From Lytechinus pictus (lineage: Eukaryota), in NCBI RefSeq assembly GCF_037042905.1, contig NC_087245.1:17176001-17240000 (forward strand): a stretch of 64,000 nucleotides of DNA. The letters are read 5' to 3'. The translations under genes and the position numbers were made by a program. How positions within the stretch are numbered: position 1 is the first letter of the stretch; each line of letters starts with the position of its first letter. The notes below the pieces were generated by a model. It made no database searches. It had not been told where the DNA came from and saw only the letters and a list, made by a program, of their open reading frames with translations. Below, piece after piece: positions 1 to 64,000 of this stretch.

Positions 1-1870
1 GTTACGGATGACGATTGGACTGATTAAACACGGAGTGAAACAATGGACATGGTTTAAACATTTTAGTCCACAATACACCATCCGTTGCGACCTAATCGTC
101 TAATAAAATGCAATAGCATTTGATATGAACATTCTAACCTACAAAATTTTAAGGATAGAAGTTCCGAATAGTGGTATCCATTTTTTCTACAAAATAACTT
201 GTAAAACAAGTATTAAAGGATAAGATAATTCTCAGACTTGTTCAAGTAACATTCATTATCATATTGATATGATTACAATACTGTCTGTGTGACCCAGAAT
301 ATTATTTAAATGTTTGTAATAAATTAGATTATTTTTTTAATACGGCGCCATTTTCCGCCTGCGAGAGCCCGAACTGTACCGATTCTCACAAAGTGGGTCT
401 CTACATGATTCTACTTCCATCAGTACTCGAATTGAACTAATATGGTGATTGATTTGCAGTTGTACTTTAGCAGGTTAATCTAAGCCTGATATAGAAGAAT
501 TAATTTAAAGGGCGTGCGATATCACAATATAGGACTGGCAGGTTGGGAACCCCGCAGGGGTGTGATTTCTCCCCCCTCGGGGAGGTAGAGGGGTGTAGCC
601 ATGTGTGAAGCTTACACGATGTCTTTATTGGATCGCGATCAGGGGATGATTAGTCGCGCTTCAAGGCTACGCGTCATTACTTGCCGGCCTGTAAACTAAT
701 CATCAAATCGGATCTGATTTAAAGTTCTCCTCTATCTCAATACTATGTGCATGTGAATTTGTAACTAAATGTCAATATGTCACCATACATACATGAATTA
801 AATCTACGTTTAAAAATAGTATGTCTCCGGAGTGTCCCCATGATTCTACTTCCTTATTTTAATGTCACCATTCATCATGTCCATGACATTTTACTTTCAT
901 TGGTAAATTTCTGCAATGTTCAACTCTTGTTTTACCAACCACATGATTTGTAGTGACCTGATTTATTTATAAATTGCTACAATGAAAGTAATTTTGTACC
1001 CCGCTTTCAGGTCTAAGTTGATATATGATCCACTATTACGGGTTCCCTTTTACCAAGGGGATTCAAACGAAACTGACATTTATTAAGTAATAGTGAAATG
1101 TAGATATCCATTATGGTTTGAACCTAGCAATATGAAATAGATAATCGAAACTCATGCAGATCGCATGTTTTTTTATGTTAACTGATTGTTTACTATAAAA
1201 CACAGGCTATTGGAGTCAAATCTATTTCTCCCAGGCGTCAGCTTGTTAGGACAATCTTTATGCGATTGTCTTTAATTTGTACTTTTTGTACAATGATACA
1301 GTATGCATCGACTGTCGATTGAAATATACGTTTCAAGAGTATCGAAAATAAATGACAAAACTCCTTTGAAAAGACTATGCACTATGTGAAGTCTTCTGAG
1401 TTAATGGGATTCTAAATTTCCATAGTTCTTTCTGCAGGCGGCTTGTAGAGAGAGGGATATTATTCTTCTTGACATCTCATTTCTGTATGTGAATGCAAGA
1501 GGATAAGTCTGTCTGAACCATTAATTTTATACCTTCATTTTAACTGCAAGGGAGATTGGAGATGTATATTTTCGTGTGAACTAAATTGGTACATCATTTG
1601 GAATTGCTATTGATCTATATTTCAATACGAGATCGTATATTTGATTTATGCTTTCCATTGTTAAAACTTGTAAAAGATTAATACTCCCGAATTAAAATTT
1701 TAGAAAGCGTCATTTTGTATTTGTTCAGTCATGTTACGGCAGTCGTGCGGAACAGCAATCACATCTATTCAATGGGGAAATAAAATGCGGTAAAGATATC
1801 TTTTATCATGATGATTTTAGACAAGGTGATTTTCAACTGTATCTTTTTGATGTTTTTTTTTTTTTTTTAG

Positions 1871-1987
1871 ATGCGGTAGCAACGCTCCTCATAGCCGAAG
1901 CTTTCGCTGAGGATGAAGGTGATTATACATGTACTGCAACCAATGGAGTCGGAACAGTGTCTTGTACCGCAGAGCTGACTGTCCAAG
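1871..1987 (+). CDS. MYLK: MLCK exon: C-terminal half of an I-set Ig domain
   Basis: Poly-T acceptor ending AG at 1870, GTAATG donor at 1988; encodes (D)AVATLLIAEAFAEDEGDYTCTATNGVGTVSCTAELTVQ with the DxGxYxC motif. Confidence 0.88.
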
Positions 1988-4900
1988 GTAATGTTTATAA
2001 TTGTCGTTCTGTTCTTTATTATATAATGTGTGATTTAAAAAAAATTATGTTTAACTTGTCTATAAAGCGAATTAAAAGTTGTTTTAATAAGCACTGCAAT
2101 TATTCTACATGATTATCAAGTTTTAGTAGAGGTCCTGAGTGCTTTTTTATATTTATGAATTTCTTTTCTGCATAAATATTCACTTTTTGTTGTTGTCATT
2201 CTCTCTATATTAATATACATTCATAATGTAAACCCGGTGTGAAAGGAATTTTCCTAACGGAAATAAACATTACATTATAATATATTAATGCTATTATTGA
2301 CTTTCTACTGCTCTCCAGTGATTTACATTAATTCAATTGACAGTTTTCTATACCTGATGTGTTACTTTGTCATTTTGTCGTTGCAATGTTGTTTCCTTAT
2401 TACTTTATTTTTATCATGCGAGTCGTTATGGTCATCAAATAAGTTATCTTTAACTGGTCATTTTTATCCTTTCTGAAAAATGATTTAATCTCTTCTCTCA
2501 ATCTCCTTCACACCATCTAAACATAATCAAGTTGAACATGATGAGTTCGACAGAAGAGACGGTCAATTATGTATACACTCGAAATTGTAGAATGTCATAA
2601 AGTTGTAGCGATATTATAGAATTCTATTTTTCGTCAATCTTTGGAAGGCTAACTCTGCTAGAGAATTATGAAAAGTGAAAATGATGACCTGAAATGTTGT
2701 CGTCATGATGTCCAATTACCTTTGAACGACTAGGTAATACAGTAGAGAAGGTGGCACACTGGGGTGAATTAGCGTGGGGTTAATGAGGTCTACCATCAAC
2801 AAGGATTATTAGACCGTGTCTGACAGCCAGTGCCTCAGGATGTCTTTAGAAGTTTTATATTAAATTCTGAAAACATAATTGAGGAGATGATCATTTTGTC
2901 TTTACCTGGAGAGCAGCGCCAGATTTATCGAAGACAGCAGGCATATGGTATGAGGCTAGGAGCAGTTGTCTGTGGAAAGAATTGCAGTGAAGGAAATGGG
3001 TTTCGTCAATCATATTTAACGTTGAAAATACTTGAATGTAGATATATTATTAAATATTAAATATATTTATTAATTCAATTTGGTGGTTTGTCATCTTGTA
3101 ATTTGTAGATGAAGAGAATGTGAACGGTCAGGGATTATCTATAGAGGAACCAGCTATAACTCTTCCTCGACCAAACGACACTCCCCGCTGCGTTATCGAG
3201 AGTGATTGCACTCACGACAAGGTAGCGTCAACCTTCAACGTCAGGCTATCCAAGGTAGTCAACGGAACACCGCCCTCACCGCCAGCCCCAATACAACACA
3301 ACACGAACACAAACAATAACAAGGAGATGATCTCACCCCCGTCTGAAGTGCAAGAGATATCTCTTTCATCATTCAACAAGACGTCGGTGTCCACCGAGGA
3401 ATCCGCATCAGTGTCCACGCTTGATAACACCGAAAGTTCCTCGGACTATCCCGCTCCTGACACTGCTGATATCGTGAACGGAGGCTCCACCGCTCCTGCA
3501 ATGGATCCACCTTGCTTCCTGGAGCCTTTGAAGGACACTGCCGTCCTGGAGGAGAGCTCGGCCATGCTCAAATGCAAAGTGGTCGGAGAACCTGAACCGG
3601 AAATATACTGGTACAAAGACGGGGTAGAACTGAAGGATGGTAGGAAATATAAACTGGATTTTCCAGATGATGAGGTGGCAGTGTTGATTGTGAAGGAAGC
3701 CGGTCTTGAAGATGCAGGGGAATACACTTGCAAGGCTGTCAACTCAGCTGGAACAAAGGAAAGCAGAGCAGAAATAATCGTTGAAGGTGAGTTTATATGA
3801 TCATTTATTGTTATCACTATATTCATGTACAGCTTATTTCCCAAAGTGACGGAAGCGTTTACAAAATAACTTTAGAAAAAATATACAATAGGCCTATTAG
3901 AATCCATAAATCTGGACTGTGTAAGGAAATCTATCAAGATATATTGATTCTGATACGGTGAAATTTTCATCTTCCTTTTTTTATTGACGTTATAGGCACT
4001 TCTCTTTTTTTAAATGTATTTTGACTTAGACCTACTGACGTTTATTGAAGTGGCCGAGAGCTCAAATTTATTGAATTGATGATTCATATTCTTAACGTTT
4101 GATCCAAAATGAATTTAGAAAGATATATCAAAATGAGAATGATGATCAAAGGCAGAGTTATCATCATACAAGGAAAGTTTATTGTTTTCGTGCAAATATA
4201 CACACATAATTATGACCATCGAAATCTCAAAATGTCGGATAAAAAATCCTCTTGACAGGTAAAACGCTGGATTTCAATATCATGAACTTGATGAAAGTTT
4301 TGAGGGATTTTGTGACGATTTGATTTTATTAAGTATCATCACATCAACTATTATTCTCTGCTATAAGTCTACCGAGATTATATTTATTTTCGGACAGATG
4401 ATGCCTTTTTTATTAGTTAGCCTGGTTTTAGTTTTGTCTTTTTTTATCATTAATATTCATCGGATCCTATCCATTGGTTCGTGATAAAATGAAACAAAAA
4501 GACATGATTCATGAAAAATCTGTATGATAGCAGCGCGAAAATGCTCAGTTCTTAAGATCAATGTGAATAGATAGCGATGTGGATGAATAAGAACCGTCAA
4601 CATGAAGATAGTGTGTGTACCTCTTATTACCCCCACGTCTTAGCATCAATATTGACTCAATGATTTTATCATATGCACACCCTGTCTTGTTCTGATCGCA
4701 AAATAGATGCACTACTGTCATTCACAATGTCGATTGTACATCTCATTATACTGTTATAACTCACCCCCCCCCCCCTGTCTCCCCCTTAAATTATTCACAA
4801 GATTCATGAGACCTGGATAAAAATGGAATTGTTTTCTGTCTAAGTTATTTTGTATATACATATTTTTTTATTTCTTCAAATTAACAGTTGTTGACGATTC

Positions 4901-7900
4901 ATTTTAATCACTATTAAATCGTTGATCTATCCATGAACTGACCTATTCTAGTTTGTAGTACTTTTTTTTCTTATGTTTTCAAATACGCCATTGATCGTAT
5001 AATTCTAAAATTACCTAATGTTTATAATAATGTGAAGTAGGGTATATGGCTGATGGTATTCTTGAAATATATTTGCTCATTTGTAAAGATTTTCCATGGA
5101 CTGACCCTTAGTTATTTCATCTATTCCTATATTCTAATAATATACGATTGCTTCTTACGTTACTAGTCCTCGAATTGATGTGTTTTAAAAAGAGTATTCT
5201 CAAATCCAGTAAATGTTCTTGTGAAAACCTAGAAGAACCTTGTATAAAATTTGAAAGTTATGTCTCGCCCATCATGCCCATCTTGCTGATACAATCGAGG
5301 GTTACTGTGTCAGTTGTTAGGGAAGTTTACTGAAGTCATTAGTGGCTCAATGTGACGTGACACCGGTGACAATAGATTCAATCGTATATTATACAACCGT
5401 ATTAAGCTTCGGGTCAAAGTTAGACCATGGACCTATAGGTCCATGGTTAGACAGAACATTTATTCGTTGAACTTGTATGGTCATCCAAAATAAATGAGTC
5501 GCCATAGTGTCTTATTTATTTACAAAGCACACCAATTTAGATATAGCGAATAGATAGAAAGGGGTCGATAAAAAGTGATACCGTAAAACTCGACTGGCAT
5601 CATCGGGTACAGATTAGACGGACGAAATGAAATCGAACATTAGGGAATGTTTTTATTCCTTGTGCTCTTCGTCATTTTCGAAACTTTTGGAATCATTTTG
5701 AAAATGTGTCTTCTATCATTAACTCCTTGCGACACTTCCGAACCGCGGAACCGCGGCGCGTTTGGCAAAATTTTGAATCAAACTAATTTTGTCGACCTTT
5801 GGATTTTTATGGATACCAAAGTGTGCCCCCCCCCCCCCGACATTGCTTTTAGTGTTCCGTATATTCTATTATCAACCATCCTCCACCCCACCCTTTCTTT
5901 TCTCTCCCTCTTCTGAATTCTCATTCACAAACGATTTTTTTGTCTTGTATATTGTTATTCTTTTTTCCTTTATATCTGCCATTTATTCATATTTTTTGTA
6001 TTTTGAAACCTTATACAGCTTTTTTTTTAATTAATGCTATTCGGTAAATTGTAATTCTATATAACCTTTCATGATAGCATGTGTACCTACTAGGAGATAG
6101 TAAGTTTTTATGTCGAGAAGATGACACTAAGCGTCGATTATCGGGTTGTAATCGTGGATGCAAACATGTAAACACTAGTCAATTCTTAGAGTGCTTTAGT
6201 ACACAGCGCGTGGAAGGATTTATTGTCTTTTATTTCACCTTAAAGGTACTGAAGAGTGAGTTTCGACATTGATTTGGAACAAATCAAGTCTGAATCTCGT
6301 AGTTGTATGTGTCGAAATTCAATACTGACAGATGAGTGTTTATTTGTACCAAATTATGACATGTGTTATTTGGATAAATAAAAGAATGTGATTTTTGTTT
6401 TCCTTTGGCGATTCTCTTATGAAAGACAGCTACAGAAACTTTAAAATATGTAGGTGTACCTACCATCTATATACAATAGTTTGTTCTGTATATAAAATGC
6501 TATCCACGTTTATTGTTTTTGAAAGTTATATTGTGATTTAGTGAGATTTATTTTCTTTTATGAACCCCTCTATTTCTCTTTCTATTTCGCTTTTTCATTC
6601 TCTTTTTTTTTTTCAGTTTCTTTTTCTGTCCTCTCTACATTTCCTTTCTTTATTGTATTGACAATTATTCATAATTCCAATAATTATGTTCATTTTAGTC
6701 ATCTCTTTTATAGTGTTAAACATTGATAGATCACATTATCTCAATCCCTAGAATAGATCGATAAAGGTCATGCTACAGCTTCTTTGCAAAATAACAGTCT
6801 ACTGGGCAATATTCTTTTTTATGAAGGGGAATCGATTGAGGCAAGTTAGGCGAATGTTTAGCTCCGAGTTGTTTTCTTTTTAAGTGATCCGACCTAGCTA
6901 TGACTAGCACTGACCACTTTACATCAGCCATCATTTGGATACTGACCGAATACCTTCACGTGTCTTAGCTTTCTGTCGTTGTTGGTTTGGACACTGACAA
7001 GAATGAGAATAACCTCGGCAGGTATTTTAAAAAAAATAAAACTTTGAGCATATTATACAATCTACGTTAGTTATTGAAAGCGCTGTGCTATAGAGGGTAA
7101 CGGGGGGGGGGGGGGGGGGCAAGAGGGCATTTGCTCCCTCCTATTGAGGATTGTTCATTTGTTGCCCCCCTCCACTTTGTGTCCACCTTTGCCCCCCCCC
7201 CCCGCCAAAAAATGTTCCTTTGGCCCCCCCCCCCCCCCCCCACAGTTTAAATATCCCGGTGCCGCCACTGCCATTGTCCCCTCTGTGATTGTTCATTGGG
7301 GCCGGGTAAAAGAATAAGGTGTTATCTAATAATTCTTATTTAGTCGTTTCTCTTTACCTTGCAGCTCCAGCATGTATAAAGGATGCCCCTAAGACCCTTC
7401 AGGTCATGGCAGGTCGTGACCTTTCCGTGACCTGTCACTTCGTAGCCATTCCCGAGCCCGATGTTGTGATGTGGAGTAAGAACCGCAAGACGGTCCAAGA
7501 AAACGATCGTGTTCGGATTGATGATACGGACACGAGTACGACGTTGACAGTGTCGAAGGCGACGCATGACGACGGTGGTCGTTATAATCTGTTGGTAGAA
7601 AACGACCTCGGCTCCGATAACGCTGCCATCTACGTTAGTGTATTAGGTAGGATTTTTTTTCATGAAAATACAGTTTCATATTTCATTTCCCTCAAAAATA
7701 TTTTTCGGGTTTTGTAATAATGTAGGGAAAGTCACAGGATGATGAAATAATTATGTGCGCTTTGATCTTGGGATGAAAATATAAATGCTATTATCTTCAT
7801 TTTCGAAACCATTTTTGTATTGATGGTTAAACAATAAATTTAATTGAATTGAAAGAGAGATATTTTGTATATGGAATCTGCGGAATATGCCTTTTCTGCA

Positions 7901-10900
7901 ATGTACTATAATATCGATCAAGATTTTTTGGCGGTGAAACAGCGTTTTCTGATTGTATTTGGATGCTCTAGCATTCACGTACCTTCCAAAGGTCGGACTC
8001 TTTATGTTTTTATAAGCGCATCATATGATAATCATTATGATTATTTTGGTAATTGCAGACAAACCCGACCCACCAGTCGGCAAGCCCATCGCATCAAACA
8101 TAAACAGACAGTCATTGACGCTTTCGTGGACGGGGTCGAGTTACGACGGTGGTAGTAGGATTACTGGCTATGTGATTGAAATGCGAACCGTCGATGACGA
8201 TAATTGGCAAAAAGCTGAAGTCGTATCGAACACATCACACACCATCGACAACCTCAGACCGGAAACCGAGTATCTCTTCCGGGTTAGCTCGGAGAATGAA
8301 TATGGAATAAGCAAACCAGGCCAAGAAAGCGATCGTATACTGACAGTTGTTGAAAAGAAGGAGGATATGAGAACGACAGTAACAGAAAGTAAGACAGATT
8401 GGATTCTTTGAAGAAATAATCATTTATTTGTTCTTGCAATATTGTTGGTATGTCTACTTACCATGACCAAGCGTCATGTTCTCAAAGAAAATGATTGAGT
8501 GAAATAAAATGTTAGGTCTACTAAATCTAAATTAGATGTGGAAAATCTACACAGGGGGGTGTTTTTTTTTTAATTGATTTTTTTTCTCAACTCTTAAATT
8601 GCAAAAGAATCTCCGTATGTTCCTATTCCGTTTGATAATATACTTTGGAATTTAAGAGAATAGGAAGAAAGTAGATCCTGTGTAGATTTTCCGCATTTAG
8701 ATTTGTTTGATCAAACGCAACTATTTGAAAGTGAATATTGGTCATTTATTCTGAATAATGAAGTTGTAGGTATTCTTTTGTTATTTTTACTGTATGTTTG
8801 GATGAAGTATATCCTTCAAAAAAATCTTCCCTTGTTTGCGATGAACATTGCTATGAATATCATTTGACAACATAGTAAATGATACATATATTTTTCCCTT
8901 GACCAATGTTTAGATGATGTGGAAGAAATTGAATTCCGTCACGTGACCATCAAATCGGATAAAGAATTTTCAGAAAAGTACCAGATCAAAGATGTCCTCG
9001 GAAAGTAAGTATAACTATATATCTCTTTCATAGAATACCCATTCTGAGAATGACCCGATGGCGGTTATAAGTGAATATTAGTAACACCTTCTTTCTTTTT
9101 AATATAAACCATTATAAGCTGTCGTTTTGAGTGGGTTGTTTTGTAAATGAAAAGACCTGTTTCTTAATATTACGAAAGTCGCCGCCGATTATTTGTAATT
9201 TACATATTCATCTTCAGTTATATCAGTCATTTGCCCTTCCCAACCGGACGAATATCAAAATTTTGTTGTTGTTGTTGTTGTTATTAAGGTAACTCAATAT
9301 GCATATTCATTCCACCCTATTAGAAATGATGACTGGCTTAAACTGTATTGTGCACTTTCTAAAATGGAAACAAAAGTTTGAATATACTAAATGATGGTTG
9401 ATATCAGAATCAGAGAATCTATCAACGAAAATAAGCAACGTTCCTTCGCCCGATGTTGCCCTTTACTTCACTAACCTTTCTTGCAATGTCTCTGTTTCTC
9501 GCCATCAGAGGGCGTTTCGGAACGGTCCATAAATGTATCGATAAGGTGACTGGCAAGCCATACGCAGCCAAGATGATTAAAACCATCAAGAGCACTGACA
9601 AAGACTCGGTCAAGAATGAGATTGGGATCATGAATAAGCTCCACCATGCTAAACTCCTGCAATGTCTAGATGCCTTCGAATCGCCTAAACAGATGATTAT
9701 GGTCCTGGAGATGTAAGTTATTTTAGCTCTTCATAAAACGATCAAAGAATAAACTTCAAATTGAAATTTAAAAACAATATACGTATAGAGAAAATTTACT
9801 AAAATCATATAGACATGATATATTGAAGACACGATGTATTTACGAACGCAAGAGACCTCTCTTACCAGCTGTCACTCATTGTCACGGCGGCCACCATTTT
9901 TGGATGGTGGGAATGTTGTTGTTTTTCAAAACATATTGGTATTGATTGAATAACAGGTTGGGCTTTTTTTGTCGTTGCATAACTTTTAAAAAGATAATTA
10001 TGATCTACAGCAATGTAAGAGCTAGATGAGACATAATTGAACTGTCCCTAAGCGATGATGAGACATTCACCGGGATTACATGGTTTATTTTCTTCTTTTT
10101 TTAATTTTCTAAATTTCCATATTTTAGTGTGAACGGCGGAGAGCTCTTCGAGAGGGTGATTGATGACGACTTTGGGTTGACGGAGAGTGACGTCATCGAA
10201 TTCATGCGTCAGATATGCGCAGGAGTACAACACATGCACTCCACAAATATTCTACATCTAGACCTCAAACCAGAAAATATCTTGTGCATAGACAAAACGG
10301 GTAGCCGTATCAAACTCATTGACTTTGGCCTAGCAAGGGAATTCAATCCAGCTCAAAGCACAAAGGTCATGTTCGGCACACCGGAGTTCGTAGCCCCGGA
10401 AGTAATCAACTATGATGTCATAGGTTTCACTACCGATATGTGGAGCGTTGGTGTCATCTGCTATATCTTGTAAGTAACAGTTCATAGATTATTATGATTT
10501 AATGATTGGAATTAATAATACCAGAACATTATTTTAGTGTATTTCTCACGATATGCATCTTTGGGATAGATAAAAGAATGATTCTTCTTGGAGAGTCCGA
10601 ACTAATTTGATGTAGATACCTTGTACCTTGTAGTACTGAAGTAGCTGGATTTCTATATTTTTGTTATACCGAGATTTTTTACCTGACTGCTAAGAAAGCA
10701 CGAATGCCTGTGAGCAAGCAACCAGTGGACCAACGGCCTAAGGTCCTCTCCGAGGGACCTGGTAATGAGGATAAATGCCTTACCAAAGGGCACTAGCTCA
10801 CCACTTTGGAATCGAACCCGGGTCACCGGAATCCGAAACCCCCGCTCTACCGACTGAGCTATATTATTGCGTCATACCAAAAATTTATGTCATTCAATGA

Positions 10901-13900
10901 GATCATATCAGCAAACATTACCTCGTTTTGAAAATACATGTTTTAATTTTTTTTCATGATTCCTACTCAGGTATAATTTTATCTTGGAAGCGAAACCGTT
11001 GCGCATACACGTCGAAAATTGAAATCAATGTTAATGATGATCGAATTAACCATAAACAAATTGAATACGAAAAAAATATACATTTATATATATATACTGA
11101 AGATTTATATATGAAAGATATCAGCCCGCCGAGGGCCAATTGTGTTTTGGGTGATAAATGAATGTAGTCCGTGACGTGATCGGCAAATTCTTTTGAAATA
11201 GAACGAATGATAGAATGTGAACCTTCTTTGATATTTATCTTCGATTATGAATGTCTTGCATTTCTTTGATATATATAGATTAAGTGGATTATCACCGTTC
11301 ATGGGTGATAACGATGCCGAGACATTGAATAATGTCACACTAGCTGAATGGGACTTTGAGGATGAAGCTTTTGATACTATCTCAGAAGATGCGAAGACAT
11401 TCATTGAAGGTCTCCTGATCCAGAGGAAAGAGTGAGTAAATAAATTACAATTCATCATTGTCATTATCATCATCATAATCGATAATCGTCACCTAAAACA
11501 TCATGATCTGCTTCTTCAACATTTTCCACCACCATCCTCCTCCTCCTCCTCATCATCATTTTGTCATCGTCATCACCCCCACCCCTCGTCATCATTTTCA
11601 TTTTCAAATAAAGGCTATGTAAATCCACTAGCTCAAACTTCATTCTTTTTATCCGAGCGATTCGGCACCCAATTGACGAGAACATCAGGGTCGAATCTAA
11701 AAAAAAATCAACGAGGATTGGCATGACCTATTCTTTAAGCTGGGGTAATAAATGATGTGACTTGCTTTGATTAAAATAAAAGATTTTTTTTAATCTTGGG
11801 GTTATCTTACAGAGAAAGAATGACAGCAGCCGAGTGCTTACAACATAAATGGCTTGTCACAGACTCCAAGGAACTGAAATGCAACAAGATCAGTACGACA
11901 AAACTCAAGAACTTTGTAGCAAGAAGACGATGGCAGGTAAGCACGAATGACAGTAAATTTCACCCCCCCCCATTTGGTCACGTGGTATCATGTAGATCGC
12001 TTAGATTTTGTCTTTAGAACCTAAAGGTGTAATAGTAGTCGAATTGTAATTATTTCACACAATTTTGAGATTCGAAATTTCGAACGATGGATAAACCACA
12101 AATAGTTGTCTTTTAAATAATATTAGCTATAAGCTTAGACAGTTCTGCCTATATAGCAGCTTATAGGATAATTGTGTATTAGATGTTTTGCTTTTTGTGG
12201 CTTTTTAGTCTGTAGATATGTGGGGTTCCAAACTGGATATTATCATCTGTCACTACTTTGATGTCAGTAATGTCGCTTTATTCTTGTTGTTTTGTTATGT
12301 ATGCACCGCTATCAGAATACTTTCGAAAAAATTCTTCACCACTTTGTCATTTGTCCATTATCATTAAAATGTCACTTTGTTGTATGTTTGTTTAAATGCT
12401 ACCTTTTAAAGTAAAAGTCTTACAAAAAAAAACGTAATACAAAGCTTAGCGATCATCATAGAACATTTTGTGTACATTGATTGCATTGACTACAATGTAC
12501 AATCAAAATCAAGCGTACGATTAATTGCTCAACTTTGTGTTACGGGACCCTGGTCTCAAGGTTTTGTGATTCATGTGGGGGTAAAATATTAATGAATCTT
12601 AAGTCTGCAAATGCGAATTTAATTGATAACATGGTGTGATTTATTGTTAGAATGTAGTTTCATCTCGTTCTTGTACACAACGGCTTTTTGGGGACAAATG
12701 TATGACATATTATTTCCCATGCATTCACAAATTGAATCTTTCATGCAACGCAGTTAGACAGACACATATTTGCATTCTTTGTAGATCTTCCAAATCGTGT
12801 GATTGGTGAAATGTTTATTTCTTGCTTTCCTTGTCCCTCTTCGTTGTTGAAACAGTCTGATTCAAGTGAATCTAATCAAGAATCTACGAACGATGACTCA
12901 TCTGATGAAACAGTATGTCTGGTTTTATAATATAACATTGGTTTGAAGTGGTTATTAACTTGGAACCATATACCGGGTTGGTGTGAAGACTAACTAATTT
13001 TTCAACTACTTGTGTGTTGTGCTGCTAACCCTATATACAAAGTCATATAACGAAAAGCCTAGTAAAAGTAGATAAACATATAGTAGATCTGTTCAATCTC
13101 GAGAAAGAAAAGTTGTTGCAATGAGGACTAGTCAGCTGCTGACTATGTTCATGTTGTTAACAGCCTATATTCTCTGTTAACAATTTGTTTTCTCTCGAAA
13201 GGCTTTTCAGATATTTCGAGAATACGTCACCGTGGTTTGTTTCATTAATGGTTTATGTATATCATTTATTGTTCATTTATTTCGTTGAGCAGAATATACC
13301 CGACGGCTATTATAGGGACCTATGCAAATTTGAATTAACATTTATTCAGTTGGTATTGTATATTTCCGTTTAAATGTACTTCCAAAATAAATTGATCATA
13401 ATGGGACGCCAGTTTCGTTTGTCGTATACCGGGGTTGTTATATAGAAATAAATAATGGATACTGCGAACATACATCTTTTGAAGTGTGTGATTAAACATA
13501 GCCAGATACTTATTAGACAGAAAATACCTTAAATATTTTAGAAGGGACAAAGGAAATTTCGTGAAAATAACTCGAAGTGTTAGATACTCTAAATAAGCAA
13601 GAATAGTTATGAAACTTGTGATGGGTTGAATTGAAAAACAACATTGGTTTTATCATTCACTCTTACATTCCGATGTTTGATCAAACAGTTGATGTGAAAT
13701 ATTAACTTGTTCCCAATTTCAATACCAATGTATATACTGGTGTGATATATTAATATCATCCATTTTCTAAACACATTTTTAAATCATCATTAAACCTTGT
13801 CTCAAGTGACATGATTGATTATATTTTCTATTAACCATGTTAAGAGAAAACTTCTGGAAACTTGTACATGTAACGCCACCAAATATTTTCGCGCCCGCGA

Positions 13901-15147
13901 TTATATTTATTAGATGAAAATTATTTAAATACATAAATTGTAATAACATATATGATGAATACATTATAAATATTAGAAAGGTTAACTAAAATAGTATATT
14001 AGAATTAATTTCAAACATTATAATGATTTATTGTTCCAACGATTCCATTGATCAAAATATTTTCTTTAAATCTCTCTGTATTCAATATCTTTCTTATGGA
14101 TTTATTTTATTATCCTCGGAAATAATATACATGTATTTCATGAGTTAGAGATTGTTGAGTAGAGGTGATTGGCCCCCTTTTGAATCAATCAATGATATAT
14201 TGCAATCAGATTACATCCCATTTTCCTCAGAAAGCATTTCGTCAGTTTAGGGTTATATTAGGTTTGGTAAATTTAAATGGAATTTATTTATTCTTTGAAT
14301 TGCAGAGCACATAACAGCTGATTTGCATTGTTGTGTAGTCCTCATAAAACCATCTAATATTAGGTCCCATAGCTGTATAACTGCTATAATTATAATTTCA
14401 ATTTACGCTCTTTTACTCTGTGACATACAGAAAACAGCGACCGCAGTCCGAGCAATCGGCAGAATGGCATCTTTGTCACTGTTTGGTAGCAGCAAGAAAT
14501 CTGGTGAGAATAGCAACAACCTGCGAAGCCAATCATCGCCCTCATCGAAAGACAAATCGCCATCGACACCGACAACGCCATCAATGATCACGGAAGACGA
14601 GGACAAAGCGATAAACAATGATGCTCAGATAGAGAAGCGCTCCGGGCCAATGCACAAAGACGAGTCGAAAGAAATGGTCGCTGAAGCTATCGTTAGTAAA
14701 GTCCAGGAAAATGAGCATGATTCTAAAATAACAGACAATGATGTGACATCGAATGAGCGACAAAATGGCGACGACGAGAGCGACGATGAATCGGAGGAGG
14801 AAGTAGAAGATGATATCGACGGTCCAGGCAAACAAGATTTAAATCAGAACATTCCAGGCGCACCTCATTTTATCAAGGAAATGGTGGACTGTGAGGTCTT
14901 CGAAGGGGACAGCGCCCGCTTTGATTGCCAGGTAGCAGGCGACCCGGAGCCTGATATCAAATGGTTACAAGATGGCGAGGAGATTGAGGAGAGCTCAAGA
15001 TTTATCTTTGACTACGATGATGATGGTATGTGCTCCCTCATTATTAGGAGGATCCAGGAAGATGACGAGGGCGAATATTGTATAAAAGCGACCAACTCTA
15101 AAGGCGAGGCATCGTGCATTGCCGATTTACTTGTCGAAGGATTTTAA
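1871..15147 (+). CDS. MYLK: Myosin light chain kinase (smooth-muscle/non-muscle MLCK type), 5'-incomplete multi-exon gene
   Basis: Phase-consistent GT-AG exons 1871-1987, 3109-3786, 7365-7646, 8059-8388, 8914-9004, 9509-9712, 10128-10469, 11279-11431, 11813-11936, 14431-15147. They give Ig-Ig-Ig-FN3-kinase (GKGRFG, HLDLKPEN, DFG, GTPEFVAPE), a CaM-binding segment ARRRWQKTATAVRAIGR and a C-terminal Ig, which is the MLCK domain order. Confidence 0.93.
3109..3786 (+). CDS. MYLK: MLCK exon: Pro/Ser/Thr-rich linker plus I-set Ig domain
   Basis: TAG acceptor, GTGAGT donor; PPCFLEPL...CKVVGEPEPEIYWYKDG...DAGEYTCKAVN. Confidence 0.9.
7365..7646 (+). CDS. MYLK: MLCK exon: I-set Ig domain
   Basis: CAG acceptor, GTAGGA donor, phase 1-1; ...PEPDVVMWSKN...DDGGRYNLLVENDLG. 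Confidence 0.88.
8059..8388 (+). CDS. MYLK: MLCK exon: fibronectin type III domain
   Basis: DKPDPP...LSWTGSSYDGGSRITGYVIE...LRPETEYLFRVSSENEYG; CAG acceptor, GTAAGA donor. Confidence 0.9.
8522..8704. mobile_element. Degenerate MITE-like inverted repeat in an MLCK intron
   Basis: AAATCTAAA..GTGGAAAATCTACACAGG versus CCTGTGTAGATTTTCCGCATTTAGATTT, plus inner CTCTTAAATT/AATTTAAGAG. Confidence 0.5.
8914..9004 (+). CDS. MYLK: MLCK exon: linker into kinase N-lobe
   Basis: DVEEIEFRHVTIKSDKEFSEKYQIKDVLGK; TAG acceptor, GTAAGT donor; phases match both neighbours (too short for the ORF track). Confidence 0.85.
9509..9712 (+). CDS. MYLK: MLCK exon: kinase subdomains I-V
   Basis: GRFGTVHKC...YAAKMIK...VKNEIGIMNKLHHAKLLQCLDAFE; CAG acceptor, GTAAGT donor. 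Confidence 0.92.
10128..10469 (+). CDS. MYLK: MLCK exon: kinase catalytic and activation loops
   Basis: GGELFERV, HLDLKPENI, DFGLAR, FGTPEFVAPE, DMWSVGVI; TAG acceptor, GTAAGT donor. Confidence 0.93.
10660..10870 (-). mobile_element. tRNA-derived SINE
   Basis: Minus strand has A box TAGCTCAGTCGGTAGAGCG and B box GGTTCGATTCC, then a non-tRNA body (GTGCCCTTTGGTAAGGCATTTATCCTC...). Its 3' tail recurs at 45611-45653. Confidence 0.8.
11279..11431 (+). CDS. MYLK: MLCK exon: kinase C-lobe
   Basis: LSGLSPFMGDNDAETLNNVT...FDTISEDAKTFI; TAG acceptor, GTGAGT donor. Confidence 0.92.
11813..11936 (+). CDS. MYLK: MLCK exon: kinase end, autoinhibitory segment and first half of CaM-binding helix
   Basis: ERMTAAECLQHKWL...KLKNFVARRRWQ; CAG acceptor, GTAAGC donor, phase 0 end. 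Confidence 0.9.
12856..12912 (+). CDS. Candidate alternatively spliced 57-nt MLCK cassette exon (SDSSESNQESTNDDSSDET)
   Basis: Long pyrimidine tract then AACAG acceptor, ACA/GTATGT donor, stop-free, phase 0-0 matching the flanking MLCK exons; no transcript evidence. Confidence 0.55.
14431..15147 (+). CDS. MYLK: MLCK terminal coding exon: second half of CaM-binding helix, acidic linker, telokin-like Ig domain, stop
   Basis: CAG acceptor at 14430; KTATAVRAIGRMAS...PHFIKEM...ARFDCQVAGDPEPDIKWLQDG...DEGEYCIKATN; TAA at 15145-15147. Confidence 0.92.
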   Translation, partial: KTATAVRAIGRMASLSLFGSSKKSGENSNNLRSQSSPSSKDKSPSTPTTPSMITEDEDKAINNDAQIEKRSGPMHKDESKEMVAEAIVSKVQENEHDSKITDNDVTSNERQNGDDESDDESEEEVEDDIDGPGKQDLNQNIPGAPHFIKEMVDCEVFEGDSARFDCQVAGDPEPDIKWLQDGEEIEESSRFIFDYDDDGMCSLIIRRIQEDDEGEYCIKATNSKGEASCIADLLVEGF

Positions 15148-18100
15148 TAACTACTTTACTATGTGAACTTATTACTTGCGATGCTGACATTTTTACATGA
15201 AAGGATTATTGGATAGCTATTTACGTTGTATAGATAATAATCTCTGATGTTAAGTGTGTAGATTTTAGATATTTGTACAAATAAATACTTATGAAAATTG
15301 GATTTGAAGAAAACTGCCATTTAGCCTTCAGATGGTGTCTTGGCAAAGTGACCTTATGGAAACGAGTTAACTTGGTTATGATCCCACCAGATTTTGTTGC
15401 ATTGAAATAATTATGAAACCACCGTGAAAATAGCGTTGTTATTAAAAGTTTCTTCTTATCAGTGATTTATATTAAAATGTGAATATTTTAATTACCGAAA
15501 ACAGACGCAACATAAAAATATATTACATATATGCACACCTGGATTGTATAACCTCCGTATATAAACTTTTTATATGTACATGTGTATGTTTTTTTAACAA
15601 ATCAAATGGATCACTTTCAATATTTACACAATCATGGTAATTCGAAATAACATTATAAAAAGAAAAATATAAAATTGAAACAAAATAAGTTCTTATGTGA
15701 ACTTTTCACCCAAGTTTTATGTATTTTTTAGATGAAATTAAATTGAATTGTGAGTGTGGTGAGTATAGATCATTAATGAGAACGATGTAAAGGTTTGATA
15801 ATATAGTCATAAAGTTTGAATAATGTATAGATACATATATTTTCCGTAAGGATTCATCGTGATGTATTCAGGAATTTATTCCCTCCGAGCTGCCAAACTG
15901 TAAGGAGGATTTGATCTCTAAAGAGAAAAATAATTATGTAGAATGATGTACAGTTCATAACGGAAATATTAACGTATTTTTTATGCGTAAACACGATGTA
16001 GAGTACATGTATATAGTAAGACTTTAATAATAGCATATAAGCGATATTTTGATTCGTAATGTTTTATCTAATCTATCGATGTAAGTGAAGTTTCATTGAC
16101 ATAACGCCTTATCTATTTTGTAAAGATATTTTATGAACGTTGTATATTCTGGGCGTTCCTAGTGACGTTACCCCCTCTTTCCCTTCCCTTTTTCTACCCA
16201 CCCGTCCCTCTTTCCCTTTCTCTTCTTCTTGCATTTATACACCCCCCCCCCCTTTCCTCCATGCCAATCTCCATTTTTATCAATGAGAAGTGTTGGTTGC
16301 ATTATGTTGGGATTATTTTGTTAACTTTGAAGAATATGATGCTAACTTATTTAGAAGCACATGCCTAATCTGATACTATAAGGCTTTTTATTAATCTACA
16401 AGGTATTATTTATGTCACGATTTGAATTTTTATCACTGTCATATTCAATCTGATATATTCCTTTCAGTTCTGATTTTGCCGCTAGATGAGACCGGGGTCG
16501 GTGCCACAGTTAGCTAAATCAAAGAGTTTGGATCATACATTATGATTTTCTTATGATAAAGGAAGAGGGAGAGAAAAGCTATATACTAGAACGAAATGTT
16601 GAAATGTATCGATAAGAGAATGCCTGATCGAAGAGCTCTATGAAACACATATTTTTTCATTGAGAAAAAGGAAAGCATGAAATAAGCCTATCTGTCCAAT
16701 TTAAAAAAATGATAATTCGTGTATCCTTATAAGAATCATAAGCCATAATTATTATCATTGTATGTTTGTTTTTAATGTCCAGTCGATGGTATTTTATTAT
16801 ATATATATATTTATAGTTTGTAGACTTTTTTTAGCTTTCAGTTCAGCACTTTTTAAAGCACAATGAAATGTGACTCACACGTCGACTTCAGTATTCTTTT
16901 CGTTCCATTCCTAAAAATGCATAATGACCAAATCATTATTATTCATTCCTTAATTATAGGACACTTCCATTGTGACAAAAACAACTATTCCAGATTTACA
17001 AAGACGGTGTGTGTAAGTGTGTATATAGTTTATTGTCATTTTGACGAATATAGACTTTATTTTGTTCAAGGTGATGTTTGATAATATTAGAATTTCAGTT
17101 TGTGATAATGATGCAATTATTATGTAACACTTGCTTATTTGCTTGGTTTCCATGACATTATGAAGCGAAATATTGTAGTATCAAGTCTAAATTAAACACT
17201 ATCGAACCTAACATTATTAAGTTGCTACCATTGATATTAGTGTCAATTTGCTCTTCCAATTCGATTGACAAGTAAATGGGATCACGTGATTGTGTAGCTT
17301 TATGTATTCCAGATGATTATTGTATATTTTGTATATAAATTTGCAGAAAAAAGAATGACTGCAAATGAGCGATAATACACCAATTAAGACTCATGTTGTA
17401 AAGTTGAAGTTGTGAAGATAGTATTGCTTCCATTATATTATATGGCATTGGTAATATACGAATATACTATGCATGTTGTTACTTTTGGCTATTTACAATA
17501 TTTTTGTCATTTTATTCATAATGAATAACCGTTATCATCATCCTAGAAAATATGATTTTGTATCCTTTTCTGAAATGTATTAAAGACAGGTAAAACACAA
17601 AACCTGGAAATCGTCGTTTGTGGTTTATTCATGCAGAGTTTATGATTGATAATTTTGGCAAACATATGTGTTTGCTCAAGAGAGTAGGGCCTGGCGCTGA
17701 TCCATCTTTTCATAATTTGGGGAGGGTTTTGGCACTTGTTACTTTTTTTTTTTAAATGGGGGTTCTTGTTCCAGAGATATAATGAAATTTGCGTCAGTAT
17801 ATTGATTGTGAAAAAGGAGGAAATTTAAAAGTTCACATATTTTCACGAAGTCATGAGCTATAATGCCTTGTCATTTTGGGTCAAAATGGCAATTTTCATG
17901 ATTTTCTGCAATAATGATCAAACGCCCTTCAGATTGACACAGAGGGTATGATATTAAAATTCATTACATTTAGGATAATGTGATACAATTATAAAATTTA
18001 AAAACTGACAATTTTCGAAACGCTCATAAGCTAACCGTTTTCATTTTTGGTCAAGAATTACAATCGTCAAGATATTATGAAATAAAACGCCCATCAAATT

Positions 18101-18286
18101 GACACATGGGGTATGAAATGAATCTTAATTACTTCCGGAGTTTCAATTGTGAGAAAATCAGGATATTTAAGATTTAAATTTAGATATTTTCATATTAATT
18201 CGTTGGGAGAGAATGCTCCACCCCCCCCTTGCCAAAAGGTTGCTCATCCGCTCCATTTGTCTCTCTGACAATTGCCAATCCATTAA

Positions 18287-18870
18287 AGGAGAATGAAACC
18301 CTTGAAACCAGCTGAATCCATATCAAAGAGAAAAATCAAAGAAACATATTGTTGAAAGTTTGAGGAAGATTGAATGAATAATAAGAAAGTTATGAGCATT
18401 TGAATATTGAGATCACTAATGCCATGTAGATCCTCCCATTGGCAATGCGACCAAGATCTGTGATGTCACACACGTACAACTCCCTCATTACTTTAGTACT
18501 TATTTCACTTATATTCTCACTTTTAAAGAGTCTATCACAAGGTGAGGTGTTCTCTTTATGAGAGGACAAGTACAGATGTTTCACAACATTATATCATTGA
18601 TGAATCGTTTGTCATATGATTAGAATGAGCAAAAAGAGATGTTTTGGGGTATATTTTCAGTGTCCAAAAGGGGAGAGTTGTTCATCTGTGACATCATAGA
18701 TCTTGGTCGCATTGCCAATAGGAGGATCTCCATAGCATTAGTGATCTCGACATTCAAATGCTCATAACTCTTCTATTGCTAGTCCTATTTTACTCAAACT
18801 TTTGTTGATCTTATTCTTTGATTTTTCTGCTTTCACAAAAGCTAACTTTCTCCAAGAGTTTCATTCTCCT
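18287..18870. mobile_element. Kolobok-type (TTAA) non-autonomous DNA transposon/MITE
   Basis: TTAA on both flanks, AGGAGAATGAAAC...GTTTCATTCTCCT termini, imperfect inverted arms of about 190 bp. Confidence 0.8.
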
Positions 18871-20839
18871 TTAACCTTTTTTTACCAAAATATCATGGGA
18901 CCAATCTCGTCATCCCTCCCCCTCTCTCTCTCTCTTTCTCTCTCTGGGGGCATAAAGTATGAATACTCCCTGTCCCAGTTAGCAGGATAATAAACCCTAA
19001 TATATATTTTAAGTATTTAAATGGGCTATATTATTATGGAATATTTCGACTGGTTTATGATCAAAATAAAACCTTATTTAAAAGTCAATGGAATCGTAAA
19101 ATTCATAAATGGACTACTCTCGTGATGTAGCGGATTTCATATAAATTTCCTTTCATATATCTTCCATTTTACAAATGTTTTTGACCATGAATTCATACAA
19201 AGCCAGTTTGTCATAAGTATAGTTATGTTTGTAGGAGAGATCACTTTGTCCCTAAGAGAGAAAGCCTGTAAAAGGATACGCCTGTAGACATGTCTACAGT
19301 ACAGGCAATTTTTATTAAGCATGAGCGACCGAGCGTGAAATTTTCGGTTCTAAAATGCAAAATTAGGCCATTTGATGATTAGAAAAATAAGATTTCTATC
19401 TTGAAAAGTGTGTGTGATAATTTTACAGGCCACCCCCCCCGGATTTATGCTTGTTATTCATGACTTTATAAGGGCAATTATAAGGAGAAAACTCGTAAAA
19501 TACATAACCCTGAAATAGTTGCCTTTTTTTCATTTTAGAAGCATTATTTTTTAATGAATGTAAATATATATATACATACATACACCCGTACATACTAACC
19601 GCGTAGCCAGGATTTCATTTTGGAGGGGGCGGTAAATGCACGCGAAGCGCGCTCCCTAGGGGGTGGGTGCAGGTAGTTACCCCCTCCCGCGCGAAGCGCG
19701 AAGCTTTTGGTGTTTCATAAATTAAAATGAAAAGGAACCGTCTCTCTTGTCTCTAGTACCTATATCAGCTCCAATTCACTTGACTATATTGTGATTTTGA
19801 ACCTTGTTTTCATGAACCTTGTTTTCAAAAGTGATTGTGAACGCACAAAAAAGGAATACAATGGAGGAAATTAATATAATAATAACCCCGCGCAAAGTGC
19901 GGAAGCTGAAGCGTTTTATTTTTTTTTGCCATGAAAAGGGTCCCGAGAAAAGGGTATTCTCGAATACTTCCCTTGGAAAGATCAGATTTGATTACAAACA
20001 ATGTAGCGACAGTGCATATCTTTAACTCGCAAAACAGAGGAGAAGAAATGTATATGCCGGGAGGAAGATATTCCTCCCCGCGCAGAGCAATGAAACTCTG
20101 GAATTTCAAAGAGCGGACGTTTCATCAAATGCAGATATCCCATCGGCTCTAATTCGATTGATTTTCTAAGATTATTGAACTTCATTACAAGGAAAATAGT
20201 GCGCAACAAGTTGAAACTTCTGTGATTTATTGAAATTATATAAAAAGGATGCCTAATTTCTTTGACTTATCCTGAAGCGCTTCATTTTGAATTATAAAGA
20301 AACTTATGTGTCATTCAAAATTTCAAGCTGAGGGTGCAAAACAGGACAGGAGATGAATGTGCAGGGAAATGACATGAAGTTTAATAGAATTTTATTTAAA
20401 AATATTGTACTTTTTTATTTAATACGACACGAATTTTATACCTTCCTCTTTTAAAATTAGGAACATGTTTGCCCCAAAATTATGGTTGCTTAGTAATGAG
20501 CTGAAAAGCGGGAGAAGTTGACTTTATGGAGGTGACGGCAGAAATTGATATAAAGATTTTACCCGCCTGGAGCCGACCCGACCAGAAGTTGCGCGATCAA
20601 TTAAAAAAAAGATATTAACTTTATATACTTCGGCCTAACCTTACTCTAATTCCATGCGCTAATGTATACATTTGAACTTTAACTGGCAAGAGACACATAT
20701 AGCTGAGGTGGAAAAACAGGGTTGGGAAACAATGGAGAACTTCAGTATTGTCATGTAACCACGCGCAGCGCGGAAGCAAAATTCATATTTAGTGGAGCGG
20801 TTATGTGACAAAAAATGGCCAAGATGCTCGGATCTGGCA

Positions 20840-23150
20840 GAAAGTGTGAAATTTGGCATACAGGGGTATTTTTGGGCGCTGATTAAAAAAATTGCCGGCC
20901 CCAAGCAATTTGACCATCGGGTCGGCCGCCATTTTGAAATCCAAGATGGCCGCCATGAAATATCATTAAATGTCAATTTCTTGAGTTTTACATGGCATGT
21001 GACACTGAAATTTGGCATATAGGGGTATTTTGAGGCACTGATTTCAAATATTGCCGGCCCCCAGCAATTTGACCATTTGGTCGGCGGCTAAATGGCCGCC
21101 ATTTTGAAATCCAAGATGGCCGCCATGAACAATCATTAAATGTCATTTTCTTGAGTTTTACATGATATGTGACACTGAAATTTGGCATACAGGGGTATTT
21201 TTGGGCGCTGATTAAAAAAATTGCCGGCCCCAAGCAATTTGACCATCGGGTCGGCCGCCATTTTGAAATCCAAGATGGCCGCCATGAAATATCATTAAAT
21301 GTCAATTTCTTGAGTTTTACATGACGTGTGACATTGAAATTTGGTATGTTGTGGTATATTTAGGCACTGATTTCAAATATTGCCGTCCCCCCCAGCAATT
21401 TGACCACTTGGTCAGCGGCTAAATGGCCGCCATTTTGAAATCCAAGATGGCCGCCATGAACAATCATTAAATGTCATTTTCTTGAGTTTTACATGATATG
21501 TGACACTGAAATTTGGCATATAGGCTTAATTTGGGGTTCTGATTTCAAATATTGCCAACCCCAAGTGATTTGACCATCGGGTCGGCCGCCATTTTGAAAT
21601 CCAAGATGGCCGCCATGAGAAATCATTAATGTCACTTTCTTGAGTTTTACATGATTTGTGACACTGAAATTTGGTATGTTGGCGTATTTTTAGGCACTGA
21701 TTTCAAATATTGCCGGCCCCCAGCAATTTGACCACTTGGTCAGCGGCTAAATTGCAGCAATTTTGAAATTCAAGATGGCCGCCATGAAAAATCATTAAAT
21801 GTCATTTTCTTAAGTTTTACATGATATGTGACACTAAAAATTTGGCATATAGGCTTAATTCGGGGTGCTGATTTCAAATATTGCCGGCCTCAAGCGATTT
21901 GACCATCGGGTCAGCCGCCATTTGAAATCAAGATGGCCGCCATGAAAAATCTTTGAACTCATTTTCTTGAATTTTACATATGTGCCACTGAAATTTGTAG
22001 TATATCGGTATCTGGGTGAGTTAATTTAAAAAATTGCTGGCTCCAAGCAATCTGACAATTGGTCGGCGGAAAAATGGCCATCAACTTGAATTCGAAGCTG
22101 GCTGCCATAGAAATATTGCAATTATTTTGTTGAGTTTTATATGATCTGCGGTATTGCACTTTGACATATAGAAGTAGTGTGGGGAGCTTATTTCAAATAT
22201 TGCTGGCCCGCAGCGATCTGATCCCCTGAGTCAGGGTTATACGGGCCAAAGATTTTCATTCGAGCCAACCCATTTAATTCTCAATTTTTAATTTTGATAT
22301 TGCTGATTTACAAAAATGAATGAATACATGTATGATTGATATTCTAACACTGATTCTAGGGAGGGTAACTTTACTGAACTTCCCTTTTTTCAAATTGGGA
22401 AGATATATCACCACTTTGGAACTATTTTTATACTGGCGGGAGAAGTATTGCCATTTTACTGTCTCAAGTGATGAATTTGATCCTGTCAGGTGTAGTCTTC
22501 ATAAATGCCGATTTATTTTTAAAATGAGCTGGTCGAGGTACCCTTTTCTGGTCAGATATGGAATGTCCAACATATATCCTATCCACTGGTAGTAAACACT
22601 AAACCCTCGAATTTCATCCTTTTTTTTAGAGCGCCTCTTTAACACACGAGTATATGGGAAATGTTTTAGGCCCGTGATCCCTTAGCTGCAAAATGGCAGC
22701 CATCTTGAAATCCAAGATGGCTGCCATAAAAAAATCATTATAAAAATCAAGTATCATAATTATAACGTAGGTATTATTTTGAAATTTGGCATCTTGGGGT
22801 ATTGAAATTTCCCCCAGTAATCTGTCCAATAGATATGCTGCAAAATGGCCATTATCTTTAAATCTAGAGAGGATCGACTGTCATGAAAATTCATTAAAAT
22901 CATTTTCTTGAGTTCTAAATAATTTGAGGCACTGCATTTTAGACATACAGGCAGGTTTTGGCTTGCTGGTTTTAGAATATTGCTGCCCCAGTGATTGATC
23001 CACCGGGTCAGCTGAAAATGACCGTCACTTTGAAATCTAAGATGGCTACTACGAAATATCTTTTAAAAATGTTTTCCTGAATTCTACATTACCTGTGACA
23101 CTGTAAATTGGTATTAAGAAGCAAAAACTTGTATTGTATGTTAATTTCAA
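20840..23150 (+). repeat. Left-arm tandem array (alternating ~170/~159-bp units, decaying inward)
   Basis: CAAGATGGCCGCCATG recurs at about 20941, 21111, 21270, 21442, 21601, 21770, 21928. Confidence 0.9.
22234..22681. mobile_element. Harbinger/PIF-like MITE inserted in the left arm only
   Basis: Imperfect TIRs GGGTTATACGGGCCAAA / TTTAGGCCCGTGATCCC, TCA/TTA flanks; the empty site is visible in the right arm near 28335. Confidence 0.55.
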
Positions 23151-23564
23151 ATATGGATAGATAATGAACATATAACACATAACACACTTTATCTGCCATT
23201 TCAAATTCCATATGACCCATCATGACACAAAGGACATGATTACCTAGCTTAGTTCTAAATATTGATTATTGTGGGGGAAAATAAGGACAATATGATAGCA
23301 CTAATCAAAATTCATGTATGGTATAACTGATGGTAATCCATTTATTATTGATATCAATCATTTATATGCTAGACGGTTGACAGTGAATCTTACAGATCTC
23401 CAGGAATTACTTAGGAACGATTCAATTGATAGTCATGTGTTCGACAATCTGACAATGGGAGCATGTTCGCCACACAATCGGGACATCAAGCCCCGACAGC
23501 ATCAGACCAAAAGATGTTAAAAGAGGGGAGTTGCTTCTACCCTGTTTGGCGGTCAACGAATTAA

Positions 23565-24028
23565 AGGGGAAGTTCACCCTGACAAAAAGTTTATTGAAAC
23601 AATAACAGAATAAATAATGAAAACAAAAATTGAAGGTTTGAGGAAATTCCATCAAATATTTAAAAGCTATTGGAATTTCATTTGGTGTATTTGTGACGTC
23701 AGATGCAAGCAGTTCCCCATGTTTCTTATAGTACAAAAATCAATGAAATGTAGCCTCCTAAAAAAAATGAAATTTTTGTTATTGAACCCTCAGTATATCA
23801 ACAAACAAATGATTTCACACCCGCTCCAGAAAGAAAAAAATTACCCATGATGAACCATTTATGCATTTTATATCACACAACATAATGGGGCAGCTGCTCG
23901 TACAGTATATGACGTCACAAATTAAAAACTTAAAATTCTAATATCTTTGATGGATTTACCAATATCTTTTTTATATCATATTTTCTTGTGTTTTTACAAC
24001 AAACTTTTCTCCGGGGTGAACTTCCCTT
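23565..24028. mobile_element. Kolobok-type MITE nested in the foldback element
   Basis: TTAA-AGGGGAAGTTCACCC ... GGGTGAACTTCCCTT termini; internal TGTGACGTCA/TGACGTCACA symmetry. Confidence 0.7.
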
Positions 24029-25264
24029 TTCAAGGGATAGAGCAACTTCCGATGTGGCGCTGCTAAGTTGCTGCCGGGCTCACGAACTACAGGGTATGGG
24101 CAAAATAAATTTTCAGAGCATTTCTGTTACTGAATTCTATTTTGAACAATAAAATATGTATTATTATCATCCATCATTAATATTAATTTCATCATCATCA
24201 TCATTATCATCATACCACTATATAACCATTAACTCTTACTCTGCCAGGCCCAATACCCCTCTACTGCCAGGGATATTCGAGGGAACCCTAACTTGACCGA
24301 AATGTGAGCAGCGACTGATTTTAAAACGGTCATAATTCTTTACCCGTACATTGTATAATAAAACCTTCTACACATGAAATGATGCATGGTTCATGGGCTT
24401 TATGGTCGTGTTATTATCTTTCATATTCGCGTTTGGAAAAATGGAGAAAAGATGTAATATTTTACATCGTTTTTTTTTTCAATAAGTAAAACCTAGAAAA
24501 TTATGATTTCATGAACATTTCAAAGAGTAAATAACCTGAGGAATTGTAGAGATACCAAAAAAATAAGAAGATAAAATGAAAGTTCAATGTTTATCCTTTC
24601 AAATGACGTATCTATTAATGAAATTGAACAAAAAGAAATAACGAAAAATAATGCTCTTTTGAATAAAATACTATTTTGCTATTCAAGTTATTCCCTCTAC
24701 AGTACGATAAAGCGACCTGTTCCAAAAAAGGGCATTGTCGCCGATCAAGTGACCAATCACAGCACAGCTGCGATCCCCACGCAAACACACACAATAATAT
24801 ATTAGAGCCATGTATCTTCAAAGTGCTGCCAACCGTACCCTTTCATTCGTGTAGTCTTCAAAATAAGACTCTGTAATTTTTTTATTCGTAGTGTAACAAA
24901 CAAAGTTATGGCCAGTCAGAAGGAGACAAAATATAAAAGAACTAAAGATGATATATTGAAATATAGATAAAGAGGGGTCGGACAGTTTCAATACTTACAA
25001 GTTTGGGGTATAAAATCCCACAAAATAATATGGGCGTTCTTGGCAAAGTGCACATAAGTAAGAAAAAAAGGTTTATTTTTCGTGAATCAAAGAAGAGGGA
25101 ATGAAAATCAGTTACAAACAAAAAAATCAATACAAATTTTCAAAAAGAAAATAGGCCTATTTGTTCTGTATTACTGGTCTGACCAAAGTAGCCACCTGTT
25201 AACATTCTACGTGACTACATTCTTTTGGTCATGCCACCAAGTCATGAACAATAGATGCCCAGAC

Positions 25265-25941
25265 TCTCTTTCATGAGGAATCTCTAATCCGCGCTCCCTT
25301 CTGACCTATTTTATTGCCTCTCTCTCTTTCTTTTCATTCTACCCCAGTTCTCTAAACTCTTTGTTCCCCATCCTCCTTCCCCTCCTCTTCTTTCTCTTCC
25401 TCTTCTTCTTTTCGTTCTTCTTCTCTCTCCCTCCCCACTTTTATCTCTTTCTCTCTCTCTGAGTATTGTATACATGCATATGACAATTATTTTGATACTA
25501 TATTTTACTGTTGTGTTACTTTGTAGCATGATCATTGTTGTCACGTTCGACTATATTGCTTATTCTCTGCTTATGTAACATTGAAGTTCTCACAATATAT
25601 GCAACTCCATCTCCATAGGCTTGACTATCTGATAATAACATAAAGTTGTTTATTTAAATACGTTAACACTTCATATTGACTGGATATTATAATTGCACAT
25701 GGAAACAAACACTCTTTATTATTAAGTTCTTTGTTTTATTAAGTAATGCATCTAAACATATATTGCCATTTTATCTGATTTTATTTTGTATATTTGTAAA
25801 CCCCGACTAGTGAGGAGAGCTTCATAACAGAAACTAGTTTTTCTTTTAGTCATCCTCAGGCACTAGTCGGTGGTAATTTATTCCTCTTGTATATATTCTT
25901 ATTGTCTTTTGCCTGGAAATAAAATAAATAAAAAAAATAAA
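25265..25941 (+). mobile_element. 5'-truncated LINE 3' end (L2/CR1-group-like)
   Basis: Degenerate ORF2-end-like peptide (SFMRNL*SAL), pyrimidine-rich UTR, GAGGA...TCCTC stem, AATAAA/A-rich tail. Confidence 0.4.
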
Positions 25942-27036
25942 TATTATCTAGGAGAGTAATTTAGCACAGGATGTTCATAGAAATCGGGGCTCACGCGCGT
26001 CTTTTGATTTGACATTTGAATACTTTCAAAGGTTCCGGTATTGATTTCTTATGGGTGACCCAGGTAAAGAGAAAACAATTTGCCCCCCCTACAGAAAAAT
26101 CCTGCATCCGCCCAGGGCCTCCCCAGCTCGTAGCACTATCCGTGGTAAAAGAAATAATTTGCTCAGATAACATAGTGTACAATAATATGCGTGGTATAAA
26201 GACATGTAATATTCAACCCGTTATAATCGTTATCATTTTCATTTCTACTCTCTAAAGTCGTTTTAAAATCCCCTTCGATAGTGACGTCAATGATGCAGCA
26301 ACTAAACAGGTCGGTCTGATCGGTTTTGTTAATGTATCCATTTCTTTCTTTTCCTCAAAACATCTTGAGACGAATAAAGCGGTATTATCGGCCGTTTTAA
26401 TTATCACATGTATTTGTTTTGCTTCTTCCTATTTTATTCGAGGAGAATATTGAACGATTCATATTTTTGTGAGAAGTTTGAATATGATATTGATAAGCAT
26501 AACAATGTCAATCATTCTTTTTTTATGGTTTGGGCTATAAAAACACAAACGAATATGAACCGTTATTTACCTGATCTTAAGTTTATGAAGAGAGAGTTTG
26601 GCTGCAGAAGGAATGCAATTGATATGATTACAACAATTATTTTTGAATAATAATCATAATGATGATGATGATTCTGATGGTAATAACATTAATAATAAGA
26701 AGGTGAAGGAGAATAACAATGATAATAATAGCAATAACAATAATGATAACAATGATTACGATAATAGTAATACTAATAATGATAATAATAAAAATAATAA
26801 ATGAATAAATAAATAATGAGTGTGATAATTGCAGTGCGATGAGAGTTGGAAATGACAGCCTTCTTTACTCATATATTTATAACGAGAACAATTTTGTGAG
26901 AATGCTAAAAAAACAAAGTATAAGACCTCCCCCCCCCCCCCACCCCCCAAAAATCTCCCCCAAACCTTGCACATTTGCAGGCAGTAAAAAGCCTTGACAC
27001 AAGAATACTACCATACCGACACAAGAATACTACCAT

Positions 27037-27961
27037 ACTCGCCTTTGCTCTGCCCATAGAATTACGTGTATTGCTACACACAACCTTTATATCACACGTG
27101 TCTATAGGGGAAATCTTGATTCAGATCGCGGCAATATCCGAAATCAACTCTTCAAAATAATGATGCAAAAATGCCATTTTACTCAAAAAATGTCTATGTA
27201 AACCACTATTTTTTATATAACAAAATCACTTGTAAATTCCTTGCCAATATAACAACATAAAAAACACAGAATATAGTGTTGATTTTCTGGCTGTAAAATT
27301 GGTTAAACAAAAAAAAGTTACTTGGGCAACTATAGCTGCCAGTGGCACTAGAGGGCTATGGGCAACTATAGCTGCCAATGGCTCTGCCAACGTCTTTCGG
27401 ATGGTGACGTTAAAGGTCGGTCCCAGACGTAAATAATCATATCTGATTGATACACGTCTGACAAAACTCAAATACACACACACACACACATGCAAAAGAA
27501 CCGATCGATAGCTCATGAATATTCATAAACAATAGCGAATGGGCGAGTAGCGTTGGGTGAGAGACATCGTACCGCTCTGTCATTGGTCAATTCTGAGCTG
27601 AATGCCTTCGCACACTCGCCTTTGCTCTGCCCATAGAATTACGTGTATTGCTACACACAACCTTTATATCACACGTGTCTATAGGGGAAATCTTGATTCA
27701 GATCGCGGCAATATCCGAAATCAACTCTTCAAAATAATGATGCAAAAATGCCATTTTACTCAAAAAATGTCTATGTAAACCACTATTTTTTATATAACAA
27801 ATCACTTGTAAATTCCTTGCCAATATAACAACATAAAAAACACAGAATATAGTGTTGATTTTCTGGCTGTAAAATTGGTTAAACAAAAAAAAGTTACTTG
27901 GGCAACTATAGCTGCCAGTGGCACTAGAGGGCTATGGGCAACTATAGCTGCCAATGGCTCT
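27037..27961 (+). repeat. Near-identical ~349-bp direct repeat (27037-27385 and 27614-27961)
   Basis: Both copies run ACTCGCCTTTGCTCTGCCC...GCCAATGGCTCT; I see only a 1-nt A-run indel between them. Confidence 0.92.
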
Positions 27962-28029
27962 TAAAGAGTTAAACCATCAGTACTTCAAGTCTGGAGCAGT
28001 TTTCTTCATGTCGATTTGTAATAAAATGT

Positions 28030-29990
28030 CACAATTATTGGAGCAATATTCTGAAACCAGCAGGCCAAAAACCTGCCTGTATGTCTAAAATGCAGTGCCT
28101 CAAATTATTTAAAACCAAGAAAATGATTTTAATGAATTTTCATGACAGTCGATCCTCTCTAGATTTCAAGATGGTGGCCATTTTGCAGCATATCTATTGG
28201 ACAGATTTCAATATCCCTAGATGCCAAATTTTAAAATAATACATTACGTGATACTAGATAAAGTGATTTTTTTTTCGATGATCTTTTTTAATGGCAGCTA
28301 TCTTGGATTTCATGATGGCTGACATTTTGCTTCTGACTCAGGGGATCAGATCGCTGAGGGCCAGCAATATTTGATATAAGCACCCCACACTCCGTCGATA
28401 TGTCAAAGTGCAATACTGCAGATCATATAAAACTCAAAGAAATAATTTACAGCCTCTCAACGGAAAATGATTGTTCCGGATGGTTATTATTCAACCAAAG
28501 CCACTTCAAATGTGTAACTGCAGAAGAAGCTAGCTGGTTTGTGTATTCATGGTGTTTCATACTTACGTTACATCTATATCAGCAGTTAAGGGTGCCAAAG
28601 TATTATAATCCTTGCAACGGACAAAGATGTGGTTGTGTTGGATTTGTTTTCAGTGCCAATACAATGGGTTTTACTCACCATTATAATGTTGTACATCATT
28701 CAAACTTGGTAACCATATTGGAATTCAAAATAGCATCTATTTATTATGTTTTTTTCATTGATCAACGATGCAAATATCAAGTTTTTCTCCAAATTCAAAG
28801 TGTTAAAGGCCATACGTGAGACTTGAGCAAATTATCTTTCATGGCAGCCATCTTGTATTTCAAAATGGCAAACAGGGGTCTGACAATAATCAGTGCCTAA
28901 ATATATGCCTATATGACAACTTTCAGGGCCAGATTTCATATAAAACTCAAGACAATTATTATTGCTTTTAATTCATGGCGGTTATTTTGCCAAAACCCGG
29001 TGGTTACAGGCTGGTGGCCGGCAAAAATCAGTGCCACGTACTTCTGTATGCCAAAGTTTGGTGTCATATATAATGTAAAATCCAAGAAAATTATTTTGAT
29101 ATGGTTTTTCATTGCAGCCATCTTGCCGCTGAACTGATGGTCAGATCACTTGTAGTTGGCAATATTTGAAATCAGCACCCCAAAATAGGTACTCTATTTG
29201 CCAAAGTTCAGAGCACATGTAAAATTAAAGAAAATGATCTTAAGTGATTTTCATGGCGGCCATCTTAGATTTCAAGATGGCGGCTATTTGAAATAAGTGC
29301 CCTAAACTACACCTACACTGTATATGCTAAATTTCAATACCATAGCTCATTCAAAACTAGAGAAAATTCATGGCGGCCATCTTGGATTTCAAAATGGCGG
29401 CCATTTAGCAGCCGGCCAAATGGTCAAATTGCTGGGGGCCGGCAATATTTGAAATCAGTGCCTAAAAATACCCCAACATACCAAATTTCAGTGTCACACG
29501 TCATGTAAAACTCAAGAAAGTGACATTAATGATTTCTCATGGCGCCCATCTAAGATTTCAAAATGGCGGCCGACCCGATGGTCAAATCACTTGGGGCCGG
29601 CAATATTTGAAATCAGCACCCCAAATTATGCCTATATGCCAAATTTCAATACTGCAGTTCATATAAAACTCGAGAAAATGATTGCAATAATATATCATGG
29701 CCGCCATCTTGGATTTCAAGATGGCGGCCATTTTGCCGCCAACCAAATGATCAAATTGCTGGGGGCTGGCAATATTTGAAATCAGTGCCTCAAAATACCC
29801 CTATATGCCAAATTTCAGTGTCACATGTCATGTAAAACTCAAGAAATTGACATTTAATGATTTTTCATGGCGGCCATCTTGGATTTCAAAATAGCGGCCG
29901 ACCCGATGGTCAAATCGCTTGGGGCCGGCAATTTTTGAAATCAGCGCCCGAAAATACCCCTGTATGCCAAATTTCATACTTTCTGCCAGA
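28030..29990 (-). repeat. Right-arm tandem array, reverse complement of the left arm
   Basis: CATGGCGGCCATCTTGGATTTCAAAATGGCGGCC-type units at about 29870, 29700, 29540, 29370, 29255; 28040-28210 is the reverse complement of 22820-22985. Confidence 0.9.
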
Positions 29991-30360
29991 TTCGAGCATC
30001 TTTTTCACATATCTACTGGACTAATATAAATTTAGAGCAAGAGTGAAGGAGTTTCTCTTTTGAGAAAAAAAAATGAAGAATAAAAATTAAAAAAACAACA
30101 CAAAGCTACCGCTATCTTTCTTCCCTTTCCTCCCTTCCTTTTTCCTTTTCTCCTCTCTCTTTTTCCCTTCTTTTTTTTTTTTTTTGGGGGGACGTTTTTT
30201 TTGGGGGCGACCGCCCCCACCGTTCCCCCCTGGTACATACATACATACAAAGTTGATATTGTTATGCTCGGAGTCAGAAAACAAAACATATTCTGGGCTA
30301 ATATATCAATATATTTATCAATGAAAAAAAATTGAATGAAAAGTCTGACACACCTCGCTC

Positions 30361-30371
30361 GGACTCGAACC
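30361..30371 (-). promoter_or_regulatory. Consensus Pol III B box downstream of 7SL
   Basis: GGTTCGAGTCC on the minus strand matches GGTTCGANTCC exactly; same orientation as 7SL, 17 nt past the terminator. Confidence 0.5.
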
Positions 30372-30388
30372 AGGATCATCTCGGCAAC

Positions 30389-30393
30389 AAAAA
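30389..30393 (-). terminator. Pol III oligo-T terminator of the 7SL gene
   Basis: T5 run immediately after the 7SL 3' end on the minus strand. Confidence 0.75.
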
Positions 30394-30691
30394 CAGGATT
30401 GGGTCTCACTGTGTTGAACGGGCTGCAAGCCGCCGACTATTCACAGGCGCTATCCCACTACTGCTCCACACGGGGACTTTTGCCTGCTGCGTTTCCGCCC
30501 TGGGCCAGTACGTCCCTCCTTAGACGACCTGGTTGCCCGATCCTCCGACCAAGTAACCATATCGATGCCGAGCTTAGCGCGGACGCCCGATCGCCATAGA
30601 ACGACGACATACAGGACTCCCGCTCTCAAACGATCCACCAACCCCGACCTCCAAGTAGCTGGATTACAGGCGCACGCCACAACGCCCGGTC
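30394..30691 (-). ncRNA. RN7SL: Signal recognition particle RNA (7SL), full length
   Basis: Minus strand starts GACCGGGCGTTGTGGCGTGCGCCTGTAATCCAGCTACT (Alu domain). It contains the helix-8 motif CCCAGGGCGGAAACGCAGCAGG and CAGTAGTGGGATAGCGCCTGTGAATAG, ends ...CAACACAGTGAGACCC followed by TTTTT, and is about 298 nt and colinear with vertebrate 7SL. Confidence 0.95.
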
Positions 30692-31270
30692 GAAATCCCA
30701 GAGCGAAATTAAGGACATATCTCTCTTGACTTCTTTTTTTATTGTCCTATTGAGGGCGCTTACATTTATTGATAATGGGGGATTATTTGCCGATTATTTT
30801 GCCACTGTGCCGACGGGAGTCGCATTGTAGGACTGAATATTCTAAGTTCATCTAAATCAATTTCACTTGATAAGATTAATTATATATTCATAATTCTTTT
30901 TCTTTATTTCATCGGAAGACATGTATCAGCTTCTACTCGACCAAATTTACGCTTCATCGATTTATTTTCACCAAAACCATATTTATAAAACCAATTTAGT
31001 GTCTTTTTAAACTATTAATCAATATTTTAATTTCAACTTTATTTATATTATTGTTATATAAAATCAGCTCATTCTTGTATAGCCGTCCTCACATTTCGTG
31101 TCGGGTCTTAAATTATGTAATTTCATATCTCAAACTTGAAACTGTCTTGATAAATTAATAAATATTTATATATATACATTATGTTGGCCAAATATCAAGC
31201 ACAAATTTAGACTGCCTCTAAAAAAAAGACTCTGTTAATCCTCATTTGCTAGTTCTGCATGGTATAACAA

Positions 31271-33737
31271 CAGTGGCGTACCTGGCATATTTCGTCAGGG
31301 GGGGGGCAAGCGACAACTTGAATGAGCAAGGTGGAGGGGGGGTAGTAGGCATGGACGTATAGGCACAATTTTTCAAGGGGGGCTGATAATCATTGCCAAA
31401 ATATCAACTTCACAGTTTTTAATTTTCGAGCGAGCGAAGCGAGCGAACATTTTTTAAATTATAATTTAGCCTTTTTACATGATATGAACATGCAAAAATT
31501 ATATATTCGGTCATAAAATTACCAATACACGAGGATGTTTGGGCACCTCGCAGTCCCTGTTGTCCTGCATTTTGCAGCCCACCCCCATACACGTTTGGAT
31601 GTGTTGGTCTGGAAGTGGCACTGAAGGTGGGAAAGGTTATCCAGGGGTGCCCAATAAAACAGTTGGAATCTTGCTACTACTGATATTTGCTATCGGGCGA
31701 TTGCACTTTATTGTCGAAATTAATTCTTTTTTTGTATATCATTCCAGAAATGAACTGTATTGGATCGTGATCGATATATTTCTAATCAAGTGGTAATTGC
31801 AATATTTATATTAAAATACTTCTTTTATTCCTCTTTGAAGGTGTTTACATTATGTTCCCAATTCTGCTCATTTGGAGACGTTATAAAAGAGGTATTTGAC
31901 ATTGAAATCAGTTGTGTTCATGTATTAATTTGCATTTGTTTTATTTCCATACATTCACTCATAAAAAAATAAATATGAACGTGAAAATATATGCGACAGT
32001 AACATGATATATCACTAGCTATATGGAGAAAATCACTCACACACTGACAACAATGTCAGAAGGTTGAGGGAATTGAAATTGGAAAATATAGATAGGCGGA
32101 CGAAGGGATCGGGTACATAGGATAGAAAGGGAGGACGGTAATAACCAGAGGAATGTGTAAGCAGGGGTATAGCTAGGCCTTTACCGAGATATCAGTACCG
32201 ATTACTGACGTCCGACGACCAATACTCATCTATATCCAACCCAGGGGCAGATCCAGGGTTTTCAAGTGGAACATTTTGTTTACAAAAAAATGACAAGCCC
32301 CACCCCCAAAAAGTCTTCACTTTTACTTGCACGTGCCTAACAACTTACACTAAAATTATATAAAAATGATAATTGCGAGCGCGAAGCGCGAGCTGTAATT
32401 TTCTAAAAAATTTGGACCTAAAACGATACATTTGTGCACTTAACTATGAATAGGATGGGTATCTTCCTTAATAAATTATGCGAGCGCGAAGCGCGAGCTA
32501 AAAATGTTGATATTCCTAACTGGACACTAGACATTCTAAGCAGTTTTACAAAATGGGTATCTATAACAGTCGTGCGGGCGCAAAGCGCGAGCTAAAACTT
32601 TTGATATTCCGACTTAAGAACTGGATATTCTAAGCACTTTTAGTAACCATGAACAAATCGGTTTCTAACTGAATAATTAATTGATGCGAGCGCAAAGAGC
32701 GAGCTGAAATTTGAGATATTCCCCCCTGAAAAGTGAACATTCTAAGCACCTTTTTTTCAAACTATGAACAAGATGGTAGTTAAAAACAATTAATTGGTGT
32801 GAGCGCGAGCGCGAGCTGAAAACTTGAAAACTTTACATTCTATCTAATTATGAACAGAATGGAACTTTATGCGAGTGCGAAGCTCGAGCTGAAATGTTTG
32901 ATATTCCGACCTAAGAACTTGATATTTTACATGTTCTAAGCAATTTTTGTAACCGTGATCAAATTGGTTTCTAATTACATATTTTTTATATTTTTGATTT
33001 GTTATATTCCGACCTGAAAACCGGACATTCTAACCACTTCATTTATCTATGAACAGGATGGATATACCTAAATAGTTATACGATAGTTAACACGAAGCGC
33101 GAGCTGAAATTTTTTATTATTCCGGCCTAAGAACTGGATATTATAAGCACTTTTTGTAACCGTGAACAAATTGGTTTCTAACTAATCAATTGACGCGAGC
33201 GCGAAGTGCGAGCTGAAATTTTTTGATATTTCAACCTGAAAACTAGACATTGATCATAGGTATCCGACTAAAAAATTGATGCGAGCGCTACGCGCGAAAT
33301 TTTTATTGTTATAATTATTTTACCTAAAAGTTGTTCTCTAACTTTTTCCTGTCCCTGGTCAGCCCAGTCCGTCCTCACTATCGAAACAGAGAGCTCTAAA
33401 AGTTGCATTGCGTAAAGATCACAATTTACCGATAAAAGTGTACAGTTTAATTGACATTTACCGACAAAGATGGTGGAACTAAAAAACCAAATCAGTTGGA
33501 ACAGCCCCGAGTGCCCGACAGTTAATCATTTTTTCCGACAGTCTGCAGTCCAGTTTTTGTTTTCCCTTTTTTCGTAAACTCTTTCTTCTTTTTCCCCTTC
33601 CCCTTTTTCTCTCTTTCCTTTTTCCTCTTTTCTTTTTTCTTTCCCTTTTTTCGCTTCCTTTTTTTTGTTGCTTGTGACTCGTCAGGGGGGGGGGGGGGGG
33701 CAGTATGCCCCCACCCCCCCCCGTAGGTACGCTAGTG
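31271..33737. mobile_element. hAT-type non-autonomous element, copy 1
   Basis: 8-bp TSD TATAACAA on both sides; TIRs CAGTGGCGTACCT / AGGTACGCTAGTG; internal ~100-bp tandem units with GCGCGAAGCGCGAGCTG. Confidence 0.85.
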
Positions 33738-36072
33738 TATAACAACTTTATATTTTTTACATTTTCTTCTAAAGTTAAATTCCTTAGTGACCCTTATTTT
33801 CCTCTAATATGCATATTATTTTATACATCTGAAGCAACATCAAGGCACATTCACTACGCTCACTTGCCGTAAGCTTTAAGTCTCCCCTATATACTTACAA
33901 AACCTTTCAAAGACGGGCCGTCATTCAGTCTTCTAACTTCTGAAAATCTGCTCGCTTGCTTCGCTCGCTCGTACATTAAAATGTATGTACGGTCAGCCCC
34001 AATTGTAATTCAGTAGTTTATATGACAACATATTGTCACCACCAACAGCCCCCAAAATTGTGATATAGACGGGTACATAGTATCATGTACGTGTTTTACA
34101 TAGACATGTGGGGGGTATATTCTCCCCGGAATTTTCAGCTCATTATACCCCCCCCCCCCCCTCCAATTGCTTGGACCAGATTTACGCCTCTTTGAACATG
34201 TTGGAAACAGTCTTTATGAATAGCGGTCTTGAGAATCACTGGCCCTTGGTGAACAACCCTCCTTGTAAGTCGACCTTACCCCCAATCCACCCCACGAATG
34301 GATAAAATACCCCGATAATCATACCCATTCAAGAAAGTTATTGTGTAAGGCCTATATGTTTTCGTGGTGTGGACGTGGTGGCTGCATTCTCTACTATGAA
34401 ATCTTCATGACCGACAGAGGCTCGCAACTGAATACTTTCTAAGGTAAAGGTAAGAAAAAATCTTAGTTTTGCTTAAATAGATGAAGTTATTGTGGCGCTT
34501 TGATCTTATTTTGGTATCGCTATAAGTTGGTAGGTAATTAGTGATTGCGTCAAGGAAAAGGTTATTTCTTTTCGGAAAGTGCTAAGACGGAAAAACGAAA
34601 TTCTACAGATTCTTCCATCACCATATGGCGTGATCTCTACTTGTCTGACATAATTGACTACATGTTCAATTACGTTCGAATTTCATAAGCTTTATAAACA
34701 AAAGTGATCATTTACAACCAGATAGCTTGCCAAGGACCTATTAAGTGTAGCAGCAAAATATATATGTATGGAAACTGAATTTTAAGTATTTTACTTCATT
34801 CAGTACAGTAATACCAATGTTAAAAGCATATCTCGGTAAAACAAGAAAACGAGAAGATAACTCGATAATTTGAAGCGCTGAGTTAACAGTATTTTGTTTT
34901 TTATATTGATCATAACAATTCCTATAACGAGCAATACATCTGACATTTCATTGAGTATGTTCTTTTATTTTACTTTGAGATGCTACAACAAGGCAAACAT
35001 ATTGTTTTTGGAAACGGGTCGGTCTAACATATACATGGAGTTCAGTTTGGACACTATATATTCCATCGCTTTAATCCAGTGATCTCCCAAGCATGCCTTT
35101 ACATAGTCCACGTCTTGGACGATCTCTATTGATTGGACTAGCCTTTACAATGCATTAAACCACGCATTGCATAACCCCATTGAATATATAGTCTCATCTT
35201 CTTTTGTGGACGCCTTTCAATTTTCGCATGCAAAAACCATGTAAAGTACATTGTAGTAAAGTACATGATGCGCTCGGAAAGTGGACGGACCAATGGTCCA
35301 AAGAGGCATATGTCCAACATTCAATGGGGGCCTGGCTAGACCGGGCTGATCATACTTTAAACCATGGAGCTATTAATAGCTCTATGTTTAAACATTGCCA
35401 GACAAGAGACAAAGGAAAATGATGAAGAGAGACTGGTGAAATTTCATCCACCCACGGAGGGGGGGGGGGGGGAATCAAGTCCTATCAACCATTATTGGCG
35501 ACCTGCATGCATACAACTTATCACTTTGATTTCACTCACCGTTTGGGCCTATACCAAGACGTCACCATCATATTTACATAAAACTATCGAATCATAACAA
35601 ACTCGTATTAAGCATAGAAATTCGTTATAAGTTCATCATTTATAAAATACAGACTCTAATAATATAAAAACCATTGATCAGTATGCATTCATGTAGTAGA
35701 AACGTGCGCATATTAAAGTGTTATAAGAGTTAAACGCCTTAATTAGAAAGAAGTATAAACTTCTCAGTGAAGTTTCTATTCATTCCCGGAGGGGCTGACT
35801 AGGCCTTCAGACCTTTAATGAACGTACTTGGCCACAATATTAAAAATGACACTCTTTCAGTTTGTGCAGTCATGGTTTCAATAGAGCTTGGCTTGGGTCC
35901 GGGCTTGGGTGTTGGCTTGAGAAAGCCATATAGTTAACTTCTAATTGTAAACACCCCCTTTATGACTATTGTATCTTCGCAGTTCGATCTTTCAATACCC
36001 TCGATCCAAAACCAGTTTCAATAGTTCAAAGCCTCCAATTTGTAAGAACAGTTTTAAATTTCCTAATCATAA

Positions 36073-36085
36073 ATATATATATATT

Positions 36086-36137
<52 letters not shown>

Positions 36138-36207
36138 ATATATATATATATATACAAATAGGGAGTATGAAACATAATATATATATATGTAGTATATATT
36201 TATATAT

Positions 36208-36270
<63 letters not shown>

Positions 36271-36395
36271 GTGTGTATATATATAATATAAATATATATT
36301 TATTTATATATTTGTATATATTTATATTATACATTTATTATATATTATATATTTATTATATATTATATATTTATATATATATATATATATATATA
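36073..36395. repeat. Interrupted (TA)n microsatellite
   Basis: Direct inspection. Confidence 0.95.
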
Positions 36396-36396
36396 C

Positions 36397-36635
36397 TATT
36401 TTCGCGTTCACTAAAGACTTCCCCAACACTTTCCTCATTTGAGAATTGGTAAAAACTTACCTATTCTAATTTTTCTGTAAGGTTTCCATATAATGTTCAT
36501 AATTTTGTAGTTATTATTCTTATGTTTCATACTCCCTATTTGTGTTCTGTTATTCTTTCTTTCTTTAATGCGCTTTGTATCTGATGAAAAGGCGCTATAT
36601 AAATGAAGTGTATTATGATTATCATCATTATTATA
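36397..36635 (+). mobile_element. LINE (L2-like) 3' remnant
   Basis: Encodes ...LKTSPTLSSF / LVKTYLF* (typical L2/CR1 ORF2 end); tail GCGCTTTG...GGCGCTATATAAAT plus (ATT)n-like repeats. Confidence 0.6.
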
Positions 36636-38098
36636 TTGATTTCTACATGGCGGAGACATTTTAGTTATATATATGTATTTTAGAGCTTAATTTAGAATAT
36701 TTCTTATTTCAAAATAATAACTTACAGTAGAAGAACATCTTATATGAAATGATTGATAACTAAATTACCTAACTTACCTTCAGCTCTTGTTTTGTAAATT
36801 ATATAGTACAGTGGTTTTAATGTTTCCTTTAATTTGGGTATTGTTTTTAACTACTTAGGAGACACATTTATCGGTATTGCATACTTGAATATAATATAGC
36901 AGAAACATAGTCATGTAAGAAATTTCAATGAATTAAATGAAATATAATTGATAAACTTATTATTCGCTTCCCTTTATAATACTAGTTTGTTTTACATGTT
37001 TTATGTAATATGTTATTTAGTTTATGTCCATTTTTCTCTTGTTATTAGAATAGTAATTTGGCACATCATTCTAGTATATCAGTATATAGTCATAGTCATA
37101 GTATAATGTCACAATTAAGTATTCGTTTACTTTCGTAATATCGCTTGTAAATTAAAATACTAAATGTTCGTTTAATTTGTTCCATCTATCTCGGAGTACT
37201 ATACTTTTCTATGGGAGACTCGGAAATGAATTAAATCGCTATCGAAAGTTCACATCTATCTTTATGTTCGGAATAAAATTCTTTTGGAGTGTATTTTGTT
37301 CCCCGAACTCGACCGAACTATCTCGTGTTTAGTGAGGCAGCCACATCAGGTTTTGTGAGTCTATAAAACAGATGCTGTTATCATTTGACAAATATTTCTT
37401 GTATTCCCTTCAGAATACAAACACTGTTTGCAAAACCAAAGGAGATAACATATGTGGGTTTTGTGTCAAAATGTATAATTCCTAATAATGATTATGATAA
37501 TACTTTGGATATCTTGATCTCATGCTGTGTTTTGGGGCCTAAAGTTGTATTCTATTTCATCCTTTGGGCAGTTATGCACCGCAGGTTAATATTATGTTCT
37601 TGCATTCAAATCACTTGTTATTATCAGCAATGTGGCAAAATTGAACGAGGTTTTCATATTGACAATTTGGAAACTATATTTGCCCTCATGCCCCCCCCTT
37701 ATGATCCTTAAACAATAGGGCACCTTTCTTGTCAATTTCATAAGTGCAAAATTGAAAAATGTACGTTGTAAAAACGCTGTTTAAAAGTTTAAGCACGTTG
37801 TTTAAGCCGGTCACTTTAACAACTATTGCTTGAACCAACTGTTTTTAAACAAGTTATTTATAGTCTAAGCAGTTACAAAAGAGTTTAAACAACTTGTTGT
37901 TAGAGTGACAGTCTTAAACAATGTGCTATTTTTTCCGTGTAAAATATCGGTCTCTAGCGAGGACTGCGGGCCCCCTCAAGACTGCAAAAAAAAAAACACA
38001 ACAAAAACAGCTTTAATCAGCCAATTGGGAGAAATGTGGCTGAAAACATTTTTACAATATTTATAATATTGTAAATAATATATTTACAATATTGTGCC

Positions 38099-41000
38099 CA
38101 GTGGCGTACCTGACATATTTCGTCAGGGGGGGGGGGGGCAAGCGACAAGGATGAGCAAGGTGGGGGGGGGGGGGGTGTAGGCATTGACGTATATAGGCAC
38201 AATTTTTTCAGGGGGGCTGATAATCATTGCCCAAATATCAACTTCACATTTTTTAATTTTCGAGCGAGCGAAGCGAACGAACATATTTTCAATTATTATT
38301 TAGCCTTTTTACATGATGTGAAACGTGCAGAAATTATACATTTGGTCATAAAATTACCAATACACGAGGATATTTGGGCACTTCGCAGTCCTCGTTGCCC
38401 TGCATTTTGCAGCGCACCCCCCCCCTTTACACGTTTGTATGTGTAGGTCTGGCAGTGGCACTGAAGATGGGAAAGGTTACCCAGGGGGTGCCCAATAAAA
38501 CAGTTGGGATCTTGCTACTACTGATATTTGCTATCGGGCGATTGCACTTTTATTGTCGAAATTAATTATTTTTTTGTATATCATTCCAGAAATAAAATGT
38601 ATTGGATCGTGATCGATATATTTCTAATCAAGTGGTAATTGCAATGTTTATATTAAAATACTTCTTTTATTTGAAGGTGTTTACCTTATGTTCCCAATTC
38701 TGCTCATTTGGAGACGTTATAAAAGAGGTATTTGACATTGAAATCAGTTAATGATTGCGAGCGCGAAGCGCGAGCTGAATTTTTCCAAAAAATGTAGACC
38801 TAAAACAATACATTTTGTGCACTTAATCATGAATAGGATGGGTATCTTCCTTATTAAATTATGCGAGCGCGAAGAGCGAGCTACAAAATTTTGATATTCC
38901 TAACTGGACACTAGACGTTCTAAGCAGTTATACAGGATGGGTTTCCAAACAGTCGTGCGGGCGCAAAGCGCGAGCTAAAACTTTTGATATTCTGACTTAA
39001 GAACTGGACATTCTAAGCACTTTTAGTAACCATGAACAAATTGGTTTCTAACTGAATAATTAATTGATGCGAACGCAAAGAATGAGCTGAAAATTTGAGA
39101 TATTCCCCCCCCCCTGAAAAGTGGACATTCTAAGCACTTTTTTTTAAACTATGAACAAAATGTTAGTTAAAAACAATTAATTGGTGTGAGCGCGAAGCGC
39201 GAGCTATTTTTTTTAATATTTCGACCTAAAAAGTTTACATTCTGAGCACTTCATTTAATTATGAACAGGTTGGAATTTTATGCGAGTGCGAAGCTCGAGC
39301 TGAAATTTTTGATATTCCGACCTAAGAACTAATTTTTGTAACCGTGAACAAATTGGTTTCTAATGATGTATTTTTTATTTTTCATATTCCTACCTGAAAA
39401 CCGGACATTCTAAGCACTTCATTTAACTATGAACAGGATGGATATATCTAAAAATCAACTGCGTAGCCAGGATTTAATTTTGGAGGGGGCGGTAAGTGCA
39501 CGCGAAGCGTGCCAACTAGGGGGAGTGTCCAGGGAGGGGGGAGTTTCCCACCTCCCTCGCTGAGCGCGAAGTTTTTGATATCTCATCAAATTCAAATCAA
39601 AAGAAGGCGTCTCTAGTACCCTTATCAACTTGCTTGACTTGCTGTGATAAAAAAAAATGTTTTCGAAAGAAATTATGTGCGCCCCCAAAATGGGAAAAGA
39701 TTGGAGAATTTGAAATAGTTCTTCTTACCGCGCGAAAGCTTAGAACGTTTTATAAAAATAGAGAACAGAAATTATACAATCATGCCTACCTTGGTCACAT
39801 CAGATTTGAGTGAAAAAAATTTATCCACATTAAATTTTGTTAACTCAAGTTGCAAAACAGAGTAGAAGACGGGTATATACAGGAAGTAAACAGGCCCTAT
39901 TCCTTTCCGCGAATGGTGTTGAAGCTCTGATTTTTTTTTTTTATCTGAAACTTTAATCTGTTCTAATTTTGATATTTCTTAGATTATATATAACTCGATT
40001 AAGAAGAAAATGAGCTCAGATGTGAAAGAGATGATGCAAGCTAGAAGAGGGACTTTTCCTTTCCCATGCTCGCGAAGCACGGAAACCTTTGTGATTTATT
40101 TTGGAAGGAAACAAATTTTCGCTCATATTATAATATGCGCCTCCTTTTGTTTAAGAAAGTTCAGTGATATTCAAAATTTCAAATCAATGGCACCAAACAA
40201 AACAGGAGATGGATGTGCAGCGATACAGAACAAAGTTTAATATCGTACATACTTTTGCATATAGCACGGCACGAATTTAATTCCTCTCCCTTTGAACAGA
40301 TACTTTGCCGAAAATTACTTGCTGAAAAGCGGAAGAATTAGCATTTGGAGACCCAGGGAGTGACGGTAATATTTAACCGCTCCGAACAGAAGAGCCAAAA
40401 TTTTGTGTCAATGCAATATTAAAAAAAAATCATACTCTTTACACCCATGTATACTTTATAATTTCTGGCAAGAATATACGATTTGCACGGCCGGGAAGGG
40501 GAAAAACGGAGTAGAAAGAAGGTGTGGGAATCAAAAGAGAATGGCAATTTTGATGTTTTTTTCCCGCGCGGAGCGCGGAAGCAAAAATTTTAGCATGAAT
40601 AGAGAAGAAAATCTCGTTTAGGTTGTTATTCTTTTGACCAAAAACGAAGGAAAAAACAGCAGAAGTTATACCTTTCTTCCCTTTTCTCCTTTCCCCCTTC
40701 TTTTTTTTTCTTTTTGGGAGCGTTTTTTTGGGGCGACCGCCCCCACCGCCCCCCTGGCCACGCGCCTGCTAAACAGTATATGGGAGCACGAAGCGCGAGC
40801 TGAAATTTTGATATTCCGGCCTAAGAACTGGATATTATAAGCACTTTTTGTAACCGTGAACAAATTGGTTTCTAACTAATCAATTGACGCGAGCGTGAAG
40901 TGCGAGCTGAAAATTTTTGATAATTCAACCTGAAAACTAGACATTGATCATAGGTATCCGACTAAAAAATTGATGCAAGCGCTACGTGCGAAATTTTTAT

Positions 41001-41404
41001 TGTTATAATTATTTTACCTAAAAGTTGTTCTCTAACTTTTTCCTGTCCCTGGTCAGCCCAGTCCGTCCTCACTATCGGAACAGAGAGCTCTAAAAGTCGC
41101 ATTGCGTAAAAATCACAATTTACCGATAAAAGTGTACAGTTTAATTGACATTAATTGACATTTACCGACAAAGATGGTGGAACTAAAAAACCGAATCACT
41201 TGGAACAGCCCTGTGTGCCTGACATTTTTTCCGACAGTCTGCAGTCCAGTTTTTGTTCTCCCCTTTCTCTTAAACTCGTTCTTCTTTTTCCCCTTCCACC
41301 TTTTTTTTCTCTTTCCTCTTTCCTTTTTTCTTTCCCTTTTTCGCTTCCTTTTTTTCCTTGTGACTCGTCAGGGGGGCAGTCTGCCCCCCTTAGGTACGCT
41401 AGTG
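38099..41404. mobile_element. hAT-type non-autonomous element, copy 2 (carries nested element 39456-40768)
   Basis: 8-bp TSD ATTGTGCC on both sides; same TIRs and body as 31271-33737. Confidence 0.87.
39456..40768. mobile_element. hAT-type non-autonomous element nested in copy 2
   Basis: Imperfect TIRs CAACTGCGTAGCCAGG / CCTGGCCACGCGCCTG; degenerate TSD CTAAAAAT/CTAAACAG; absent from copy 1 at about 33070. Confidence 0.75.
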
Positions 41405-41589
41405 ATTGTGCCCCTTCAAGACTTTGACCCCTCAAAACTAAAAGTGTTCCGACGTGCCTGGTCGCCACGCTTCAATATTTAAAGGGAGGCTAACTTTTAC
41501 AATTGCAGCATTATCCTTTTTTTTTCATTCAAATAACTCTTTCACATATTTGAGTTCAAGCATGTGACATACCTTATAACTTATGATAA

Positions 41590-41785
41590 ACATGACGATG
41601 ATGATGATGATATCTCGGCGCAACTATTATTACCTCGGTTTGAGCCTTTACAGGAATGGTGAGCACTTTCAAGAATTGATCCTTCCAGATACTCATTCAT
41701 GAACGAAAAATTCCCATAGCTGGGATTCGAACCCTCAAAACTTCAATTTGAACGACGAGGGTCGGAACCACCAGACCACGACGTG
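41590..41785 (-). mobile_element. Degenerate tRNA-derived SINE
   Basis: Minus strand CGTGGTCTGGTGG (A box) and GGGTTCGAATCCC (B box), non-tRNA body, (ATC)n tail. Confidence 0.6.
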
Positions 41786-42130
41786 CTCGTCCGTCTAATC
41801 ATCAGAAACAGTTTCAACATTAGTGCATGTAGGTGATTTCCCTTCATAAAACGATAATGACGACGGCAACTCTACTTTCAGCAACAATCTTTAATAGTTC
41901 GACATGATCGATCCACGACCCAGCAATCTCTGTTTAATCATGATCTTCTTTCGTTTTCCCTTTGAGGGTTTTTCTAATTTTTACTTTCTATGGGAAAAAC
42001 AAGAACCGTCGCGACGCGTCGCCCCTCTGCCCCCTTTATCGTCGCCCCTACACGGAACATATTCCATGTTATCCATCCATTGAAGGTAATTTCTCTTCTC
42101 TAACTTTGTGTTTAGCTACCTACTGTCCAA

Positions 42131-42396
42131 ATGGGTCTTTCATTGTTCAGCAGCACAGAAGCAAGGAGGCAGCTAAGGAGAAACGTGAGTGGTATCCTTC
42201 TCATTGTGACGTTGTCTGTAACTGTCATCGTCCTAGAATGTCAAACAGAACGGAGATCATTTGATGAATTTCCGAGAAGATACAATCCGGATCCCCGACA
42301 TGAGCAACTGATGGGTGACCACAAACCGATGATCCCCGATCCGATGATCCGCGAACCGATAATCCAAATTGCCCCCAAACCGATTGTCCAGAAAAG
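42131..42396 (+). CDS. GAL3ST: Sulfotransferase exon 1: cytoplasmic tail, TM anchor, Pro-rich stem
   Basis: ATG at 42131 after an acceptor at 42115; AG/GTAAGA donor; hydrophobic segment. Confidence 0.75.
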
Positions 42397-43293
42397 GTAA
42401 GACTTTTCATCACAATGACAACTAGCTGTGCTATATAACTCTCCCACCGAGTTTGTCCTAGCCGAGACGTTTAATAAAAGAAGGTCTCGTTTGCAATTGA
42501 TAATACTAGGTTCATGGGTTCCGGGTTCGAATACCAGAAGGACACGTATGCAAATGTTAAGCAGGGTATTTTATACGTTGCTCTTTTATCACCGTGTATG
42601 ATAATATAATGAATCATATGACATGTATGTGAAAGCGTTTAATCGTATTGTTAGATTTGTCGGAGCTGAGGGCACCCGTTTAATGTGTATAACCTAATGG
42701 ATACATTGATGTGATTTGAATATTCGATATAAAACTGCTCGCTCAAGTGGGTGTCGGGATCTCACATCCATTGTGCCCTTATCGAGGCATCTACATGTCA
42801 GAAATGTTTGAGATTGAAAAAAAAATAGCAACAGCACCCGCACACATACACTGCACACACTTGATCAGTAAATATCAATCTCATTCACGAACTGTTTTAT
42901 GGGGCCGTCATCAATATTGTATACATATATGAATTATAAAAGTGATGTTTATGCTCACAACGTCATTACGACTATATTGTTTATATCATGAGTTATTTAT
43001 TGTTTATTATCTTGGACGCAGATCAAAAATCCGGTCTGCGAGATCCACTCTTTATTAACTCTGGTTTAGTTTAAGCCATTGTCTATTTCTGTGCTAAATT
43101 TATGTTTAGTTACAAATTTCAAAACTCGGTTTGCGTATTATTGGGCTTTGTTCTGCTATTATGCCAACAAACTCGATAAGCTATATCGTCAGCATTCCCG
43201 GAGAGTTTGAAAAATAGTGTAAAAACGTGCTGAGACCCAATCATTATATAGGGATAATCATTTAATCCAAATATGATCCAAAACTCATATTTA

Positions 43294-43328
<35 letters not shown>

Positions 43329-43891
43329 TTATTTGGCAAGTCACCATAACATATATACAGTAGCATTAAAACAACAGGCTTGCACAGGATGACCCACGAA
43401 AGCTCGAAAGCTTATTTCCAGTGGGGTCCTCAATATACAGAATTAAGATAATAAAATGTTAAAATTATACTATTTACATATTAAAAATGAAGAAAAAAAT
43501 CAGAATTTACTATTACCAATAAATAAGATATATAGACAATAAATAAGATATATACAAGAATATAACGAAGAAGAAGAAGAAAAGAAGGAGAAGGAAGAGG
43601 AGGAACAGAAGAAGAGAGGGGACGAGGAGTAGAAGGAGACGGAAGAAACTGATAACGAAGGGAAATAAATAAGGAGAAGAACAACAGCATAAACGTGACG
43701 ACAATAACAACAAGAAGAGGAGAATAGGAAGAAATAAAAGAAATAGAAAGAATAGAAGAAAGGACATATCGAAGCTTCAATCAAACTATGTAAAATACAT
43801 AATAATACCTAGTAGAGAAGATAAAAGAACTAGGTCAGTATTCAGGCTAAATCAACCGTACAACATATCATTTGCATCTTCTTTTTTACTC

Positions 43892-43928
<37 letters not shown>

Positions 43929-46900
43929 GACCACTTGGTCTAGTAGCCAATTGGTTTAGACCACCGATCAATGTAAACCGGGTTTAGAAATATAAAACAG
44001 AGAGCCATCGATACATCTTTATGGTGCGGTTCATCCCGGATGACGTTTCAAAGTCAAAGTTTTTTTCGAATAATTAAAGACACGGAAGAACTGATGTCTG
44101 AAATATTATCTCCGCCAAAATTGCTCTTTTGTTCGGACGCGATGGTAGTGCGAAGGTGAATCGCTTGAAGGAAATTCAACATTAACAACGTCTCCGAATC
44201 CATCTTCGAATTTTAACGTACAGTGATGAAATGCAATTGTGAAAATTTGCCATTTTTCGACATTCGCAACTTTCTCAATTAAAATACAACATGCTCGAGT
44301 GCTCCACAATGTCCGCTTGAATAAAAATACATCCTCAAGACGCTGTCTCGTAATGGACCAGTACTTTATTCAACAACAATGTTTGTTAGCCCATCTTACT
44401 ACGGCCTCATACAATTTATGCTGTTGACGCCCATGTTGTCAACATCTACATATTTCTTAAAGGCCAGTAAATGTAAGCATTCATTTCTCAAATGTGTGTA
44501 AGGTAGTACATGTAATATGTGACGGCCCTTTTAATTGGGACCATTTCATAAAGATGATCATGAAGTGATTATTCATGAGTGTTTCTTGGTGTTTCAGCAC
44601 ACAACCACATTATATTCCCTTTCTCAGTTTAAGAGCACTTTAAATACCCATCTTTTTAATTCCTAATATCATGTATGCTATTTTGTTATTTATACTCTTT
44701 AGTTGTTGTTGTAGCTCTTGTAGATGGTATAAGTTTAGTTTACTGTAGTTTTATTGTAAAGCGCATAGAGAATTGAATATTAATTATTATGCGCTTAATA
44801 AATCTAACATTATTGTTATTATATTATATCAGATTGCAATGCATGAAAACAATATGAATACAGTTTTAATTACCAAATTCCATATCTAGGTTTTTGGAAC
44901 CAACTTCATTCCCATCAACCCCTGACATTCCTGAACCGAGTACGGATTGTGAAGTTCACACTCACGTCGTGTATATCAAAACGCATAAGACGGGCTCTAC
45001 CACACTGGAAACGCTATTCAACCGATTTGGCTATTTCCACAATTTGTCATTCATCTTCAATGGAAAACAGAAGTATGGACACTTCGAGTAAGTTTTGATG
45101 TCAGCTTCGTTTTAAACATGTTTTGTACTGAGGGATTGGCATTGAAACAAAATTGTCAATAAACAAAAATTACATTGAAAATTTAAATTTGATTCATGGT
45201 TGTCGCTATTAATAGCATGGGAAAGGGAAGGGTGATTATCCTCTGCGATTTCTAAGTGGTGGAAAAAGAACAAAATTAAAAAATGATAAAGGCAGAAGGC
45301 AAAAAAAATGTTTATCTCTCTCTATAAAAAAGGAAAGGTACGGAAGGGGGATATTGATCGGCACAACAAATATCTAAAATTTTGGTCATCTTGTATCATT
45401 CTTATCAAAGTATCCTTGCGTCGCAGTTTTACCGCAGAGATTTAGGAGGGGGAGATTTTCGATTAAATAATTGTCACATTTTCCACAAATAGAAAAATTG
45501 GGTTTGCCTTTGATATGATTAAACGATGAAATCATCTATTTTCCACACTCTTTTTCTTTGTTAAAACAGTTTACTACATTTGTTAAGTTCTTTCTCCTAC
45601 TAAAATTCCACATTCGTGCTTTCTTAGCAGTCAGGTAAAAAACCCAGTATAACATACATAATATAACATACTTTTTAATAAGTGGAACAATCAAGCAGAA
45701 GGTCATTCCCCTCCGAATAATGCCGCCTCTAGCTGCCAACTTATTAGCAATATGTCATCGGTTGCACTAGCGTACATAAGGGGCGCAGACTGCCCCCCTG
45801 ACGAGTCACAAGCAAAAAAAAAAGGAAAGAAAAAAGAAAAGAGAGAAAACGAAAGAGAGGAAAAGGAAAGAGAGGAAAAAAAGGGGGAGGGGAAAAAGAA
45901 GAAAGAGTTTAAGAGAAAGGAAAACAATCACTGATCCAGGGGACATGCCCCCCCCCCCTTATAAGAAGCAAAATTAGATATTTGTAATGTAAAAATGCCA
46001 TGAAAACAGACGTGAAGACTGAAGACCTTTTTTTTTCTTTTTTTTCTTTTTTTTTTGCTTGTCAAATTTTTTCGCGGACGAAATATCCTCCGCCGCTGAT
46101 CGGTTGCTTCCATTAAATGGCCGGGATATCGTATGTAGATGCTCTTTCGGTTATTCGGTTATCCCCCTCCCATAGACGCTCTGTCGTTCCTCAATGTTCT
46201 ATAATAGACATGTTTTCCCCTTTTCTCGAATTAAAGTGTCTCCGTTTAAACCCTACTGACCCTGTTTTAGTCTTCTCTATTATTCATAACATTAAGTTAA
46301 TCGAAATTATTTATATTCATTAAACATAATTCTTGATATATAGTCACATAATTTTCTTTATGTAAACGAAAATGACAATAATTGAAAATACTTCAAAATG
46401 GAGCGGCATGGGAGTATTTGCATCGTTGATACTGCAGACAAGAACTGAAGACCAGGATTTTCTGACTTGATACAAACATAATTAATGATTGCTAGCCAGG
46501 TATTGGTTGTTTTGTGTGTTTGGAGCTAGCCATATTTTCACCTAGTATTGTCCTCCAGGGGCCCGTAACACCAAGCTTAGCAATGATCGTAGAACATCTT
46601 TCTACGATTGATTCTATTGACTACAGTGTACGATCAATCGTGAAAATCAAGCGCACAATTGATCTCTAACCTTTGTGTTACAGGACCCAGATATCGACAA
46701 CTTCATGCTTCGTTACTGTGAACCCCATGCCATTTTATAATACTTTAATATCATTTTGCTTTGTTTTAAATCTCAAGGGCAATGGATTTGCGGAAAGCTG
46801 ACATGCTGGAGCAACTACTCCCACCACTAGGAGTTGAGACAGGAGATTATGCGAGATATAAGAACTACGAAACAAGTGCGATTCACGTGCGATTTTATCG

Positions 46901-47750
46901 CGACGTCTTCGACAGATTCATGGCCAAAGATACGCGTTATGTTTCTAGCGTGCGTGATCCTGCCGACCAATGGGAGTCTGCATTTAATCATTTCGGATTC
47001 AGAAAAGCCATATCCCAGTTAGCCGATGCTAATGGACAGATGGTCAATATAACGAAGACGCACAAAGTACCTTTTAATGAAAATAATTCTACACTTGATG
47101 CAATCCACGAATTCCTTAGAAAGCCCAAATTGTACTTGGAGGTGCTAAAAAAGAAGGGGAAGGTCATTTATCATTTTGCGAACAACGATCAGACCTACGA
47201 TTTGAGCACGGATCTAGAATCAACGCAGCTTCATGATGAGAAGCTTGTCAATCGGACAATCGACCGACTAGTTGACGAGCTGGATGTTGTCATTGTAAAC
47301 GAATACTTCGATGAATCTCTACTAGTCATGAAGAAGGAATTCTGTTGGGAATTTACAGACATTTTATACATTTCACAGAATAAACGAGCAGTAAAAGAAA
47401 TGTTGCCGGAGAAAACGCGTGCAAAAATTAGAGACTTTAACAGAGCAGATACTCTACTTCATCAGCGCTTCAATGATTCCCTGTGGAAGAAGATCGAAGC
47501 CTACGGACCAGATTTTCAGAAAGACCTAAATCATTATAGACAAATGTTGATTGATGTCAATTCAGAATGTTCTGCCGAAGGCAAGTCCAAGAAACATGGC
47601 TTTAATTACCAAATATACAATGTAAAGGCAAAGAAGAATGCAACCCTATTTTGTAGATTTATGGCGGATAACTTTTTAATGACATTTAGGAGAGTCTTTG
47701 AAAGACAGCGTAATCAGACGATCATCAAAACGCGAAAGATCAAACAATAG
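42131..47750 (+). CDS. GAL3ST: Galactose-3-O-sulfotransferase family (GAL3ST/cerebroside sulfotransferase-like) type II Golgi enzyme, 478 aa, 3 coding exons
   Basis: Exons 42131-42396, 44890-45087, 46778-47750 splice in frame (both introns phase 2; 1437 nt). N-terminal TM GILLIVTLSVTVIVL, 5'-PAPS loop KTHKTGSTT, 3'-phosphate motif RDPADQWESAF, EYFDESLLVMK. Family-level call only. Confidence 0.9.
43295..43892 (-). mobile_element. LINE 3' UTR remnant with (AATC)n tail
   Basis: Minus strand GGACCCCACTGGAAATAAGCTTTCGAGCTTTCGTGGGTCATCC stem-loop, AATAAA, then (ATCA)n. Confidence 0.5.
44890..45087 (+). CDS. GAL3ST: Sulfotransferase exon 2: PAPS-binding loop
   Basis: VVYIKTHKTGSTTLETLFNRFG; TAG acceptor, GTAAGT donor. 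Confidence 0.9.
46559..46687. mobile_element. Small Harbinger-like MITE (related copy at about 12430-12550)
   Basis: GGGCCCGTAACAC...GTGTTACAGGACC termini, CAG flanks; body shared with 12430-12550. Confidence 0.6.
46778..47750 (+). CDS. GAL3ST: Sulfotransferase exon 3: remainder of catalytic domain
   Basis: 322-aa ORF with HVRF, RDP..QWESAF, NDQTYDL, EYFDESL, NRADTLLHQRFN. Confidence 0.92.
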
Positions 47751-47955
47751 GCGGGGAACATGATAAATATAAGCCTATACTTCGTACGCAGTACGGTCCC
47801 CACTGCAGACTGCCAACCTGTGTCCTCGATTGTGTTAGGTTTCCATTGCAGAACTTGTCAACTTGTAACCACATTAATTTGACCAATATATTTTTATTCG
47901 ATCAGGTCGGCAAGAATAAAGTTACCCCGGAAAGTTACCTGGTCAAGCTATTTAA

Positions 47956-48553
47956 AGGTCAAGTCGACCTCGTAAAAATGTTTATTCGAATCAATAGAGA
48001 AAAATCAGACAAGCATTATGCTGAAAGTTTCATCAAAATCGGACGTAAAATAAGAAAGTTATGACATTTTAAAGTTTCGCTTATTTTTCACAAAATAGTT
48101 ATATGCACAATTTAGTCACATGCAAACGAGAGAATCGATGATGCCCCTCACTCACTATTTCTTTTGTTTTTCATTGTTCGATTTATACATTATTTCAATT
48201 TTTGCAGATTTGACAATAAGTACCAACTTGACTGAACCATAAATGTTAAGAAATGGTAATTCAACATGTTCAGAGAGAAATAAAACTTTGTTTCACAAGA
48301 ACAATGAGGAGAAATTAGAATATTTCATATTTCATATAATAAAATACAAAAGAAATAGTGAGTGATGTCATCAGTTCCCTCATTTGCATACCGACCGGGA
48401 TGTGTATGTAACTGTTTTGTGAAATTAAGCAAAACTTTAAAATATCATAACTTTCATACTTAACCTCCGATTTTGATGAAATTTTCAGTGTTATGCTTGT
48501 TGGATTTTTCACTTTTTATTCAAATCAAAATTTTGTTGGGGTGGACTTGTCCT
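47956..48553. mobile_element. Kolobok-type MITE
   Basis: TTAA flanks; AGGTCAAGTCGACC / GGTGGACTTGTCCT termini; inverted arms of about 230 bp. Confidence 0.8.
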
Positions 48554-48696
48554 TTAATAGGTAACCACAGCGATGTCAGATAAGGTAGTCTGACGCCTAT
48601 ATAGCACCCCATTTTCTTACCGAAATAGACTCATCAGGTATAGGTTAACCTTGATTGGATTCGATCGGGTAGATTAATTGGGCACTGGGTCTGTCC

Positions 48697-48949
48697 CACT
48701 AGCGTACCTACGGGGGGGGGGGGCAGAGGGGGCAGACTGCCCCCCCTGACGAGTCACAACCCATGCAAGGGACATATCACTGCCCCCCTGACGAGTCTTT
48801 GAAGACCTTTTTTTTTCTTGCTTGTCAAAGTTTTTTCTGGTACGAAATCCTTTATTTTTGGTTGAAGACCTTTTTTTTTTTTGCTTGTCAAATTTTTTGG
48901 CTGACGAATTTGCCCCCCCCCCCTGTGGAAAATCCTAGGTACGCCACTG
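48697..48949. mobile_element. 253-bp hAT-type MITE with the same termini as 31271-33737
   Basis: 8-bp TSD GTCTGTCC; TIRs CACTAGCGTACCTA / TAGGTACGCCACTG. Confidence 0.88.
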
Positions 48950-50951
48950 GTCTGTCCCGATCGGGTAGATCATTATTCGGCACTGGGTCTGGCCCGATCG
49001 GGTAGATCGATTTGGCACTGGATCTAGTCCGATCGGTAGTTTTGTGGAAATATTGGTAACGACCCTATATCGCTCTGTAAACTTGATCAAACTAAAACAA
49101 CAAGTTTTCGTTCTGTTAAGTCTATAGTTCGGCGGGGGATCCATATCGTCCTGGCCCGAATATTTTGTCTAATATATATGAGTATAGAGGGCCCATAGGG
49201 AGCCAGAGCATTGTCGTCTACCCCGATCAAGGTAGGTTGACCCGGTTCAACTTGCCGTGCTAGATCGACCCCATCGAAACCATCTTAACGTGATCGAGTT
49301 AGCACAGCGATGTCACGCAGGCAATTCGAATATTGCATGACGCAATGTTAGGTTCCCATTGCAAAATTGGAACACCTAAACACGTGATCTCTCAACCCAG
49401 ATCAATATGATTGGGATCAATCTACCTTGATCGGAGTGATAGACCAGGTGCGGATCACTAAGGACGGCGTCTCCTTCCCACGAGGCAGATGATTACATTA
49501 TTTTGTCTGCATCAGAATGACTTTCTGCTTATTGCTTTCGAACATGCACCGAAGGTGCACATTTGACTTCTACGTAGTTAAGTTGCCTCTAGGGTGTTTT
49601 ATAAAATGTATATTTCAGTTAACATTGAATATCGTCACAGTGGACCCTCGGTTGCGCGGACCTTTCCGATTTTGGACATGTGTCAAAATATTATAACAGG
49701 GAACCAGTGCTATACCAACTAGACCACGTAGGCGGAAAATAATATTGATATATTGAATAGACCAGTTTGGCAATGGGAACCTATGCGGAAGTAATGGAAT
49801 TCTATGACACGATTGACTCTTGGCGAATCACATCTTGTTATTTCAGTGGCTTGTAAATTACAAGTAATAAGTGAAACAGTGCAATGAAAATGGGGCCAGG
49901 AAATTGATTAGATCGGGTGTAGTCGAAAAAAAGTATGCTCTATTAAGAATGAATATCATTGGACAGTATACTCTGTATTTTTCGATCAGTGGAATTAGTT
50001 TTAGTGATATGTATTTAATTGTATATATAAGAGCATTATTATACTGATTGTCATAGCATTGATCAAGTTAACTCAAGGATGTAGCTCAAACCTGAGGTTA
50101 TATATTCATTGAATGTCCCCTGCCAACTGATATGGTTGTGCAGACTTATATTATTGGTTAAGTGAATCGTGAACAAATGAGATGAAATGATCAGAAACAG
50201 ATGAAATTAATAAAGATTATTGAATGAATTTCAATCACTTGTTTGGTGTTAGCTTTTTAAGGATTGCCCTTCAACTTGTCTAATAAGGCTAGCTACATTG
50301 TTTGTAGTTCTCCCATAGAGATCTATATGTATTGAATAGCTGCAGAAACAGAACTAAAATATAATTTCAGACATCTCATCAAGGTGTTTCATTTCACCCC
50401 ATTTCAACAATCCAGATAAAATCAATCAGGAAATAAAAATCCAAAGAGAAAACAAAATTATGATTTACTCTTTACTTTCAGTATGGTATGTCGTTAGTCG
50501 AGTAATGCTAACGTTATATTTTGTTGACGTTGTTCTAATTGTTGTTTCTTGGAAAATGTATTCTTCTCTGAATGCTGTAAAGATTTGTAAAAGTTTTTTA
50601 ATCATCTGTTTTGATGTCACAAAGCAAATCAATGGGTTCTTTTCGTCGCAGTGCAGTATTTCTATATTTTCTTAGTAAATAACAATATCAATTTCATTGA
50701 CATGTTTTCTGATAAAAAATATGAAGTGGAATTAAGAATAAACCCTTGGGAACTTTTTAAGTTTTACTTTTGCAATATTGAAAATATTGATATTTTGGAC
50801 ATTGACGTTTATTGAAGGGGTACTCAGGATAGCTAAATAAAATATTTCACTGCGCAAAATGCAGTGTCATAAAAATCTGAAAATAACAAAGTTATTGAAT
50901 TTTTGATTTAGCATTGTGAAAACAGTTATACGTATACGCTGTCATAGTACA

Positions 50952-51939
50952 CAGTGCGTATCAAAAAAAAGTTTACACTTAGAAAAAATCCTGTAAAATT
51001 ATGTATTTGTAATATCCTGAAGATTTTTCCACATTTCAACATTGGTACAGATCCATTTAAGCAAATGACGATATAACTGTCGAAAAATATTTCCGCTTGA
51101 GTGAGCACCACTTACTTTTGAAAAGTTAGTGAAAAATTATTTGCGCAGAGCTTGAAATATTTATGCGAATAAAAATAGACCTTAATCACGAAGAACACGT
51201 GGAATTTAGCTAGTAAAATTGATTTGAAGATATCTTTTACCTTTTTTAAACTTGTTTTCTTGCCCGAAACACTTCGAAGAGTGCATTTCGCCCCACCCAA
51301 CTCCCCCACACACCAAGGCCATCGTGACGATACTTGCTTTACACTGAGCTGTGATTTACATGAAGTGGCTTAGGCTTGATTTTCATTTTGTTAATCATTG
51401 TCAAGCTTGGGAAAAGTGTGGTGAAACAAGTATTAATGAAAAATAAAATGTAAACCCACTTTAAATGATAAAACCTTAATAAAAAAAATGCTGGAAATGT
51501 CTGATATAAACTTTTGTTCAGATTCAGTTATGTCCCGAGATCCAGCTGGCACAAAAAGGGTAAAGGTTGTGCTTACTTAGTGTTGAAATTTCAATTTGGG
51601 TGGCAAAATTGTTACAAAATGCCTGAATGTATCCGTTTTATTTCCATTGACTAAAAGTGCAAGGGAAATGTATGAGAAGTGTTTCGCAGGATAAGTTTAA
51701 TTTCGCCCTTTCCCCTTGACACAGCGTGAAAACGAGCATTTCTGCGCAAACAGATTTCTGCGAGCTTTACAAAAATGGACAGTGCTCACTCAAAGTGTAA
51801 CATTCTGTAAAAACTTTTACTTTCATTGGATAGATGAGACCCAAACCCAAGATTATATATGAAAAAATTACCCACATGTTGCATATTTTTTAATTCCCAG
51901 GGCTTTTTCAAAGTGTAAACTTTTTTTTGATACGCACTG
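50952..51939. mobile_element. Tc1/mariner-type non-autonomous element
   Basis: 29-bp perfect TIR CAGTGCGTATCAAAAAAAAGTTTACACTT; TA on the right flank (CA on the left); no transposase ORF. Confidence 0.8.
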
Positions 51940-52596
51940 TATAGGTGGGCTCATAATGTCATCTTCCCACCTTCCCTTTTCTGTTACATAAAATTAAAAT
52001 TATTTGATGTTTTCATATAATCGTCAATAGGAAGAGGCAGAGAAATAACTTTATCTACGTTTCCCTCCGTAATCATGATAAAGGATAAGTATCTTCTTAG
52101 ATAAATTATGCGAGCGCGAGCTGAGAAATTTTGATATTCCGATCTGAAAGGGGGAAATTTAACAGGAAATAGATCACACCTTTTCAATGACGCGAGCTCG
52201 AATTGCATGCTATGTGAAATTATTTGATATTCCGATCTAGGACTATTCGTAAGAATTCGTGAAAAGGTATCTCATTAATTAATTGGCCTTATGAGAGTGT
52301 GATCTTTTAATATATATTCAGGCCTGAAAATGGGACATTTTTATTTTTGTAATCGTAAACAGGATGTGCGTGTTAATGATTATTTTTAACTATCAATACG
52401 CGCGAAGCGCGAGCCGAAATTTTTTATAAACTAATATGAAAATTAGATATTAGATTTTAAGTAGTTTTTTTAGAATAAATAAAGAAGTATAAAATGCGAG
52501 AACGCAGAGCTATGATTTTGACAATTAGACCTGAAAAGGGATATTGTTCCGATGGTCGACAGAATTACCTAGCTTCCGTTACACCAAAGTCCTGCA

Positions 52597-52850
52597 CACT
52601 CTAAAATATATTGGGTAAAATGCTCCATGAGGGTAATTATGTGTCCAACCAACATTGGGCATTTCTTTTGAACATTTTTATTTATCCAGTGTGATCAAAA
52701 TTTTGCCCATTGTAAAGTAATTGCTGCTTATTTTTTTTAACCTTACTGGACAATAATTTCCCGCATTGGGTAAAATACTGCCCCAAATTGGTTGGACACA
52801 TAATTACCCTCGTGCTGCTTAAAATTTCACCCAATATTTTTTTTACAGTG
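52597..52850. mobile_element. Palindromic MITE with CACT...AGTG ends
   Basis: GAGGGTAATTATGTGTCCAACCAA / TTGGTTGGACACATAATTACCCTC and ATATTGGGT/ACCCAATAT inverted blocks. Confidence 0.7.
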
Positions 52851-52901
52851 TACGTAAAATATTCACCCCACTGTAAGAGAGAAGTTCATATAAATATAAA
52901 C

Positions 52902-55624
52902 CGTCGTTGTTATGGACCGCCAGCAGTACATCGATGAAGCCATGAAAATTTCACTATGCACTCCTCGATTCTGACCCAACTTGTAATTTCTCCCTACAGA
53001 TCCAATTAACACTGAATGACATAAAAGAACACCAGCATCTCTCCGAGAAGGCCCACAAATTTCTCTCCCCTACTAATGCTAAACCTGCCCGCTTCTATCT
53101 CCTCCCGAAGATCCACAAACCTGGCAACCCCGGTCGACCCATCCTCTCAGGAAATGGTTCCTCAACAGAGAACATCTCCCTTTTTGTTGATTACCACATT
53201 AAGCCCCTTGTCTCACGTGCACCCTCTTACATCCACGACACTCCAGACTTTCTCAGGAAACTAAATGACATCAAGGACCAGATACCGGAGACTGCGATCA
53301 TCGGCACTTTCGATGTTTCTTCACTGTACACCAGCATTCCCCACGACGAAGGTATCCAAGCATCATGTGAAGCCTTGGCCGCCAGTGGCCATTCCAGTCC
53401 CCCCATATCCGATATCAAATCTCTGATGTCTCATGTACTAACAAAAAACAACTTCACATTCATGGGCAAGCACTACCTACAGATATTCGGTACAGCAATG
53501 GGCACCCGGATGGCTCCTTCATTAGCCTGTCTCTTCATGACCAAGCTGGAACAGCAGATGTTAGATTCAGCCCCCTGTCGCCCATGGATTTGGTGGCGTT
53601 ACATAGACGACATTTTCTTCATCTGGACCAGGGATGAAGATAGCCTCCATACATTCATTGACCACATCAATTCCTTCCACAGGACCATCAAATTCACTTC
53701 TGATTTCTCCCAACAGGAAACCCACTTCCTTGATGTCACAGTCCAGAAAAAGTCTAACGGTATCACCACTACCCGATACCCACCAGTATACCTCCACTCA
53801 TCCAGCTGCCACCCCCGTCACTGCAAAACCGGCATCGCTTACAGTCAAGCCATCAGACTTCGCCGTATCTGCTCCGAGGACCCTGATTTTTCCTTCCATG
53901 CCAGGAATTTGCAGAAACATCTCTCTGCCAGGGGCCACGGGGCCAGGGCAGTCCAACTGGCAATTAACAAAGTTCGTTCTCTCCCCAGATCTGAAGTTCT
54001 CAAACCAAAAAGAGACAAGGAGACTACCGACAGAATACCGCTTGTGACCACCTTCCATCCCAATCTACCCCCTCTCTGCAAAATCCTGTGTGATAACCAC
54101 CACATTTTACACACTTCTGATCGTCTCCAACAGGCCGTTCCCGCGGCGTTCCCGATACTCCCCTTCTAGCATACCGACGCCCACCGAATCTCAGGGACCT
54201 CATTGTTCGTGCTGAAGTGCCCTCCCTCACTAACCATTCTTCTCCCATACAGCATGGCACCTTCAAATGAACCAGCAACAGGTGCATCATATGTGAAATA
54301 CACTTTCACGAGGGCGACACTTTCACCAGCAACTCTACCAGCCTGTCTCACCAAATCAAGGGCAACGTGCACTACCACTAATGTTGTATATCTCATCACT
54401 TGCAGAGTTTGTAGGGTACAATACATAGGGGAAACCAAGACCACACTCAAGAGACGATTCTACGGGCACAGATCCACCGTCAACACAGCAAAGCTGGACA
54501 CTCCGGTTGGCCGCCATTTTAACCTCCCCAACCACTCCATCACTGACATGATGCTACAGGGCATCGAATCTTTAGGTACCCGTCCTGACTCAGTCCGTAC
54601 TAGCAGAGAGAAGCTCTGGATGAGACGACTTCGCACCACCCAACCTCATGGCCTGAACATCCAAGAGGGGAACGACTGATTATTCTTTCCTATCCACTTT
54701 CAATTTATATATACATATCATTTTTCCCCTCAGCTCTTTTGAATAGTTACATTATAGTTTCTTCCTCTACTTTCCTCCCATATCTCATACAAGCTCAGCT
54801 CCAATTTTCCCTCCTTATTCAGGCGATATAATAATTTTTATACATATTTTTTTTTCTCCACTCACCTCTTTTAGATTTACCACATTTGCTTATTTACATG
54901 TATACTATGGTTTCTTCATAATACACCCCCTCTCTTCTATATTTGCTTCTACCTTTTTAGGCAATTTGCTTCCTCTTTTTCACATATACAGTTTTTTTTT
55001 TTTTTTTTTTCCTACTGTATAGTCCTATGTTTTTTTCCCGTCACACCTAGCGGATTACAATTTCAGTTACACCATATGTGTATTTATATTTTTTCATATA
55101 CATTTCTTTTTTGGATATATTTATATACATATCACTTAAAGATACATATTTACACTTACCTTCTTCTCTTAGTTTGTTTAATGCTTTATCATATATACTT
55201 ATATATGTCTTTTGCACATTATCAGTTGTTCCCCATTCTTTTCCTTTTTCCCCCTTTCTTATGTACCAGTTTATTATGCCTTTCTTTGTAACCTCTTTGA
55301 CCCACCTCTCACTAATTATCTAGTTATTCATCCATCTATCACTGTTTTGTTCCAGATCCTGTTTGATGTTGCCTGCCTCATTATCTTAATCCCTCTTGGC
55401 CTTACTTACACTAACTTCCCTTTGTGTCTGCCTACTCCTTTTCTTTCATCCCCTTCACTAACCTGATTGGTCTTCTCTACTCACTAATGCCCCTTTTGTC
55501 TCCTTGTTTCTTGTAGCTTGTTTGTTGTCTATATTATGGTTGTTCCACTTTATATGTTTGTCATTTTGCCTCCGACGAAGATTCTGCTAGGATCGAAAGC
55601 TTAGGCCCCCTTTTTTACTTTCTA
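52902..55624 (+). mobile_element. Penelope-like retroelement (RT + GIY-YIG, Neptune-like), 5'-truncated and decayed
   Basis: FYLLPKIHKPGNPGRPI, FDVSSLYTSIP, GTAMGTRMAP, WWRYIDDIF, broken Cys linker (K*TSNRCIIC), NVVYLITC..C..QYIGET, GLN. Frameshifts and stops present; 12-bp flanking duplication ATAAATATAAAC (52890-52901, 55625-55636). Confidence 0.92.
55568..55606 (+). ncRNA. Minimal type I hammerhead ribozyme motif at the Penelope 3' end
   Basis: Stem I GCCT/AGGC, core CCGACGA(A), stem II GATTC/GGATC, GAAA, palindromic AAGCTT stem III, UH site. Confidence 0.65.
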
Positions 55625-56332
55625 ATAAATATAAACGGACAAAGTGGAATATAATCATCTTCACATTTTTTACAGACGGTTTCGAAATAGTTTAGTCGGA
55701 AATAGGTTAACGGTGTATCATTGTAGAAAAAAACACCATTAAAACAATTACCTTAAGTGTCTAGTGAATGAATTTTTACGTTTTCATTGCAGATGACCAT
55801 TCAAAATTAGCAATTATGACGGCCATCTCTAATTTTTATGGGGAAAATAAGTTTTTTAACAAAATACCATGGATATTGTATACGTTACTCGATATTGCTC
55901 TAAAATGAGACCAGTGTGCCTGTGACAAGACACAGTTGTGCCGAATTGCTTCTTGGATTTTACTTGTTGGAATATCATCTATGCCTTGTCTACTGCTATT
56001 ACTTATCGCATATCTCAATCTAGGGGAAAACTGAACTATTAGACTCTTTGCTTTGATTTTAAACTCAGACACCAATGATAATATAATATTTCGCTATGAA
56101 CTTTTGAATTTTGGGTGCATTGTACTGTAAATGTTTATAAAAAGTGGATTTGGCTAATATGGTTTTCACAATGATCTCAAACTTTGTTTACAACCACTTT
56201 CTGTTCTTCAGATTGGGAGTGTTGCCAAATATGAGCATACGGCCACAACAAGAATTATTTGCTTGTGTGCTCTTTTAAAAAACAGTACCGCCGGTGTATA
56301 AAGAAGATGACCACACCAAGCATTGGATATTA

Positions 56333-57118
56333 TAACGTGTCCCCCCCAAAAAAACCGTTAACGGCACTTTAACCGAGTATAATGTGAAAATTACTAAATC
56401 ATATTGTATACAATTTTTGTAATCGCAAATTAGCATCTTTTTTCATACAACTGGCGGAAACTTAATGCGATATGATTCATCAAACACAGAGCTATGAGCC
56501 TTCTTTCAGAACTCATCAGAAAACCTCTCAACCCAAGTTTCGTTATTGCGTTGCATAAAGTACGCATTAATGACGTCTTCATTCACTCTTTTTTAAAATT
56601 TCCTTTTTAGATTTTCGGCCCACGAATGGCGGGCCGATACTTGAATTTAAAAGGAAATTGAAGGTGTAAGAAGATTGCCATATCTTTAATCAAATATGAA
56701 ATTGATTGATTGATTAAAGGCAAACAAAAGGACAAATACAAGGAAATTAATTAAAGTAAATATTTCTTAAATCCATGATCTCATCAAATAACCAGAGGGG
56801 ATGAATGAATAGGTCTCCCCCAAGCCCTTAAAAAAGGAAATCCTTGCAGATTCACGCCCAATGGCTGAACGTGAATAAATATAAGCTACTTAACATGCGT
56901 AAATAGATAACAATCTTGTTGGCTGAACCTGAAAAAACTTTGATGGAGAGGTTTCCTGATGTGTAATGAACAAATGCTCATTTCTTTGTTACGATTGAAT
57001 CATGTCATATTTAACTTAATCCAGTTGTAGGAAATGAATTGTAGTTAACGGTCGTAAAATTGTAATTCTAATATTATGCCCATCTAGAGTGTCATTAATA
57101 TTTTCCGTGGGACACGCT
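56333..57118. mobile_element. Old Tc1/mariner-like MITE
   Basis: Degenerate TIRs ..CGTGTCCC..TTAACGGCACT / AGTGTCATTAA..GGGACACGCTG-TA. Confidence 0.5.
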
Positions 57119-59643
57119 GTAGTATTACATGCATGGTGTTAGGTCAGTACCACTGGCGTATTATAGCACTTTCCATTTGATATTTTAACACTAGGCCGAC
57201 CGGCGGATACCCCCCCCCCCCCCCGAGAGTCGTAGTCAAACTGCCTGACTTAATTAAGAAACGTGGCAGGTCTATTTGAATAAATGCTTTACTCGATTTT
57301 CATAAGAATGTAATATACAAGCCGATCATTATACTATTGATACGACTTGTTGAACTAATTATTGAATTTTGTACTTTTTTTTCATCATCAGCCAGAATCG
57401 ATTCCCACTGTATTATATAGGGCAATTAATATATAAATTTAATTGATCAATAAATCTAAGATACTCATTGTCTGCCCTCTCTCATTATTTACTGTAATTA
57501 ACACTCACTATCGTCTTCTTTCTCCATCCACCCCTTTCTCTCTCTCTCATTTCTGCCATTTTCACCCTTCCCCCCTCTCTCTCTCTCCCTCTAATATTAT
57601 GGGTTGAGCACAATATAGGAATTAGATTGGCAAGATAGAAGAAACTAGACACTATTACAAGAAGGTTATCATCCACTGATCACTTCCCTGTACTGGGTTT
57701 GGTTAGCAGAGATACACAGACACTACATGTACATAGGAGCTACAACTGAATGATCATTGGTCGGTGCTGACAGCACTCAAATCATGAAACCGCGCCAAAA
57801 ACATGACAAAATCAACAGTAGCATGACGATGAATGAAAAATGACATGACTGTACACATGTTAATTGCAAAATGCCATTTATATTTTCTTGATCATTAAGA
57901 TAATAGTTTCAATAATATAAAACAATTGCATCTCGGTCTTATATCTGGATAGGAACCACGTCCCAAATATCTATTTACCTATCTATATTCTCTATCTTGT
58001 GTTGTTCACTTTACATATGAATGCATGTTATCCTGCTAAACCAAATAAAATGGGTTAATTAAACCCATCTTGAAAAAAAATATTAACAAAAATCTATACA
58101 GTTAAGAGCAGCACAAGCACATTATTTGGAATTCCATTTCATCAAATGAATTAATAACTTATGCATATCATTTCAGTATATCAATGATCTCATGAACATT
58201 AATTTGTCATACATAGAAAATATACTGTACATAAACATAAACTTATCAATGATAAGAATTGCACATAAATATCACATGAAGCTGTTCTATTGATACATTG
58301 AGTGGAAACTCCCATAACAAGGTCATTCAGACCAAAGTAATTACATTGGAAAGCAAGAATATTGTTATTCCAGGTTTAAAAGAAACAACAAATCAAACCT
58401 GTGGAGAAAGTAGCAGCTATATCTTGAATTTTCTATGCAGGCAAGTTAACAAACATTAGAATGTAAGGGGAATTCGACAAAGAATACTTCATTGTTACAT
58501 CAGAAATATTAACATTTTAGGAGCCCTGTCTTCCAAAGAGTCATAATTAATCACTTCAATATTAATCATGTTCACTCATGGATGTGCCAGTGCTTTGGCC
58601 AACCAGCATGCTCTTTATTTGTTTACAAACAAAAACTGCCTCTATGCCTCCTATGTGAACAATCATGGCATGGATTGCTTTCCATAGTTCAGTTTGATTT
58701 GATCAATCTCATGTCTTTGTGCAACCAGGTCAAGAGCTCTTTTGACTTGGTTCCACCATACTGCTGTAATGTAAACACTGATGTTGAACAAAAAATGGCA
58801 CAGGCAATTCTCCCTACTGCAAATATGTTCCACCACAATACAACATAATATAATGGTGAAATCTACAGGTCAAAGGTCAGTATTTAGACAACTAATTTGG
58901 GGATGACTTGGCATCGTGAAAGCTTCTAACACTCTTGTCATCATGAGGATCCAATACTAGTAAAACAATATCCATTCCAATAAATTCATTTTTCAGTTGG
59001 GTGGCAGTTTTTGTGATATCATCGATCATAAACTATGAGAAAAAATAAAAGATGAATAACTTCACACACTGTGACCACATACTTGCAAGTGAAGAAGTCT
59101 AAACCAAAGACCTTTCAATTATCTTTTCTTGTGATATTTGAGATATATTGAGGTGGGGAGAATATCTTTTGTACCTTTTAATGATCAACTATTTAACTGT
59201 TACATTTATCAACAATGATTCAGGCAGCAATGCAACATAATGCAAAAAAGGAGTGTAGACTAATTATTAAATTTGCATAATTTTTGAAAAAAATCATTAA
59301 TTTGGAAGATCTAATTATTGGTCGTTCATGAAATCTATCTGCATTTTTTATGTGATGGCAATGATGGCAATCAAACCAGCTTAAAAGTTAGAATATTTCT
59401 GTCAATAAATAACAAAAGAAAACAAATTACACATACACAGATGCCACACTTATTCTTCAATCCTCTTAAACATTTGTTCCAACTACAACAGCACTCAAGT
59501 TTCAGAGCTTTGATAGGGTCACAATAATTTTTTTGTGAAACCCAGAAATAGTGACAGTCTCAAAGGAGAGACTCGTTGGGTTTTCCAGCTTTTGAGATAT
59601 AAAATAATATCACCTAACACAAGGAGAAATTAGTTGATTTCAG

Positions 59644-59801
59644 GGGCCCATTTCATAAAACTAGTTATAATAACAAATCTGCAAGAACAGTTAAAAGCTA
59701 CTAAAATCCATCAATTTGATTGGCTGATAGTAAATTTGTTATAGAATGTTAATGCAGAAACAGTGCATTTGTTATTATAACAAGTCTTAATGAATGGGAC
59801 C
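59644..59801. mobile_element. Small MITE
   Basis: GTTATAATAACAAAT / ATTTGTTATTATAAC inverted blocks within GGGCCCATTTCAT / ATGAATGGGACC ends. Confidence 0.55.
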
Positions 59802-60027
59802 TTAAGACTTTGTGGATAAGAATGGAATCATATAACACTCAGAGAAAGCAACATATCAATTTCAAAAATCTCTCTATATCGAGTGATGACATTCAATGTT
59901 TACGGAGGAGTGAACATATAGCATTCCTATAATGTAGAACACTGTTGTTCATAACTAGAACTATGCTAGAGTCAGTTCAAGGATCTCTTGATATCAGAAT
60001 AAAGTCATTCAGTCCTTGGGTTAATCT

Positions 60028-60296
60028 GGGCTCCGTCTTACAAAGAGTTAAGATTGATCTGATCAATCTCAACTGTATGGCAATCCATCCACACCATAAT
60101 TTTCTTCTACAGGAAATTTGCACAATCTCCTTAGTAAACAAAGAGAATTGCAATGAATCTTCAAGAGAACAATGAATGTATGAATATTCATCATATCTAG
60201 AAAATATTTTGAACAAATTTGCATTTTAGATGCTGATGTTGCTGGCCATCCTTAGTTGTGATTGATTGGATCAATTGCAACTCTTTGTAAGAGGGT
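60028..60296. mobile_element. Small MITE
   Basis: TCTTACAAAGAGTT..GATTGATC / GATCAATT..AACTCTTTGTAAGA inverted ends. Confidence 0.55.
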
Positions 60297-60584
60297 CAGT
60301 CTAATGGCCTCTAGATACACGATATCATTTCATCACAAGGGATAAGAGCCCATCACAGCTTCAGCTCTCTGAAGAAGAATACCACTCATCTCTGGGGAAA
60401 GACTAGTCTCACTCAATGATCTCATTCATCTATAGTGGGAGGAGCTAATCTATGACTGCATTGATAGAGAATGCCATTTATCACAAGGAGCTTGTGTCAG
60501 TCCAAAAACTCTCTCTTTGACAAGGAACAATGTCATTCAACACTAGCAGAGGAGGTATCGCTGAGTCTTTGACGTTTAATGATG

Positions 60585-60716
60585 TCATTCATCAATGGGA
60601 GGTGGAGCTAGTCTCAGTCTAAAACTTTCTTGATGCAGAATACTATTGGGTCTCACAAGGCCCTTGGAAGAAGGATTGGCTCGCTGGGAAAGCAGTACCT
60701 CGCTCAAGATTGCCAG
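60585..60716 (-). CDS. VPS8: VPS8 terminal coding exon
   Basis: CAG acceptor, 43 codons then TGA; ends FRLRLAPPPIDE. Confidence 0.82.
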   Translation of the reverse strand: MAILSEVLLSQRANPSSKGLVRPNSILHQESFRLRLAPPPIDE

Positions 60717-63267
60717 CTGTGGAGGTTTGATAAAAATACAGAAACAAATCACTAGTTGGGAGCCTGTGTCATAGCGAACTTATGATATAGAGAATTCATG
60801 ATTATGATGTTACCATGGAAACCTTGATTTTTAAATTGATTTTTGAGGCTTATTAGCAATGTATTTACCATAATGGCCGAATAGCCATCCCAAGTTATGT
60901 TCTTTTTGATAAGGGCCTCAGGAAGCCTAGTGTGACAATCATAAGCTACATTGCAAGATCATCATCTGTCCAAAAGGAACTTTGCTGAATAAACATAAGC
61001 CCGATATCAACCTTTAAAAAGGCACATTGTCATAAAGTATATCAAGATAGGTTTACTGTTGGGACGAGCTGAAATCTGCATTTTCCGCTCCATTCAGAAA
61101 GCTTGAAGATTTATTTCAACAATGACAAATTGTTTAATTATTTTATTGAATACAGGAAGGTATCTTCTGAAGAAAAATGATTCTGTTTTCTTCTTTTTCA
61201 ATCACCATTAACAGCTTTTGAAAAAAAAGCATGAAAGCTGTTGTTACTACTGCACCACATCCTCAATATAACACACCCTGTACACAACTGTTACAAAACC
61301 CATCAGACCACCCAACTTTAATTCTCAATTAAAAAGAACGACAATTATTAGATACCACAATTCAGCACTGCTATTTTTCCTACAAATTCATTCACTATTA
61401 AAGTCCAACATATCTTCATGTTATAGATGTGATCAAAGTACTTACTCTAGATGGTCCTTCTGTCCATTTCTTGAGATTTTCAAGAGAAGCTTCTTGTTCT
61501 GGATTCAAGGAAACATCCTAAAGGGAACCAAGTAACAAGAATAATTCTTTTATAGATATTGAAATCACCAACAATATTTGAAAGAAGTAGATAATCATGA
61601 ATGATGCTTAAGAATGACTTCACAATAGAATCTTTAAGATCAAGAGGAATTGTCATCATATCATCATAGGTCGAGATCTGACAAATCTTGAAGAAAATTA
61701 CTTTGTGATATCCTGTCATTTAGGATGAAAAACAATCACATGAAATGTTCAACACCACGGGATAGTGTGTCATTATTGCTTGGAAAAGACCCTACAGCTG
61801 AAATGCCATGCTCATTTCTCAGCAATCACCAATTTTTTACCAGACTCATTCAGCACATATTTTCATTATTTATACATACAAACACTTTGGTGGTCACTCT
61901 ACTGGATTCTGGTTTAATTCATTTTGAGATCGTGACCAGAATTGTTTTTCCTTTGCCCGTCTTTGCATCACAATATATTTTGTTGATTAAAAAAAAATGT
62001 TTGCATTACTAATGTAGACAAATAAATAATCCTGCAATTCATTTCAGTTTTGTTAATAAATAATATAATATAGATTTTGAGACTACATGTATACATTCTA
62101 TGACCAGGTTCTTGTTTAGAAGGTTATTTCATACCTCTTATATCCAATACATGTACATTTAACCTGTAATGAAGTTTTGTATTCTAAGTTAGTTCATTTA
62201 AAAAATGTATTCATGAGATACCATTACATACTAAAATCATGACTTGAAGGTACATGCAACATTGAGCATGGCAATTTAGGATTGAAATAAGGCTTTCAAT
62301 TCAATAAAGGGTAAGCTGACAATGGACTAAACTCCTATTGAAATTTACCATGGGTATATTTTGTGAATAGACTTCCTGTCTATTCATACATGACCTAGGG
62401 TAGTTCTGAATAGACTTTCCTTTTATTCATAGAAACCTCGGTACTTGTGAATAGACTTCCCTTCTACTCATACTTGTACAGAAGTATCACTTCATATTGG
62501 TCTTCTTTACATGCAAAGTTGTGCAAGTTATTAGAATGAATAGAAGGCCTAGATTGAAGTTCTTCACTAATGGCTAGTCAACAACACAATGTGCTTGTAA
62601 ATTTGCCAGATTATGAATTGTAGAAAGCTGGTGTAAAATAAAATAAAATCAGAATGTATTCATCTACATAGATTACACAGTGTTCTCATACAATAGTAGG
62701 GGCGTACTAGTTCATCAGAACATTTCTGTAAGCAGTTAAAAACCTGAATTTTTCTCAAAAACTCTCAATGCTAACAGTGCAGACAAAAGCTGTAATGGAC
62801 GTTGGATGTGTATACTATGCAATTCATGCATCACTAATTCTATATGTGTGTGAATGATAGAATTGGCAGCCCGCTGTATATTCCTTGAGTCTAACGAAGC
62901 CAGTAAAGAGTTAACAGTACATGTAAAGAACATCCAATTCATGTGATGTTCCTACAAATATATTGACAAACTAGTACTGAATTTGCATACTGTATATCAC
63001 AATGACAATGCCTGCAGAAATACTTCATTTCATACCTCTTCGGCAGTATCCTTTGAACCTCCTGCTGCTCCACCCCTTGGTGATGTTGGCCCGCCTCCTC
63101 TCTTAGGCTCCTCCCCTGAGCTGAAGAGGCGTGGCCTCCTGTTGGGTGTAAGCGCCGCCCCTCTCCTTGCGGAATAGCACTGTAAGCATGTCCAGTGTCT
63201 CTGCCCATCTATCATGGCTGAACAGCCAGCAGTCTGCAGGCAGGTTGAATGGTAAGTATGACCGCAG
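60585..63267 (-). CDS. VPS8: Vacuolar protein sorting 8 (CORVET subunit), last three coding exons
   Basis: Exons 63267-63036 (SCGHTYHSTCL...WTCLQC), 61517-61446 (DVSLNPEQEASLENLKKWTEGPSR) and 60716-60585 (LAILSE...SILHQESFRLRLAPPPIDE*) splice in frame and match my recollection of the animal VPS8 C-terminus. Confidence 0.85.
61446..61517 (-). CDS. VPS8: VPS8 penultimate exon (72 nt)
   Basis: TAG acceptor, GTAAGT donor, phase 0-0. Confidence 0.8.
63036..63267 (-). CDS. VPS8: VPS8 exon: second half of RING-H2 finger and linker
   Basis: CAG acceptor, GTATGA donor; CGHxYHxxC...WxCxxC. Confidence 0.85.
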
Positions 63268-63455
63268 CTGACGTACAGACACACAAAAAGGAACATTTGG
63301 GTTTTAAGCATTCACAGCAGACCTAATCCAATCGTGTTTATCCTTCAAAGGGGGACTGATCCCTAAGGAGCACAATCCACAAATACTTAAAAAACAATGT
63401 GAAATAAGTTGTGACTTCTGGTAAAAGATAATGATGGCAATTTGACCTTTATTAA

Positions 63456-64000
63456 CTCTTAATGTGCCAGTACGAATACCCCTTGACTGCCAGGGGTATT
63501 CGAGGGAATCCTAAATTGACCGAAACGTAAGCAGAGACTGATTTTAAAACGGTTTTAATTCTTTACCCGTACATTGTATAATGAAATCTTCAACACATGA
63601 AATCATGCATGGTTCATGGACTTTATGATCGTGTTATTATCTTTCTATTTGCGTTTTAAAAAAATGAGAACAAATGTAATATTTTACATTGTCTTATTTT
63701 TTCAATAAGTAAAACCTAATAATTATAATTTCATGAACATTTCAACGAGCAAATAACCTGATGAATTGTAGAGATACCAAGAAATTAAGAAGATAAAATA
63801 AAAGTTCAATGTTTATCCTTTTAAATGACGTAGATATTGATGAAATTGAAGAAACAGAAATAACAAAAAATAATGCTCTTTTGAATGAAATACTATTTTG
63901 GCTTTTTAAGTTGCTTCCTCTGAAGAATACACACACAATTGAAAGCGTTCTTTTCCAAAAAAGGGCATCGTCTTCTATCAAGTGACCAATCACAGAACAG
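63456..64000. mobile_element. Second copy of the piggyBac-like element end, in a VPS8 intron, running off the window
   Basis: TTAA-CTCTTAATGTGCCAG start; colinear with 24233-24765. Confidence 0.75.

Follow-up and report, generated by a model that had tools for sequence, protein, structure and literature searches.

The window analysed here comprises 64,000 nucleotides of the Lytechinus pictus genome (contig NC_087245.1, positions 17,176,001 to 17,240,000 of the forward strand), and coordinates are counted from its first letter. It carries the last third of a giant two-kinase MLCK (MYLK-like) gene, the full protein of which has ~3,000 residues; kinase 1 is N-terminal and lies, with the first two thirds of the gene, outside the window. 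Exons in the window were 94-100% identical (tblastn segments) to XP_063954953.1, with an exact fit at all ten junctions. The upstream exons, located on the plus strand by tblastn and junction fitting, encode Ig, Ig, Ig, Fn3 and linker segments (~1873-1987, 3109-3786, 7365-7646, 8059-8388, and 8914-9004), and are followed by three kinase-2 exons (9509-9712, 10128-10469, and 11279-11431, +; 97-100% to XP_063954953.1). Kinase 2 corresponds to a Pkinase domain at residues 1837-2092 of that protein (E 9e-73), its Gly loop, Lys, catalytic and DFG motifs are all present, and its top fold match is human MYLK4, at 55% identity. The order Ig-Fn3-kinase-regulatory helix-Ig matches that of smooth-muscle-type MLCK, with a second, N-terminal kinase in addition, and two Pkinase domains were also found in L. 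variegatus X1. Proteins with two MLCK-type kinase domains were observed in echinoderms, hemichordates, scallop and brachiopod (P0303, P0312, P0175, P0176, P0173, P0180, P0181), and a Glandiceps protein has three kinase-like domains; in such multi-kinase MLCK-like proteins, a calmodulin (CaM)-type helix accompanies most kinases.

The upstream constitutive exon (11813-11936, +), which has exact GT/AG borders, encodes the end of kinase 2, the autoinhibitory helix alphaR1, and the N-terminal half of the CaM-binding helix, including the Trp anchor codon at 11931-11933. For the register of this region, we assume that 1082-1101 is equivalent to RS20. Based on the RS20 register and on PMC2116294, the 13 residues that immediately precede the CaM-recognition peptide (11880-11918, +) would be the equivalent of the MLCK autoinhibitory sequence, and they are retained in both isoforms described below. 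A phase-0 intron (11937-14430, +), whose removal in one piece is seen both in reads and in a contig, interrupts the helix after Trp-Gln and holds the cassette exon that is the subject of this report. The last coding exon (14431-15147, +; tblastn 99% to XP_063954953.1) encodes the C-terminal half of the helix (14431-14466, +), which supplies anchors 8 and 14 when the cassette is skipped, then a disordered acidic tail, a telokin-like Ig domain (~14863-15135; Pfam I-set, E 1e-25) and the stop, with an AATAAA 3' of the exon at 15280. The peptide of 14431-14466 matches smMLCK/RS20 in CaM complexes from their sixth or seventh residue, the short query giving E-values of 0.1-0.8.

Several other elements were observed in the window. 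The part of the intron upstream of the cassette contains a high-copy short repeat (12433-12555) that was matched by hundreds of reads on both strands and by many contigs in both organisms sampled; no internal repeat was found in it at the settings used, and a 78% copy lies at 46564-46688. At 46770-47750 (+) lies a long ORF whose product has a galactose-3-O-sulfotransferase domain (E 1e-30), and 52946-54679 (+) is occupied by a reverse transcriptase ORF and a GIY-YIG ORF behind it, separated by one in-frame stop, an architecture that we take to be that of a decayed Penelope-like retrotransposon. Tandem arrays of a 158-171-nt unit lie in opposite orientations at 20847-21997 and 29420-29976, with related pieces near 22600-23060 and 27970-28400, and a long AT dinucleotide run (~166 copies) was found at 36069-36395.

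The cassette exon (12856-12912, +) is 57 nt long and in phase 0-0, as judged by junction reads, by translation and by the identical peptide in RefSeq. Its translation, SDSSESNQESTNDDSSDET, has no stop and is inserted directly after the Trp-Gln of the kinase-2 CaM-binding helix. The coordinates, length, frame, translation, pyrimidine tract with AACAG, and GTATGT of the initial annotation were all correct on re-check, as were its nine Ser/Thr and zero basic residues; the 19-residue insert contains seven acidic residues rather than the six that had been counted. The 3' splice site (12835-12855, +; pyrimidine tract, AACAG) scored 4.9 and was used in 9 + 4 reads, while the 5' splice site (12913-12918, +; GTATGT) scored 3.5 and was used in 7 + 5. 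Within 11937-14430, the acceptor ranked 16th of 103 AGs and the donor 22nd of 158 GTs, and both are the weakest of the gene (4.9 vs. 5.8-11.2 for acceptors and 3.5 vs. 7.2-11.0 for donors), in a comparison where the matrix was trained on the gene's other nine introns and the scores of those sites are inflated by construction. The same interval holds 82 stop-free, in-frame AG..GT candidates, at least eight of which outscore the cassette, and sequence alone is therefore insufficient to single it out. The stretch immediately 3' of the exon (12913-13062, +) contains five TGG, two CTAAY and, at 12989, the sole ACTAAY of 11937-14430. The TGG and CTAAY counts were each matched by 1.3% of 873 overlapping 150-nt windows from the gene's introns, a figure to be read against the ten motif types tried. 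These are possible motifs of splicing regulators, and they serve here as a lead only.

To examine use of the exon, RNA was mapped on 11780-15400 for four of 16 listed runs, as raw stranded reads for X14 and X16 and as contigs for X10 and X5. In X14, nine reads (seven starts) joined 11936 to 12856, seven (six starts) joined 12912 to 14431, and three (three starts) skipped the exon; the corresponding numbers in X16 were four, five, and zero. These counts are small, since only ~6 in 100 of each run were sampled, and they give inclusion fractions of 0.73 (interval 0.43-0.92) and 1.0 (0.59-1.0). The X10 contigs, from another study of the same organism, contained the skip only, at a depth of 43 and with zero depth in the exon bin, a result drawn from contigs, which lose rare forms. 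Both inclusion joints were present in the X5 contigs, which come from a relative ~95% similar across the last exon; within the cassette, a single change is listed (12894 T>A, which replaces Asp by Glu). Thus, both inclusion junctions and the skipping junction occur in reads with GT-AG ends, and they fall exactly where the two isoforms had been predicted from the letters (11936-12856 in nine and four reads, and 12912-14431 in seven and five), which settles the reality of the exon. Inclusion predominates in X14 and X16, and the skip is the sole form in X10, as contigs. The tissues of these samples are not given and the strong difference between runs may reflect individuals; tissue- or stage-dependent regulation of inclusion is likely.

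We consider it very unlikely that the exon lacks a regulatory role and represents tolerated splicing, a telokin-like first exon, or an alternative last exon with its stop five codons past the donor. The weak splice sites would fit such an explanation, as would a depth-4.5 contig of the relative that continues from the exon into the intron and a contig depth that is 2.3-2.8-fold higher on the last exon than on the upstream one. Vertebrate telokin, moreover, begins in this intron (PMC10533999). Against this, the up- and downstream joints had similar counts (9/7 and 4/5), as expected of an internal exon, and raw-read depth showed no step between the upstream exon (22-25 in X14, 10-13 in X16) and the start of the last exon (15-32 and 8-12). 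Since depth in the flanking bins is explained by the exon alone and there is no step in raw reads, an internal cassette is the better description. No CArG box was found in the intron (11937-14430). On these grounds, with the upstream junction as frequent as the downstream one (nine and four reads vs. seven and five), a telokin-like first exon and an alternative last exon were both rejected as the main reading. At 70-100% inclusion, neutrality is also improbable for an insertion midway along a helix that is conserved between insects and vertebrates.

Some signals within the intron were noted separately. X10 contigs covered 13837-14441, the last 600 nt of the intron, at a depth of 15-33, where X14 and X16 had none, and their depth on the last exon was 122 vs. 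43 upstream. The X10 signal may come from a telokin-like RNA that starts within the intron in that sample, or from pre-mRNA. In X14, opposite-strand reads reached a depth of 5.7 at 14200-14320, in that bin only.

The exon had been described as hidden, which is too strong, since RefSeq already has it in protein models for three species of sea urchin. XP_063954953.1 of L. pictus holds the 19-residue insert letter for letter and an older model is without it, so that one of two models for this species carries the insert, as do five of six for L. variegatus and, with 15 of 21 cluster members listed, four of five current and five of six older models for Strongylocentrotus purpuratus. The remaining models of the three species skip exactly the 19 residues, as in the included and skipped pairs XP_041477160.1 vs. 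XP_041477168.1 and XP_030830852.1 vs. XP_030830853.1. Some S. purpuratus models (P0289, P0291, P0292) carry one more Gln ahead of the insert, which suggests a tandem acceptor; the window sequence has none. The retrieved proteins hold 243 occurrences of the motif, 15 of them with an insert, and each of these 15 is in a sea-urchin record; the insert was found in none of 23 sea-star, brittle-star, crinoid and hemichordate records. Neither a sea-cucumber orthologue nor one from a further sea urchin was among the best 120 of 556 matches. A metagenome scan returned 80 loci with a best identity of 78%, too distant to test the cassette in other echinoids, and a word-indexed search with the 41-residue exon gave no candidate.

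L. pictus and S. purpuratus share 16 of 19 insert residues, 85 of 123 residues of the adjoining tail and 246 of 256 kinase residues, and they agree at all 19 of 19 residues of the downstream helix half (2139-2157). On 19 residues, the excess of insert over tail was not significant (P = 0.28), and seven of 17 low-hydrophobicity windows elsewhere also reach 16/19. Base changes in X5 told the same story, with one in 53 exon positions and 39 in 503 intron positions (P = 0.16). The exon is conserved, in frame and with both forms, in three species and two genera, and its identity does not significantly exceed the background. Conservation no better than that of disordered sequence is what an exon without a role would show, but retention of the frame and of both forms in two genera speaks against such an exon, and it is this in-frame presence, not excess identity, that constitutes the evidence of selection. 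No paper on this exon was found in literature searches that covered few subscription journals. In a study of Esrp-dependent sea-urchin exons (PMC5703972), the names MYLK, MLCK, titin and obscurin were absent from six supplements, whose rows may use other identifiers.

Inclusion of the exon splits the CaM-binding helix, as had been proposed. In the skipped form, the 1-8-14 anchors are W1-V8-M14 on a basic amphipathic helix of net charge +6; in the inclusion form they become W1-V27-M33 at a net charge of -1, and there is no contiguous 1-8-14 helix. The 1-8-14 consensus carries a net charge of +3 to +6 (PMC3685217). In PMC2874803, the peptide-side hot spots of the CaM/smMLCK complex are W800, G804, I810, R812, and L813, and the insert separates the Trp from the other four of these five positions, all of which lie downstream of it. 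Because spacing and charge are both disrupted and four hot spots lie beyond the insert, it is highly probable, judging from the sequence, that inclusion abolishes or strongly weakens canonical CaM binding. AlphaFold2 gave pLDDT 86 for the alphaR1 block of the inclusion form and 46-53 for the insert and downstream half, with the helix broken, and 76-81 along a single whole helix in an intact crinoid kinase; this is weak evidence, as two different proteins are compared and the insert has no alignment coverage. The helix of kinase 1 is intact in all eight sea-urchin records carrying kinase 1 in a full-length protein, and for that reason the splice switch touches kinase 2 only, one of the two kinases.

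A further clue to function came from DAPK. The Trp aligns with DAPK W305 by sequence (upstream exon vs. DAPK1 263-306, weak E-values) and in a structural match to 2a27 (model residue 293 on 305, Z 36.3, rmsd 2.2, 291 aligned), which puts insert residue 2, an Asp, at position 308. In DAPK1 and DAPK2, a negative charge at Ser308, three residues past the CaM-anchor Trp, strengthens autoinhibition, and the urchin Asp lies at that same position; DAPK2 S308D is described as 'completely silent' in PMC5931534 (see also PMC4033950). The two systems differ in that DAPK uses reversible phosphorylation of an intact helix, whereas the urchin protein would have a splice-encoded Asp and a 19-residue spacer.

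We suggest, with a probability of about one half, that kinase 2 of the inclusion form is uncoupled from CaM and mostly inhibited. Inclusion breaks the 1-8-14 spacing and removes the positive charge that calmodulin requires, and the grip of Ca2+/CaM would become too weak to detach the regulatory helix. The autoinhibitory segment upstream of the insert, Trp included, would stay docked, with the splice-encoded Asp occupying the position of the inhibitory phospho-Ser308 of DAPK, and the kinase would be left uncoupled from calcium at low basal activity. If kinase 2 is calcium-uncoupled in this manner, the exon would set the number of calcium-responsive kinases per protein at one or two, separately for each cell type. 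The initial annotation had left the choice between a constitutive and a locked-off enzyme; of these, 'locked off or low' has somewhat more in its favour than 'constitutive'. The mostly inhibited kinase is strained by inclusion being the major form in two runs, and more so for models lacking kinase 1, whose exon combinations are predictions that were not read through. Reports on truncation at W800 are said to conflict, the enzyme being either partly active or inactive.

The main rival, possible if doubtful, is that inclusion instead yields a calcium-independent, substantially active kinase 2, in which the insert displaces the cleft-occluding half or binds the Arg cluster and thereby lifts the pseudosubstrate. 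An active product would sit more easily with the predominance of inclusion in two runs. Loss of the downstream half is also seen repeatedly in predicted isoforms (sea stars, decapods, scallop, and two gastropods), which are easier to explain if active. There is also a Drosophila precedent, reportedly of this kind, to which we return below. According to PMC3114093, alphaR1 itself does not block the cleft, and the true autoinhibitor of titin, twitchin and the CaMKs, related kinases, is the tail's more C-terminal portion, which points against a mostly inhibited product. PMCA1a, which is spliced within its CaM-binding domain, has less autoinhibition (PMC8835232). On the other side, mutating the CaM-recognition stretch left autoinhibition in place (PMC2116294), the autoinhibitory segment is intact in the inclusion form, and in DAPK2 an Asp at residue 308 has an inhibitory effect.

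We think it unlikely that the exon acts as a rheostat, with CaM binding either half or spanning the flexible insert and activating kinase 2 at higher Ca2+/CaM, in a manner tunable by phosphorylation. Elements for this are retained, namely an upstream Leu(-9), Val(-5), Trp(0) with 1-5-10-like spacing and a basic amphipathic downstream half conserved at every residue, but the existence of the skipped isoform explains that conservation, and the spanning segment has the negative net charge given above. S/T-x-x-D/E sites at insert positions 6, 10, 11, and 15, which we take to be CK2 sites, are common to the three species, yet such phosphosites arise in acidic peptides by composition. Splice forms of PMCA at site C do vary in CaM affinity (PMC8835232).

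The mostly inhibited, CaM-uncoupled kinase that we prefer can be placed beside several known systems. The RefSeq sea-urchin MLCK models have the same exon, included or skipped, but they are unlabelled predicted isoforms, with no functional comment in the papers searched. Drosophila Stretchin-MLCK resembles the urchin gene as a single MLCK gene with differently regulated isoforms. Splicing of its CaM-binding-domain exon, in the 1996 work of Kojima et al., reportedly gives a Ca2+/CaM-independent, active form; there the regulatory exon is said to be replaced, whereas the urchin exon is an in-frame insertion that keeps both halves of the helix and the C-terminal Ig. At splice site C of PMCA, an exon in the middle of the CaM-binding domain alters CaM affinity and autoinhibition (PMC8835232), as in the urchin proposal, although PMCA is an unrelated P-type pump with many frame-shifting forms, and the urchin protein is a kinase with an in-frame acidic/Ser insert. 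Vertebrate MYLK/telokin shares with the urchin gene the helix, the intron between CaM-domain exons and the C-terminal Ig, but has one kinase and a telokin promoter in the intron, whereas the urchin gene has two kinases. No insert was found at the helix junction of vertebrate records among the best 120 of 556 matches. The arrangement is not a new kind of system, since splicing within a CaM-binding domain is known for PMCA and reported for Drosophila MLCK, and the exon had already been annotated automatically; what is distinct here is an in-frame acidic spacer, with both halves and the C-terminal Ig kept, in one kinase of two.

The position of the intron after Trp-Gln is old. In mouse, intron 27 falls between exons that encode the CaM-binding domain, and the telokin promoter lies inside it (PMC10533999); in the metagenome the helix exon ends in Trp-Gln followed by GT at 16 of 80 loci, with the downstream half behind an AG in five. 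Judged from predicted models, some of which may be annotation artefacts, isoforms appear to vary repeatedly at the same intron in other phyla. In four of the 23 non-urchin ambulacrarian records, all of sea-star type, the reading frame runs on past the junction and meets a stop 5-10 residues later, and a near-identical decapeptide is found in three of the four. Three Penaeus species have a common 12-residue alternative end, and Panulirus a similar one. One of ten scallop cluster records, Argopecten X8, ends in SDISDSD and so starts like the urchin insert, a likeness of seven low-complexity residues; the other nine have the full-length form. The downstream half is dropped in frame in Gigantopelta X5 (one of seven models) and in one of two Patella models, and all three Lingula models are without it. 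The junction variants are P0355 (Argopecten X8), P0315, P0177, P0313, and P0319 (sea stars), P0030, P0334, P0337, and P0051 (decapods), and P0361 and P0063 (gastropods).

We would extend this, speculatively and with more doubt than confidence, to a bilaterian-wide splice hot spot that yields calcium-uncoupled MLCK by different routes, with a Ser-Asp phosphomimic at the DAPK Ser308 position in urchins and scallop. Urchins would use an acidic cassette, sea stars a read-through stop, decapods and scallop alternative last exons, and gastropods an in-frame skip. The Ser-Asp-x-Ser-acid-Ser start shared by urchins and scallop would then reflect either convergence or an exon as old as bilaterians.

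MLCK is the standard textbook example of a calcium-calmodulin switch acting on myosin II. An abundant natural isoform with a split CaM helix offers a test of whether the half of the helix after the Trp takes part in autoinhibition or serves CaM recognition only, and the sea urchin provides a tractable embryo model for that question. The findings suggest that, in invertebrates, splicing at a single ancient intron may adjust how calcium governs contraction, cytokinesis or morphogenesis and, if this is true, splicing in a two-kinase protein would pick between one and two calcium-listening kinases.

Follow-up and report, generated by a model that had tools for sequence, protein, structure and literature searches.

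Academ transposons and foldback elements

Academ is a little-studied superfamily of transposons which, together with its AcademX lineage, is reportedly to be credited to Kapitonov and Jurka 2010 and Kojima 2020. Foldback denotes a shape and not a family: FB, Galileo and Tetris of Drosophila and the sea-urchin element TU possess long inverted arms of tandem repeats on either side of a non-coding middle, as does the element described here, but they belong to other superfamilies, have longer target duplications, and carry unrelated outer repeats. AcademX elements, as characterised in the available text of PMC10045372, encode a nuclease and generate duplications of 3 or 4 bp, and a 3-bp duplication for Academ is also given in the corresponding part of PMC5199201; AcademH elements combine a 9–10-bp duplication with a helicase (PMC10045372, same portion). 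The Repbase placement rule for non-autonomous elements, as worded in the accessible section of PMC4455052, is that the terminal 11 bases match those of an autonomous member with at most one mismatch.

The window, a stretch of 64,000 nucleotides of Lytechinus pictus DNA, contains an element of 9234 bp that begins with TAG and ends with CTA (20790..30023). It is an old, gene-less copy with a foldback shape and a new member of the known Academ superfamily, and we put at roughly 90% the probability that it is a non-autonomous Academ element of the AcademX type, about 4.6 kb long at arrival, to which three nested insertions have since added as much again. The TAG...CTA ends, 3-bp duplication, tips, and subterminal palindrome are shared with AcademX; the element differs from that group in having no coding sequence, in carrying some 21 copies of its subterminal unit with a dimeric periodicity, and in consisting by half of nested insertions.

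A single insertion into another repeat

The element lies within a high-copy host repeat, the left part of which occupies 19597..20789 (the left limit, drawn from contig depth and a second copy, is approximate). Among the loose ends listed, 13 contigs of run X3 pass from 20788 directly into a match from 30026 onwards, with agreement at 29 of 30 letters, and the best match elsewhere in the window reaches 20 of 30. A second, diverged copy of the host repeat (39457 to about 40830) is likewise continuous across the insertion point. Because the host repeat is unbroken at this point in both the empty form and the second copy, the whole 9.2 kb represents one insertion.

When the ends are placed at TAG and CTA, comparison with the empty site yields a 3-bp target duplication, ATA, with one mismatch on the left: the left copy reads ATT (20787..20789, forward strand; ATA in the empty-site contigs), and the right copy reads ATA (30024..30026, forward strand), beyond which the host repeat resumes, as marked by a loose end in run X3. 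That the element is mobile and duplicated its target had been proposed in the sequence-only reading, and the empty-site join and the ATT/ATA pair bear this out; the ends, however, had been set at TTAGT/ACTAA with TAT flanks. Those ends give a perfect triplet when the window is taken alone; they are ruled out by the empty site, where they leave a duplication of 1 bp, and the true ends lie one base further in.

Contigs from 4 of the 15 listed runs, belonging to three studies, were aligned to window positions 20101–21000, and many variant contigs are present in these four runs. Among the 24 loose ends listed out of 629, one contig of run X13 opens precisely with the TAG of a right-type end; in another, of run X12, a foreign flank of 224 letters adjoins the left end. 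Runs with a low share (0.05–0.17 of words) probably have mainly the host repeat in common with the window. Contig depth, which is no measure of copy number, amounts to about 1e4–2.7e5 over the host repeat, summed for runs X1 and X3, compared with 4e2–5e3 over the Academ element.

Tips and curated relatives

The left tip is the long end (20790..20846, forward strand; offset 57) and starts with TAGTGGAGCGG, identical at 11 of 11 bases to the starts of four curated Academ families. The right tip is the short end (29977..30023, reverse strand; offset 47) and reads TAGTCCAGTAG inward. A text search was made of the bivalve library of curated families in Additional file 31 of PMC10294476, covering the first 400 or so letters of each consensus; Academ accounts for 100 of the 762 families, and the matches come mostly from one species. 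All four occurrences of TAGTGGAGCGG within that part are starts of Academ families, as are all 12 of TAGTCCAGT, the first nine bases of the right tip. The right tip also agrees at 10 of 11 bases with Academ_A.marissinica_19, compared with only 9 of 11 for the metagenome family described below. Since the left tip matches at 11/11 and the right at 10/11, and the duplication is of 3 bp, the element falls under Academ by the Repbase rule as given in the accessible section of PMC4455052. The match to a described family that had been named as a check on novelty exists at the level of the superfamily. AcademH was considered and ruled out by the 3-bp duplication; the relatives, moreover, carry a FEN/XPG fold.

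The Academ families displayed in the library start with TAG, a few with TAC. The word CAAGATGGCCGCC was viewed at 26 of its 27 places there: 23 belong to Academ, two to TAG starts whose header lies outside the view, and one to TcMar. Many of the curated Academ starts on view have the half-site only, or no motif. Periods of the motif, as measured by hand, are about 164 bp in Academ family 21, about 152 bp in family 52, and about 165 bp in family 19; at ordinary Academ ends the palindrome is present in one to three copies, about 150–170 bp apart. The closest comparison is with Academ_A.marissinica_21 (the family with the 164-bp period) and Academ_A.kagoshimensis_5, whose first 11 bases are those of the left tip and both of which carry the motif. 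These families are autonomous and 5.7–6.3 kb long, the remainder of their unit sequence is unrelated to that of the present element, and there are no long arrays within the first 400 or so letters of either. Likeness to other Academ families is confined to the tips and a motif block of 30–50 bp. Within the part of the bivalve library available, similar words are also present close to the 5′ ends of certain CR1 LINEs and in a single TcMar family.

Architecture of the arms

The two inverted arrays together hold about 21 units of 150–173 bp, long and short in alternation, that carry a YY1-like palindrome; a search with a unit profile found 11 in the left arm (one of them split in two) and ten in the right. 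Well-kept units number only seven on the left and four on the right. The former (20847..21988, forward strand; identified by Tandem Repeats Finder, TRF, and unit profile) alternate between about 159 and 171 bp, with individual lengths of 159, 170, 159, 172, 158, 173, and 151, and contain the palindrome GCCATTTTG-N5-CAAGATGGC, altered in the last two. They are followed by four divergent inner units (21989..23101, forward strand; unit profile and arm alignment), one of which is split by a nested MITE. The right arm, read on the reverse strand, comprises an inner segment (28042..28447) that is 87%–98% complementary to 22120–22234 and 22682–22984 in the arm alignment, four divergent units (28800..29337; unit profile), and four well-kept units (29338..29976; TRF and unit profile).

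TRF returned periods of 159 and 329 for the left array (20847–21997), with 91% matches at 329, and a period of 158 for the right (29420–29976). Units of the same class are on average 88.6%–88.8% identical, compared with 83.3% across classes, a contrast that makes the dimer genuine, if modest. The inverted arrays of tandem units anticipated from the letters alone are accordingly present, as is the proposed alternation of about 170 and 159 bp within a dimer of about 329 bp. The arms had also been described as reverse complements, which holds for the outer 650 bp or so (84%–95%) and for the inner segment (87%–98%) but not for the middle, where blocks mostly match at 70%–88% and the correspondence is patchy. 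A terminal inverted repeat of 317 bp with 94% identity adjoins the tips.

The units had further been said to decay inward. Inner units are up to 98% alike from arm to arm, while resembling the outer units at about 70%; because they are nearly the same in both arms, the inward gradient reflects the history of the family and not decay at this locus. Tandem joints are present in all four runs whose contigs were aligned, and hence the array is no assembly artefact. Among the loose ends listed, four contigs of run X12 also show, as judged by eye, a variant right-arm inner unit (near 28800–28830). The single-strand folding of one array unit is unremarkable (z −2.1).

Interior and nested insertions

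Of the 9.2 kb, about 4.65 kb was contributed by three later insertions, and the remaining 4.6 kb or so consists mostly of arms. One is a MITE of 448 bp (22234..22681) with GGG...CCC ends and TCA/TTA flanks, which is missing at the matching position of the right arm and which we take to be Harbinger-like. Another MITE, of about 465 bp (23565..24029), has short inverted ends and TTAA/TCAA flanks and is presumably Kolobok-like. The largest, an insert of about 3.7 kb between TTAA copies (24233..27968), has CTCTT...AAGAG ends and is assumed here to be piggyBac-like; its left end is confirmed by a second, 86% identical copy that starts at 63451 with a different flank, and its right end is inferred.

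Searches of the element with 128 Academ-like proteins and with their profile found no transposase remnant, the one marginal match having an E-value of 0.044, and the longest frame, of 153 amino acids, has no Pfam match. An autonomous Academ copy, with transposase and XPG-type nuclease, was rejected on the grounds that the element holds no coding remnant.

Metagenome relatives and their protein

A palindrome scan of metagenome contigs yielded at least 121 stretches, and 120 loci were kept; these are not independent, as some are the same place in different assemblies and one family dominates. Of the 115 listed motif copies for which 200 or more downstream bases are available, 59 reach the same terminus 150–172 bp further on, beyond which there are 51 different flanks. 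The last nine bases of this shared terminus are those of the right end of the window element, and these relatives, too, run from TAG to CTA. Four of the six two-ended relatives with both flanks have a perfect 3-bp duplication (TAC, TTG, CTA, and AGT) and two lack one; the seventh is truncated by the limit of its contig, and the compound locus L068 was excluded. Motif intervals under 500 bp in the listed loci measure 149–168 bp in 19 of 25 cases, a figure that comes from few families. Since the unit profile reaches a score of 25 in none of the 120 listed loci, only the tips and the motif are common to them. Two scans of viral contigs gave 0 and 0 palindrome matches, and the 15 single matches in 596 Gb of prokaryote genomes were taken as chance.

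An Academ-like protein is matched, with E below 1e-10, by 35 of the 79 listed loci of at least 1 kb (a raw count over partly redundant loci). Among its 56 aligned members, DUF6589 is found in 24 and a CXC/TCR domain in 19, and most of its named relatives are from corals, a sea anemone, and a bivalve. A predicted model of the C-terminal 684 residues (pLDDT 80.7) matches Exo1, T5 FEN, XRN, FEN1, and Rad2, with a best E-value of 7e-5. A protein with DUF6589, a predicted FEN/XPG-like fold, and a CXC domain fits AcademX, and the metagenome relatives, unlike the window element, do encode a transposase with an XPG-type nuclease. Sequence searches of the PDB with the protein and its profile returned nothing useful, and Pfam searches of 15 single ORFs gave only a weak DUF6589 match and one unrelated retroelement ORF, at L005, a locus excluded from later counts.

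The YY1-like motif and its candidate readers

YY1 sites were counted as matches to consensus words, strict and loose. The palindrome, as quoted in the sequence-only reading, is present in 15 copies in the window when at most two mismatches are allowed, all 15 within the Academ element. The element also contains 10 of the window's 14 matches to the strict word CGCCATNTT (1.85 expected per window) and 36 of the 47 to the loose word GCCATNTT (12 expected), four of the 36 being in nested insertions. The assertion that the element holds dozens of YY1-type sites is therefore correct for the loose core and fails for the strict word. Equation of the motif with the YY1 consensus is upheld by the YY1 site of human L1, which, according to the available text of PMC8887483, contains CAAGATGGCCG; the consensus site is present in the element, and the palindrome half-site equals that of L1.

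The motif and its period occur in both curated and metagenome Academ elements, which makes them Academ traits that have been expanded in this copy. The likeness to YY1 is probably inherited from the Academ family and not tailored to this locus. As motif and spacing of about 150–170 bp are Academ-wide, transposase sites are the simpler reading, and the palindromes are best taken by default as putative sites of this kind. The earlier fallback suggestion to the same effect is the better one, motif and spacing being a regular feature of Academ ends in animals that are not related to one another. The element would be cut and pasted in trans by an AcademX transposase encoded at another place in the genome, which would recognise the tips and the subterminal palindromes, with its C-terminal CXC domain as a candidate reader. 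This enzyme would pair a long with a short end and join the element to its target with a 3-base stagger. Unequal exchange or slippage close to the tips could have amplified a subterminal unit into the A/B dimer array and so produced the foldback shape, and the three nested insertions would have entered after the array had expanded.

The motif might instead be read by the YY1 of the host, which would serve the transposon by bending or bridging its ends or through chromatin or promoter state, so that the palindrome would not be, or not only be, a transposase site. It is a proposal about the reader of the motif and does not conflict with Academ membership. The half-site shared with human L1 (PMC8887483, available text) argues for it, as do the persistence of the motif in Academ ends that are otherwise unrelated in sequence, the 149–168-bp spacing in 19 of the 25 listed metagenome intervals under 500 bp, and the similar words in some bivalve CR1 LINE 5′ ends and one TcMar family within the part of the library available. 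Set against these are the element's mere ten strict consensus sites and the origin of the metagenome spacing in few families. Palindromic, repeated subterminal motifs are, moreover, the usual form of transposase sites. A role for host YY1 is possible but doubtful. Far less probable is the looping, insulator, or Polycomb module that had been proposed for this copy between MLCK and 7SL. Its 32 loose-core sites do stand in two facing blocks, and the accessible portion of PMC12221973 reports YY1 motifs enriched at Nematostella domain boundaries and Mutator TIRs that mark loop anchors in placozoans; however, the element is 3′ of both the MLCK-like gene (coding exons end at 15147, forward strand) and the 7SL gene (30393–30690, reverse strand), it is embedded in another repeat, three further insertions have landed in it, one of them within an arm, and family ancestry explains its motif array. 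Co-option of the copy is accordingly very unlikely. The MLCK-like exon itself has distant matches only, mostly in fish.

Barely credible, finally, is an origin by inverted duplication of a satellite, or from two separate elements that happen to face each other. Arms that are unequal (seven against four good units), middles that match at about 70%–88%, and tips that differ in sequence might suggest such an origin, but the exact join of the host repeat over the whole 9.2 kb, together with the 3-bp duplication, largely refutes it; both tips are of the Academ type, and unequal tips are the rule in the relatives. As an Academ insertion, the locus is ordinary selfish DNA, and it illustrates that a cluster of YY1 motifs in the genome of an invertebrate may be nothing more than an Academ end, a point to bear in mind where YY1 motif enrichment is reported at boundaries or peaks. 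The tip, the palindrome with its period, and the 10-bp asymmetry of the ends provide a signature for gene-less Academ copies.

Unequal ends

The left tip is longer than the right by exactly 10 bp (offsets of 57 and 47), or one helical turn of DNA. Of the 61 distinct termini of the metagenome family, 59 have their inner block at a distance of either 33 or 43 bases from the tip, and all seven two-ended relatives pair a 33 with a 43, the extra ten bases varying in sequence. Random pairing within this one family would yield seven short–long pairs out of seven about 0.7% of the time; because all seven elements belong to one family, descent alone could explain the pattern. The length asymmetry of Academ ends is well supported, and the paired spacings suggest that transposition may require unlike ends. 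Across the metagenome loci, the position of the long or short end upstream of the transposase gene is mixed, with no consistent order.

In the literature searched, no description was found of the YY1-like palindrome, its period and arrays, or the 10-bp asymmetry in Academ, although the main Academ papers and Repbase/Dfam may already cover them; the available portions of PMC5753468, PMC10799480, and PMC5751038 contained nothing on Academ termini.

A broader and more speculative proposal, which we hold to be improbable, is that Academ ends follow a code across animals, in which a TAG tip, a short or long spacer one helical turn apart, and a YY1-consensus palindrome at nucleosome-like spacing are combined, transposition requires a short and a long end in the manner of RAG 12/23 pairing, and host YY1 acts as a bridging or bending co-factor. 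If this were true, array-expanded Academ copies would scatter clustered YY1 sites through invertebrate genomes. RAG signal sequences and the ends of Transib follow the 12/23 rule. Like the Academ ends, compared here by pattern alone, they are of two unlike kinds with spacers that differ by about one helical turn.

Stacked ends and short arrays in related loci

Among the metagenome loci that carry the palindrome motif, L024 (776-1294), L058 (322-837), and L068 (490-1085) contain Academ ends stacked in tandem at a spacing of about 355 bp, an arrangement that looks like the insertion of one end into or beside another. Short tandem arrays with a period of 153-168 bp are already present at other motif-bearing ends (L054, L013, L081, L084, and L096); that of L054 (877-1482) adjoins the end of an Academ-like open reading frame.

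Within the right arm of the Lytechinus pictus element, arm-versus-arm comparison found no counterpart in the left arm for a segment of roughly 350 bp (28448-28800). This segment forms part of a 153-aa frame, for which no Pfam match was obtained. The TTAA-bounded insert nested inside the element finishes at its right end with a pair of 352-bp direct repeats (27034-27385 and 27611-27961), which are 99.4% identical, separated by 225 bp, and immediately preceded by a 22-bp tandem duplication.

In the LINE library of PMC10294476 (Additional file 32), the consensus sequences of some bivalve CR1 LINEs also carry the word CAAGATGGCG close to their start. L1 possesses a YY1 site at the corresponding place.

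Other features of the window

Two MITE-like, hairpin-shaped repeats of approximately 600 bp each (18283-18874 and 47952-48557) have a short stretch in common. Long dispersed repeats at 31271-33690 and 38099-41376 are 85%–91% identical and contain sub-repeats of approximately 100-200 bp, with the second being interrupted by a diverged copy of the high-copy repeat that hosts the element.

A full-length 7SL (SRP) RNA gene is located on the minus strand (30393-30690), 370 bp from the right end of the element. Further along, a 326-aa frame (46770-47750) belongs to a galactose-3-O-sulfotransferase gene, and a Penelope-like retroelement at 52946-54679 has a reverse transcriptase and, after it, a GIY-YIG domain, spread over two frames.
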